Positions 1 through 64,000 of a stretch of DNA of 64,000 nt are shown here, piece by piece. The stretch lies in NCBI GenBank assembly GCA_030390025.1, contig CM059432.1, positions 46,254,001-46,318,000 on the forward strand, in the 5' to 3' direction. The notes beneath the pieces are model-generated. The model saw nothing but the letters and a program-made list of their open reading frames with translations, did not search any database and had not been told where the DNA came from. Within the stretch, counting starts at the first letter, position 1, and each line of letters opens with the position of its first letter. Made by a program: the position numbers and the translations under genes. The DNA is from Squalus acanthias. Lineage: Eukaryota.

Positions 1-917
1 AACATGGCATCAGTCACCTGGGTGATGCATTTGCATGCAGCCAACTACGAGATCCTGCAAATGTCTGGTGCAGATGCCTGGAAGGAGCCTGAGATGAAGA
101 AGTTGAGGGTGGTGGTGACTTTGACAGCCATGAACTGATGCAATAGCCTGAGCCTCCTCAGGCACTGCTGTTCAGTCATGTCGAGGAAGCTCACCCTCTG
201 CCTATATACCCTGTTTGGGGGTATCACCTCCGGCGCGGTGCATATCCCCTCTCTCCTGTGGAGCCGTAGTTCGGTGAGGAAAAGGCTGCTGCTGCTGTTG
301 CTGCTGGTGTCGCTGATGCTGTTGGTGCTGGGACTCATCTTGGTCCGAATCTTAGGTCCAAGGTGAAACAGCATAAGTGGCACCCATGCTGATCTGATAG
401 GTGCCAGGTAAATTGGAGATCAGAGGCACAATTCTCCAATGTATTGAGAGTGACTTCCAATGTAGTGAGAGTGGCTTCCGAAGTTGTAGTAATCACCTAC
501 AAACTCCTGAAAGCAAATTCTTAGCACAAATGGTGTCAGCAAGAGCTTTTTCCGTTAGGCAAGGAAGCAGGTGTGAGGTGTGAGTATTTATGTGATTTTT
601 TTCAACTGTCAATTGTTCAACTCACATAATGGCTGCTCAGCTCTCACCTTGCTTTCACAGGCAAGGTTCAGGAAGCCTGTGAATCCCGTGGGCAGCCAGT
701 AAAAGCTGCAACACCAGCTTAGAAAGGCTGATAATAGCCTGTTAACGAGCTCTCAAATACTTTAATTAGGTTGTCTGCCTTTCCCGAGCAGGTCTCTGGC
801 GCGCTGACTAACGCGCCCGAGTAAAAGGCGGCTTCCCGACACGCTGTCAATTTCAGCCTTTTTAAGTGCCCACCTGCTCGCAAACCCGCACTCTCTTCAA
901 AGTGAAAACTCCGGCCC
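1..917 (-). mobile_element. PIF/Harbinger transposon end with decayed 5' part of transposase (runs off the left edge)
   Basis: ORF 45..383(-) has PNRVYRQRVSFLDMTEQQCLRRLRL and AVKVTTTLNFFISGSFQ, matching the transposases at 5864-7115 and 59217-60505. A TIR-like end GGGCCGGAGTTTTCACT lies on the minus strand at 901-917. Confidence 0.75.
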
Positions 918-2138
918 TGCTCTCTGGCATTCTGTCCTTTTTCTTTTCTCTCTTTATGCCTCTCCTGCAGTTTTTGATTGCGGTGTTTTCAAATATCTAT
1001 CTAATTCTTCATGTAATTCTTTCCTTCCCTGTGTCTCCTCTTTCTGCTGTAAGTTTCCCAATCGCTCTGCATAGCTCTTACACATGTTCCTTAACTGATG
1101 TACAACATTCTTATTTCCTGCCATTTTTGAAGTAAAGAGTGCAAAGGATAATAGTGGTCAATGTGTGCCGAGTTGAAGATAAGTGCCGGGATCAACTGGC
1201 AGAAGTTGTCAATAAGCTGCTACAAAATGCATGTGTGAGAAGAAAGTGGGATTGAAGGCTCAGGAAAACTGGGGCCTTGGAGGAAGCTGGTGTGGGCTGG
1301 AACATGCAAATGGAACGGAGGCTTGGAAGCATTCAGGGAGGCACAGCCAGCACTGGGGGAATAGATGGAGCCTTGAAATACACAAGATGAAGGACCAAGG
1401 GCTATAGTATAGGCCCAATGAGCATTTGGTGGGCTGAGGTTTTGAGAGCACAGAGAGGGTCTGGTTTCCGGCTGGGGTTTTGAGAGCATAGAGTGGTATT
1501 AGTTTTTGGCATGGGTTTGCAAACACAAAGAGGTGCTGGTGTCTGAAAGCACATGAGGGTGACTGGGCCTTGATTGGTCAGACCAGGCCTCTCTTCTGCA
1601 GTCAGAAGAGAGGCTAGCAGTATTTTGGGCAGGGAAAAGACTGTCTATACCAGGAGCAGATGTTGATGCTGCACTGTTGGTAGGAGTCTGTGGATACTGG
1701 GCAAACAAGCAACACCTACAAGCACCAGGAACAGGCAGAGCATTTCCGAACAGTGGGAGGAATTTACTGGAGCCCTTCCAGGAGTGGACTTGCATGTGCA
1801 AACTAACAATGCAGGGCATTGACAGCCAAAGCATGCCTAGTGGCTCCAAAAAAGACATTTGAGGACACTGATGTCACACATGTATGGGACCATCGGAAAC
1901 CACCATGGGAAGGCCCAGGTAATAAGAAATGGCAGCTCGAGGTACTAAGCAATGTGTAAGGCCAAGGCTCTTGTGAGCACGGAAGCCCTTCAACAAGAAC
2001 GTTGTTGGATTGATTTGTAACAGACAATATGTAATTTAAATTTTTCATGTGTTTATTATATTATTTTATTTTAAGGGTTTATAGTGGAAAAGGCACATAG
2101 CTGCTCAAAGACATTTAAAAAAAAACACTGGGATTTGA

Positions 2139-3299
2139 GCTATCGACAAACATCCACTATAAGCCCACTGACTCCCACAGCTATCTGGACTACACTTCCT
2201 CCCACCCCGCTTCCTGTAAGGACTCTATTCCATTCTCCCAGTTTCTCTGTCTCCGCCACATCTGTTCTGACAATGCCACCTTCCATAGTAATGCTTCCGA
2301 TATGTCTTCCTTTTTCCTCAACCGAGGATTCCCCTCTACCGTGGTTGACACGGCCCTTGACCGTGTCCGTTCCATTTCCCACACTTCTGCTCTCACCCCT
2401 TCCCCTCCCTCCCAGAACCATGATAGGGTTCCCCTTGTCCTCACCTTTCACCCTACCAGCCTACACATTCAACGGATCATCCTCTTCCATTTCCGCCACC
2501 TCCAACGTGATCCCACCACCAAACACATCTTCCCCTCACCTCTCCTTTCAGACACCCTGGTCCACTCCTCAATCATTCCCAAAACCCCTTTCCTTTCCCA
2601 CAGCACCTTCCTGTGCAAGCGCAGGAGATGCAACACCTGCCCTTTTACCTCCTCCCTTCCCACTGTCCAGGGCCCCAAACACTCCTTCCAGGTGAAACAG
2701 CGATTTAATTGTACTTCTTGCAATTTAGTATACTGTATTCGCTGCTCACGATGCGGTCTCCTCTACATTGAGGAGACCAAACGCAGATTGGGTGACCATT
2801 TTGGAACACCTCCGTTCAATCCGTAAGCGTGACCCCGAGCTCCCGGTCACTTGTCACTTTAATTCTCCGCTCCACTTCCACTCTGACCTCTCTGTCCTCG
2901 GTGTCTTACACTGTTCCAATGAAGATCAACATAAGCTCAAAGAACAGCACCTCATCTTTCGATTAGGCACTTTACAGCCATCTGGACTCAACATCGAGTT
3001 CAACAATTTCAGACCATAACCTCTGCCCCCATTTTTTCAGGCGACAGCAGTTGATGATTCTGCCATCCCCATTTGCAACATTTAATCTCTCCTGTCTTCC
3101 ACTCTATCACAGGCCATCCCTTTTGTTATTTCCTCCCCTCCCCTCCTTTTTCCTGCCTCTGCACCTGCTTAAATTCTGTTATATCTCTAACTTTTTCCAA
3201 TTCTGATGAAGGGTCACAGACCTGAAATGTTAACTCTGTTTCTCTCTCCACGGATGCTGCTTGACCTGCTGAGTATTTCCAGCATTTTCTGTTGTTATT
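2139..3299 (+). mobile_element. 5'-truncated Penelope-like retroelement (end of RT, GIY-YIG endonuclease, 3' pseudo-LTR)
   Basis: ORFs 2302..2826 and 2768..3019 contain NLVYCIRCSRCGLLYIEET and LGTLQPSGLNIEF. A 12-bp TSD ACTGGGATTTGA sits at 2127-2138 and 3300-3311. Confidence 0.9.
3199..3235 (+). ncRNA. minimal type I hammerhead ribozyme motif (decayed) in Penelope 3' region
   Basis: AATT-CTGATGA-A-GGGTC(ACA)GACCT-GAAA-TG-TT-AACT: both core boxes and stem II are present. Stem I has one mismatch and the loop-3 palindrome is imperfect. Confidence 0.7.
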
Positions 3300-3673
3300 A
3301 CTGGGATTTGATTGGTTGTTATTAGTTGTTCATCAATTTCTTTTTTTGTGAATGGAAATTTTTTACAAAGGGATTCCAATTTTTTTTAGACATAGGGCTG
3401 GATTTTGTCATTGGGGCGGGCTAGGGCGTGTCAGGTGGTTGTTGTGTCCGGATCCCACCTCCGATGTGAGGCAGGACAAATGAGCCATTTTGCCCTAATT
3501 GGGCAATTGATTTCCAATGTGTGGGAACCTCTGGCCCAATGAGTCTTTTGGTCCTGAAACTTGCCTCTGATGACATCATCTATGCAGCTGCATTTAAGGC
3601 CTGCAAGCAGCCTTGGTTCTTTTTCAGCCTTACAACTTTTGCTATTTACTTCTGAGGGATTCGTGCAAAATCC

Positions 3674-5607
3674 ATGTCAGGCACCAGACCAAAGTGTGCA
3701 CCCCGCTTCGATGAGAACTCCCTGCAAGCTCTGGTGGAGGGAGCAAGAGCAAATAAGGGAGGAAAAAGCCTCCACAACAGACCAAAGCTGTGTGGCTGCA
3801 AGTGGCACAGGAGGTGAATGCCATATCAATGTGCAGCAGAACCTGGCTGCAGTGCAGAAAGAGGTTTCATGACCTTCTGCGCACAGGAAAAGTGAGTATT
3901 CCATCCCCATGACCATCAATCTGATCCCCATCGCCTCTCATCACCAGCACTCTGCTTTGTCAACCTCCTCCTCCACATCCCACTTGACCCTTACATCCCT
4001 GCACCCTTAACCATTCCCTCTCTCTGTATGTTCACATTCACTAAAACATTCGACTATGCAGCCCTCACACTCCCTATCACTGTGATGCAATGACAACAAC
4101 TTACAACACACAGGGAGGGCCCTTGGTCTTGGCACCTCACTCCATCTTTGTCTCCTTCTAAGCATCTATGCTATGGATTCTCCACACTCACTCCTTCATT
4201 CTCACTCAAACTCCACTTGTGTCCCTCATTGCAGGAAAAGAGAGCCCACAATCAGAGGGAGAGGGCGAGGACAGGAGGAGGGCCACCCTCAATAGCCCAG
4301 CTCACCACTGCAGAGGAAGCGTCCCTGGAGATCGTGGGAGTCGGGGAGGATGCGCAAGTAGGGGACGGACAGACAGGCGCATCAGAGCAAGCTGGTGACA
4401 GAATAGTTTTTCATCTCTCTCATTGACATTGCATGAGTGACTGATATTGATTCTAATGCTCTAACAGATTGACTTATGATCATCTACACAATTCAATGTG
4501 CATGCAACGCTTATCTCACATGTCTAACTCTTTCCTTTACTCCCCCACAGGACCATCAACAGCCCCCCTCCCCACTGTCCAGGAGGAACAGCCTGAGCAC
4601 CCAGACTCCACAGAGGAAGCTGCAACCTCTGAGGGTGCAGCGTCAGCAGAATTAAGCACACCCAGCACCAGCGCAGACACTCACACCTCGGTGGGACCTT
4701 CGGGAGATGGTGGAGACAGGAACAGCAGTGGAGAATCCTCGTCAGAGGGCGCAGGACTCTCCCAGCTCGGCTCCGCTGCATGTCGACCCTGTGCCTCCGG
4801 GTCCATCCAGAAGGAGAGCAGTGCTGGAACTCCAGGAACAGGTGCAGGAGTCTCTGGCAGGTCTTGTCTCCAGGGTCGCTGCGAGTGTGGAGTGAATGGA
4901 GGAGTCCATCGCTAACATGAGCAGGGCCTTTATGGAGGCGTTGGCACATGAATGCATCACCACGGAAAGGATGGCAACCTCCGTGGAAAGGATAGCTACC
5001 TCCGTGGTAAGGCTGGCTACCGAAGAGGAGAGGATGGCTACGGTAGAGGAGAGGATAGCTACGGCCATGGAGGAGCTTAGTCGCCAGGGTCTTGAAAACA
5101 TGGTCATTGTTCAGAATAGACTGACATCTCTTGAGGAGCAATGGTCAGCTATTGAGCAGAGAAACCTGACCTTCATGGAAGTCCTCTGGAGTAGGACTTC
5201 CAGTGCAGAAACGGGTCCTCATGGCCCCCCTGAAGTGCAGCAAGGTGCTGTCAAGCCACTTGCTAGCTCTGAAGTGGGGCTGAACCATGAGAGGGATGTT
5301 GGGTGGCAGAGAACAATGAAGTGGGGGCTCCTCTCCAAGCGCTCACACGACCATGCCACTCCAGAGCCCTCGGTCAGAGCCCCACCAGAGTCCGGACCCA
5401 ACTGAGATCGGCGTCTCAACCCCTGCACAGCCGCAGGAGCAGCAGACTGTTGCCGAGCCCTCACAGGCTCGCAACCGCAGAGGACGCACGCCAAAGGTGT
5501 CGAGGCAGGAGCAGCAAGAAAGTGAGCAAGGGGCCTCCACATCTGCTGAAGCCACAGGGGAAGCACCACATAGGAGCATGCGTAAGAGGAAGATAAAGCA
5601 CAAGTAG
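3674..5607 (+). pseudogene. Harbinger Myb/SANT-like DNA-binding protein gene, 3 exons, frameshifted
   Basis: Exon 1 3674-3891 (APRFDENSLQALVEG...WLQVAQEV...RTWLQCRKRFHDL, then GTGAGT); exon 2 4235-4394 (EKRAHNQRERARTGGG); exon 3 from 4551 with heptad repeats and a basic C-terminus (RKRKIKHK). Confidence 0.8.
4965..5075 (+). repeat. 21-bp tandem repeat encoding coiled-coil heptads
   Basis: ERMATSV-ERIATSV-VRLATEE-ERMATVE-ERIATAM in ORF 4896..5405. Confidence 0.75.
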
Positions 5608-5863
5608 TCACAAGGGTAGTCACTTGGTTGTTCTGTTATGTTTATTTTTGAAAAGCTATCCGTGACTTTGTGATAAAAAAACTTGATGGCAAACTGTTGA
5701 CGTTGTGGCCTGTGTCATTTCGCAAATGGGACTTCCACATTGAGGGTTTAGGGCAACTTGCAATTGTCAGTATGGTGGTCAAAGTGATAGGAATCCGTAG
5801 GTTCCTGGCCATTGTCGATGCTCTGGCAAGAAGGTGCGAGGCAAAAGTGTTTGATTGGGCAGG

Positions 5864-7115
5864 CTAAGCAAATCTGGCCAAGATGAGTGCGTCCCCTGCA
5901 TCCCGGGCAGCAATGTGCTCACGTGCTGCTGCCGCTGGTTGATGCGCCTCTGCAAGCTGTTCGTTGTCACACTCCTCCTCCTCCTCCTCCTCGTCCTCAT
6001 CTGAGGAGGCTATGCGATGAGCCACTTGTACCTCAGGCAGCTGCAAGTCACGATGCTGTGCCATGTTGTAAAGTGCACAGCAGACCACGACGATTCTGGA
6101 GACCCTGGCTGCTGAGTACTGCAGGGCTCCACCTGATCTATCTAGGCATCTGAATCGCATCTTCAGCAAGCCGATGCTTTGCTCGATTATGGATCTGGTG
6201 GAAATGTGGCTGGAGTTGTAGCGCTCCTCAGCTTCATTGGATGGGCTCCTCAACGACGTCATTAGCCAGGTCTTCAGGGGCTAGCCCTTGTCTCCAAGTA
6301 GCCATCCGCAAAGTTGGTCTGGCAGACTGAAGAGCAGAAGCACACTAGACTGCCGCAGGATGAAGGAGTCATGGCAACTGCCAGGGTACTTGGCGCAAAC
6401 ATGCAAAATTTCCTTCTTGTGGTCACACACCAGCTGCACGTTGAGGGAGTGGAAGCCCTTGCGGTTGATAAAAATACCTGGATTGTGATGGGGTGACTTA
6501 AGGGCCACATGTGTGCAGTCAATGACGCCCTGCACCCTTGGAAAGCCTGCCAGATTAGCAAATCCAACTGCATGCGCGGTTACACTTGCTTGATCCTTGG
6601 AGAAGTTGATGTAATTGTGCGCATTGGCAAAGAGGGCATCGGTTACCTGCGTGATGCAAGTGTGTGCGGCCGCCTGGGAGATGCCGCTGATGTCTGCTGC
6701 TGATCCCTGGAATGAGCCTGAGGCAAAACAGTTGAGTGCGGGTGGTGACTTTGACGGCCACTGGTAAGGGGTGTCCACCCGCTCCTCTGGGCTCCAGGTC
6801 TTGCTGCAGCATTGCGCAGATGTCACCCACTACCTCTCGCGAAAGTCTGAGCCTCCTTTGGCACTGCTGCTCAGTCATGTTGAGGTAGCTCATCCTCTAT
6901 CTATAAACCCTGTTTTGGGGGTATCTCCTGCAGCGACTTGCTGCCATGCGGTGGCGCCTTCTGGCCTGTGCAGCTTCAGGTGGGTGAGCAGCAGCTTGGC
7001 GCTCCTGTTGTTGCTCCTGCTGTTGGTGCTGCTGTTGTTCCGGGTGCTGCTGCTGCCGCGGCTGGTCTTCATCCGAATCTGATATCCAAGAGGAAAGGAA
7101 ATAAATGGTTCCCAT
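5864..7115 (-). pseudogene. Harbinger (HARBI1-like) DDE transposase, frameshifted
   Basis: The coding sequence is spread over ORFs 6897..7115, 6281..6826 and 5864..6262, with motifs [35 protein letters not shown] and IIEQSIGLLKMRFRCLD. Confidence 0.9.
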
Positions 7116-8194
7116 GCTTCTGGTATATACCTCAGTTGAGGAAGCGCTCAGTCAAGGTGGGGAGAGGGGTTTACCAGGAGGTCATACTGGACATGGGTCT
7201 CAGGCTTCAAACATTCCACAACAATGAGTAGGCCTGCTAAAAGTTCCCCAGACCTGAGACAACAAAGTTCTGCCACCTGCAAATGATCATTGCTGAAAAC
7301 TCCTTTTTAATCGTGCAGCTGCAGCTGTTAGTAAGCAATCCACTTGTGAGGCCGCCAGGATTAACTGGCGTGTTCCAGAGGAGACGTGCAGCATGTGGGA
7401 AATGTATTAAATTCACAAAGGCCTCTCAAAATGGGATTATAGAGGCACTTAACTGGTTGTTAAGGGCCTTAAGGGTCTATCCCACCTCTTGGAGGCGGGA
7501 TGGAAAAGGGGTCTGAAACCCCGATTTTGGGAAAATTGCTCAGAGGTGGGCTGGAGGCGGGATCGGATCCGCCCGCCATTTTTTGCGATTTTAACACCTC
7601 ACCTCACACGCCTCCAAACCTGCCTCCTTGGGCCTGCCAAAATTGACCCCACAGTGACCTACAAAATTGCCCTATTTTGGGCATGGAATTAGTGCTAAAG
7701 GGGCAGAGAGAAGAATTTGGGATAGAAACTATTTATATTGGGCTCCCACCCTTTCTGGGCACGCTGAGAAATTCAGACATGGGGTTGTGCTTCTTCTGTC
7801 CATATTTCCCTTCCCCGCCCACCCCACCGCACCCCCCTCCCCCCCCCCCCCCCCCCCCCAGTTATGACTCACATTTGGATAACGGGCTCTTCCAGGCAGC
7901 CAGTGGTAAATATAGCTGCGAGGGCCTCGCAATAGCAATCGATCTCGTAGAGAACCATTGCCATTAGGGAAGTGACACATGGACAATAGATCAGCCAGCA
8001 TTTAAAATTTTTGGCTTTGAACACTTAGGCCAGACCAGCTCCTCCCCGAAAAAGTGGAAAGATGCCACTCCAGAATAACGCTCCAAGTTCCCAGATTTAC
8101 AGGAGGAGTGCCCCGGAAGGCCACAAATCTTTGCCCCTGCCCTGACCCAGAGTCAGCCCCAAGCACTCACAGGTCATCTATATGGTTGAGAGTA

Positions 8195-10850
8195 GTTATG
8201 GAAAAGGACAAGGAAAAATCAAGTATAAAAATACTGAACGGGAGGAGAGCTAATTTCAGTGAGTTGACAAGGGAACTGGCCCGGGTGGATAGGAATCAAA
8301 GATTGGCAGCAAATGACAATGGGAGGCCTTCAAAGAGGAAATCGTTTGGCTGCAGACTAGACACATTCGCATGAGGGAGAAAGGAAGGGAATCCAAAGCT
8401 AGAGCCCTCTGGTTGACTAAAGGTATAATGATTAAAATTAAACAGAAAAAGAAGGCTTATGATAAATGTCAAGATTGTAATTCAGTAGAGAACCAAGCTG
8501 AATACAAAAATACAGAGGAGAACTGAAAACGGAAATAAGAGGGGCAAAGAAAGTGTATGAGAATAGATTAGCGGGTAAAATAACAGGGAACCTAAAAGTC
8601 TTTTATAAACACATAAATAGTAAAAAGGTAGTCAAACGAAGGGTGGGGCCGATTAGGGACCAAAAATGAGATCCTCTTGTGAAGGCAGAGGGCATGGCTG
8701 AGATACTTAAATGAGTACCTTGCAGCTATCTTCATAAAGAAGAGGATTCTACCAATGTCATAATAAAGGAGGAGATTATAGAGAAATTGGGTAAGATAAA
8801 AATAGATGAAGAGGCGGTATTTAAAAAGTTGGCAGCACTCAAAGTAGAAAAGTCATCTGGTCTGGATGGGTTGCATCCTAGGTTGCTCAAGGAAGTGAGG
8901 GTGGAAATTGCGGAGACTCTGGCCAAAAGCTTCCAATGCTGCTTAGTTATGGGACTGGTGCTAGAAGACTGGAGGATTGCAAATATTACATCTCTGTTCA
9001 AAAAGGAGGAGAGGCATAAACCCGGCAACTACAGAGCATGCAACGGGTTAAGTGAGTGGGCAGTAAGGTGGCAGCTGGAGTATAATGTGGGGAAATGTGA
9101 GGTTATTCACTTTGGTAGGAAGAATAGAAAAACAGAATATTTTTTAAATGGTGAGAAACTATTAAATGTTTCTAAACAGAGAATCTTTCCAAAGAGAGAT
9201 TTAGGTGTCCTCATACAGGAAACACAAAAAGTTAGCATGCAGGTACAGCAAGCAATTAGGAAGGCAAATGGCATGTTGGCCTTTATTTCAAGGGGGTTGG
9301 AGTACAAGAGTAAGGAAGATTTACTACAATTGTACAGGGCTTTGGTGAGACCACACCTGGAGTACTGTTCACAGTTTTGGTCTCTTTATCTGAGGAAGGA
9401 CATACTTGCCTTGGATGCAGTGTAATGAAGGTTTACTAGATTGATCCCTGGGATGAGAGGGTTGTCCTATGAGGAGAGATTGAGTAGATTGGGCCTATAC
9501 TCTCTGGAGTTTAGAAGAATGAGAGGTGATCTCATTGAAACATGTAAAATTCTGAGGGGGATTGACAGGGTAGATGCTGAGAGGTTGTTTCCTCTGGTTG
9601 GAGAATCTAGGACTAGGGGGCATAGTCTCAGGCTAAGGGGTTGGCCATTTAAGACTGATGTGAGGAGGAAATTCTTCACTCAGAGGGTTATGAATCTTTG
9701 GAATTCTCTGCCCCAAAGTGCTGTGGATGCTGAATTGTTGAGTATATTCAAGGCTGAGATAGATAGATTTTTGGACTCATGGGGAATCAAGGGATATGGA
9801 GATAAGGCAGGAAAGTGGAGTTGAGGTTGAAGATCAGCCATGATCTTATTGAATGGCGGAGCAGGCTTGAGGGACCGTATGGCCTACTCCTGCTCCTAAT
9901 TCTTATGTTCTTATACAGGGCATAATTTCAAAGTTTGCAGATGACATGATACTCAGAAATGTAATAAACAGTGAGGAGGATAGTAACAGACTCCAGCAGG
10001 ACATAGACAGACTGGTGAAATGGGCAGACAAATGGCAGATGAAATTTAATGCAGACAAGTGTGAAGTGATATATTTTGGAAGGAAGAATGAGGAGAGGCA
10101 ATGTTAACTGATGGTACAATTTTAAAGGGGATGCAGGAACAGAGAGACCTGAGGGTCTACATACACAAGTCTTTGACAGGGGCAGAACAAGTGGAGAGGC
10201 TGTTAAAAATGCATACGGGATCCTTGGCTTTATCAATAGAGGTGTGGAATACAAAGCAAGGAAGTTATGCTAAACCTTTATAAAACACTGATTAGGTCCC
10301 AGCTGGAGTATTGTGTTCAATTCTGGGCACCACACTTTAGGAAGGATGTCAAGGCTTTAGAGATAGTGCAAAGGCGATTTATTAGAATGGAGCCAGGGAT
10401 GAAAAACTTCAGTTACAAGAAGAGACTAGAGAAACTGGGGTTGTTCTCCTTGGAGCAGAGAAGGTTAAGAGGAGATTTGATAAGAGGTGTTCAAAATCAT
10501 GAAGGGTTTTGATAGAGTAAGTCAGGAGAAACTGTTTCCAGTGGCAGAGGATCGGTAACCACAGGACACAGATTTAAGGTAATTGGCAAAAGAACCAGAG
10601 GTGATATGAGGATTTTTTTTTGATGCAGCGAGTTGTTATGATCTGGAATGCATTGCCTGAAAGGGTGGTGGAATCAGATTCAATAGTAACTTTCAAAAAG
10701 GAATTCGATAAATACTTGAACAGGGAAAATTTGCATGGCAATGGGAAATGAGCAGGGGAGTGGGACTAATTGGATAGCTCTTTCAAAAAGCTGGCACAGG
10801 TACAATGGGCCAAATGGCCTCCTTTTGTGCTATTTAATTCCATTATTCTA
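8195..10850 (+). mobile_element. decayed CR1 LINE ORF2 fragments (composite)
   Basis: KSSGLDGLHPRLLKE, PGNYR, KFADD and RSQLEYCVQFWAPH motifs, with many frameshifts. A CR1-type 3' UTR lies near 10760-10850. Confidence 0.8.
9040..9912 (+). mobile_element. 5'-truncated CR1 3' fragment nested in older CR1 sequence
   Basis: RPHLEYCSQFW...RRMRGDLIE...FFTQRVMNLWNSLP, followed by a 3' stem-loop and a (TTCTTATG)-type tail. Confidence 0.85.
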
Positions 10851-11122
10851 TGATACATTGATATGCACCGGAAAGGTAATTGTAAATAATCAATATTCAT
10901 TCTAATCCCTCTACTTTGCTCCTGTAAGGCCTGGCTCTAATTTTTAGACTATGTCCCCTAGTCCTAGACTCTCCAACCAGCAGAAATATCTATCTACCCG
11001 ATCAGTTCCCCTTAATATCTTGAAAACTTTGATTAAATCACCTCTTAATGTGACGTCAATTGTTAATTTTAAATATGGGATTGATAGACAATAGATTGTT
11101 AACCAAAGATATAAATGGACAT

Positions 11123-11430
11123 GGGGCAACATGGTGGCATAGTGGTTAGCACTGTTGCCTCACAGCGCCAGGGACCCGGGTTCGAATCCGGCCCTGGGTG
11201 ACTGTCTGTGTGGAGTTTGCACATTCTCCCCGTGTCTGCGTGGGTTTCCTCCGGGTGCTTCGGTTTCCTCCCACAGTCGGGTTAGGTTGATTTGGCTATG
11301 ATAAATTGACCCTTAGTATTAGGGGGATTAAATATGTGGGGTTACGGGGATAGGGTGGGATATGTGTCGGTGCAGGCTCGATGGGCCGAAATGGCCTCTA
11401 TCTGCACTGTGGGGCTTCTGTGATTCTGTG
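11123..11430 (+). mobile_element. tRNA-derived V-SINE (HE1-like)
   Basis: A box TGGCATAGTGG, B box GGTTCGAATCC, V-domain-like TGTGGAGTTTGCACATTCTCCCCGTGTCTGCGTGGGTTTCCTCCGGGTG, and a CR1-like 3' tail. Confidence 0.85.
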
Positions 11431-12056
11431 ATCAGCCATGATCTCATTGAATGGTGGAACAGGCTTGAGCAGCTAAATGGCCTACTCCTGTTCCTATGTG
11501 CCTTCTAAATTCCAGGGAATACAACCCTAATTTGTGCAATCTCTCCTTGTAATTTAACCCTTGAAGTCCAGATATCATTCTGGTAAATCTACGCTGCACT
11601 CCCTCCAAGGCCAATATATCCTTCCTAAGGTGTGGTATCCAGAACTGCTCACAATACTCCAGGTGTGGTCGAACCAGGGTTTTGTATAGCTGTAGCATAA
11701 CTTCTACCCCCTTGTATTCTAGTCCGCTAGATATAAAGGCCAGCATTCCATTAGCCTTTTTCTGTACCTGTCCATGACATTATAATGATCTATGTACCTG
11801 GACCCCCGAGTCTCTTTGGACATCCACTGTTTTTAGCTTTTCACCATTTAGAAAGTACCCTGTTCTATCCTTTTGGGGTCCAAAGTGGATGACCTCACAT
11901 TTGCCTTCATTGTAATCCATTTGCCACAGTTTTGCCCATTCACTTAATCTATTAATATCTCTGTAATTTTATGCTTCCAACTACACTGCTTACAATGCCA
12001 TATTTCTTTGCGTCATCGGCAAACTTGGATCTGTGGCTTTCTATCCCATCATCTAA

Positions 12057-12850
12057 GTAACATTCACACCACACATGTGCCAGGCAATGATTATCGCCAA
12101 CAAGTGATAGTCTAACCACCTCCCCTTGACATTCAAGCCATTACCATCGCCGAATCCCCCACCATTAACATCCTGGGGGTCACCATTGACCAGAAACTTA
12201 ACTAGACCAGCCACATAAATACTGTGGCAAGAAGAGCAGGTCAGAGGCTTGGTATTCTGCGGCGAGTGTCTCACCTCGTGACTCCCCAAAGTCTTTCCAC
12301 CATCTACAGGGTATAAGTCAGGAGTGTGATGGAATATTCTCCACTTGCCTGGATGAGTGCAGCTCCAACAACATCAAGAAGCTCGGCACCATCAGGACAA
12401 AGTAGCCTGCTTGATTGGCACCACATCCACCACCTTAAACATTCAATCCCTCCACCACCGGCGCACCGTGGCTGCAGTGTGTACCATCTACAAGATGCAC
12501 TGCAGCAACTCGCCAAGGCTTCTTTGACAGCACCTCCCAAACCCTCGACCTCTACAACCTAGAAGGACAAGTGTAGTAGGTGCATTGGAACACCATCACC
12601 TCCAAGTTCCCCTCCAAGTTACACACCATTCTGACTTGGAAATATATCACCATTCCTTCATCGTCGCTGGGTCAAAATCCTTGAAATCCATTGCTAACAG
12701 CACTGTGGAAGTACCTTCACCACACGGACTGCAGTGGTTCAAGAAGGCGGCTCAACACCACCTACTCAAGGGAAATTAGGGATGGTTAATAAATGCTGGC
12801 CTTGACAGTGACGCCCACATCCCAGGAACGAATTAAAAAACAAAAATAAA
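12057..12850 (+). mobile_element. 3' fragment of an L2/CR1-group LINE distinct from the main CR1 family
   Basis: Decayed ILGVTIDQKLN, VRSVMEYSPLAWMSAAPTT; ends in GACGCCCACATCCC...GAATTAAAAAA. Same family as 62221-62560. Confidence 0.75.
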
Positions 12851-14579
12851 AGTCGTTAATAAATATGGTGAATAGTTGAGGCTCCAATGTGTGGGACACC
12901 ACTAGTCACATCCTGCCAACTAGAGTACCTGTCCATTATCCTGACTCTCTGGGGTAAAAATTGGGTTGGTTTACACCTTAATCTCACATTTGCGGGCTTT
13001 CTTTCAGAGGCCGGAGTCGGGACGAGCAGAGAGTGTCGGTTCAGTGAGTACTTAAACTCATATTCGCGGGCTTTCTTTCAGAGGCTTACCAATCTCGCAG
13101 ACCGGCGGCGGCATTCCAGAGCTACGTCATGATTCAAAAAGTGACGTGGGCAAGAGGAAGCAGCTGATTGGGTGAGTACGGCCAGGTGAGTATTTATACT
13201 ACTCTATAGTTTGACAGTTAAGGTTAATAGTTTATAAAGTTTAGAAGGTCTTAATTTTTGTGGTTATAGTTTCTAAGGTCTCTGTTGTGTAGCGGGGAGT
13301 GCTAGTAAACAAGAGCCCTTGAGTATAACATTTAATTGTAGTGTAATTGGTGGTATTGATTTGATTTAATTTAATTTAAATTAATTAAAGGGTAAGTCAT
13401 GGCAGCACAGCTCGGGCCCGTGGCATGCTCCTCCTGCTCTATGTGGGAAATCAGGGACACTTCCTGTGTCCCTGACGACCATGTGTGCGGGAAGTGTATC
13501 CAGCTGCAGCTACTGGCAGACTGCATTGCGAAATCAAGGGTGTAAATCAAACATGGCCACAGTAAACAATAATTCTAAATGGTCTAAGAGTGTTAAAAAA
13601 AAAGCCTGAAGGCTTTGTGTCTGAATGCGAGGAGCATTCGTAATAAGGTGGATGAATTAGCTGCGCAAATAGATGTAAACGGATATGATATAATTGGGAT
13701 TACGGAGACATGGCTCCAGGGTGACCAAGGCTGGGAATTCAACATCCAGGGGTATTCAATATTCAGGAAGGACAGGAAAAAGGAAAAGGAGGTGGGGTAG
13801 CATTGCTGGTTAAAGAGGTGATTAACACAATAGTAAGGAAGGATATTAGCTCTGATGATGTGGAATCTGTATGGGTAGAGCTGAGAAATACCATGGGGCA
13901 GAAAACGTTAGTGGGAGTTGTATACAGACCCCCAAACAGTAATGCTGAGGTTGGGGATAGCATTAAATGGGAAATTAGAGATGCGTGCAATAAGGGCACA
14001 GCAGTTATCATGGATGACTTTAATCTACATATAGATTGGGCTAACCAAATTAGTAACAATACTGTGGAGGAGGAATTCCTAGAGTGTATTTGGGATGGTT
14101 TCCTGGACCAATATGTCGAGGAACCAACTAGAAATCGGGCCATCGTAGACTGGGTATTATGTAATGAGAAAGGATTAATTAGCAATCTTGTTGGACGAGG
14201 CTCCTTGGGGAGGAGCGAACATAATATGATAGAATTCTTCATTAAGATGGAGAGTGAAGTAGTTCACTCAGAGACTAGGGTCCTGAATTTAAATAAAGAA
14301 AACTATGATGGTATGAGGCGCAAGTTGGCTAGGATGGATTGGGGAACGTTACTTAAAGGGTTGACGGTGGATAGGCAATGGCAAACATTTAAAGATCGCA
14401 TGGATGAACTACAGAATTTGTTCATCCCTGTTTGGCATAAAAATAAAACAAAAAAGGTGACTCAACCGTGGCTAACAAGAGAAATTAGGCATGATGTGGA
14501 GATGCCGGTGTTGGACTGGGGTGGACAAATGTGAGAAGTCGCACAACACCAGGTTATAGTCCAACAGCTTTATTTGAAA

Positions 14580-14616
14580 TCACAAGCTTTCGGAGCGCTG
14601 CTCCTTCATCAGGTGA
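14580..14616 (-). ncRNA. minimal type I hammerhead ribozyme motif, canonical core
   Basis: UCAC-CUGAUGA-A-GGAGC(AGC)GCUCC-GAAA-GC-UU-GUGA: stem I UCAC/GUGA, a 5-bp stem II and the palindrome AAGCUU in place of stem III. Confidence 0.85.
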
Positions 14617-14790
14617 AGTGAAGAGATGCATATAGGCACAGCATAGATAGTCAGAGAACACTGCCAGATGATTACAGTTAATCTTTCCAACTACCCTTTA
14701 TCACACCTCGGCAGAGAGATAATCACGGCAATCAAAGGTGTGGATGGTGTCCAAACAGGTCAGTCAGGAAAACATTACATCAAAGATGTA

Positions 14791-15248
14791 GGGGCAACAC
14801 GGTGGCATAGTGGTTAGCACTGGTGCCTCACAGCGCCAGGGACTCGGGTTCGAATCTGGCCTCGGGTGACTGTCTGTGTGGAGTTTGCACATTCTCCCCG
14901 TGTCTGCGTGGGTTTCCTCCGGGTGCTCCGGTTTCCTCCCACAGTCCAAAAATGTGCGGGTTAGGTTGATTTGGCTATGATAAATTGACCCTTAGTGTTA
15001 GGGGGGGATTAAATATGTGGGGTTACGGGGATAGGATGGGATATGTTAGGGGGAATTAAATACGTGGGGTTACGGGGATAGGGTGGGATATGTGTCGGGG
15101 CAGGCTCGATGGGGATTCTGTGTGAGAAAGCAGGGACAGGGTACTGGATTTGGATGATCAGCCATGATCGTATTGAATGGTGGAGCAGGCTCGACGGGCC
15201 GAATGGCCTACTCCTGCTCCTAGTCTCTATGTTTCTCTATGTTTCTAC
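14791..15248 (+). mobile_element. V-SINE (HE1-like, ~14791-15120) joined to a CR1 3' end (~15122-15248)
   Basis: Same head and V domain as 11123-11430, with an internal tandem duplication at ~14997-15092, then the CR1 terminal stem-loop and (TATGTTTC)n tail. Confidence 0.8.
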
Positions 15249-17534
15249 AATGAGGTGGGGTCACAAGGGGTCAAATGTGGCAGATGCTGCGGTCTGTATG
15301 GAAAACAAAAAACTTTTTTTGCTGGAAATCACAGCAGGTCTGGCCGCATCTATATAGAGAGAACAAGCCAATGATGACTCGAGTCTGGATGACTCTACGT
15401 CAGGTGGGGTTACATGTAGCGTGACATGAACCCAAGATCCCGGTTGAGGCCGTCCTCATGGGTGCGGAACTTGGCTATCAGTTTCTGCTCGACGATTAGG
15501 GAAATTAGGGCTAGCATATGATCCAAGGAGAGGACATATAAATTGGCCAGAAAAAGCAACAAACCTAAGGATTGGGAGCAGTTTAGGATTCAGCAAAGGA
15601 GGACAAAGGGATTAATTAAGAGGGGGAAAATAGAAAATGAGAGTAAGCTTGCAGGGAACATAAAAACTGACTGTAAAAGCTTCTATAGATATGTGAAGAG
15701 AAAAAGATTGGTGAAGTCAAGCGTAGGTCCCTTGCAGTCAGAATCAGGGGAATTTATAATGGGGAACAAAGAAATGGCAGACCAATTAAATACATACTTT
15801 GGTTCTGTCTTCACAAAGGAGGACACAAATAACCTCCCAGAGATGTCGGGGAACATAGGGTCTAATGAGAGGGAGGAACTGAATGAAATCAGTATTTGTA
15901 GGGAAATGGTCTTAGGGAAATTGATGGGATTGAAGGCCGATAAATCCCCAGGGCCTGATAATCTACATCCTAGGGTACTTAAGGAAGTGGCCCTAGAAAT
16001 AGTAGATGCATTGCTGGTCATCTTCCAAAATTCTATAGACTCTGGAACAGTTCCCATGGATTGGAGGGTAGCTAATGTTACCCCACTATTTAAAAAAGGT
16101 GGTAGAGAAAAAACGGGGAATTATAGACCGGTAAGCCTGACATCGGTTGTGGGGAAAATGCTAGAGTCCATTATAAAAGATGTAATAGCAGAGCACTTGG
16201 AAAACAGTGACAGGATCGGAAAAAGTCAACATGGATTTACAAAAGGTAAATCATGCTTGCCTAATCTACTGGAATTTTTTGAGGATGTAACTGATAGAAT
16301 AGATAAGGGAGAACCAGTGGATGTGGTGTATTTGGACTTTCAGAAGGCTTTCGATAAGGTCCCGCATAAGAGAGTAGCATGCAAAGTTAAAGCACATGGG
16401 ATTGGGGGTAAGGTACTGTCTTGGATAGAAAACTGGTTGGCAGACAGGAAGCAAAGAGTTGGAATAAACGGGTCTTTTTCCCAATGGCAGGCAGTGACTA
16501 GTGGGGTGCTGCAGGGATCGGTGCTAGGACCCCAGTTATTCACAATATATATATATTAATGATCTAGACGAGGGAACTAGATGTAATATCTACAAGTTTG
16601 CAGATGACACAAAGCTGGGTGGGCGTGTGTGCTGTGAAGAGGATGCAGAGAAACTCCAGTATGATTTGGACAGATTGGGTGAGTGGGCAGATGCATGGCA
16701 GATGCAGTATAATTTGGATAAATGCGTGGTTATCCACTTTGGTGGCAAAAACAGGAAGGCAGATTATTATCTGAACGGCAATAGATTGGGAAAAGGGGAA
16801 GTGCAACGAGACCTGGGTGTCCTTGTGCACCAGTCGTTGAAGGTAAGCATGCAGGTGCAGCAGGCGGTTAAGAAGGCAAATAGTATGTTGGCCTTCATAG
16901 CGAGAGGATTCGAGTACAGGAGCAAGGAGGTCTTGCTGCAGTTGTACAGGGCCTTGGTGAGACCACACCTTGAGTATTGTGTGCAGTTTTGTTCACCTTA
17001 TCTGAGGAAGGATGTTCTTGCCATGGAGGGAGTGCAGCGAAGATTCACCAGACTGATACCTGGGATGGCAGGAATGATGCATGAAGAGAGATTGGGTCGA
17101 TTGGGCTTGTATTCGCTAGAGTTTAGAAGAATGAGAGGGGATCTCATTGAAACTTATAAAATTCTAACAGGACTAGACAGACTAGATGCAGGAAGGATGT
17201 TTCCGATGGTGGGGGAGTCCAGAACCAGGGGTCACAGTCTAAGGATAAGGGGTAAGCCATTTAGGACTGAGATGAGGAGGAATTTCTTCACCCAGAGAGT
17301 GGTGAACCTGTGGAATTCTCTACCACACAAGACAGTTGAGGCCAATTCATTAAATATATTCAAGAAGGAGTTAGATATATTTTTTAAGGCTAAGGAGATC
17401 AAGGGATATGGGGAAAAAGCAGGGACAGGGTACTGAATTTGGATGATCAGCCATGATCGCATTGAATGGCGGAGCAGGCTCGAGGGGCCGAATGGCCTAA
17501 TCCTGCTCCTATCTTCTATGTTAATCTTCTGCTA

Positions 17535-20500
17535 ATCAGAATAGAGAGAACAGGATAGTGAGATTAAATACGTGGCTTGAGCAGTGGTGCAGGAGGGAGG
17601 GATTCAAATTCCTGAGGCATTGGAACCAGTTCTGGGGGAAGTGGGACCTGTACAAAAGGGACAGTCTGCACTTGGGCAGGACTGGAACCGATGTCCTCGG
17701 GGTAATATTTGCTAAAGCAGTTCGGGAGGATTTAAACTAATATGGCAGGGGAATGGGAACCTATGTAGCGAAACAGGGGGAAGTAATATGCAGTCAGAAA
17801 CAAATGTTAGAAGGGTGAGAAACAATAGGGGAAGGCCGAGTAAACAAAGGCAAGAAACACAAAGGGCCATACTAAATCATAAGTCTAAAAGGACAACGGA
17901 TGTTAATAAAACAAGCCTAAAGGCTCTGTGTCTTAATGCAAGGAGTATCCGTAATAAGGTGGATGAATTGACTGTGCAAATAGATGTTAACGGATACGAT
18001 GTGATTGGGATTACAGAGACGTGGCTCCAGAACAATCAAGGCTGGGAACTGAACATCCAGGGGTATTCAACATTCAGAAAGGATAGAATAAAAGGAAAAG
18101 GGGGTGGGGTAGCATTGCTGGTTAAAGAGGAGATTAATGCAATAGCTAGGAAGGACATCAGCTTGGAGGATGTGGAATCAATATGGGTTGAGCTACAGAA
18201 CACCAAAGGGCAGAAAACGTTAGTGGGAGTTGTGTACAGACCTCCAAACAGCAGTAGTGAGGTGGGGGAGGGTATGAAACAGGAAATCAGAGGTGCGTGC
18301 AAAAAAGGCACGGCAGTTATCATGGGTGACTTTAATATGCATATAGATTGGGCTACTCAAACTGGAAGCAATACGGTGGAGGAGGATTTCCTGGAGTGTT
18401 TAAGGGATGGTTTCCTAAACCAATATGTTGAGGAACCAACTCGAGGGGAGGCCATCCTGGACTGGGTGTTGTGTAATGAGGAAGGACTAATCAGCAATCT
18501 TGTGGTACGAGGCCCCCTGGGGAAGAGTGACCATAGTATGGTGGAGTTCTACATTAGGATGGAGAAGGAAACAGTTAAGTCAGAGACCATGGTCCAGAAC
18601 TTAAATAAGGGCAACTTTGAGGGTATGAGGCGTGAATTGGCGAGGTTAAATTGGCAAGCGATATTTAAGGGGCTATCAGTGGAAGGGCAATGGCAGACAT
18701 TTAGAGATCGCATGGATGAACTACAACAATTGTACATCCCGGTCTGGCGTAAAAATAAAAAAGGGAAGGTGGCTCAACCATGGCTAACAAGGGAAATCAG
18801 GGATAGTATTAAAACCAAGGAAGTTGCATACAAATTGGCCAGAAGTAGCAGCAAACCCGGGGACTGGGAGAACTTCAAAACTCAGCAGAGGAGGACGAAG
18901 GGTTTGATTAGGGCAGGGAAAATAAAATATGAAAGGAAGCTTGCAGAGAACATTAAAATGGACTGCAAAAGCTTCTATAAATATGTAAAAAGAAAGAGGT
19001 TAGTAAAAACAAACGTAGGTCCCCTGCAGTCGGAAACAGGGGAAGTCGTAATGGGGAACAAGGAAATGGCAGATCAATTGAACAAGTACTTTGGTTCGGT
19101 GTTTACTGTGGAGGACACACACAACCTGCCGGAAATAAAAGGGGTCAGAGGATCTGGTAAGAGGGAGGAGCTGAGGGAAATCCTTATTAGTCGGGAAAAG
19201 GTATTGGGGAAATTGATGGGACTGAAGGCTGAAAAATCCCCGGGGCCTGATGGTCTGCATCCCAGAGTACTTAAGGAGGTGGCCTTGGAAATAGTGGATG
19301 CATTGACGATCATTTTCCAACATTCCTTAGACTCTGGATCAGTTCCGATGGAGTGGAGGGTGGCCAATGTAACCCCTCTTTTTAAAAAAGGAGGGAGGGA
19401 GAAAGCAGGGAATTATAGACCGGTCAGCCTGACATCGGTCGTGGGTAAAATGATGGAAGCAATTATTAAAGATGTCATAACAGATCATTTGGAAAGTGGC
19501 GACATGATAGGTCCAAGTCAGCATGGATTTGTGAAAGGGAAATCATGCTTGACAAATCTTCTGGAATTTTTTGAGGATGTTTCCAATAGGGTGGACAGGG
19601 GGGAACCAGTAGATGTGGTGTATTTGGACTTTCAGAAGGCCTTCGACAAGGTCCCACACAAGAGATTGGTGAGCAAAGTTAAAGCACATGGGATTGGGGG
19701 TAATGTGTTGACGTAGATTGAGAACTGGTTGGCACACAGGAAACAAAGAGTAGGAGTAAATGGGTACTTTTCAGAATGGCAGGCAGTGACCAGCGGGGTA
19801 CCGCAGGGTTCGGTGCTGGGACCCCAGCTGTTTACATTATATATTAATGATTTGGACGAAGGGATTAAATGTAATATCTCCAAATTTGCGGATGACACTA
19901 AATTGGGAGGCAGTGTGAACAATGAGGAGGATGCTAGGAGGCTACAGAGTGACTTGGACAGGTTGGGTGAATGGGCAAATGTATGGCAGATGAAGTACAA
20001 TGTGGATAAATGTGAGGTTATCCACTTTGGTGGTAAAAATAGAGAGGCGGACTATTACCTGAATGGTGGCAGATTAGGGAAAGGGGACGTGCAACGAGAC
20101 CTGGGCGTCATGGTACATCAGTCACTGAAGGTGGGAATGCAAGTGCAGCAGGCAGTCAAGAAAGCAAACGGAATGATGGCCTTCATAGCAAGGGGATTTG
20201 AGTACAGGAGTAGGGAGGTGATGCTACAGTTGTACAGGGCCTTGGTGAGGCCACACCTGGAGTATTGTGCGCAGTTTTGGTCTCCTAACTTAAGGAAGGA
20301 CATTCTTGCTATTGAGGGAGTGCAGCGAAGGTTCACTAGATTGATTCCTGGGATGGCCGGACTGACATATCAAGAAAGATTGGGTCAACTGAACTTGTAT
20401 CCTCTGGAGTTCAGAAGAATGAGGGGGGATCTTATAGAGACATTTAAAATCCTGACTGGTTTAGACAAATTAGATGCGGGCAGAATGTTCCCAATGGTAG

Positions 20501-20832
20501 GGAAAACTAGAACCAGGGGTCACAGTCTAAGGATTAAGGGGAAGCCATTTAGGACTGAGCTGAGGAGGAACTTCTTCACCCAGAGAGTGGTGAATCTATG
20601 GAATTCTCTTCCACAGAAGGTTGTTGAGGCCAGTTCGCTAAATATATTCAAAAGGGAGTTAGATATAACACTCACAACTAAGGGGATCAAGGGGTATGGC
20701 GAGAAAGCAGGAATGGGGTACTGAGGTAGCATGTTCAGCCATGAACGCATTGAATGGCGGTGCAGGCTCGAAGGACCGAATGGTCTACTCCTGTACCTAT
20801 TTTCTATGTTTCTATGTTTCTATGTTTCTATG
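17535..20832 (+). mobile_element. young 5'-truncated CR1 LINE
   Basis: ORF1 esterase C-terminus (ORF 17558..17740, DSLHL), full ORF2, 3' stem-loop and (TATGTTTC)n tail at ~20805-20832. Confidence 0.95.
17788..20724 (+). pseudogene. CR1 ORF2 (APE endonuclease + reverse transcriptase) with one in-frame stop
   Basis: ORFs 17788..19716 and 19729..20724 are in the same frame, separated by a TAG at 19714-19716 where other copies have W. Motifs GDFN, SDH, PQGSVLGP and KFADD are intact. Confidence 0.92.
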
Positions 20833-22996
20833 CCTCTCATTAGCACCCCCGGGGGCACCAACAGGGCACAAATCCCCTAGCGCCCGGGCGCAGCGCCGCT
20901 AACTCACCCTGTGAAATTCAGCGGGAGATTAGCGGTGGCGGTAGCCGGTAGCGCCCTGCGTCGCTGCGCCGCCAGGGATGGCGTCATTGCCGTGCGCAGT
21001 GCCCCGTTTGTGTCCCGGCCGCAAACTACCCTTGCGCCCCCTGACATATCGCTGGACGATATGTCTGACAGGATCAAAAGGCGTTTTTGCAGCGGCGGCG
21101 GCACTACTTAAAGGGCAGGTGTCGGGAGGCCATTTTTATTTTGGCCGACTGCCAGCACCTGCCCCCTTTCCCTTTTTTATGTGGGGTGCCGGCCGCAATC
21201 GCTCAGCCCGGCACTCCTCTTGAGTGCCGGGCTTTTTTCACGGCACCCCACTCCCAGGTGGTCCAACAGGGCCCTGGTGCGTGTAGTTCTAGGCCCCTCC
21301 CCTTTAATCAGGGGAGGAGTAAATTCTTTTTTGAACACCTCTCACTGATCTTCGGTCATTTTATCCAGGTTACTGTGGATAGTTTCTGTCTCATCGCATT
21401 GAAGTCAGCGATGCAAGTTATTTTTATTGTTGTTGTTGTAGTCTATGCAACCTTTCCTCATAATTTAGCCTTCTTAGCCCCAGTATCATTCTGGTGAATC
21501 TGCAGTGCACCCCTCCGAGGCCAATATATCCTTCCTGAGGTGTGATGCCCAGAACTGAACACAGTAGAACTGAATGCGGCCTAACCAGAGCTTTATATAA
21601 CTGTAGCATAACTTCCATCGCTTTGTATGCCAACCCCCTTGAGATAAAGGTTAACATTCCATTAGCCTTTTAATTATTTTTTCTACCTGTCCACTAGCTT
21701 TTAGTGATTTATGTACAAGGGGGGAGAAATTCGGTATCGCCCCGTTTGGGGCGCAATTATCGGCTGGGTGCAAAGTTTAGCGCCTGGTGCTAATTATCAC
21801 CTCTGACTGCAAATTTGGCTTCTATCGCCCCTGGAGGTGATTGGAGCGCTAAATCAGGTGCTACACACCTCTCTTAAGGCACTAACGCCGAGGAGCGAGG
21901 CGCTAACTCAGAGCGCTGGCGAAGCTCATGTGATGTCAGTCAGCAATGCAACACAGACACACTGGCGCCAACCAGTTCTTAAAGGGGAGGGTCGATGGAA
22001 TCATCCACCTGCGGTACCAGTGACCACATTCCCAATTCCCCATTCAACATTTATCCCACACCTTACCTTCCCTCTGTTACTGACCATCACAGCATCCTCT
22101 TGGCCACAATGCTGAAAAAAAAGCCACCACAAAGCAAACTTTCCAATCCAACTTTATGCATCTATCCATCCAATATGACATCAAGAAATCAACTTATCAC
22201 CCATATGCATTCCCTTAGTACCTGTCTTTTGTGTGCCTTTGCCTATCCTAGTGATGTCATGCAGTGCTACCCCAGTGGCTGCAGCATGGCTGGTAGAAGG
22301 CTGCTGATTTTCAGTGGGGGACACTGCAGATGGCCCTGCTGGTCGACCTTGAGGAGCTGGTGGCTGGGAATGTCAAGTCGAGTGACGGTGTTCCTTCTTT
22401 TTCTTTTTCTTCTTCTTCACTCTCCTCTCCCTCGTCTTGGTCAACCATTGGCTGGGCAGGCTGCCTTTCTTGGTTAGAAACATAGGGGGAAAAATTCAGT
22501 TGGTTGCGCCTCCCGTTAGCGCCTTAGGAGGGCGCTAATGGGGCGCAAAGCAGCTAGCGCCCGGGCGCAGCGATGTTTGCGCCGCTCGCGAACTTAACTA
22601 GACATTTTGCGGCGGCACTAAACTTTATCGCCGCGATCTCCTGCATGCGCAGATTGTGACGTCATACGAGAGTGCAACGCCCTTGTGGCGCCCCGGAGCA
22701 GAATTTCAGTGGCGCCCCCATCCTTACCGCCTGGCGCATCCAACGACCGGAAGAGTGGAATGCTAACAATCGGTGTGGGGCTGGGGGGGGGGCGCTATTT
22801 AAAGGGGGCCTCTTCCTGTCTTTCTCTGTGGTTGACATTTTTGCACCACTCGTTCTGAGAGAGAGAGAGAGATTCGGAGAGAGAGAAAGAGAGACTTCTG
22901 CATTGAGTCAACGCTGTGTGAGGTAGTTTTGGCTACTCATCCTAACTTCGCTGGTACTTTGGTTTCTGGCCTTCATAACTTTGCTTGCTAAGAGAT

Positions 22997-25900
22997 ATGG
23001 GGGATGCACTGATGGGGGGCGTCGTCCTGCGCCAGCTGAATCGGAGGAGACAGAGACGCAGAGAGAGAGTGGCAATGATGGCCAGACGGAGGAGGGCCAA
23101 CAGGCGTCTGTACAGGAGAGCTTACCCTCCCAGGGTATATCGTGAACAGCTCTCCTACATTCATATGTCTGATGAGCAGTGTCTGCGAAGGCTGCGCTTC
23201 AGCAAGGAGGTGGTCACTGAGCTCTGCCACCTGCTGCAGCCAGATCTGCAGCCTCAACTGAGGTCCAGGACGTCTCTGTCGGTGGCAGTGAAGGTCACAG
23301 TGGCTCTCAACTTTTATGCTACTGGCTCATTTCAATCTGCTGTTGGGGACATCATAAGAACATAAGAACATAAGAAATAGGAGCAGGAGTAGGCCAATCG
23401 GCCCCTCGAGCCTGCTCCGCCATTCAATAAGATCATGGCTGATCTGATCCTAACCGCCAATCTACTATCTATCACAGAACCATCTCCTGCATCTAACAGA
23501 ATTGCACACACGAAATAGGAGCAGAATCAGGCTACACAGTCCCTGGGCCCGCTCCACTACCCACAGGGCCATGACCGATCCGAACCTAGACTCATGTCCA
23601 AATTCCTGCCCGCTCCCCGTAACCCTTAATGCCCTTTACTTCTAGGAAACTGTCTATTTCTGTTTTAAATGTAATTAATGTTGTAGCTTCTACAGCTTTT
23701 TGTGGCAGCATATTCCATGGACCTACCACCCTCTGAGTGAAGTAGTTCCTCCTCATCTCAGTTTTGAAAGAGCAGCCCCTTATTCTAAGACTATGTCCCC
23801 TAGTTCTCGTCTCACCCGTCATCGGGAACATCCTCCCCGCATCCACCCGATCCAACCCCTTCACAATCTTATATGTTTCAATAAGATCGCCTCTCATTCT
23901 TCTGAACTCCAATGAGTAGAGTCCCAATCTACCCAACCTCTCCTCATATGACCACCCCCTCATCCCCGGGATTAACCGAGTGAACCTTTTTTGCACTGCC
24001 TCGAGAGCAAGGATGTCTTTCCTTAAGTAAGGACACCAAAACTGTATGCAGTATTCCAGGTGCGGTCTCACCAATACCTTGTACAACTGAAGCAATACCT
24101 CCCTATTTTTATATTCTATCCCCCTAGCAATGAAAGCCAACATTCCATTTGCCTTCTTAATCACTTGCTGCACCTGCATACTAACCTTTTGAGTTTCGTG
24201 CACCAGGACCCCCAGATCCCTTTGCACTTCAGTACTCTCCAGTTTCTTGCCATTAAGATAATAAATTGCTCTAGGATTTTTCCTGCCAAAGTGCATCACC
24301 TCACACTTTCCAGTGTTGTATTCCATCTGCCAAATCTCTGCCCACTTACTTAGCCTGTCTATGTCCCCTTGCAGGTTTTTTATGTCCTCCTCACTCACTA
24401 CTTTCCCTCCCATCTTTGTATCATCTGCAAATTTTGATATGTTACACTTGGTCCCTTCCTCCAAATCGTTAATATAGATTGTGAAGAGTTGGGGACCCAG
24501 CACTGACCCCTGTGGAACACCACTAGTTACTGATTGCCAGTCTGAGAATGAACCATTTATCCCAACTCTTTGCTTTCTGTTAGATAGCCAATCCTCTATC
24601 CATGCCAGAATATTACCCCCAATCCCGTGATTTTTTACCTTAAGCAATAATCTTTTGTGTGGCACCTTGTCAAATGCCTTTTGGAAGTCTAAATACACTA
24701 CGTCCACTGGTTCCCCTTTATCCACTCTATATGTTACTTCCTCAAAGAACTCCAGCAAATTTGTCAAACATGACTTCCCCTTCGTAAAACCATGCTGACT
24801 TTGTCCTATTAAATTATGATTATCCAAATGTCCTGTTACTGTTTCCTTAATAATGGACTCCAAAATTTTACCTACCACAGATGTTAGGCTAACCGGTCTA
24901 TAGTTACCAGCCTTCTGTCTACTGCCCTTTTTAAATAAGGGTGTTACATTAGCAGTTTTCCAGTCTGCCGGGACCTTAGCGGAATCCAGGGAGTTTTGAA
25001 AAATTATTACCAATGCATCTACAATCCCTACCGCCACTTCCTTCAAGACTCTAGGATGTAAGCCATCAGGTCCAGGTGATTTATCCGCCTTGAGTCCCAT
25101 TATTTTACCGAGTACCACTTCCTTAGTGATTTTGATCGTGTTTAGCTCCTCTCCCCCTATAGCCCCCTGTTTGTCCAGTGTTGGGATATTCTTAGTGTCC
25201 TCTACTGTAAAGACTGATACAAAATATTCATTCAGTGTTTTTGCCATCTCCATATTTCCCACCATTAATTTCCCGGTCTCATCCTCTAAGGGACCAACAT
25301 TTACTTTAGCCACCCTTTTTCTTTTTATATAACTATAAAAACTCTTACTATCTGTTTTTATATTTTTTGCTAATTTACTTTCATAATCTATCTTCCCTTT
25401 CTTAATCAATCTTTTTGTTATTTTTTGCTGCCTTTTAAAGTTTTCCCAATCCTCTGTCCTCCCACTAGATTTCGCTACCTTATATGCCCTTGTTTTTAGT
25501 CGAATACTATCCTTAATTTCTTTACTTAGCCACGGATGACTGTCCTTTCTTTTACACCCTTTTCTTTTCAGTGGAATATATTTTTTTGGAAGTTGTAAAA
25601 TAACTCCTTGAATGTACACCACTGATCATGTGTCGTCTTACCCTTTAATCTATTTTCCCAATCCACTCTACTCAATTCCGCTCGCATACCTTCATAGTCT
25701 CCTTTATTCAAGCTTAGCACGCTTGTTTGAGATCCAACCTTCTCACCCTCTAATTGAATATGGAATTCAACCATGTTATGGTCACTCATTCCAAGGGGAT
25801 CCTTTACTAGGACATTTTTAATTAATCCTGTCTCGTTACACAGGACCAGATCTAAGGTTGCTTGCCCCCTGGTCGGTTCAGTTACATACTGCTCAAGAAA

Positions 25901-27855
25901 CCCATCCCTAATACACTCAATGAACTCATCCTCAAGGCAGCCCTGCCCCATTTGATTTGTCCAATTAATATGATAGTTAAAATCCCCCATAATTATAGAT
26001 GTTCCCTTATTACATGCCTCAACTATTTCCTGATTGATACTCCGTCCAATAGAGTTGCAACTGTTCGGAGGCCTATAGACTACGCCCACTAATGTTTTTT
26101 TCCCCTTATTATTCCTTATCTCCACCCAAACTGTTTCATTATCATGATTTTTTGACCCAATATCATTACTCTGTATTACAGTGATTCCTTCCTTTATTAA
26201 CATAGCCACCCCACCTCCCCTTCCTTCCTGCCTGTCCTTCCTGATCGTTAAATAACCTGGTATGTTTAATTCCCAGGCATTGTCACCCTGCAGCCATGTT
26301 TCTGTAATGGCCACAATATCATAACCATATGTAGTTATTTGTGCCATTAACTCGTCTATTTTGTTACGAATGCTACGTGCATTCAGATAGAGAACTTTCA
26401 AATATGCTTTGTGGCACTTAGTTCCTGCTTTTTCACTTTTTACCAGTTTACCTTTTACTCCACACACTCTGTCCCTTCCTGCCACGCTCTGATTTGTGAT
26501 TCCCCTACTGCTACCTATGTCTATGACCCTCTCTGTTGTCATTTTTATTTTTTGCTCTCTTGAAACCTCCCCCCCACTAATTAGTTTATAGCCCTCTCCA
26601 CAGCCCTAGTTATTCGATTCGCCAGGACACTAGTCCCAGCACTGGCCAAGTGAAGTCCGTCCCAACGGAACAGCTCTCTCCTGCCCCAGTACTGGTGCCA
26701 GTGTCCCAAGAAGCAAAACCCATTTTTCCCACACCAGTCTTTGAGCCACGCATTCAACTCCCTGATTTTATTTACCCTAGCCAAATTTGCTCGTGGCTCA
26801 GGTAGTAATCCAGAGATTATTACCCTCGAGGTTCTGCTTTTTAATTTGGCCCCTAGCTGCTCAAACTCCCTCAGCAGAACCTCTTTCCTTGTCCTATCTA
26901 TGTCATTGGTACCAACATGGACCACGACAACTGGATCCTCCCCCTCCCACTCCAAGTTTCTCTCCAGCCCAGAGGAGATGTCCTTAACCCTGGCACCGGG
27001 CAGGCAACACAGCCTTCGGGACTCTCGCTCTTGGCTGCAAAGAACCCTATCGCCAATATCTCCCAGTTCGCAGTGCATTGCTGCATCAGGAAGGTCACAA
27101 ATGCCCTCTTTAAAAGGAGACGAGAGTTCATCTCTTTCCCCATGACCCCAGACAAGCAGCAAGAACGCGCTCTGGGCTTTGCGAGGATAGCGGGCTTCCC
27201 CATGGTGCAGGGCGCCATTGACTGCACGCATGTGGCTTTGCGTGCTCCTCATGAGAATGCCGAGGATTTCCGGAACAGAAAGGGGTTCCATTCCTTGAAT
27301 GTTCAGTTGGTCTGTGACCACAGACAGCTGATACTCGCTGTCAATGCCCACTATCCTGGCAGCTGCCACGATGCTTTCATCCTGCGCCAGACTACTGTGG
27401 CAGAACTTTTCGAGGCACCGCATCAGCCAGTTGGTTGGCTTCTCGGGGACAAGGGGTATCCACTGAGCACCTGGCTGATGACACCGCTCCGTACGCCCAA
27501 CACCCCTGCTGAGCTGCGGTACAACGAGAGCCATCAAGCTACCAGGAACATCGTGGAGCACACAATCGGCGTGCTCAAGCAACGGTTCCGCTGTCTCGAC
27601 CATTGTGGAGGAGCCCTGCAGTACTCGCCTGAGCGAGTTTCCAACATCGTAGTTGTGTGCTGCATGCTGCATAACATGGCAATCCTCAGGACCCAGCCAA
27701 TGCCACCAGGCCTTGGAGCACCACCAGAGGAGGAGGAGGAAGAGGAGGAAGAGGACGAGGAGGATGATCAGCAGCAGCACCAAGGCGTGAGGGCAGCCCA
27801 CAATGGTGAAACTGCAAGGGCCGTCCGTCAGCGGCTGATAGCAAGCCGCTTCTAG
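22997..27855 (+). CDS. Harbinger DDE transposase (386 aa after removing the CR1 at 23354-27051)
   Basis: 22997-23353 (...TGSFQSAVGDI) joins in frame to 27052-27855 (ANISQFAVH...). Catalytic motifs are GAIDCTH, LLGDKGY and RNIVEHTIG, followed by an acidic tail. Confidence 0.92.
23354..27048 (-). mobile_element. young 5'-truncated CR1 inserted in the Harbinger transposase
   Basis: ORF1 SGNH-esterase part (CLPGA, HVGTND, DGLHL) at 26581-27048. ORF2 is ORFs 25568..26542 plus 23592..25622, one frameshift apart near the T-run at ~25581-25587. (TTCTTATG)n tail at 23354-23375; ATC is duplicated at the junctions. Confidence 0.95.
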
Positions 27856-28166
27856 GCCCCTGCTGTGGAAATGGCTTCTGCCATTGAGAACAGCATGAAT
27901 GAACCCAACACGCAACCCCTAAGCCGGCCAAGGCACCAATGATTCCAAACACCAAACATGTATATTTTGAGTACCAAAACTTATTTATTTTACAAACTCT
28001 GTGTGTGTCATTTCTTCATGACAAACTCATACAAATAAACACAAAAAAACAGTCATTACCATAACTGGTTCTCACAACCTGGAGATCATGTGCAAAACAC
28101 TCAACAAAAGTTTGACCACGAACCTCGGCCTTTAATAAAAAAATGACCAGCATTTTGTCACACCTC

Positions 28167-29956
28167 CTACATCGAGGGTGAACTCCTTCCCGTGCGCCCT
28201 TCCCCCCTTCTTACCCTACTGCTCCTCCGCAATGGGACCTCAGTGGCTGCAGCAAGGCTGGTGGAAGGCTGCTGACTGTCAGGCCCTGACAATGCAGATG
28301 CCCTTGAGGGACGGCCTCGACTAGTTCTGGGCCTGGAGGGCCCGGCTGCAGACTGCACCAACTCTGCATGGGCGGCAGCAGTCTGTCCTACAGGCGGTGG
28401 CAACTGCAGTGGAGAACTGACAGTGGTGGCAGCAGGAATGCTGTCATCTTGAGCGAGGACAGCAACTCCCTGCTCGACCGGCACACTGGCACTCCCACGG
28501 GGCAGCACCTCATCATCCGGAGCAATCTGCTGGAGCACAGATTGCTGGCCTGCTGCGGCGCGGTGAGACCCCCGGGGAAATGTGAACGAACCAGCGAGGA
28601 TGGCAGCAGACAGTGCTCGCGTGACCTCAATCTGAGTCTGCATGAGAGCAGTCTGAGATTGAATTGCAGCACTGAGCTTCAGTGTCGCATCCGCCTGCGC
28701 TGCAGCGAAGTGCTCCACACTCCTTGCCAGTGCTTCAATGCATTCGGGCACCCTACCCACTGCAGCCATGAGCTCAGTGTGCATGCCCACCGCCTGGGTG
28801 TTCATTTCTGCGATCAGCCGCTCCTCCTCTGCGTCCAGTGCAGCAGGACTCGCTGGCATACTCTCCCTCCGGGGAGAAGGCCCACGAGCTTCCCTACCCC
28901 CATCGCGTTGCTGCAGCCCGCTGGGTCCTGGAGCTTCACCCTCATCAGACCCTTCCCCCCTGCTCCCCTCCAGGGAAGGCGTGTTCTCAGTATCGGCATA
29001 GGCTTCCTCGGGAGAGGGTGGCACTGATGCTCCGGCTTCCTCTTCCTCCTCGGCTGCAGCTTCACTCCCACTGGCAGCTTCAGGGCCCGTCTCCTCAGCT
29101 GGTGAATCACCATCTGAAAGCAGGGAGGTACAAGAGTGGCTTTAGCGTGAGGACAGGGTGGCAGTAAGGGAGGAATAAGTGCAGCGAGTTAGTAAGTTGG
29201 ATTGAAAGTGTCAAAGGCTGGTGTTGTGAGGGACAAGTGGAAGGACAGAGGACAAAAAGGTGATGACCTTACCATTGCTGTCCAGAACGGGGTCGGCGTC
29301 TCCAGTGGCGACGGGACCGATCACCCGGCTTGCCACAATCCTGTGGACGCGCTCCTCAAGATCGCTGAGGGGTTGCAGCTGAGGCCGCCCTCCACCTGTC
29401 CGTTGCTGCTGTCTCCTATTATGCGCCAGCTTGGCCTGCAAGAAAAAGGACGGCGTCTGAATAAATATACAGCCATGGTCTTGCCTGATGTGCCTCCCAT
29501 AGGTGAATAGCCCTTACTGTATACAGCCATGGTCTTGCCTGATGTGCCTCCCATAGGTGAATAGCCCTTACTGTAGTCAAAGTATGGAATGTGTGTGTGT
29601 GCTTCATGAAAGGTCCATAGGTGTTGGATGAGTGTTGTTAATTGTGGTTTTAAGACCCTCTGGCCATAGAGTGAGGTTGAGATGGAGGGATGGAGAGGTA
29701 TTGCAAAAAAGCCACTCACCCAGACGACCCGAGTGAGGTCGTTGAACTTTTTCCGGCATTGTACATGGGTCCTGGGCACCATGCTCCTGGAGGAGACGCG
29801 CTGAGCCACCTCCCTCCACACTCTTCTGTAGTCGCACGGCAAAGGCCTCCTGCCACTCTCTGGGTACAGTATTGGTCTTCGGCGCTCCACCGCGCCAACC
29901 AGAGCATCCAAGGCCCGCTCGGTGAAGCGCTCAGCTCGTTCTCTCAACCCCTCCAT
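28167..29956 (-). CDS. Harbinger Myb/SANT-like protein, 3 exons, 448 aa, apparently intact
   Basis: Exons 29956-29720 (237 nt, donor GTGAGT), 29435-29273 (163 nt, acceptor TGCAG, donor GTAAG) and 29113-28167 (947 nt, acceptor TTTCAG) splice in frame to 449 codons. Trihelix signature RFTERALDALV...VWREVA...QCRKKFNDL. Confidence 0.88.
29467..29574. repeat. 54-bp tandem duplication in Myb intron 1
   Basis: ATACAGCCATGGTCTTGCCTGATGTGCCTCCCATAGGTGAATAGCCCTTACTGT occurs twice, starting at 29467 and 29521. Confidence 0.9.
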
Positions 29957-30317
29957 CCTTGGCTGGAAAATGGATTCACAGGTCTCTCCAGGCCGAGATT
30001 CAAGGCTGCAATGAGCAGGGTGTGGCTGGGGAGCAAGATCGCCCCCCCCCTTTAAGAACTGGCCGGCGCCAGTGTGTCTGTGTTCCCTCGCTAACTGGCA
30101 GCACCTGCGCTGCGCTCGCGCTCTGAGTTAGCGCCTCACTCCTCGGCCTTTGCGCCTTAAGACAGGTGTGCAGCGCCTGATTTAGCGCTCCAATCACCTC
30201 CCGGGGCGTTAAAAGTGAAGTTTCCAGTCAGTGGCGATAATTAGCGCCAGGCGCTAATTTTTGCGCCCGGACAATATTTGCGCCCCAAACGGGGCGCGAC
30301 TGAATTTTTCCCCCATA

Positions 30318-31625
30318 GAAACATAGAAACATACAAAAATAGGAGCAGGAGTAGGTCATTCGGCCCTTCGATATGATCATGCCTAATCCTCTTTCTCAAT
30401 ACCATATTCCCGCTCTCTCCCAATACCCCTTGATGCCTTTTATGTCTAGAAATCTATCTATCTCCTTAAATATATTCAGTGACTTGGCCTCCACAGCCTT
30501 CTGTGGTAGAGAATTCCATAGGTTCACCACCCTCTGAGTGAAGAAATTTCTCCTCATCTCAGTCCTAAATGTCCTACCCCGTATCCTGAGACTGTGACCC
30601 CTCGTTCTAGATCCTCCAGCCAGGGGAAACATCCTCCCTGCATCCAGTCTGTCTAGCCCTGTCAGAATGTTATATGTTTCAATGAGATCCCCTCTCATTC
30701 TTCTAAACTCTAGTGAATACAGACCTAGTCGACCCAATCTCTCCTCATACGACAGTCCTGCCATCCCAGGAATCAGTCTGGTGAACCTTCGCTGCACTCC
30801 CTCTATGGCAAGTATATCCTTTCTTAGGTAAGGAGAGCAAAACTGCACACAGTACTCCAGGTGTGGTCTTACTAAGGCCCTGTATAACTGTAGTAAGACA
30901 TCCTTGTTCCTGTACTCAAATCCTTTTGCAATGAAGGCCAACACACCATTTGCCTTCCTAACTGCTTGCTGCAGCTGCATGTTTGCTTTCAGTGACTGGT
31001 GTACAGGACACCCAAGTCCCTTTGTACATCAACATTTCCCAATCTATCACCATTTAAATAATACTCTGCCTTTCTGTTTTTCCTACCGAAGTGGATAATT
31101 TCACATTTATCCACGTTATACTGCATCTGCCATGTATTTGCCCACTCACTCAACTTGTCTAAATCGCCTTGAAGCCTCTTTGCATTCTCCTCACAACTTA
31201 CAATCCTACCTAGTTTTGTGTCATCAGCAAACTTGGAAATATTACATTTGATTCCCTTATCCAAATCATTGATATATATTGTGAATAGCTGGGGCCCAAG
31301 CACTGATCCCTGCGGTACCCCACTAGTTACCGCCTGCCACCCCGAAAAAGACCCATTTATTCCTACTCTCTGTTTCCTGTCTGTTAGCCAATTTTCAATC
31401 CATGCCAGTATATTACCCCCAATCCCATGTGCTTTAATTTTGCACACTAACCTCTTCTGTGGGACTTTATCAAAGGCCTTCTGAAAATCCAAATACACCA
31501 CATCCACTGGTTCTCCCTTATCTATTCTACCAGTTACATCCTCAAAAAACTCCAGTAGGTTTGTCAAACACGATTTCCCTTTCATAAATCCATGTTGACT
31601 TTGTCTAATCCCGTTGATATTTTCG
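30318..31625 (-). mobile_element. 5'-truncated CR1 whose 3' tail repeat was the Harbinger target
   Basis: ORFs 30396..30980 and the CR1 part of 30989..31804 (QHGF, KFADD). The (TAGAAACA)n tail is present on both sides of the Harbinger (22475-22484 and 30315-30332). Confidence 0.9.
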
Positions 31626-33957
31626 AAGTGTGAAATGAGGAAGGTACAAGTGTGGAGTTGTGGTGAGGGGAGGGTGGGAAAGCAAGAGGTGCATGCGAGA
31701 AGGAGGATAACATGTGAGGATACCAGCATCTTGTATCCTTTCAGCCCCACCGCTGGCTCAGCCATGCCCCTGTCAAGAATGGCCAGCACCGTCTCCTCCA
31801 CCATGGTGAGGTGAAGTTGGGAATGGGAGGTATGCCTCGTGTTTGGTACAGATTGTTGGTAGGTGAGTGATTGGTGGGGGCAGGGGGGTTGGTGGGGGAG
31901 TCCTGCTTTGAGAAGTGTGTGAGGCTAGTGATGATGTTGGTAGGAGACGGCTTTTAAGGATGCATTCACTGATCTTGACCAGTCATGAAGCTTCTTTGGG
32001 CACTGGAGCCAGGTGGTGGGGCGACACTGCTGGCCGTGACGTCGCGGTGATCTGGTCCACCATCGTTCTTTCTGGAGGGCCTCCTGGCCCCTGTGGGTAG
32101 AGGACCTCTCTTGCCGTGTTGAGCCCCTGCACAAAGCTGGAGTGCTGCGTGCGAGACCCTGGTTGCCGTTCCCTGGCTTGCTGTGTTAGCGCTGAAGCAC
32201 TTTTCCCATTTTTTTTAGGTGTGGAAGGGAATGCAGTTTTAAGAGCTGAAGACTCCCATTTGGGAATTCTTTTTGATGTTAATTTTTTTCAGAAGGCAGT
32301 AAGAGCTAAAAACTACCTATTTTTACATGATTTTTATATTTTCATTTCAGAAGACAGTTCCCCTTTAAGGGACCGAACTGCTTTCTGAAATGACAGCCTC
32401 GCTTTCAGAGCAGGCTGTTCTTGCTGCAATGACGCTACAGCCACGCTACATTGGGGCCTCCTGCCAGGGAGAATGCCACCAGATGTGGCACAGGGAGTTT
32501 AGCGCTAGGCTAATGTTAATTAGTCACCAGCGTCAATTTACCGGCCCTGCCAGCACCACCATTTTCGGCGGCAGTTAACACCGGCCTGCGGTGGCACCGG
32601 CATGTTTTTAGCATTATCAAATTTTTAGGCCTCTGTTCCTTCACAGTTCCCAGCTTCTCACCATTTAGAAAATACTCTGATCCATCTTTCTTCGGTCCAA
32701 AGGGAATGACCTCACACTTCTCCATATTGAATTCCATCTACTACAATTTTGCCCACTCACTTAATCTACCAATATCCCTTTGCAATTTTCTGCTCCCTTC
32801 TGCACTACTAACCTAGTGCTATTAGAAAACTTGGATATCTGGCTTTCTATTCCTTTATCTTAGTTATTTAAAAATATAATGAAAAGCTGAGGTCCCAGTA
32901 CAGATCCCTGCGGGACACCACTAGTCACATCCTGCCAATTGGAGTACATATCTAATATCCCTACTCTCTGTCTCCTACCTCTTAACCAATTCCCTACCCA
33001 TGTCAAAGGGTTGTCTCCAATTGCATGTGCTTCCATTTTTCCTAATAGTCTCTTGTATGGAACCTTATCGAATGCCTTCTGAATGTCCATATAAATACCA
33101 TCCATAGATAGTCCCTTATTTACCACTTTGTTAGATTGATGGATGTAAACACAGAATCAGGTGCAGAGAGTGATGCAGTGATCACCTGTACTCCAGACAG
33201 CCAAGGATCCAATTCCTTAACAGGGCGCCATCTTTTTTTTGCCCTCTTCCAGTTTTCATGATTCTCAAGACCAAGCAGTCCAAACACAACTTTAATGGGC
33301 TCCGTGAGCACTTTTATTTGCTAAAGTCTTCCCCAGTGGTCCTCCTAGACTGTTGTTTGAAGTCAACTTTCTCTGGTTGTTTTCTTAACTTTTTCTTAAT
33401 TTTTTGAATTTTTGTTTGGCCTTTCTGGCAAATCTTTTGGCTGATGAGGATGCTATTCAATTGTCTTGATGTTTCTTCATAGGTATTCCTGCTGATGTGT
33501 GATAGGAAGAAGGATGCTGTTATGGCAAAATTTGTTGCCAACTTTGATATCTCTTCAATGACGATTGCCACCTCTGATTTCAAGAAATACTAATTTCTGA
33601 TTTTTGGTGCTACTTCATTCTGATTTTCTGATCAACACATCTGGATAATCTCCTCCCTGATCTATTATTGGGGTCAAGAGGCTAATTACCTCTTAGTTCA
33701 GATACTAAATTACATTTATCGTGACAGACTCTGCCTGGGTGGGTTAACTTTCCACCAATTGGAAGTTCAAATGCTAGTAATTTGAAAATGCCGTATTCCC
33801 TTGGGGATAGAAGTTGTGTGGCTCGCATGCCTCAAGAGCTCTGATGATCAACACCCAGAAAATCACCTTCTATGTTTCAATACAGTGCAACCCTTTTATG
33901 TCTTAATCTTGAGAAGTCGCACAACACCAGGTTATAGTCCAACAGTTTTATTTGAAA

Positions 33958-33995
33958 TCACAAGCTTTCGGATTTACTGCTCCTTCATCGGGTGA
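33958..33995 (-). ncRNA. hammerhead ribozyme motif, U4C core variant
   Basis: UCAC-CCGAUGA-A-GGA(GCAGUAAA)UCC-GAAA-GC-UU-GUGA. Confidence 0.7.
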
Positions 33996-34306
33996 AGTAA
34001 AGAGATACAGAATCTCCAAAGCATATATAGATAGAGAACAATGCATGTGTACCTTACAATGGCAGACAACTAAATTTAATCATCCTGACTGTTTATCTGC
34101 CGAGGTGTGACAAAAGGCAATCAGGTCAGCCAGGAAGGTACCACATCAAAGACATAGCAAGATACAACTGAGACAATGAGGTGGAGTCACAGGGGGTCTA
34201 ACGTGTCAAAAGCTGCAGTCTGTATGTAAAACGATAAACTTTAAAATGTTTACTTTTTTACTGGGAATCACATCTGTGAACAAGCCAACGACGACTCGAG
34301 TCCGGA

Positions 34307-36047
34307 TTACGTCATGTATCGTGACATAAACCCAAGATCCCGGTTGAGACCGTCCTTATGAGTGCGGAACTTGGCTATCAGTTTCTGCTCGATGATTTTG
34401 CGTTGTCGTGTGTTTCTAAGGCCGCCTTGGAGAATGCTTACCCGCAGATCCGAGGCTGAATGTCCTTGACTGCTGAAGTGTTCCCCGACTGGGAGGTAAC
34501 AATCCTGCCTGGCGATTGTTGCGCGGTGCCCGTTCATACGTTGTCTCAGTGTCTGCATGGTCTCGCCGATGTACCATGCCGCGGTGCATTCTTTCCTGCA
34601 ACGTATGAGGTAGACAACGTTGGCCGAGTCACATGAGTATGTACCATGTACCTGGTGGGTAGTGTCCTCACGTGTGATGATGGTATCTGTGTTGATGATC
34701 TGGCATGTCTTGCAGAGGTTGCCGTGGCAGGGTTGTGTGGTGTCGTGGTCGCTGTTATCCTGAAAGCTGGGTAATTTGCTGCGAATGATGGTACTTCTGA
34801 GGTTAGGCGGCTGTTTGAAGGCAAGTAGTGGAGGCGTGGGGATGGCCTTAGCGAGGTGTTCATCGTCATCGATGACATGTTGAAGGCTGCGAAGAACATG
34901 GCATAGTTTCTCCGCTCCGGGGAAGTACTGGACGACGTAGGGTACCCTGTTGGTTGTGTCCCGTGTTTGCCTTCTGAGGAGGTCTATGCGATTTTTCGCT
35001 GTGGCCCGTCGGAACTGTCGATCGATGAGTCGAGCGTCATATCCCGTTCTTACGAGGGCGTTTTTCAGCGTCCGTAGGTGTCCATCGCGTTCCTCCTCAT
35101 CTGAGCAGATCCTGTGTATTCGCAGGGCTTGTCCATAGGGGATGGCTTCTTTAACGTGGTTAGGGTGGAAGCTGGAGAAGTGGAGCATCGTGAGGTTGTC
35201 CGTGGGCTTGCGGTAGAGTGAAGTGCTGAGGTGTCCGTCTTTGATGGAGATTCGTGTGTCCAGGAATGAAACCGATTCTGAGGAGTAGTCCATGGTGAGT
35301 TTGATGGTGGGATGGAACTTGTTTATGTTATCGTGTAGTCTTTTCAGTGATCCTTCGCCATGGGTCCAAAGGAAGAAAATGTCGTCGATGTATCTGGTGT
35401 ACAGCGTTGGCTGGAGGTACTGTGCAGCGAAGAAGTCTTGCTCGAACTTGTGCATGAAGATGTTGGCGTATTGGGGTGCGAATTTGGTCCCCATGGCTGT
35501 TCCGTGTGTTTGGGTAAAAAAATGGTTGTCGAAGGTGAAGACATTGTGGTCAAGGATGAAGCGGATGAGTTGTAGGATGGCGTCTGGAGATTGGCTGTTG
35601 TTGGTGTTGAGTACTGAGGCTGTCGCAGCGATGCCGTTATCGTGGGGGATAATGGTGTAGAGTGCCGATACGTCCATCGTGGCGAGGAGTGTTCCTGGTT
35701 CAACTGGTCCGTGGGTGCTGAGTTTCTGTAAGAAGTCTGTAGTGTCGCGACAGAAGCTGGGGGTTCCCTGTACGATGGGTTTCAGGATGCCCTCGACGTA
35801 TCCAGAGAGGTTCTCACACAGGGTTCCGTTGCCTGATATGATAGGACGTCCGGGTGTGTTGGCTTTGTGTATCTTTGGGAGGCAGTAGAAGTCTCCCACG
35901 CGGGGAGTACGTGGGATGAGAGCGCGTAGGATGTTTTGAAGGTCTGGATCGAAGGTCTTGATCAGTCTATTGAGTTGGCGGGTGTGTTCTTTGGTCGGAT
36001 CTGCGGGTAGCTGTCTGTAGTGTTCCTGGTTGTCCAGTTGTCGGTAT
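34307..36047 (-). CDS. Penelope reverse transcriptase + GIY-YIG endonuclease (5'-truncated, otherwise open)
   Basis: ORF 34307..36103 contains LPKIHK, GRPIIS, MDVSALYT, GTAMGT, RYIDDIF and VVYLIRC...WYIGET...GLN. The first ~18 codons come from the inverted arm. Confidence 0.9.
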
Positions 36048-36550
36048 GTTGTCGGCAGGATTGTTACCTCCCAGTCGGGGAACACTTCAGCAGTCAAGGA
36101 CATTCAGCCTCGGATCTGCGGGTAAGCGTTCTCCAAGGCGGCCTTAGGAACACACGACAACGCAAAATCATCGAGCAGAAACTGATAGCCAAGTTCCGCA
36201 CTCATGAGGACGGTCTCAACCGGGATCTTGGGTTTATGTCACGATGCATGACGTAATCCGGCTTGTTCACAGATGTGATTCCCAGTAAAAAAGTAAACAT
36301 TTTAAAGTTTATCGTTTTACATACAGACTGCAGCTTTTGACACGTTAGACCCCCTGTGACTCCACCTCATTGTCTCAGTTGTATCTTTCTATGTCTTTGA
36401 TGTGGTACCTTCCTGGCTGACCTGATTGCCTTTTGTCACACCTCGGCAGATAAACAGTCAGGATGATTAAATTTAGTTGTCTGCCATTGTAAGGTACACA
36501 TGCATTGTTCTCTATCTATATATGCTTTGGCGATTCTGTATCTCTTTACT

Positions 36551-36588
36551 TCACCCGACGAAGGAGCAGTAACTCCGAAAGCTTGTGA
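36551..36588 (+). ncRNA. hammerhead ribozyme motif, U4C core variant
   Basis: UCAC-CCGACGA-A-GGAG(CAGUAA)CUCC-GAAA-GC-UU-GUGA. Confidence 0.72.
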
Positions 36589-38799
36589 TTTCAAATAAAA
36601 CTGTTGGACTATAACCTGGTGTTGTGCGACTTCTCAATTTTGTCCACCCCAGTCCAACACTGGCATCTCCGCATCATGTCTTAATCTTGTTTGCCATAAC
36701 AAAATGTCACTATATCGGACACTTGACTGTATTAACAGCCAGTTGATCAAGCATTTCTGATTAGCAGTTTGATAGGCAGTTCAGTTGCAGTAAACAGGCT
36801 TGTCTCAGGATCTCAACCTTCTGATGAAGTGCACTGTCAGTTTCGAGCCAAGATCAATAAGAAACTCAGCCCGTGCATAGAAATATGTTAACCCACTCAG
36901 CCCTACAAGCAGCCCATCATAATACAGCTCCAATTAAATTCAAGGTTAAAAGAGATAACTGCTTTAACAGGAGGCACCATTTCCCTTTGATCTGTCAGGC
37001 ACATTCTATTATTTCTTGGGTTCTTAAGTTCACCATAACGGGATAGTAATTTCAAAATCAAGGTTATTCCATACAGACTGCTATTGAATTGAGATTTTTA
37101 AATCGTTCTTTTCACTACAAATGGAGATTCCCTTTATCCAAGTTCATAGAACAGAGGTTCCACTGCAATGAAAACTCATAGCTAAGACAGACAAAATTGT
37201 TTTTTTTGTTTTTATTTTATAGTACAATATGAGAGTAAATATAGTACAATGGATATTGGTGGATTACAAGACAATTGTAGTGAGCGGTTCCAAAACTCAC
37301 ATAATTTATGAAGCCCAATGCAATTACTGTTCACTCTGCAATTGGCATTTGTTATTTTTGTGTAATGTACATGTGATTTATTCACTTTATTCTCTAAAAT
37401 ATTTTGAATAGTTCAGAATCTCAGTTCCGTTGATGTGATGCTAGCATTGGATCGATGAGCATAATGCAGACACGACAGGCATAAAGATATAAAAGTAACT
37501 GATGAGGTTTGAGCTGAAGAATAGCATTCAACAGATCCGAACATTTAAACCCAATATATGAATTAGGGACATTGTCCACAACAGTAAATCACCTTATGAA
37601 CATTTTATTATATTAATAAATATATAGAAGCCACTTGTTGTATACTTGTTTTCATTCATGAATAACAATTATTTCATGTCAGGGTTAATTGACTGCGGCA
37701 GACAGTTGACTGTTGGTAACAAAGAGTTGCAAAACTACAAAATACAACTGCATGTTCTAATGTAATTTTTTTAAGGGGGAGTGGGTTAAAATACATTGTT
37801 TCTACCATTCCCTCCTGACAGACCCTCCCCCTACCTTTCCTGCTAAGAATATGAACATATATCCAGAATTAGTTACTCAGGTAAATGCCACAGTAATAAT
37901 GGTAAATCTTTCACCAGCAGAAGCCATATCTAACATGATTAATGTAGTCTGTAAATATCACCTATTTATCAGTACCCCTTTCCACTGCTCCAATGTGACA
38001 GTGCAATTTATGTGCCTGACTCTGCAAAATTGATGCTTTAGCCGTTCTCTTTTAGTGCCTGTAATGGAAGTGAAAAGCCACAGCTATTTGTATCATTGTT
38101 TTTTCTGAACTTAAAAAATATTACTTTTGAAAAGAAGTATACATCATTTGTGTAAAGAATGGCCAAATCTGCTTCTTTCAGTGTCGATGAAAAAATGTAT
38201 TTTCATTAAATTTCCACACTGAAAGAAAACAATAACATGATAGAATACTTTGATATTCTATACTAATACATATAAAACAAAAGGAATGAGAACTATTCTC
38301 CTTATTTACACATATTAGGGCCAATTTTAACTTTTGGCGCAAAACGGGCATTTGGCGGATGCAATGCACCCCTTGCTCATTTGTTGTTGCTGTCGTGAGG
38401 CCCGAGTTGTTGTGAGGCTTGTACCTCATTTGCATGGATCTGGTGAGCTGCACAACTGAGGACAGGAAAATGGTCACTTCCTACACGAAACCGGCCGACA
38501 ATCCGGACTGGGGGTGGAAAGACCTTCCCGGGAGGGGAAGCCGTGTGCAGGTCAGTGTATTTTTGTGGGGCCACGAGGAGCATGAAAATGGTTTTGGGCC
38601 ATTTTTTGAGCTGCTTTGAGCAGTCTTTTTGCGTATTGCTGTTAGGCTGCTCAGCACCAGTATAAATGGGTGGGAGCATTTTAACTGCTGCAGCCTGCCC
38701 TGATTTCCTTTCCTCCCAGGGATAGAGACCCAGGCAATGATCCCACCCCGCCCCCACAGGAAACTGCGATCAAGTACCAATTCTAAATTGATGGTCCCT

Positions 38800-39745
38800 T
38801 GTGCTCAACCAGAGGAAATAGTCTATCCCTATTCAATCAATCAAAACTCTTCGTAATTTTAAAGAAACTGTATTGAGTCCCCTCTTAGTCTTCTTTGCAC
38901 AATTGAAAATAACAGCAGCATCTCAAGACTCTTATCATAACTACAGATTTCCATCTCTGACATCACTCTGGTGAATCTGTGCTGTACTCCATGCTATTTA
39001 TGTCCTTTCTATAATGGTGCCCTCAAATTCCACACGGTATTCTAAGTGTGGCCTAACCAATGTTTTCTACAAATTCTATCATTACTTCTTTGCTCTTATA
39101 CTCTGTGCCCTATTTATAAAACCCAGAATGTTGTTGCCCTTTTCTATGGCTTGAAATCACATTTTTAGGGTATGATGTACTTGAACTCTTAGGTCCCGTT
39201 CATCCACACCCTTCAATGTCTTTCCCAAGATCACAATATACTTATGGACAAAGACGACCATTTAGTGTATATTGGTTCAGCCATCCAGAAGCTCCATACA
39301 GACCCTCCATTGCAGCATCCAATTGTTTCTAAAATGCATGCAGGGTTTTATTTCCACCACTCTACCGGGAAATCTATTCCAAGTCTTAATCAAATTCTGG
39401 TGAAGAGCTTCCTGATATCAACCCTAAAGTTACTTTTTATTAGTTTGAACCTGTGTCCCCTTGTCCTACTCCCATAATTTAACTTAAAGAAATATTCCGG
39501 ATTTACCTTTTTCATTCCATTTGCTATCTGATATGTTCTATAAGATCAACTCTCAGATGTCACTTTTGTAGGCTGAAAAGCCAAGATCTCTCCAATCTTT
39601 CCATCATACCCTGACACCAGGGATCAGCCTCATGGTTCTTCTCTGGCCTGTCACCAATGCTTGAATGTCCTCCTTATGTCTTGCTGACCAGAACTGGATG
39701 TAGAAGTCAAGGTGTATTATACGGTTTGATCATGAATTCCTCTGA
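38800..39745 (-). mobile_element. two ancient CR1-like fragments; the second resumes at ~46911-47180
   Basis: Degenerate nucleotide similarity to CR1 ORF2 C-terminus (TGGTGAATCT...GCTGTACTCC, CTGTGTCCCCTTGTCCTA). No ORF remains. Confidence 0.55.
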
Positions 39746-40204
39746 CATAAAAAAAGAAAAAGAAAGACAGACTTGCATTTATATAGCACCTTTCATGACC
39801 ACCCGCGTCCCAAAGTGCTTTACAGCCAATGAGGTAATTTTGAAGTGTAGTAACTGTTGTAATGTAGTAAACACGGCAGCCAATATGCACACAGCAAGCT
39901 CCCACAAACAGCAATGTGATAATGACCAGATAATCTGTTTGATTGAAGGATAAATATTGGACAGGACACCAGGGATAACTCCCCTGCTCTTCTTCGAAAT
40001 AGTGCCATGGGATCTTTTATGCCCACCTGAGAGAGAGCAGACAGGGCCTTGGTTTAACTTCTCATCCGAATGGCAGCACCTCCGACAGTGCAGCACTCAC
40101 TCAGCACTGCACTGGGGTGTCAGCTTAAATTTTTATGCTCAAGTCCCTGGAGTGGGACTTGAACCCACAACCTTCTTGACTCAGAGGCGAGAGTGCGATC
40201 CACT
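39746..40204 (-). mobile_element. tRNA-derived Deu-domain SINE; its 5' head continues at 46759-46789
   Basis: B box GGTTCAAGTCC (-), Deu-like CAGATTATCTGGTCATTATCACATTGCTGTTTGTGGGAGCTTGCTGTG, and 3' end GCTATATAAATGCAAGTC with a T-rich tail. An uninterrupted relative lies at 56996-57345. Confidence 0.85.
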
Positions 40205-40324
40205 TTTTTTTTATTACATTATTTATTGAACATTAAGAACATTTACAACATCGTGATCATTCCATTGTATCATACAAATCAATTCCGCCGCTCTGCACAG
40301 CCATTTCTCCACCACATATCAACA

Positions 40325-43300
40325 TCAAAACCTAAAGTTTAATTTGTCTCCCGTAACATATATTAATCGATTGTACTTTAAAAATTGATCGTAAAATACT
40401 ATCTTTAAATTCCTTTCTGAATAAAACATCCACAGAGCCTTATAATGATCTTTTAGCTTATATTTAAAATACTCTTTTAGATTGATTCTCCTCCCCTTAA
40501 AAAACAGAACATTCCTTCTTTGCACAATCACGAATCTAGCCAAACTGAACATTAAATTAATTGCCGCTCCGCTAGACTCGGGCAGACTCTCCTGCAATCC
40601 CCATATCAAAATTGAGTCCCACGGGATTCCCATTCTCGCTCTTCGGTCCCCACCCAGCAAAAAAACTTCACACAACTGTCAAATATAGTACTTAAAATCA
40701 TTTAACTGTGGACATAACACCAGTAAATGGGACAGAGTCTCATCCCATGTCCCATACACTGGGTAAGTTGCCCCCTCTACTTGTCCAATCTTCCACAAGA
40801 CCGTCATGGTAAAAATCCAGTTATGAGCCAATTTGAAATCCAGTTCAATCCACTCTGGACATTTAAAATTCGCCCACACTCCCTTCCAAATCCTGTTGAA
40901 GTCCAGCTGTGGGTAGATCCTCTGCCAAAACTCCTGACCAGCAGGTGTCTTGAATCTCCATTCTCTAAATACCTCATAGAAATCTCGAGTATTACAGTTG
41001 TCAAATTGAACCAACTCTCCCCCTTTCTCCAGCAGAAAGCTTGGAAAAGCGGGACGCATTTTACTTCCTTTGGAGATTTCCGCATTTATTTCTTCCATCC
41101 AATCCTGTGGTATTGCCCTCACAATCGTCTCATACATGATCCCTATTGCTTTTTCCTCTACCTCCTGATCCTCCTCCCACACCATGTCCCTCACTATCGC
41201 TTCCGGCAACCACCCTGGAATTACCTCGTATAATACATCTTTCACACATATAGTACCAGCTTTTATAAAAGCTTAATTAAATAATACCTCTCCTTCAATG
41301 TTGACCCACCTGTTCAAAAATAAGGGCTGTTCTAAAAATTCCTCAGCACCCTTGGGCTTAAACTGCACACTTTTAAAAAATTGGGCCCAAGTCTGTACAA
41401 CCCCCTTATAAAACCTAGGGAGAGGTTTAATCGATTTCAAAAACATATTATTGTATTCCATATACAATGGCCCAAAAATTAGTGAGTGAGCCTTCGTGCG
41501 AGGGTAAGGCTTCCCCGCGATCTCTCACTGCGCGCTGGCTTTTTTATTCCCAGCTCGCACGAACTTGATGTTCTGGACAGCAGCTGTGCAGGGCTTTCGT
41601 ATCCCACAGGCGCAGTTAATTCGTGCGAGCTGTGGGATCACGTGACTCAGTTAGAGCCAATGGCAGCACACCATCTTTCATTCATAGCTTTCACAGCACG
41701 GCTGTGAAAGCTATGAATACTATACCCCCCCAAAAGAACAGCTAAACCTCAATTAAATTTAAAAAAAAACCCATCACATTAATAAAATAAGTATAGTTAA
41801 ATAAATTAACCACTTTAAACAAAAAATTAAATTTTTGAAAAAATTTAAAATCTTTTAAAAAGTTATAAAAATAAACTTACCTTTCTTTAAAGTCTCTAAA
41901 AAAGATATACCTGTTGAAAAAAATTCAAAATACTTAATTAACTACTTACCTTGTTAAAAGAGGGTCTTATGCCTCCTTTCTTTATGTGTAAAATGTTCCA
42001 TGCTTACCTGCGCGTTCAAAGCACTAAGTGCACTGCGTGCGCGCAGCTTGTAGCGCGCACGCGGTTCACCTAGGAACCGCCCCCTTTTGAAATCACCAAG
42101 TGCCGGTTTTCAGCGCATGCGCAGTGCATGCAGAAAACCGGCAATTGGAGACAGAATACGCGAGAGTACACAGTGCGTACTCTCGCGGAGCGGCACTAAT
42201 TTTTGGGCCAATATCCCCTGCCCTCCTATCCCACTTAGTTTTAAAAAATGCTCGAAACAACTCTTCCAAAAACTTGTATTTGACTTCTGAAGAAATCTCT
42301 TCACCCATTTGATTTTTTCTTCAAATCAATATCTGGGAAATTGAGTCCTCCCTGATTTCTCCGTCCAATGATGGTATTGTAAGCAACCAAGGCTGGTTTC
42401 CCTTCCCATAAAAACCTCACACAAGCCTCTTGGATGGACTTTTCCGCCCACTCAGGAATATCCTCCACCATCAATAAGTACCATAGCTTAGATAGCAGGA
42501 GAGCGGACACCACTGTCACTCTGCCTTGCACTTTCAACCACCTTCTTTCCCATCTTCCCAAAATTTTTTAAATTTTCATAACCTTTGGTTCCCAATTTAA
42601 TCGATCCACTTCATCCCTGTCTTTCTTACACCCCATATGCACCCCCAGAACTTCCAAAACCTCCACCACCTTAAAGGGACTTTCCTCCAACCATTCCCCC
42701 CTACCCCTTCCTGCAACCAGGCATTGGGACTTACTATAATTCACTCTGGCTCCTGAAGCTCTACAATACTCCTCAACTACATCCATAGCTTTCCTCACTG
42801 ACTCCCCATTTCTCAATGTTAAAGTTGTGTCATCTGCATATTGGTGTATCACCGACACCAGCCCAGAACTTGGAACCGCAATCCCAACTACACCTTGTTT
42901 CTTTCGCATCATGTAACCTAATGGTTCTGCTACCAATGTGTACAACAATGGGGACAGGGGACAACACGGTCTCACTGACCTCTGTATTGGAAAATACTTG
43001 GATAAAACACCATTACATTTAACACAGCTAAATATGTTTGAATAAAAAATCTTTATCCACTCAATGAAATTTTCCCCGAAACCAAATGCTTCCAAAACCA
43101 TCAATAAAAACTCATGAGAGACCCTATCAAAGGCTTTCTCTTGATCTATCTTTAATACATAAGCCTCCCTCCCACTCTCTTCCATGAGCTCTATCGCATC
43201 TCGGATTGAGACCACAGAGTCTGCGATGTCCCGGCCTATGACTCCATAGGACTGAGAGGGCAAAACTATCTGTGGCAACACCTCCTTCATACGATTTGCC

Positions 43301-44901
43301 ATAACCCTCGCCAAGATCTTATAATCCACATTTAATAATGTAATGGGCCTCCAATTCTTCAGATCCCTTCTATCCCCTTTATTTTTATAAGCTAAGCTTA
43401 TGACACCTCTCCTCATAGATGGGGCCAGGCTTCCCTCAATTTTAATTTCCTTAAAAACCTCTAAGAGCAATGGACTTAAAATCTCGAAAAATTCTTTATA
43501 AAATTCTGCACTTAGTCCATCGGACCCTGGGCTTTTCCCCCCTTCATTCCACTTATTGTTACTTTTATTTCTGCTAATCCTACTTCTTTGTCACACATGC
43601 TTCTCTCATCCTCCTTTAAACCCTCTTCAATAAAAGCACTAACCTTCTCCATCGCCAAATCGGAAATGTCTTCTTTTGTATATAACTCTTGATAAAAGCT
43701 GCTAGCCGCCTCTAAAATCTCCCCACTTTCATTAATGATCTTCTCCCCAACCTTCAACTCTCCAATTACTGATAATCTCTGTCGCAGCCTCTCTTGCTCT
43801 AGAAAATATCTAGTGCATCTTTTGCCCTCCAATGCATCTTTAGCCTTTGCACGGAGAATGGCCCACTTGCATTTTTCAGCTTGCAATAATTCCCACTCTT
43901 CCTTTAACACCCGGAACTTAGTCTCAGCTCCCTTATCCCCTCCGTCAACTGTTTAACAGACATCCGTAAACCTTTTGTTTATATTCTCTTCTCGACGCCG
44001 GTTAGCTGCCGCTCTCTTTTTCCCATAACGTACCGAAAAAACTTTTACCTCATATTTGAAATTGTCCCACCAAACTCTTCTTTCTTTAAGAAAAAATGTT
44101 CCTTCCGAGCATTCTTTATTATATTTAAAATCCCTTCTTTATAAGCAATTTCTTTCAGGTATTGATTGTTTAAAATCCACACCTCTTAACTCTGCTGTTC
44201 CTAATTCTAAGAACCAAAGCCGAGTGGTCACTAAAAAATACTTTTTTGTAATAAATCTCCATCACCTCAGAACTTAACCCTTCCTGTATTAACACAAAAT
44301 CTATTCGGCTCTGTTTTAAAACATCACCCACCCAACCTGTTCTGGAGAATTCCCTTTTTATGGGGTTCTGGTCCCTCCATAAGTCTTTCAAATTTAAATT
44401 TGCCATCATTTTTACAATCATCCCTCTGGAGTTATCATCCTTATAGGTCATCTGGGCTGAAATGTCCATCCAAGATAAAAATACATTAAAATACCCCATT
44501 ATACAAGGATTTTCCACCTCTGCCACATCAGTGAATAAACCCCGAAAAAACTCGCGACACTTGCAATGGTCGTTCGGTGCATAGATATTAAAGAGATCGC
44601 AATTAAATTCCTCCATTTTTACCCTTAACCGTAAAAATCTCCCCTCAGTGTCCTTGTCCACCAAGGCAACATTCTCTTTTATGGATGGACTCACCAAAAC
44701 AGCCACCCCTCTATGGTTATTGTTTGCACAACTTGCAAACACCTCTCCCTTCCAAACCTTCCGAACTCTTTCTAGGATATCCTCATCCCAAAAGATTTCT
44801 TGCAGACACAACAAGTCAGTGCCTTTAAAACACTGCAACAACTGCTGCAATTTCTTCTCACCCCTCAGTCCGTTCACATTAATCGAGACCAATGTAATCA
44901 T
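40325..44901 (-). pseudogene. Tx1 ORF2 (APE endonuclease, RT, C-terminal zinc motif), multiple frameshifts
   Basis: SINVNGL, CLQE, NIYAPN, SRIDF, SDH, NWRPITLLNVDYKIL, DQEKAFDRV, QYADD and ETLSHLLVLCP. Confidence 0.9.
41469..42209. mobile_element. Harbinger-type MITE (741 bp) inserted in Tx1 ORF2
   Basis: Perfect 16-bp TIRs GGCCCAAAAATTAGTG, AAT TSD (41466-41468 and 42210-42212), AT-rich core and internal palindromes. Confidence 0.9.
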
Positions 44902-44939
44902 GGCTCCGAATAAGGGAAGTATGCCTGATAATCTCCCCA

Positions 44940-46622
44940 TCATTTAATCTCTGGCCCTTCCCTCCTCTCATGCTCCTTCCCAACTTTTCGGCCAGCTGTT
45001 GCTTTTTCCTGCAGCCTCCGGCTCTTTTTCACCTCCTGTTTGAACCTTCCCTGCTGTTTCAACCTCTTCCTTGCATTAAGTTTGGGCCAAGAAGCTGCCC
45101 CTTCTCCCTCCTTCTGCCCCTCACTAACCTTTCCCTTTCCACACGATGCCACCCCACCCCCCACTTCCATGTCTCTGTCCCCCTCTAATTCTTCACTCTC
45201 GAGCTCTTCTGTAACCTTCTGTTCCTGCTCCCCGTCAGATACATAATCCTGCTCCCCGTCAGATACATCATCTCCCATTGAAAGTCTTCCTGCTATCGCG
45301 GTTTCTCCAACAGTGCCGCTCCCTTCGACTTTATCTCCACCACTGACCCTTGCTCCCTGATCCTTCTCTCTCTGGGACAATGGCGCACCTATATTGCTCC
45401 CTTCTGGCGTCTTTGTCTCGCCACTCCCATCCTGCTGCCCCTTTAAGGCTCCTGCCTCTTGCACCCTCTCCTTGTCTTGCCCCCTCCTGCTCACCGAGAT
45501 GTCCGACTCCCCATCTTTCTTTGGAGTACTTACATTTACCATGCACCCCGCTCCCGCCTCCTCTCCCCCCGCGGACACCAGACGCTTTAGGGAGAACTGA
45601 ACCGTATTATGGCTCAACTCGGCCCTCGACCTGTGCTGCCCTCTGCTGTCTTTGTCCTTTTCCACTGTACTTGGTGTGTTTTCCACCATCTCCATCCTGT
45701 TCTCTGCTCTGCAATTTTCTGCCTCTTCCTGCGCTCTTTTCTCCTTCAATTCACCAGCTGTGTCCTCCGACTGCTCCACTCCTCCGGCCGTTCCACTCAC
45801 ACCTCCTGCTCCTTCTCCCATCTCCTCATCACTCATAGAGCTTCCTTCTGCTTCACACTCACAGCGGGTGGGGTCTTTGTGACACATCCCACGGCTCTCC
45901 GCCTTGCATCTCCGAGCGATGTGTCCAGACTCACTGCAATTATAACAGTACAAGTCCGGACACTTTCTTACAAGATAGTCGTGTCCAACACAATAATAAC
46001 AAACCTTCACTTGGTTATCATGCAGTACTCAGAAGTACTGCACTCCTTCCATTGTCTCGAATTTCATGCTGTACGGTAACGACTTCACCCCCTCTGGGAA
46101 CCGTACCTTTACGTAACGGGTTCCATCTGCTACCCGTGTTCCTGGATAGTATCTGCTCTTTATTGCCAAGCAAATTTTAATGTCCCACGCCTCCAACTTT
46201 TTGATTAGCTCATCGTCCTCAATATAAACCAGCAAGTTTAAGAATGAGACCACCAGCTCTTCCGAATATAGCAGAGATACCTCCAAGAACTTATCACTAA
46301 CCTTCAAACTGAGTAAAAGTCTTTCCACCTCCTCTCGGCCACTGACCATCACCTCGAACCCAACATTCGGCTTTGGTCGGCAGGCAAAGCAGCTTCCCTC
46401 GCCGCAGTCCTCATGTACCACCTGGATAATATCCCAAGCTCGTATCTCCTTGTCCTCGCACTGAACCACCACTGTGTTTTCTTTCCCAAACCTCCTAGGG
46501 TCCCGGCCCAAATCTTTGGGCCTTTTTCTCTCCCTTCCAACAACAGTTTCTCCCCTGATTAAATTCATCTTGGGAACACTGTCCTCTGAGGGGCCCGGCA
46601 CTCCAGGCCCCTCAGCAGCCAT
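44940..46622 (-). pseudogene. Tx1 ORF1 (zinc-knuckle nucleic-acid-binding protein), one disruption near 46020
   Basis: YPGTRVADGTRYVKVRFP...SLPYS; knuckles CYYCVGHDYLVRKC and CYNCSESGHIARRC; long acidic/basic low-complexity tail. Confidence 0.85.
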
Positions 46623-48769
46623 CTGGCTGATGTTTATGGGCCAAAAAGGCCCTAAAACCTGAAAAAAAAAACACCACCAACTTTTTACAAGCTCACTCCA
46701 ACTCCCTGCAGTAATCAGGCAACCAGCAGCACCTGCTTACTCCTAGTCCCTCCCACCTGGCGAGTGCTACCTACTGAGTCACTGGCTGAATATTGTGATA
46801 AGTATATTGTGATCTTGGGAAAGACACTGAAGGGTGTGGATGAACGAAACCTAGAAGTTCAAGTACATCATAGCCTAAAAATGTGATTGCAAGCCATAAA
46901 AAAGGTCAACTTATATTCAACTGTTTTGGCTACTAAGTTTCACATTCTCTTAGCTTTGTTGATTACTGCTTTGTACTGTTGACATGTTTAGCATCAAGTC
47001 TACTGAGACTCCTCGGTCATCCATTGAATGACATTTCTGCTTTTTCTTTCAAAATACATTACTTAACATTTCTCCATGGTAAATCGCGTGTACCACCTGT
47101 CTGCCCATTCCACTACAATTCTATGTCTTCCTAAAGTCTTTTACAGTGCTTCTCGCTGTTTTATAAAGCTCCTGATCAAACAGTAAATGTGGTGCACCTG
47201 GATACACTGAAGATACATGATGGGCCACATAGCCCACTCTACATAAATCATCACAGTTCCTTGCACTGCAATCCCTGTCTAACTGCCTAGCTTAAAAATG
47301 TAAAAATGTGAACCTACAGTCTTAATAGCACCAAACGCATAAGACTCAAACTCTACTTACTTCGCACAAGTGTTAATTATGGAGAAAATAATCTTTTACT
47401 TACCAATCCACATCCTGAAGCTTCAGGCAAAAAGTCCTTTCAGTTCTGGTTTTTGAATTGGGCAAAATCCCCTCCAATTACATCTCATACCATTGCCCTT
47501 CACCAAAAGTGAAAAGCAGGTGGGGGATGGGAGAACATAATCCAATGAAAGATTGTCGGCGCCTTAGTGGAGAAATGGAAAACCTACCCTTTACTTTTGT
47601 TCCGTGACTCCTTATACAAATTATTCAACTGAGCTACTGAATGTTTTTTTTATTAAAAATGGAATTGGATTGAAATTGAGATTGTCCAAATTCATTATAA
47701 ATTTCCCACATCCCACACCATTCATCTTGTGAGTTCCCTGAGGAAGATTATCAATTTAATGCTAAATTGTGGGTAGCTTTGCTCTGGCCTTGCATCCACT
47801 AGCAACTGGATTAAGGCTGTCCAAAATTACTTCAAATAGGATTGTTACAGATAGAATGAATAGACTTTCATCCCATTATTCTGGATTAAATTAAACACAG
47901 GGCCCCATGAAAGGACAGTGTAACTATCTTTCCCTACGCCCTCCCCCATCCACCTCTATATTTTAACATTTAAATGCAAATGTATTTTTGATTAGGGAAT
48001 TCCCATAAAGGAATCTGTGACTTGAATGTCATTAGTTTACTTGTTGAAATTGAGTTCCAGAGAATCATGTGCATCATATCCTTAACGTGAGTGTGGCACG
48101 TACAGAAGTGATGTGCGTACATCTCCAGGCCCGATTTTTGGTAAGAAAATAATGGGAAATTTCTTGAGCTGTGGGGGTTCTCAAACTCAGGAGGAAATCA
48201 GTTTTCACTAGATCACCAACCCAAAAGAATCAAGGAATTTATTTTAATGGTCCCTATATATGAGCCACAGGTTCTGTAGTCAAGTGCAATCTGCAGTATT
48301 GATTTTCCGCTACTGTATTATGCTTTTTATTTTTAATATACCTAAGTTGTAGTATATAGCTTAATTTGCATGGCCTGAGAGAGTAATTATTTTTCTGATA
48401 CCTAAATACTAAGCAAACATGAGAGAGTTTGTGTCAATTCCAGTAAGCTAATTACAATAACAAAGATTTTTATTTGACCCTTAAGCAATGCTACATTATC
48501 ATATTATTGTGAATGCAATCAAACACTGGTCCATAGGGAATGAGGGTTCAATTATAGGAGACGTCTTAGGAGCTGAGCATGTCTGGCAAAGGTCTAAAGA
48601 CATAACAGCAGCCATTAAAGGTAAGTAGTGACAGATGAGGCAAATATTGTGTTCACCTTTAAAAACGCAATAAATATTTCTGAGGTACATTTGAACCTGT
48701 TCGGGTGGCAATCCCCAGTGGATGGCATAATATGTGTGAAGAAGAAATAGGAGGCTCAATAAAGGTCAC

Positions 48770-48980
48770 TGATGGAGAAAGCAGCAGTTAAACCTCCTGT
48801 TCAGTAGGTGGTGAAGTGGAGGTGCTACTGTATGAGGCAGATTTAAGGAGGATTTCCCTGTTCACCACTCTGGTTTATCTTCTCCAACAGACAGCAAGAC
48901 AGCATGTGGGAAAGAGGTTGGTGACTATTTTCAATGCTGCATGCATTACCTGTAACTCTTACGAACAGGTGTGGAAGAAG
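48770..48980 (+). pseudogene. ancient Myb/SANT-like exon remnant (Harbinger-derived)
   Basis: EVEVLLYEADLRRISLF...FNAACITCNSYEQVWKK resembles the exon-1 trihelix of the other Myb genes. Confidence 0.45.
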
Positions 48981-48984
48981 GCAG

Positions 48985-49346
48985 CACGGCGACGAATACA
49001 AAGAGATTAGGAGTGAAGTAAAAAAAAAATTAAGAAAGTCAAAAAGGAACTAGGAAATAAATTATCAAGGAACATAAAACAAAATAGTAAATTATTTGAA
49101 GGCACATGAATAAAAAAAGGAAAGTCGGGTTGGGAATAGGGCCACTAAGCGATGGTCAGGATAATATCACAGGCAGCGATAGAGAGATGGCAGAAATATT
49201 AAATACTTTGCTTCAGTATTTACCAGGGAGACAGAACAGGTGGACATGACATCAGATGATAAGATTAGAAATGAGATAACTGCATTTAAAATAAAGAGGA
49301 GAAATATTTAATGTACTAATCAAACTCAAAGGGGCTAAAACCCCTA
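48985..49346 (+). mobile_element. old CR1 ORF2 linker fragment; a CR1 3' end at ~53290-53580 may belong to it
   Basis: Decayed IGPL...EMAEIL.YFASVFT similarity; truncated by the Harbinger TIR at 49347. Confidence 0.55.
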
Positions 49347-52300
49347 GGGGGAGAAATTCGGTGTTGCCCATTTTGGGGCGCTAACATCGCCTGGGCGCAA
49401 TCTTTAGCGCCCGGCGAGAATTATCACTGGACCCCGCATTATTCGCCTCCAACGCCCCTGGAGGTGATTGCAGCGCTAAATCAAGTGCTACACACCCCTC
49501 TTAGGGCGCTAACGTCGGGGAGCGGGGTGTTACCTCAGAGTGCTACCCAAGGCCAGGCCATGTGAATCGCAACTAAACAGACATACTTCAGTTCTTAACT
49601 AATCAGCCTTCCAGTTGTTAAAGGGGAGGTTCAAGCATCCTGCACAGCCGCACTCTTCTCATTGCTGCTTGTGACCTGGTCTTGGAGGGACCCTCAAACC
49701 TTGCACTGAGACAGTGATGGCATTACAGAGGCCCAGGGAGAGAGCCCACAGCTTCAGTGACCAGGCATTGGAGGCTCTGGTCGTGGCAGTCAAACGGCAA
49801 CGGGCACTGCATTGAGTATTGTGTGCGGTTTTGGTCGCCTTATCTGAGGAAGGATGTTCTTGCCATTGAAAGAGTGCAGCGAAGATTCACCAGACTGATA
49901 CCTGGGATGGCAGCAATGACGTATGAAGAGAGATTGGGTCGATTGGGCTTGTATTCGCTAGAGTTTAGAAGAATGAGAGGGGATCTCATTGAAACTTATA
50001 AAATTCTAACAGGACTAGACAGACTAGATGCAGGAAGGATGTTCCCGATGGCGGGGGAGTCCAGAACCAGGGGTCACAGTCTAAGGATAAGGGGTAAGCC
50101 ATTTAGGACAGAGATGAGGAGGAATTTCTTCACCAGAGAGTGGTGAACCTGTGGAATTCTCTACCACACAAGGCAGTTGAGGCCAATTCATTAAATATAT
50201 TCAAGAAGGAGTTAGATATATTTCTTAAGGCTAAAGCGATCAAGGGATATGGGGTTAAGGCAGGGACAGGGTACTGAATTTGGATGATCAGCCATGATCT
50301 CATTAAATGGCGGAACAGGCTCGAGGGGCCGAATGGCCTACTCCTGCTCCTATCTTCTATGTTTCTATGTTCTCCCACACACTGGCAAGAGGCCATTGCC
50401 CTGGGAATTTTCAAGGCCGTGGAGGGAGGTGGCCCAGTATGTCTCCTCCAGAAGTGTGGTGGGAAGGACGCACACCCAGTGTCGGAAGAAGTTCAACGAC
50501 CTCACTTGGGTGGTCAGGGTGAGTACATGCTTCAAAAACCTCTTCATTCCACCATCCCACCATCCCAACCCCACTGTGTGCACAGACTGTATACGCTGCC
50601 ACATCCCCAAAGCACACCCACCAACTATGCCCACCTACTAAATGTCACATCCACATCCCACACCCCACAGACATTAACAGCTATTCAACTATGGTGGGCA
50701 CATGTAGCAAACACATGGTTTCAGAGTCACTCACACGCTGTCCTTTTCCTTACAGGCCAAGCTGGCCCACAACAAGAGGGAGCAGCAGTGCACGGGAGGC
50801 GGGCAGGCGGGCAGGCGGAGCTACGGCCGCTCACATAGCTCAAGGAGTGAGTGCGGAGTATCGTCGCGAGCCATGTCGTGGGTGCTGTGGTGATTGGAGA
50901 GGTCGACCCCCTTAGGACAGCAACAGTATGTTCATCACCTCTCCCTCTTCCCTCATACCATTTTCCCCTCACAACACAAGCCCTTCCCACTTTCCATCTA
51001 ATTATACTGTCTCCATTCCTCGCTCCCTCCCTGCACCCCAGCCCTCATGTTAAACCCACTCTTGTGCCTTGCTGCTTTCAGACAGTGAGCCAGCATCTGA
51101 CCAGCCTGTCCCTCAGCCTGCCAGTGTCAGCGAGGCCAGAGACAAGGGGGAAGATGAACCCAGAGCCTCAGCACCTGTAACTCCCGACACCGGGGCCACG
51201 CGGTCACTCGAGGGGAGCATGGGAATGGGCTCTGATGTGTTGGAAGCTCCGGGACCCAGTGGCCTGCAGCAACGCTTTGGGGAAAGGGAAGCTTGGGGGC
51301 CATCTTCCCAGAGGGTGAGTGCGTGCACGAGTTCTGCTGCACTGGACTCAGATGGGGACCCCGACATCGCGGCCATGGATATGCAGGCGATGAGCATACA
51401 CACTGAGCTCATGGGTGCAATGGCAAGGGTGCCCGAGAGTATGGATGCACTGACTAGGAGCGTGGAGGAGTCTGCCACCAGCACAGCTGTCATCTGTGCG
51501 CAAACCCTTGAGCCTATCCTTGCCTCGTTGCAGAGGATGGTTGAATTGCAGAGACCGTGGGGACCCAGACACCATGCAGCGTGCAATGGGTGAGGTGGCA
51601 GCATCTATTGCAGCACAGGCTGAGGCAACGCAACATCTTAACGCTGGAATAGAGACCTTGGTTGGTGCCATCCATTCTCAGATTGCTCTCATGCAGTCTC
51701 AGATTGATGCCACACAAGCGCTGACTGCTGCCATCGTCGCTGGGTCGCCCACTGTCCACCAGGGATTTCACGGTGCCGTAGCAGGCCAGCAATCTGTGCT
51801 CAAGCAGATTGCACCGGATGCTGAGGTACTGCCCCGGGGGAGTGGCAGCGTGTCGGTCAAGCAGGAAGGTGCTCCCACCACTGCCACTCCGCCATTGCAC
51901 TTGCCACAGCCAGTAACACAGCCAGCCCAGACTGCTGCCGCCCATGCAGAGTTGGTGCAGTCTGCAGCTGGGGCCTCCAGGCCCAGAGCTGGTCGAGGGC
52001 GTCCTGCAAGGCCATCCGCAATCTCTGTCTCGCAGAGTAAACAGCCTTTCACCAGCCTTGCTGCAGCCACTGGGGCCACATTACGGAGGAGCAGTAGGGT
52101 TGGTCGGGGTGAAGTACAGCAGGGATGGAGATCACCGAGAAAGGCTCAATAACTGAAATGTTTCCACTAAATGGGGGGAGTGTTTCTCGGACATTCGATT
52201 GTGTTTGTAAATATGTTGTTCAATCTGTTACGAAGTTCTCGCGTGTGCTCAGCACCAGTTCTGTTTGTTAATAAATTGTATTTTTGTCTGTTACCAGTTG

Positions 52301-52952
52301 TGGTTAATAAGATACAGTTGTTCACATTAATAAAAGTGTTTGTCTCCATGTTACAAATTCGATCATCTTTGTCATTGCAACCTTGGCTGCTCATGGGGTC
52401 TCAGGCATGGCTGCGATGATGTGACTGTGGAACTCCAGTGCCATGTGCTGCCTCACTATGAGAAGTGCTGTCTGATCAGGCGTTCATGGCCGGCCCTTGC
52501 AGAGGCAACATTGTGCAGCCCCCTCCCACGTTGTTGCGGCTCCCCCTCCTCTTCCTCCTACTCCACCTCCTCGTCCTCCTCCTCTCCCTCTTCCTCCTAC
52601 TGAGGAGGTCCAGCTATCCCTGGTGGCAATGGCTGGGTCCGGAGAATGGCGAGGTTGTGCAGCATGCCGCGGACAACTATGAACAGCGACACTCGATCAG
52701 GGAGTACTGCAGGGCTCCTCCAGAGTGGTCAAGACACCGGAACTGTTGCTTCAGCTAGCTGATGGCCTGCTCGATGAGGTTCCTGGTGGCGCTATGGCTT
52801 TCATTGTAGGCAAGCTCACCAGGTGTGTTGGGGTTACGGAGCGGTGTCATCAGCCAAGTGGAGAGTGGATATCCCTTGTCCCCGAGGAGCCAGCTTGATG
52901 CAGGGGTTCAAACAGTGCTGGGACACCTGTCTGGCGCAGGATGAAGGCATCA
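49347..52952. mobile_element. truncated Harbinger (family B relative) with Myb pseudogene (+, 49717-52152) and 3' part of transposase (-, ~52450-52952)
   Basis: TIR GGGGGAGAAATTCGG. Myb exons (WREVAQYVSSRSVVGRTHTQCRKKFNDL; AAAHAELVQSAAG) are similar to 28167-29956, and the transposase remnant reads HDAFILRQT. The second TIR is missing. Confidence 0.85.
49811..50372 (+). mobile_element. CR1 3' fragment inserted in Myb exon 1
   Basis: Closely similar to 16971-17522; ends in a TATGTTTC tail. Confidence 0.9.
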
Positions 52953-53288
52953 TGTTTCCCCTGGCTGGGGAATCTAGAACATGGGGTCACAGTCTCAGAA
53001 TAAGGGGTAGGCCATTTAGGACTGAGATGAGGAGAAATTTCTTCACTCAAAGGGTTGTGAATCTTTGGAATTCTCTACCCCAGAGAGCTGTGGATGTTCA
53101 GTCATTGAGTATATTCAAGACAGAGGTCGATAAATTTTTGGGAACTAAGGTAACTAAGGGATATGGGGTTAGTGCGGGAAGGTGCAGTTGAGGTAGAAGA
53201 TCAGCCATGATCTCATTGAATGGCGGAGCAGGCTTGAAGGGCCGAGTGGCCTACTCCAGCTCTTCTTTCTTATGTTCTTATGTTCTTA
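52952..53288 (+). mobile_element. CR1 3' fragment
   Basis: MFPLAGESRTWGHSLRIRGRPF...LWNSLP, then the 3' stem-loop and a (TTCTTATG)n tail. Confidence 0.85.
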
Positions 53289-54699
53289 TATAAGATAGTC
53301 ACCAAGAAATCCAATAGGGAATTCAGAAGGAAAATCTTTACCCAGGGAGTGGTGGGAATGTGGAACTCGCTACCACAGGGAGTGGTTGAAGCGAATAGTA
53401 TAGATTCATTTAAGGGGAGGCTAGATAAGCATATGAGGGAGAAGGGAATAGAGGGTTAAGCTGATAGAGTTAGATGGGGAAAGACGGGAGGAGGCTTGAT
53501 TGGAGCATAAACGCCGGCATGGACTGGTTGGGCCGAATGACCTGTTTCTGTGTCGTATATCCTATGTAATCTTATGTAAGCACACTCTAACAAAGTTGCC
53601 AAGATTAGACTGTGCAGAAGTTCCATTTACTAGGTACACAGCTTGCGCATTCATGCCACATTGTGTTGCCAGGTGATCTGTTACACATTTACTGCTGGTA
53701 AGTGTCTAGCCCTCACACAACCTTACAGATCTTTTATTGCCTTTCATTCATGCCCATAAGGCACACATTAAATATGTAACTTACAAGTGCAAACCTTGGC
53801 ACACTAACATTTTCAAAGGTCTTCACACACAAAAGCACTGCAACACAACCTGGCTGCATGATACATGGTCACTTAATGGCACCCAATAAGTGCTGTAACT
53901 TTGTCTATCACTGTACATACCTAAACACTTCAAGGCTCTTTATCTGCTTGCATGACTAGTTAATAAAAGGGAACAGACCCAAGTAGAGGAGGGTTCAGAA
54001 ATTAAAAGCCCTTGGTGGAGGCCACAATGAAAAACCTTGCTTATAAAAGCATCAAGGGAGTAAGAGAAGGTAATGCCCCAGGCATCCTCAAGCTATGTTG
54101 CAGTAGCATTCAGTTCTTATCTCTTGCTCACTCCCATAAGACATACAAGCAACTACAGAAACAACATACTCCGTCGGTATCTTGTAATGTGAGCTCTGTT
54201 AGATGGTATCACTTGGAACCGACACTGTAACATGAGTCACTTTCTTGTTATTGTAGGCATGGAACAATAGCCTGCCAGCGCTGCTGGTGGGCCAGAAAAA
54301 GACAGTAATTCACAGCACCAACATTTACCAGCATCATGAAAACCAACTAGGAGGTATCCTTCCACCAGAGTCGACAGAACACATTGCTCCCTCGAGAATG
54401 TATCAGAAGAGGTCTGCTTAAGAAGGCAACAGTTCAGTAAGGAGGCATATAAACTGACCCCCAAACATCTTCTCAAATACAGAAAGCAAAGGATAGATGT
54501 ACCTTGGAATACTGGATTTCATATCACAAAGTGGTTTTACTGTGCACATATATATTTACAGCAAATGCTTCTTTTTACCACTGTGCCTACCCCTGGTGCC
54601 TCTCTGCGCTAAAATATTATCTGAGGGCCAGGGGTGCCAGCAGTGCTTGGCCATGAACCTCTTGTGACTGTAGTGGCCCTTGTCTCTATGCACCTGAGT

Positions 54700-56661
54700 T
54701 CCAGAAGGACTCTTCAGCAAGTTGCATCTCCATTTCAGTTGCATAGGCAGGCTAGTCCTGTATCCTGACAGACATGAGCAGTCATCTGAAGGGGCTGGCT
54801 GGAAAGGTCACAAGAGTTAACATCATGAGAGAGGACAACATTAAGAAGGGGGAATCTAGCCATGCCACTTGTGCTGGTTCCTGAATCTGAGTGCCCACTG
54901 ATCAATGGGAGGACAGACCTTATGGTGTCAGTTAGATCCTGCAGACCGTGGGAGATGACATCCTGTACCAGTTGTCATTGTTCTTTCCAATGGTCCTCAA
55001 AGGCATGAATGCCAGTGGTCAATGTATCCTTGTTGGATGCATTGGATGGTCTGAAAGCTTCTGTCAGGAGGATGGATGCAGGTGTTCCTGGTGCCACCAC
55101 CCACTGCAGGTAGCGCTGCATTGTGTTGTACGCTTCCCAGATATGGGCACTGAGGATGGTATTGGATTCCGCTGTGACCTGTGCCATGTAAGTGTTATGC
55201 ATATCCAGCATCTTTCTTTTCAGAGCTGGACCCCAGAGAACTGAGTCCGAAGGGAAGTAGGTAGCTTACCTTGGCTGCTGTGGTGAGATCAAAGGTGTCC
55301 TGGGGTTTAGGAAGGTGGCACTCACTGCCACTGCAACCACCTTCCACAGAATGTGTACCACGTGATTGGCAGGTCCCCAGCTCCCAACCCCAGCCAGCCT
55401 GTTCCTCCTGCTCTGCATCTCCATTAGGAGGACATCTAGGTCAGAGTACCTGACCTTGGCTACTCTTCTTTTATCTCTTGCTGTCAGCCAGAATCCTCCA
55501 GTGTGGCCATAGCCATTATGGGGAGGGGTGTTCTTGGCCTCACACCTCATTTTGATTTTCCATTAACATTGGGCTCCCAGCAGAGAAGCACCTGAAGAAA
55601 GCTGTTGCAGAGTTCTGTCTAGGATCCTTGCAGACCAGAGGGTATCCAGGAGTCCCAGGGGCAGACAAAAACTGAAAGAGCTTTCTGGGAAATTGGCCTG
55701 TTACTTTCCTTTCACCATCCCCCCACCTCCCCCCCAACCCCAACCCCCACACAAAGGGTGATGTTCAGGCCTTATGATCTTCTGGCTCTAGGCTCTTATG
55801 CTGGCAGCCAGGAGTACAGCTATAGGTCTGAGAGGAACTGTGCTCCACTTTCCTCCATGATTTTCTGGCACAAGGGCATGAGCCTGTGCTGGGAGAGGAC
55901 CTGGGCCATGAAAATAGCTTGGATGAGGAAAATAGTGTGCTTCTTTCTGATGACAGGCCCTCAGAATCACAAAGGGCATTGGTGTAGATATTCGTCCATG
56001 CTGCTAGGCCAGCGTGAACTCCTTGCAGGGAATGAACCCTGCACCCAAACAGGTAGGCCTCAGGCCCAATCAGAATTGGGTCCCGGGCTCCATCCAAATA
56101 ATTGGGGCATGTTGCCAGTTCCTGTCATGCCTCCAGAGGCAGCTTGCCCATGCCGAAGGATCCAATTTGGGCCTCCAGCCTCGCTGGTACAGCCCTGAGA
56201 TAAGTCCTGGCTAGGGGGTGGGGGAAAGGAGAATGGGAAGTGGCAATCACAACCTGGCAGCAGCCCTCAGGAGTGCTGTGAAGCCGGCAGGAGCAGTCCA
56301 GCTACTACTAGCTCCACATGAAAGGTTTTTTTCTCACCCTCTGTTGGCGACCCCTTGTAAGGCCACATCAACAGCAGGAAAACCTGAGTGAAGCAGGCCT
56401 ACTGCCTGTTCTGCTCAGGGCAGCCCGATTTCATGAATGGGTCCTTAAACAGGCATTAGGCTCCTCATTAACATATGCAAGAACATAACACCTGTTTTAG
56501 GCGGCTGCCAGGGACACCTAAAAAAATCACCCTACCCAATATGGGGTCGGATGCATTTCAGATGTCTTTGGGACACAGGATATAGCCCTGCAAAACTGAC
56601 CTTTTTTTTGCTCCCGTTTTACACCCGGTAGACGGGTGAAACAAAGTCCAATTTCTGCCCC
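54700..56661 (-). mobile_element. ancient Harbinger remnant
   Basis: Myb-like exon in ORF 55266..55550 (YSDLDVLLMEMQSRRNRL...LWKVVAVAVSA...PRT) ending at a GTAAG donor, and a TIR-like CCAATTTCTGCCCC at ~56648-56661. The left boundary is uncertain. Confidence 0.45.
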
Positions 56662-56995
56662 ATTTTATTCTAAATTGACACTATTGCATCTATCCCTGGC
56701 CTGGATCCAAACTGAAAACAGCTTTTAAAGTTACAGAAGATAACCAGGTGCTACAGCTCACATAAACAGGCCAACAGTTCCCATCACATCTAATTCTCAA
56801 GATGAGAATCTCAATGCATTTTTTTTAAGTTAAGTAAAAAAAAGAGGCAGGCATCAATCTCACCCCACTCTTGTTTTATTTCCAAACCGTGGCAATTCCA
56901 CAGTAACAGGAATGCTCAAATTAAGCCAGTTTGTGACAGGAATGCTCAAATAAAGTCAGTTAATACATTTACACCAGAGAATATCCTTCTTCTGA

Positions 56996-57345
56996 GTGTC
57001 AGCTGTGACTCAGTGGTAGCACTCTTGACTCTGAGTCAAAGAAGGTTGTGAGTTCATGCTCTGCTACGGGATTTGAGCACGAATATTGGCTGACACTTCA
57101 ATGCAGTACTGAGGGAGTGCTGGAGGTTCCATCTCTTTCATTATTCAAAGAAGAGCAGGGACGTTTTTCCACTGTCCTGGCCAACATTTTATTCCTCAAC
57201 CAACACCACCAAAGCCGATTAATTAATCATTTGTTTCATTGCTGTTTGTGGGACCTTGTTGTGAGCAAATTGGCGGCTGTATTTGTCTACATAACAACAC
57301 TTCAAAAGTAACTCATTGGCTGTGAAATCCTTTAGGAAGTCCTGA
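56996..57345 (+). mobile_element. tRNA-derived Deu-domain SINE (older copy)
   Basis: Head TCAGCTGTGACTCAGTGGTAGCACTC and Deu-like TTGCTGTTTGTGGGACCTTG...CTTCAAAAGTAACTCATTGGCTGT. Confidence 0.75.
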
Positions 57346-58519
57346 GAGAGAGAAAGAGTTACAGAGTAGTAGTTGAGACAGGAGGAGAATGGTACAATTT
57401 TTGGCCATGGGAGATAATTTCATTAAAATTAAAATTATTTGGTACCATTGAAAATAATCAGAAAAATCTGGGAAAAAACATATAACTTAATGTCCCATAA
57501 ACATAGTTCTTGTACTTCATATGTTACAAGATCAGCTTAATACAAACAATTAATCTCCAATATTTAAACCATGAAAGCAATAGATGCTGCTGTATCATGC
57601 TATAATGTTAGCATTAGAAACTGATTAGGAGGTGCACAGATTACAAGTGGAGTCATTCCATTTAATAATCCTTTCAGATAGTTATTTTAAATTTAATTTT
57701 GAATCTAATTTGTGTGTTATCAAATCGTCAGACTGCATTTCATTATTCCTATTTGATTGGAGTGTTGTCTTATATTTAATCAATTAATGAAAGTCAGTTG
57801 GGTTTCTATTTCATTTGTGCTTTGTGCCTGAAGGTTAGGTTTTTGTTAAAGGAAAATTTGTCTGAAATTGAAGGAATTTTGGAACATTAACCTTATCATT
57901 CGCATTTTTTAAAGAGGGAATTGCAGGAAAGGAAAGAAAACTTTGAAGCTTCCTTTCACCGATTAATTTTCTTTGATTTTTGAACTACTAAAGTTATGTC
58001 GTCTGTTTTTGAAGGCTTTTAGTTTTTATGAAAATTAATAGTTGCTTTAGCTACTTGACTGTGCCTGGTTGCTCATTTTTCCAAGAAGGATAATTCTGAT
58101 CAAAAAAGGGAATAAAATAAAGATGTTAACAAATGTGCTAGAAAAAATGAAAGACAGTTTGGTTTAAAAAAAATCCACCATTTATTTCACTAAGAAACGC
58201 TAATGCATCCCATGATATTTTACACATAGGCCAAGAGTTTCCGCTTTGGACACAATCGGCAATCCGGGCGCAAATTGCTCTCAAAATTGTGCGAGTTTTA
58301 AGAAGTGTTTTTATGCTCAAGTTTGCACTCAAACTCATTTGCATATCAGCGAATGTAAAATCTTCCATGAACCAGCGCAATTCGACAGTGTTTTAGCGTT
58401 TTTTTTAAATTTTGCATTAAAAAATATTCCTTAATACATTTAAGAGTGGTAACCTGGTGCAGTTTTATTAATACAGCTGAAAATGGGTTTATCGCAAAAA
58501 ATAAGCATTTTTAATCAGA

Positions 58520-60870
58520 GGGCTTGATTTTAATGAAGGAGGCGGGTAGATGGCGGGCCCGCTGCTCGGCATCTTCCAGACCTGCTCCCGGCTGCCGCCG
58601 CCCTGCAGATGAGATTTTAGGTTGATTGGCCTGGTTACGGCCGACGTGCGGGTCCCTCCAGGCAACTGCTTGCAGAGTGTCAGATTCTCGCCTCTGATGA
58701 CGCGTTGTTTTAGTAAAGATTTAAAGGGGCCATGTCCCCTTTGCAGAAGCATTAGCTTTTTTCTGCTAAAAGTGCCGGCTGCTGCAGGAATGACAGCGCC
58801 AAAATCTAAGGCTGCACCCAGGTTCAATGAGGGCTCTCTCCATGCTCTGGTGGAGGGAGTTAGAGGACGTCAGGAGGTCCTCTTCCCTGGAAATGGAAGG
58901 AAGAGGCCTCCTCAGCAAAGCAAGGCAGCTTGGCTGCAAATTGCTGAGGAGGTGAGTTCGAGGTCTGTGTGCAGGCGCACATGGGTTTAGTGTCGAAAAA
59001 GGTTCAATGATCTGCTGAGATCGTCTAAAGTGTGGCCTCTGTGTTCTGGGATATGGAAGTTCAAGAGTGAGTGCTCAGGGAGAATTCCATTTAGAATGTT
59101 GGTGATGACACTGAGCGCAAACCACCTGTTTATTGGACAGATGATACCTGGGGTTTTGAGAATGTCAGACTTATATTCATCTCCATGTGCCAGCCACCTG
59201 TGGCTGAAGCGTAAGCCTACGCGAACCTGGCATGGATGAGTGCATCCCTTGTCTGACGGCCAGTAATGTGGTTGCGTGCTGCTGGATTGGCCACATCCGG
59301 CCCCGCAAGGCGTCGCTCCCCGTCCTCCTCCTCATCCTCCTCCTCATCCTCCTCCTCATCCTCATCCTCATCCTCTTCCTCGTCCTCTTCCTCTTCTTCC
59401 GAGGAGGCTGTGTGCTGAGCCACTTGTTCGTCGGGCAGCACTAAGCCACGCTGCTGTGCAATGTTATGTAGGGCACAGCAGACCACAATGATTCTGACAC
59501 GCTGACTGGTGCATACTGCAATACTCCACCAGATCTGTCCAGGTATCGGAAGTACATTTTGAGCAAGCCGATGGTTTGCTCGATGATACTTCTGGTGGAA
59601 ATGTGACTCACATTGTAGCGCTCCTCAGCTTCGTTTGATGGCCTCCTCATCAGTGTCATAAGCCACTTTTTCAGGGGATAGCCCTTGTCGCCAAGAAGCC
59701 ATCCTGAAAGTTGGGCTGGCGGATGGAAGAGCTGAGGCACAGTAGACTGCCGCAGGATGAACGAGTCATGGTAACTGCCAGGGTACTTTGCGTAAACATG
59801 CATGATGATCTTCCTGTGGTTACACACCAGCTGGACGTTCAGGGAGTGGAATCCTTTTGCGGTTGACAAATACAGGTGGGTTGTGATAGGGGGCCTTAAT
59901 GGCTACATCTGTGCAGTCAATGACACCCTGTACCATTGGCAAGCCTGCCATATTGGTAAAGCCAACTGCACGCAACGTCACACTCGGGCCATCCGTGGAG
60001 AAGTGAATATAATTGTGGGCCTTTGCAAAGAGGGCATCAGTGACCTGCGTGATGCAGGTGTGTGCAGCCGACTGGGAGATGTCGCTGATGTCTGCAGCTG
60101 ATCCCTGGAAGGAGCCCGAAGCAAAGAGGTTGAGTGCGGTGGTGACTTTGACAGCCACTGGTAAGGAGTGTCCACACGCTCCTCAAGGCTCCAAGTGTTG
60201 GTGCAGCATTGCGCAGATGTCAGCGACTACGTCTCTCGAAAGTCTCAGCCTCATTTGGCACTGCTGCTCAGTCATGCTGAGGAAGCTGGTCCTCTGCCTA
60301 TAAACCCTGTGTTGGGGGTATCTCCTGCAGCGAGGTGCAGCCCTGTGCTGACGCCCTCCGCCCTGTGCAGCATCAGGTGGGTGAGGAGGAGGTTGGCGCT
60401 CCTGGTGCTGGTGCTGCTGTTGTGGCTGGTTGTGGAGCTGCCGCGGCTGCTCTTCCTCCGAATCTGATGACCAGGATAAGAGGATGTAAATGGTTCTTAT
60501 CCCATTGCTATAGATTTCAGTTGAGGCAAGAAGCTTGCAAGTGCACACTCAAAGTGGCCTGAGATTATGTCAGCCATGTTACAGGAGCGCTTTTAAAGTG
60601 CTGCACCAATGACTACAAATCATGTCCTCGAGAAACCCCGTCTCCTTGCAGCTGCCGTGTTTCTGACAAGACGGGAAACAGGAGCCAGAAGCATGAAAAG
60701 CAGAAACGACTATAAAAATAGGATTAGCAAGGCAGTTAACAGGTTGTTTGGGAGCGGAAATCGCGTGGGGGCGGGATGGAGGCGGGTTCGCAGCCCAACA
60801 CCATTTTTTCCGATTTTCGCTGCCGACCCACCTCCAAACCTGCCTCCTCAGGGCTATTAAAATCGAGCCC
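58520..60870. mobile_element. internally deleted Harbinger (family A)
   Basis: TIRs GGGCTTGATTTTAAT / GGGCTCGATTTTAAT, AGA TSD (58517-58519 and 60871-60873), Myb exon 1 only (58790-59029), and a transposase on (-). Confidence 0.9.
59217..60505 (-). pseudogene. Harbinger DDE transposase with stop and frameshifts
   Basis: ORFs 60183..60548, 59820..60158, 59441..59869 and 59217..59486 carry GVIDCT, LLGDKGY, IIEQTIG and a poly-E/D tail. Confidence 0.88.
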
Positions 60871-61003
60871 AGAGTGTTTAGTCCACCATCTGTGAGTAAC
60901 CCAATTTAAATAACTGAAAATGACTTTAAAAAACTAAACAGAACCATTTACTACTTATATTGGTGTACACTAGGCAGTTCCTTAGTAAATTAAAAAAAAA
61001 CTA

Positions 61004-61180
61004 GGGGCTAGAAATTAGTCTTGGGCGAAGGCACAAAATGGGTGGTATTGAATCGGTCCTCCATTATACACAGCGCCTGATATTGACTGCAATGGAACTG
61101 AGTATCAGGTGCTGCGTATAGCGGGCGGCCGATCTGATACCGCCCGTTTTGCCCACCGCCCGAGACTAATTTCTATGCCC
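61004..61180. mobile_element. 177-bp palindromic MITE
   Basis: GGGGCTAGAAATTAGTCTTGGGCG... versus the reverse complement of the right end GGGCATAGAAATTAGTCTCGGGCG...; pairing extends almost to the centre. Confidence 0.8.
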
Positions 61181-61553
61181 TAATATTTAAAAGCTTTTAA
61201 AACATGCCTATTAGTGACCTTCCGCCGGAAAAAAAAGGTTAATCTTAAGAGCCTCTTTGAAGGCCTGCAAACGGGCGTAATTAGCAGAAACTCACAATGG
61301 TGATTACTTCGATCTGCAGGTCTGGCCAGTTTTGTGGGCGGGGCCGGCTTCTAGCGCGATGTTTTTAAAACTACCACAAAAGATCGCGGAAACTTGATTT
61401 GCGCTGGACGTAACTTGCGCCTGAAAATCCTCGCTCTTTTTCTCTGGTTTGGCCGATTTTGGGCAGACCTAGCGGAAACTCCAGGCCGAAGTGCACAGAT
61501 TTGTCATCCGTTACATTGGTCCCTATGTGGTCATCAGGCCCTGTGTATTTTGA

Positions 61554-61566
61554 TGCCCTCTAGTGG
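61554..61566 (-). promoter_or_regulatory. candidate CTCF binding motif
   Basis: CCACTAGAGGGCA matches the CCASYAGRKGGCR core, in apparently unique sequence. Confidence 0.45.
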
Positions 61567-62220
61567 ATGATATTAAATGGTTCCTTTGGTCTGTATTCAC
61601 TGAATGGCTGAATCTCAGTACAGTCCTGTACATGCATTGCTGTTTCCAACAGGCTAAGTGCTGTTTGTTCTAAGTCTTTTCTTCTGTGCCTTGAATAACA
61701 CAGACATTCCCATTCCCAATTTTGCTTGCAATTTATTCAATTTACCGAATACCTGAATCAATTCAGATTGCTGTCTTTACACAAAGCGTCTAGTTTTAAA
61801 ATGAACTGTTTAAACTCTTCACAAATAACCTGACTGAAAGGAATATGGCAGGCTCACAGACTACTATCTTTATGGATACTTATGAATTCACATGTTGTGA
61901 CTGGCAACAGTCAATTGGTGGATTGTTCTATGCTGTTACTACAATTGCTCAATGCAATACTCTTCCATACAAGTGAATACAGGCCTATTACATTTAAAAT
62001 CTCATATTTACATAGCATATTTACAATATAAAGTTATTTAATTTCTGTCACAAGTACACTAATGGTGAGTATTGCTGCTTCATATATTTTCCTGTGGCCT
62101 GCAAAATTGGGTATGTCACATGCACATTGCATTAGGTAAGACTTTAGGATGAAAATGTCACCCCAGAAATCAGGAAGAAATGATGGACATTTTCAGTGTT
62201 CAGGTAAGAAATATTTCTCT

Positions 62221-62560
62221 TTTTTTTTATTCGTTTATGGGATGTGGGCGTCGCTGGCAAGGCCAGCATTTATTGCCCATCCCTAATTGCCCTCGAGAAG
62301 GTGGTGGTGAGCCACCTTCTTGAACCGCTGCAGTCCGTGTGATGAAGGTACTCCCACAATGCTGTTAGGTAGGGAGTTCCAGGATTTTGACCCAGCGATG
62401 ATGAAGGATCGGTGAGATATTTCCAAGTCAGGATGGTGTGTGACTTGGAGGGGAATTTGGAGGTGATGGTGTTCCCATGCGCCTGCTGCCCTTGGCCTTC
62501 TAGGTGGAAGAAGTCGCAGGTTTTGGAGGTGCTGCTGAAGAAGCCTTGGCGAGCTGCTGC
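62221..62560 (-). mobile_element. 3' end of L2/CR1-group LINE (same family as 12057-12850)
   Basis: Reverse complement of 12520-12840, with a poly(A) tail seen as a T-run at ~62220-62228. Confidence 0.85.
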
Positions 62561-62723
62561 ATTTAGATCAACTTGAATATGGGTTTTCAATATGATTTCA
62601 GCCATAAACCATTGTCAGCCCATTCAGTAATCCAACTGAGGACCATTTGCAGAAGTATGAACCCCCTCTGTGTCTTCATATTCATGCTGCGGTATTCTGC
62701 ACAGAATGAAATGGTGCACTTAC

Positions 62724-62739
62724 CACTGGTTTTCTAAAT
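62724..62739 (-). other. candidate 16-nt microexon of an unidentified host gene
   Basis: TTTTGCTTTTTCAG | ATTTAGAAAACCAGTG | GTAAGTG: strong acceptor and consensus donor. Confidence 0.35.
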
Positions 62740-63324
62740 CTGAAAAAGCAAAATTTACAAGGGCAAGTTTTTACACTGGTGCAGAACATTGCACGGCACA
62801 CAAAGGAATACCAGTCATGTCACTACTGAGATCACAAACAAGTATTAACTGCAATTATATCAAGATGTTAAATCTGGTCTATTGCTTTATATCAATTTAC
62901 AGGGCTGACGTATGAACAAACATTCGCTGCTGACCCCGAAGTCCGCTTCACACAAGGACCTCACGATCCCTGTGTCGAGAACTTCAGGCTGTCCAACCTT
63001 CAATTCAAATCAATGAAGTATAGTGAGGATATCCCCTTGTGCGAACTGTTATGCCATCATCAAGCTCTCTAAGCAGCTAATCAAAAGGCAGAATTCTCAC
63101 AGGCAGCAAACAAGGAAGTGAGTAAGCTCTTAAAATTCTCACTTTTTAAAATAGTTACAGAGAGCAAAACAAAGATTGGGACTCTCACATTGGGGAAAAG
63201 GCAAATTTGAAATAAAGATGAACAAACTTTAAAAAAAAATTAAAACTTTTTTTTGAAAAGTTTCTTAAAATTTGAATTTTTATTAAAATGGACAAATTTC
63301 ACACTGCACACTACTTTTAAGAAA

Positions 63325-63440
63325 AGCAAGCAAGTTCTCCATGGTGTCCTGGAAAATATTTACCCTTCAATCAACATCACTAAAACAGATTATCTGGTCA
63401 TTATCGCATTGCTGTTTATGGGACCTTGCTGTGCAGGGTA
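63325..63440 (+). mobile_element. Deu-domain SINE fragment
   Basis: CAATCAACATCACTAAAACAGATTATCTGGTCATTATCGCATTGCTGTTTATGGGACCTTGCTGTG matches the SINE at 39746-40204. Confidence 0.7.
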
Positions 63441-64000
63441 GAGCTTAGCTATATTGTCCTTTGCAGTTAAATAGTCTGGCAACACTAAATGTAGGAAAAA
63501 TGGACACTTGGGTGAGGTGCTAGAGGGCAATCGCTGCCTGTAGAACTGTACCTCTGCAGAACTGTACTCCTGCAAGAAGTCAAAGACTTCAGGGGAGTAG
63601 GAGGGGAGAAAATTGGCAGTAAAAGGTAAGGGAAGAAAGAAATGTTACAATAACTGTGGTAGAATGTGACAATTATCACTCTTCGACAATGTATTGTAAG
63701 AATATTGGTGGGGGGGAGGGGGGACAGTAGCAGAAGAGTATCTTGAAAGCGAAAGTTGGATTTCTGTTAATTTCGGCCCTAAATATTTTGAAAATCTGGT
63801 TGTATGTCATTGATTTGCCTACTGTGTTTGTCTATGGGATACAGTTGCACATACTAACAATCTTTCAATTTCTCACGCAAGTATCAGCCCAGGTTAATCA
63901 ACCATGGGAGCCATTAGAGTTGTGGCCGGGCCTGTCCTTAGGCAGCATCTACACATGTATACTTTCCAGCGACAATAACTAGATCAGGAGTGGAATGTTT

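Follow-up and report, generated by a model that had tools for sequence, protein, structure and literature searches.

Background

Harbinger3_DR of the zebrafish, an element rebuilt from a consensus, is the only vertebrate Harbinger that we found in the literature as shown to transpose in cells, and a survey of 130 transposons may bear on this point. With the family described here it has in common a DDE transposase together with a Myb-like protein, TIRs, a 3-bp duplication and an extended target that reads as a palindrome (PMC2836001, PMC3016246, PMC9392472), the target being given in the available text of PMC3016246 as AAACAC-CWG-GTCTTT; the two are compared by published features and not by sequence. 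Harbinger-Snek of sea kraits is, like our family, a natural vertebrate two-gene element of which many copies are intact (269 in L. colubrina), with non-autonomous derivatives, a slowed burst and RNA over both genes, but according to the available portions of PMC8437027 it was acquired horizontally and occupies 8–12% of the genome, whereas the family here has about 500 autonomous copies. NuwaI and NuwaII also share DDE and Myb/SANT genes, GG-ended TIRs (13–46 bp) and a length of about 4–4.7 kb, as described in the accessible part of PMC4482050.

Harbinger elements in the broad sense, as outlined in the available text of PMC9179366 and PMC9392472, have a HARBI1-type DDE transposase, a Myb/SANT trihelix gene, TIRs and a 3-bp duplication, all of which were found here. 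Movement of such elements is described as needing both proteins, the Myb-like one attaching to the element's ends and to the transposase. The TIRs of the present family, at 16 bp, are below the usual 25–50 bp (PMC9179366) and inside the range of 5–1042 bp (PMC4482050) given in the excerpts of those papers, and the family is multi-copy and TIR-flanked, whereas domesticated HARBI1 is single-copy. PHIS elements are reported absent from sharks in the accessible text of PMC4482050, and Harbinger absence is reported in PMC9179366 for the elephant shark only.

Structure and genes of the element

The window is a stretch of 64,000 nucleotides from Squalus acanthias (GCA_030390025.1, contig CM059432.1, positions 46,254,001 to 46,318,000). 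An earlier note had described in it a Harbinger transposon with perfect ends, and this description was verified: the left TIR (22485–22500, plus strand) and the right TIR (30299–30314, minus strand) are perfectly complementary over 16 bp and divergent beyond, and ATA is present outside both (22482–22484 and 30315–30317), followed on the right by the rest of an older CR1's octamer tail and its 3' end. Excision in silico of a second CR1, at 23354–27051, reproduced the 4132-bp element and its open 386-aa transposase frame, and the resulting junction is that of uninterrupted copies, being identical over 24 bp in 33 of 38 aligned rows, with point changes only in the remaining 5. The subterminal regions (22485–22744 and 30055–30314) contain clustered GGCGCW motifs, counted on the intact copy L032 (G000:C19:33740426-33744558) as 8 in the left 260 bp (shuffle mean 1.3, maximum 4) and 7 in the right 260 bp (shuffle mean 1.0, maximum 4); these clusters are candidate binding sites for the Myb-like protein.

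The transposase is read from the plus strand, with codons 1–119, an N-terminal helical part according to the reading frame and a model of the intact copy's protein, at 22997–23353, and codons 120–386 plus the stop at 27052–27855, where Pfam finds DDE_Tnp_4 (E 3e-42) and also Plant_tran. The catalytic triad that the earlier note had named, D176 (27220), D252 (27448) and E288 (27556), is invariant in 67/67 family copies, and the model of the L032 transposase places one D in a strand, one D after a strand and the E in a helix. At E <= 0.001 Foldseek found nothing in the PDB; short of that threshold lie only weak matches to DDE transposases, for example piggyBac (TM 0.33). A protein search returned 399 HARBI1-type homologs at E <= 1e-20, the closest of which is only 68% identical. 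Proteins of sawshark, electric ray, devil ray, sevengill and others, 55–68% identical and entered as 'putative nuclease HARBI1', are probably gene-pipeline labels on transposon copies.

These matches bear on whether the family entered the shark group by horizontal transfer, in the manner of Harbinger-Snek in sea kraits, a reading that is compatible with the explanation that we prefer but has only a slim chance of being right. Seven other organisms hold 9–57% of the element's sampled words, in one of them identical pieces reach 167 bp, the closest database protein shares only the 68% given above, and Harbinger transfer among marine animals is reported in the available text of PMC8437027 and PMC9179366. 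Against it, the named top protein matches all belong to sharks and rays, proteins of sturgeon, caecilian and lungfish coming lower in the list at 41–46%, and a ladder of older relatives in the same genome (autonomous copies at 92–95%, MITEs at 90–97%, remnants in the window at 60–77%) fits long residence.

The second gene, on the minus strand, could be reproduced as a three-exon splice model (29956–29720 / 29435–29273 / 29113–28167) encoding the 448-aa Myb/SANT-like protein previously claimed; several alternative GT-AG combinations likewise stay open. Exon 1 (29720–29956) carries the Myb/SANT trihelix domain (Myb_DNA-bind_5, E 1e-8, Pfam) and, by alignment, the private residues C41 and W79 where relatives have R; a protein search with this exon matched 1 protein. 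The predicted intron 1 (29436–29719, 284 bp) includes a 54-bp tandem repeat (29466–29573) that varies from 1 to 5 units across copies, and homolog gene models, which support exon 2 (29273–29435) along with the splice model, run on across the exon 1–2 join. Intron 2 (29114–29272, 159 bp), with the ends CT..AC when read on the plus strand, is precisely removed in 6 of 7 putative RNA runs (two studies, two related organisms), the exception being run X11 with read-through across it. Thus only the second of the two predicted introns was borne out by RNA, no intron 1 junction being seen among the matches listed for the 7 runs, and the RNA support comes from transcripts of related organisms, from copies a few percent different. 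As a hint only, one contig of run X5 (depth 7) links the intron 1 acceptor to a donor near 30198; runs X9 and X10 hold small shares of the element's words. Read-through of intron 1 as a second, 211-aa product was considered and rejected as chance: lineage A and a 95% relative keep this frame open, but stops interrupt it in lineage C and there is no sign of selection on it (2 synonymous, 7 nonsynonymous).

Exon 3 (28167–29113) has no Pfam match and is modelled as an acidic, low-complexity part and a helical segment, with which a protein search found no match among 6765 candidates. The transposase/Myb-like complex prediction scored 0.53, against 0.00 for the best of 3 controls, with runs agreeing in at least 42% of contacts and a partner pLDDT of at least 75. 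This passes a mark reached by 51/78 solved pairs and 2/108 mismatched pairs, in a range (scores <= 0.60) that holds only 5/78 solved pairs and all 4 passing mismatches, and so the model gives weak support only for transposase binding by the helical segment.

Family size and age

A diagnostic spacer 26-mer has 460 exact matches genome-wide (reversed control 0), and the family comprises about 500 copies in three sub-lineages; this exact count superseded a capture-recapture estimate of ~230 copies (6/35 shared). We sampled ~118 of the ~500 copies, each genome search scoring the best 40 candidates. In an unselected census of two chromosomes both frames were open in 13/64 copies (95% CI 11–32%), and the same was true of 36/110 other aligned copies, while 48/51 newly sampled census copies had both TIRs; roughly 90 copies would be intact genome-wide. 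The near-identical intact copies that had been anticipated were found, and the reconstruction suggested along with them is unnecessary. Homopolymer assembly errors were discarded as the cause of the broken frames, the 1-bp indels being scattered with few recurrent sites. Because 91/114 sites have a perfect 3-bp duplication, we conclude that the copies spread by transposition and not by duplication; matches of 2, 4 and 5 bp were found at 5, 1 and 1 of 67 sites. The same ends also occur in a non-coding family that is older, ~890 bp long and present in roughly 10,000 copies.

The tree of the family is star-like, with terminal branches of 0.80 versus 0.05 for internal ones, the median divergence is 0.85%, and the closest pair differs by 13 bases. 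Singleton changes have a dN/dS of 0.93 in the transposase and 0.83 in the Myb-like gene, about 0.9 and consistent with neutrality of the private changes, while transposase variants common to at least 4 copies give 0.35 (7 synonymous, 8 nonsynonymous), the corresponding Myb variants show no purifying selection (3 synonymous, 16 nonsynonymous), and the value between older lineages is 0.5–0.7 with small counts. The 111 aligned copies contain no identical pair, and none came up in four ranked genome searches (best 40 candidates each). Again among the best 40 candidates scored, neither of two 1.1-kb stretches of the youngest copy had an exact counterpart, nor did a lineage-B copy. The star-like tree, the neutral private changes and the lack of identical copies together argue that the burst is past and, judged from the sequences, the bulk of the family's expansion is likely long over. 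The suggestion that the family was mobile recently and may still be active stands as regards low divergence and finds no support in twin copies.

One copy departs from this picture. L032, in which both frames are open, differs from the majority of its lineage by only 3–4 bases, far outside the Poisson spread around 35 differences (P about 4e-11), and being near-pristine it indicates that some source was active long after the burst. On account of this one copy the family may still be active. That the family is transposing today at a low rate, from one or more of the ~90 intact copies, nevertheless seems unlikely to us: L032, the intactness of about 20% of copies and the splicing of intron 2 in most of the RNA runs speak for it, but no identical pairs were seen in the comparisons above, 20% is what neutral decay at the family's divergence leaves, the RNA derives from other organisms with copies a few percent different, and even 4 differences correspond to about a million generations at 7e-10, the one measured shark mutation rate (PMC10587355).

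The CR1 insertion and the changes private to the window copy

The insert in the transposase gene (23354–27051, minus strand) is a 5'-truncated LINE of 3698 bp with an octamer tail starting at 23354, an RT frame at 23592–25625 (RVT_1), an endonuclease frame at 25568–26605 (Exo_endo_phos) and an esterase-like ORF1 piece at 26581–27051 (GDSL, Pfam). An APE endonuclease with RT, an esterase ORF1 and an 8-bp tandem tail are the features of the CR1 clade, to which we take the insert to belong by architecture and not from a tree. Its subfamily has 7,658 exact 27-mer matches in the genome; a DNA search with the 5' part of the insert gave no matches, the words in it being too frequent. ATC at both junctions is either a short duplication or microhomology.

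According to the earlier note this single insertion had disabled the element. We found that the window copy carries residues that nearly all of its relatives lack, 3 in the transposase and 8 in the Myb-like protein (A3D, S304C and R79W among them), changes that appear to have been acquired before the younger CR1 arrived and that may be inactivating. Non-CpG differences number 22/3731 in the window copy and 1/2150 in its CR1 (Fisher p 7e-4), and the medians are 0.57% for the Harbinger family (n=57) versus 0.27% for the CR1 subfamily (n=19; p 8e-6), so that the copy had likely decayed before the much younger CR1 arrived, the relative date of the CR1 being based on one substitution. It is improbable, in our judgement, that the copy was functional until then and that removal of the CR1 would restore a working element. 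With the CR1 taken out, the two frames, the DDE triad, all four splice sites and the pair of TIRs are whole, and the 11 residue changes include no stop and spare the catalytic residues; but C304 (27605, plus strand) replaces a serine kept in 66/66 siblings and in 32/35 homologs, none of which has C, R41C and R79W fall within the Myb domain or at its end, and with about 33 differences the copy is an average decayed member of its family.

An unsampled source lineage, or error in the assembly, could also account for the differences in place of decay at this site, in which case the CR1 could have landed early. Many of them are transversions, 22/37 are common to at least 1 of 110 other copies (mostly one to few), and the one frameshift of the CR1, a base missing from the endonuclease frame relative to 4 relatives, falls near 25580 within a run of T, the kind of place where the assembly could slip. 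We consider this very unlikely, since 15 differences are unshared among the 110 copies, the closest genome-wide matches to 27052–28200 among the best 40 candidates scored are 5 bases away and of the majority type, and the local base error is low, as indicated by the 1 unshared substitution in 3271 sites of the enclosed CR1. The window copy is, with good confidence, a dead member of a ~500-copy autonomous Harbinger-type family whose burst is likely long past, and it likely spent most of its existence in decay before the CR1 arrived.

Target site preference

The target derived from 91 insertion sites is palindromic over ~19 bp, (T)WARASWC-WNW-GWSTYTW(A), and its information lies more in the flanks than in the bases that are duplicated. 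The commonest letters at -6 to -1 are A A A C A C (0.64, 0.47, 0.83, 0.38, 0.54, 0.65), the left arm of the Harbinger3_DR target in the available text of PMC3016246, whereas the centre differs, CWG in that element and WNW in 69/91 duplications here. The duplication is not fixed as ATA, 22 trinucleotides occurring among the first 51 perfect duplications. C and G beside the duplication, which NuwaII has, are found here in 65/91 and 54/91 sites (both in 38/91), but the duplications do not fit those described in the accessible part of PMC4482050: CWG (NuwaI) occurs in 1/91, TNA in 14/91, the full C|TNA|G (NuwaII) in 3/91 and TWA (PIF/Harbinger in the narrow sense) in 10/91. Going by these site sequences, the loose WNW duplication fits no published PHIS subgroup.

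CR1 tails hold 14/114 insertion sites (12%) against 0.33% of background positions. Special homing to these tails was rejected: the excess is mostly explained by sequence preference, since a motif trained without the tail sites predicts 6.9% of sites there. The 8-bp CR1 tail repeats fit the target motif, which accounts for the position of the window copy.

Conclusion

By analogy with zebrafish Harbinger3_DR, the spliced Myb-like protein may bind the repeated GGCGCW behind both TIRs through its exon-1 trihelix, and its exon-3 helical segment may bind the transposase and carry it to the element ends, where the DDE transposase would excise the element and insert it with a 3-base stagger. Earlier members of the lineage likely moved the ~890-bp non-coding family in trans, and a young CR1 split the transposase gene of the window copy, likely after long decay. 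There is no new kind of biology in this family. It does show that the reported absence of Harbinger or PHIS elements from sharks (PMC4482050, in its available text; PMC9179366, elephant shark only) does not hold for this genome, and the flank motif, like that of the zebrafish element around a different triplet, hints that what is conserved in target choice is the reading of the flanks.

The proposal of a ready natural vertebrate candidate survives in altered form: the window copy is the wrong one for activity assays, L032 is the real test candidate, and intact natural Harbingers were already published, as the available text of PMC8437027 records. Because the only vertebrate Harbinger that we found shown to move in cells is a consensus rebuild, a near-pristine natural copy is a cheap test substrate; in the present family about 20% of natural copies are intact. 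We put forward only tentatively that L032 is a working two-protein Harbinger, with a ~8-bit, 19-bp WNW-centred target as an unpublished PHIS targeting type. If L032 works, it would be a Harbinger tool native to vertebrates, taken from a lineage in which these elements are reported absent.

Structure and decay of the window copy

The Harbinger-type transposon at 22485..30314 is real, was correctly described in the earlier note and is of an ordinary kind. Its perfect 16-bp inverted repeats (22485-22500 and 30299-30314) are each flanked externally by ATA, and removal of the CR1-type LINE at 23354-27051 does leave, as claimed, a 4132-bp element whose 386-aa frame is open, the junction being that of uninterrupted copies (identical in 33 of 38 aligned rows). 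Pfam identifies the frame as a DDE_Tnp_4 transposase, and its best named protein homologs are from sharks and rays (55-68% identity), which makes an elasmobranch host likely. The convergent three-exon gene likewise splices in frame to the predicted 448-aa Myb/SANT-like protein, with AG/GTGAGT-type and G/GTAAGG donors, pyrimidine-rich acceptors and a Pfam Myb/SANT domain in exon 1.

The CR1 proposed to have disabled this copy on its own is the last blow to it, though not necessarily the sole cause. Of 4131 sites in the copy, 33 depart from the lineage majority, and 3 transposase and 8 Myb residues are nearly absent from its siblings; transposase position 304 is C (S in 66/66 siblings and 32/35 homologs), and the Myb-like protein has C41 and W79 (R in 62/66 and 64/66 siblings). 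Such earlier changes may already have inactivated the copy, and the CR1 is not demonstrably the first damage. Non-CpG differences number 1/2150 in the enclosed CR1 versus 22/3731 in the window copy (p = 7e-4), and, given equal local mutation rates, about 90% of the copy's time at this site had passed when the CR1 landed. In this CR1, Pfam finds an RT, an endonuclease and an esterase-like domain. The subfamily to which it belongs is very young (7,658 exact 27-mer matches); its relatives show 98.8-100% identity, and one of them agrees with the majority at all 2221 sites. As a candidate for activity at present, this subfamily ranks ahead of the Harbinger.

The window also holds the broken remains of at least four older Harbinger relatives (3-420, 4457-6900, 49347-52954 and 58613-60550; transposase pieces 35-75% identical), a 277-bp right-end fragment (21720-21996, about 90%) of an ~890-bp family, after which comes part of the Myb gene end of an older Harbinger (22261-22352), and, by eye from translation, a Penelope-like 598-aa RT and GIY-YIG-like frame (34307-36103) and a Tx1/L1-like LINE (40679-46736), both on the reverse strand. 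Genome-wide, 12,065 matches were found for a 22-mer taken from the left end; a sample of 20, drawn from the first 24 listed, comprised 17 ~890-bp non-coding elements and 3 autonomous relatives (92-95%), all older, indicating that the lineage was active in successive waves. The ~890-bp elements (L150-L168; genome-wide) are pairwise 90-97.5% identical and have the target motif of the autonomous family.

Family size, age and activity

A 26-mer from the intergenic spacer has 460 exact matches genome-wide, from which we infer a family of ~500-600 copies once mutation is allowed for. An unselected census took in all 64 matches on contigs C1 and C2; 13 of these copies have two intact frames and a full set of intact splice sites (95% CI 11-32%), which extrapolates to about 90 intact copies genome-wide; this share may be slightly low, since 7 copies excluded from the alignment (4 with large insertions, 3 without one end) were scored broken and 2 of those insertions fall outside the genes. 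In all 110 other aligned copies, a sample enriched for young ones, 36 were intact. Close intact relatives thus exist, and the window copy need not be rebuilt. Both TIRs were present in 48 of 51 newly fetched census copies, and 5 of the 51 carry insertions of about 0.3-1.8 kb, so that a nested insertion like the window's is ordinary. Two census copies, L129 and L135, share an identical internal deletion (element positions 553-1195), implying that the deleted form was either duplicated or mobilised in its turn.

The family tree has a star-like shape and divides into three sub-lineages (74, 27 and 10 copies). Private changes are neutral (dN/dS 0.93 for the transposase, 0.83 for Myb), divergence at CpG sites is four times that at other sites, and the shared transposase variants (dN/dS 0.35, 15 changes) hint at purifying selection on source copies. 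In lineages B (27 copies) and C (10 copies) the elements that spread had TIRs of unequal sequence, with GGGCT and GGGGG at opposite ends; TIR positions 4-5 therefore need not match.

Recent mobility, as the earlier note proposed, stands in sequence terms, not necessarily in years. Median non-CpG divergence is 0.57%, about twofold that of the CR1 subfamily (0.27%), and the only measured shark rate found, from another species (7e-10 per site per generation, CI 1.4-14.1e-10; PMC10587355, available text), would put the age of the median copy near 8 million generations (4-41 million). The closest pair of aligned copies is 13 bases apart; ranked genome searches found no identical twin of the youngest copy, using two 1.1-kb parts, or of a lineage-B copy. 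That youngest copy, L032 (locus L032:1201-5333; G000:C19:33740426-33744558), is intact, has 3-4 differences from its lineage majority, is the youngest by far of 111 aligned and would be about 1 million generations old at the same other-species rate. It is a true outlier in divergence (P about 4e-11), so some source outlasted the burst by a wide margin.

Target choice

A perfect 3-bp duplication was found at 91 of 114 independent sites. The symmetrised target profile, from these 91, spans 19 bp and holds about 8 bits, with the arm T(0.52) W A(0.64) R A(0.83) S W C(0.65), its mirror image on the other side, and a W-rich central triplet that almost never has G first or C last. Among the 91 triplets, WNW accounts for 69, ATA/TAT 26, TNA 14, TWA 10 and CWG 1. 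CR1 octamer tails, defined by a hand-made pattern, were hit at 14/114 sites versus 0.33% of background positions, the share predicted by a motif trained without tail sites being 6.9%. The same base in different copies of one repeat was hit independently three times (L042, L043, L094; the flanks share 74-92% identity, and by eye the place is where CR1 ORF2 starts), and that of a second repeat twice, in opposite orientations (L050, L098).

Expression and proposed mechanism

Of the two predicted introns that the earlier note proposed to check in RNA-seq, intron 2 (159 bp) was skipped exactly by contigs of 6 of 7 putative RNA runs aligned to L032 (X1-X5 and X8; not X6). Among the contigs listed for these 7, none spans the intron 1 junction. 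An X11 contig reads through intron 2 with 0 differences over 313 bp. The RNA label is a guess, and the runs come from two other organisms with copies differing by a few percent; they show the lineage transcribed and spliced there and do not show this for the host's copies. Intron 1 is supported indirectly by splice sites kept in 36 of 37 copies, by a 54-bp repeat within it whose number of units ranges from 1 to 5, and by two shark/ray gene models (P0010, P0121) continuous across the exon 1-2 join.

Transposition of Harbinger3_DR needs both proteins, the Myb-like one binding the ends and the transposase N-terminus and importing the transposase to the nucleus (PMC2836001, PMC9179366, PMC9392472; available text). 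Here, GGCGCW motifs number 8 and 7 within 260 bp of the ends (shuffle maximum 4) and 7 in the 3.6-kb interior; these repeats are predicted binding sites of the Myb-like protein, and the exon-3 helical segment would be its transposase-binding part. Complex prediction weakly supports pairing of the L032 transposase with a 110-aa exon-3 segment (score 0.53 versus 0.00 for the best control; runs agreeing in at least 42% of contacts, partner pLDDT at least 75). That mark is reached by 51/78 solved and 2/108 mismatched pairs (eukaryotes: 39/65 solved, 2/126 unrelated); at 0.60 or under it is reached by 5/78 solved pairs and all 4 passing mismatches. In the L032 transposase model (pLDDT 87.6), a long helix lies at the N-terminus and the catalytic triad is positioned as in PHIS transposases.

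Relationship to known Harbinger elements

The family meets the broad Harbinger definition and, by analogy, probably works like Harbinger3_DR, whose target AAACAC-CWG-GTCTTT (PMC3016246, available text) matches in its left arm but differs at its CWG centre (here CWG 1/91, WNW 69/91). The duplications fail the signature of every subgroup defined in the available text of PMC4482050, and we therefore do not file the family as narrow PIF/Harbinger, NuwaI or NuwaII. The literature searched, which included few subscription journals, yielded no description of elasmobranch Harbinger families and no native vertebrate Harbinger active in cells. From the available texts, Harbinger-Snek provides intact natural vertebrate Harbingers with RNA support (PMC8437027), Harbinger expression is reported in teleosts (PMC9179366), 88 potentially active PIF/Harbinger families are tabulated (PMC4482050) and native activity is demonstrated in the related Spy group (PMC11304231). 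The family is a further member of an already known superfamily, and the two useful residues of the analysis are its loose-centre target motif and the near-pristine C19 copy, L032, a useful assay candidate.
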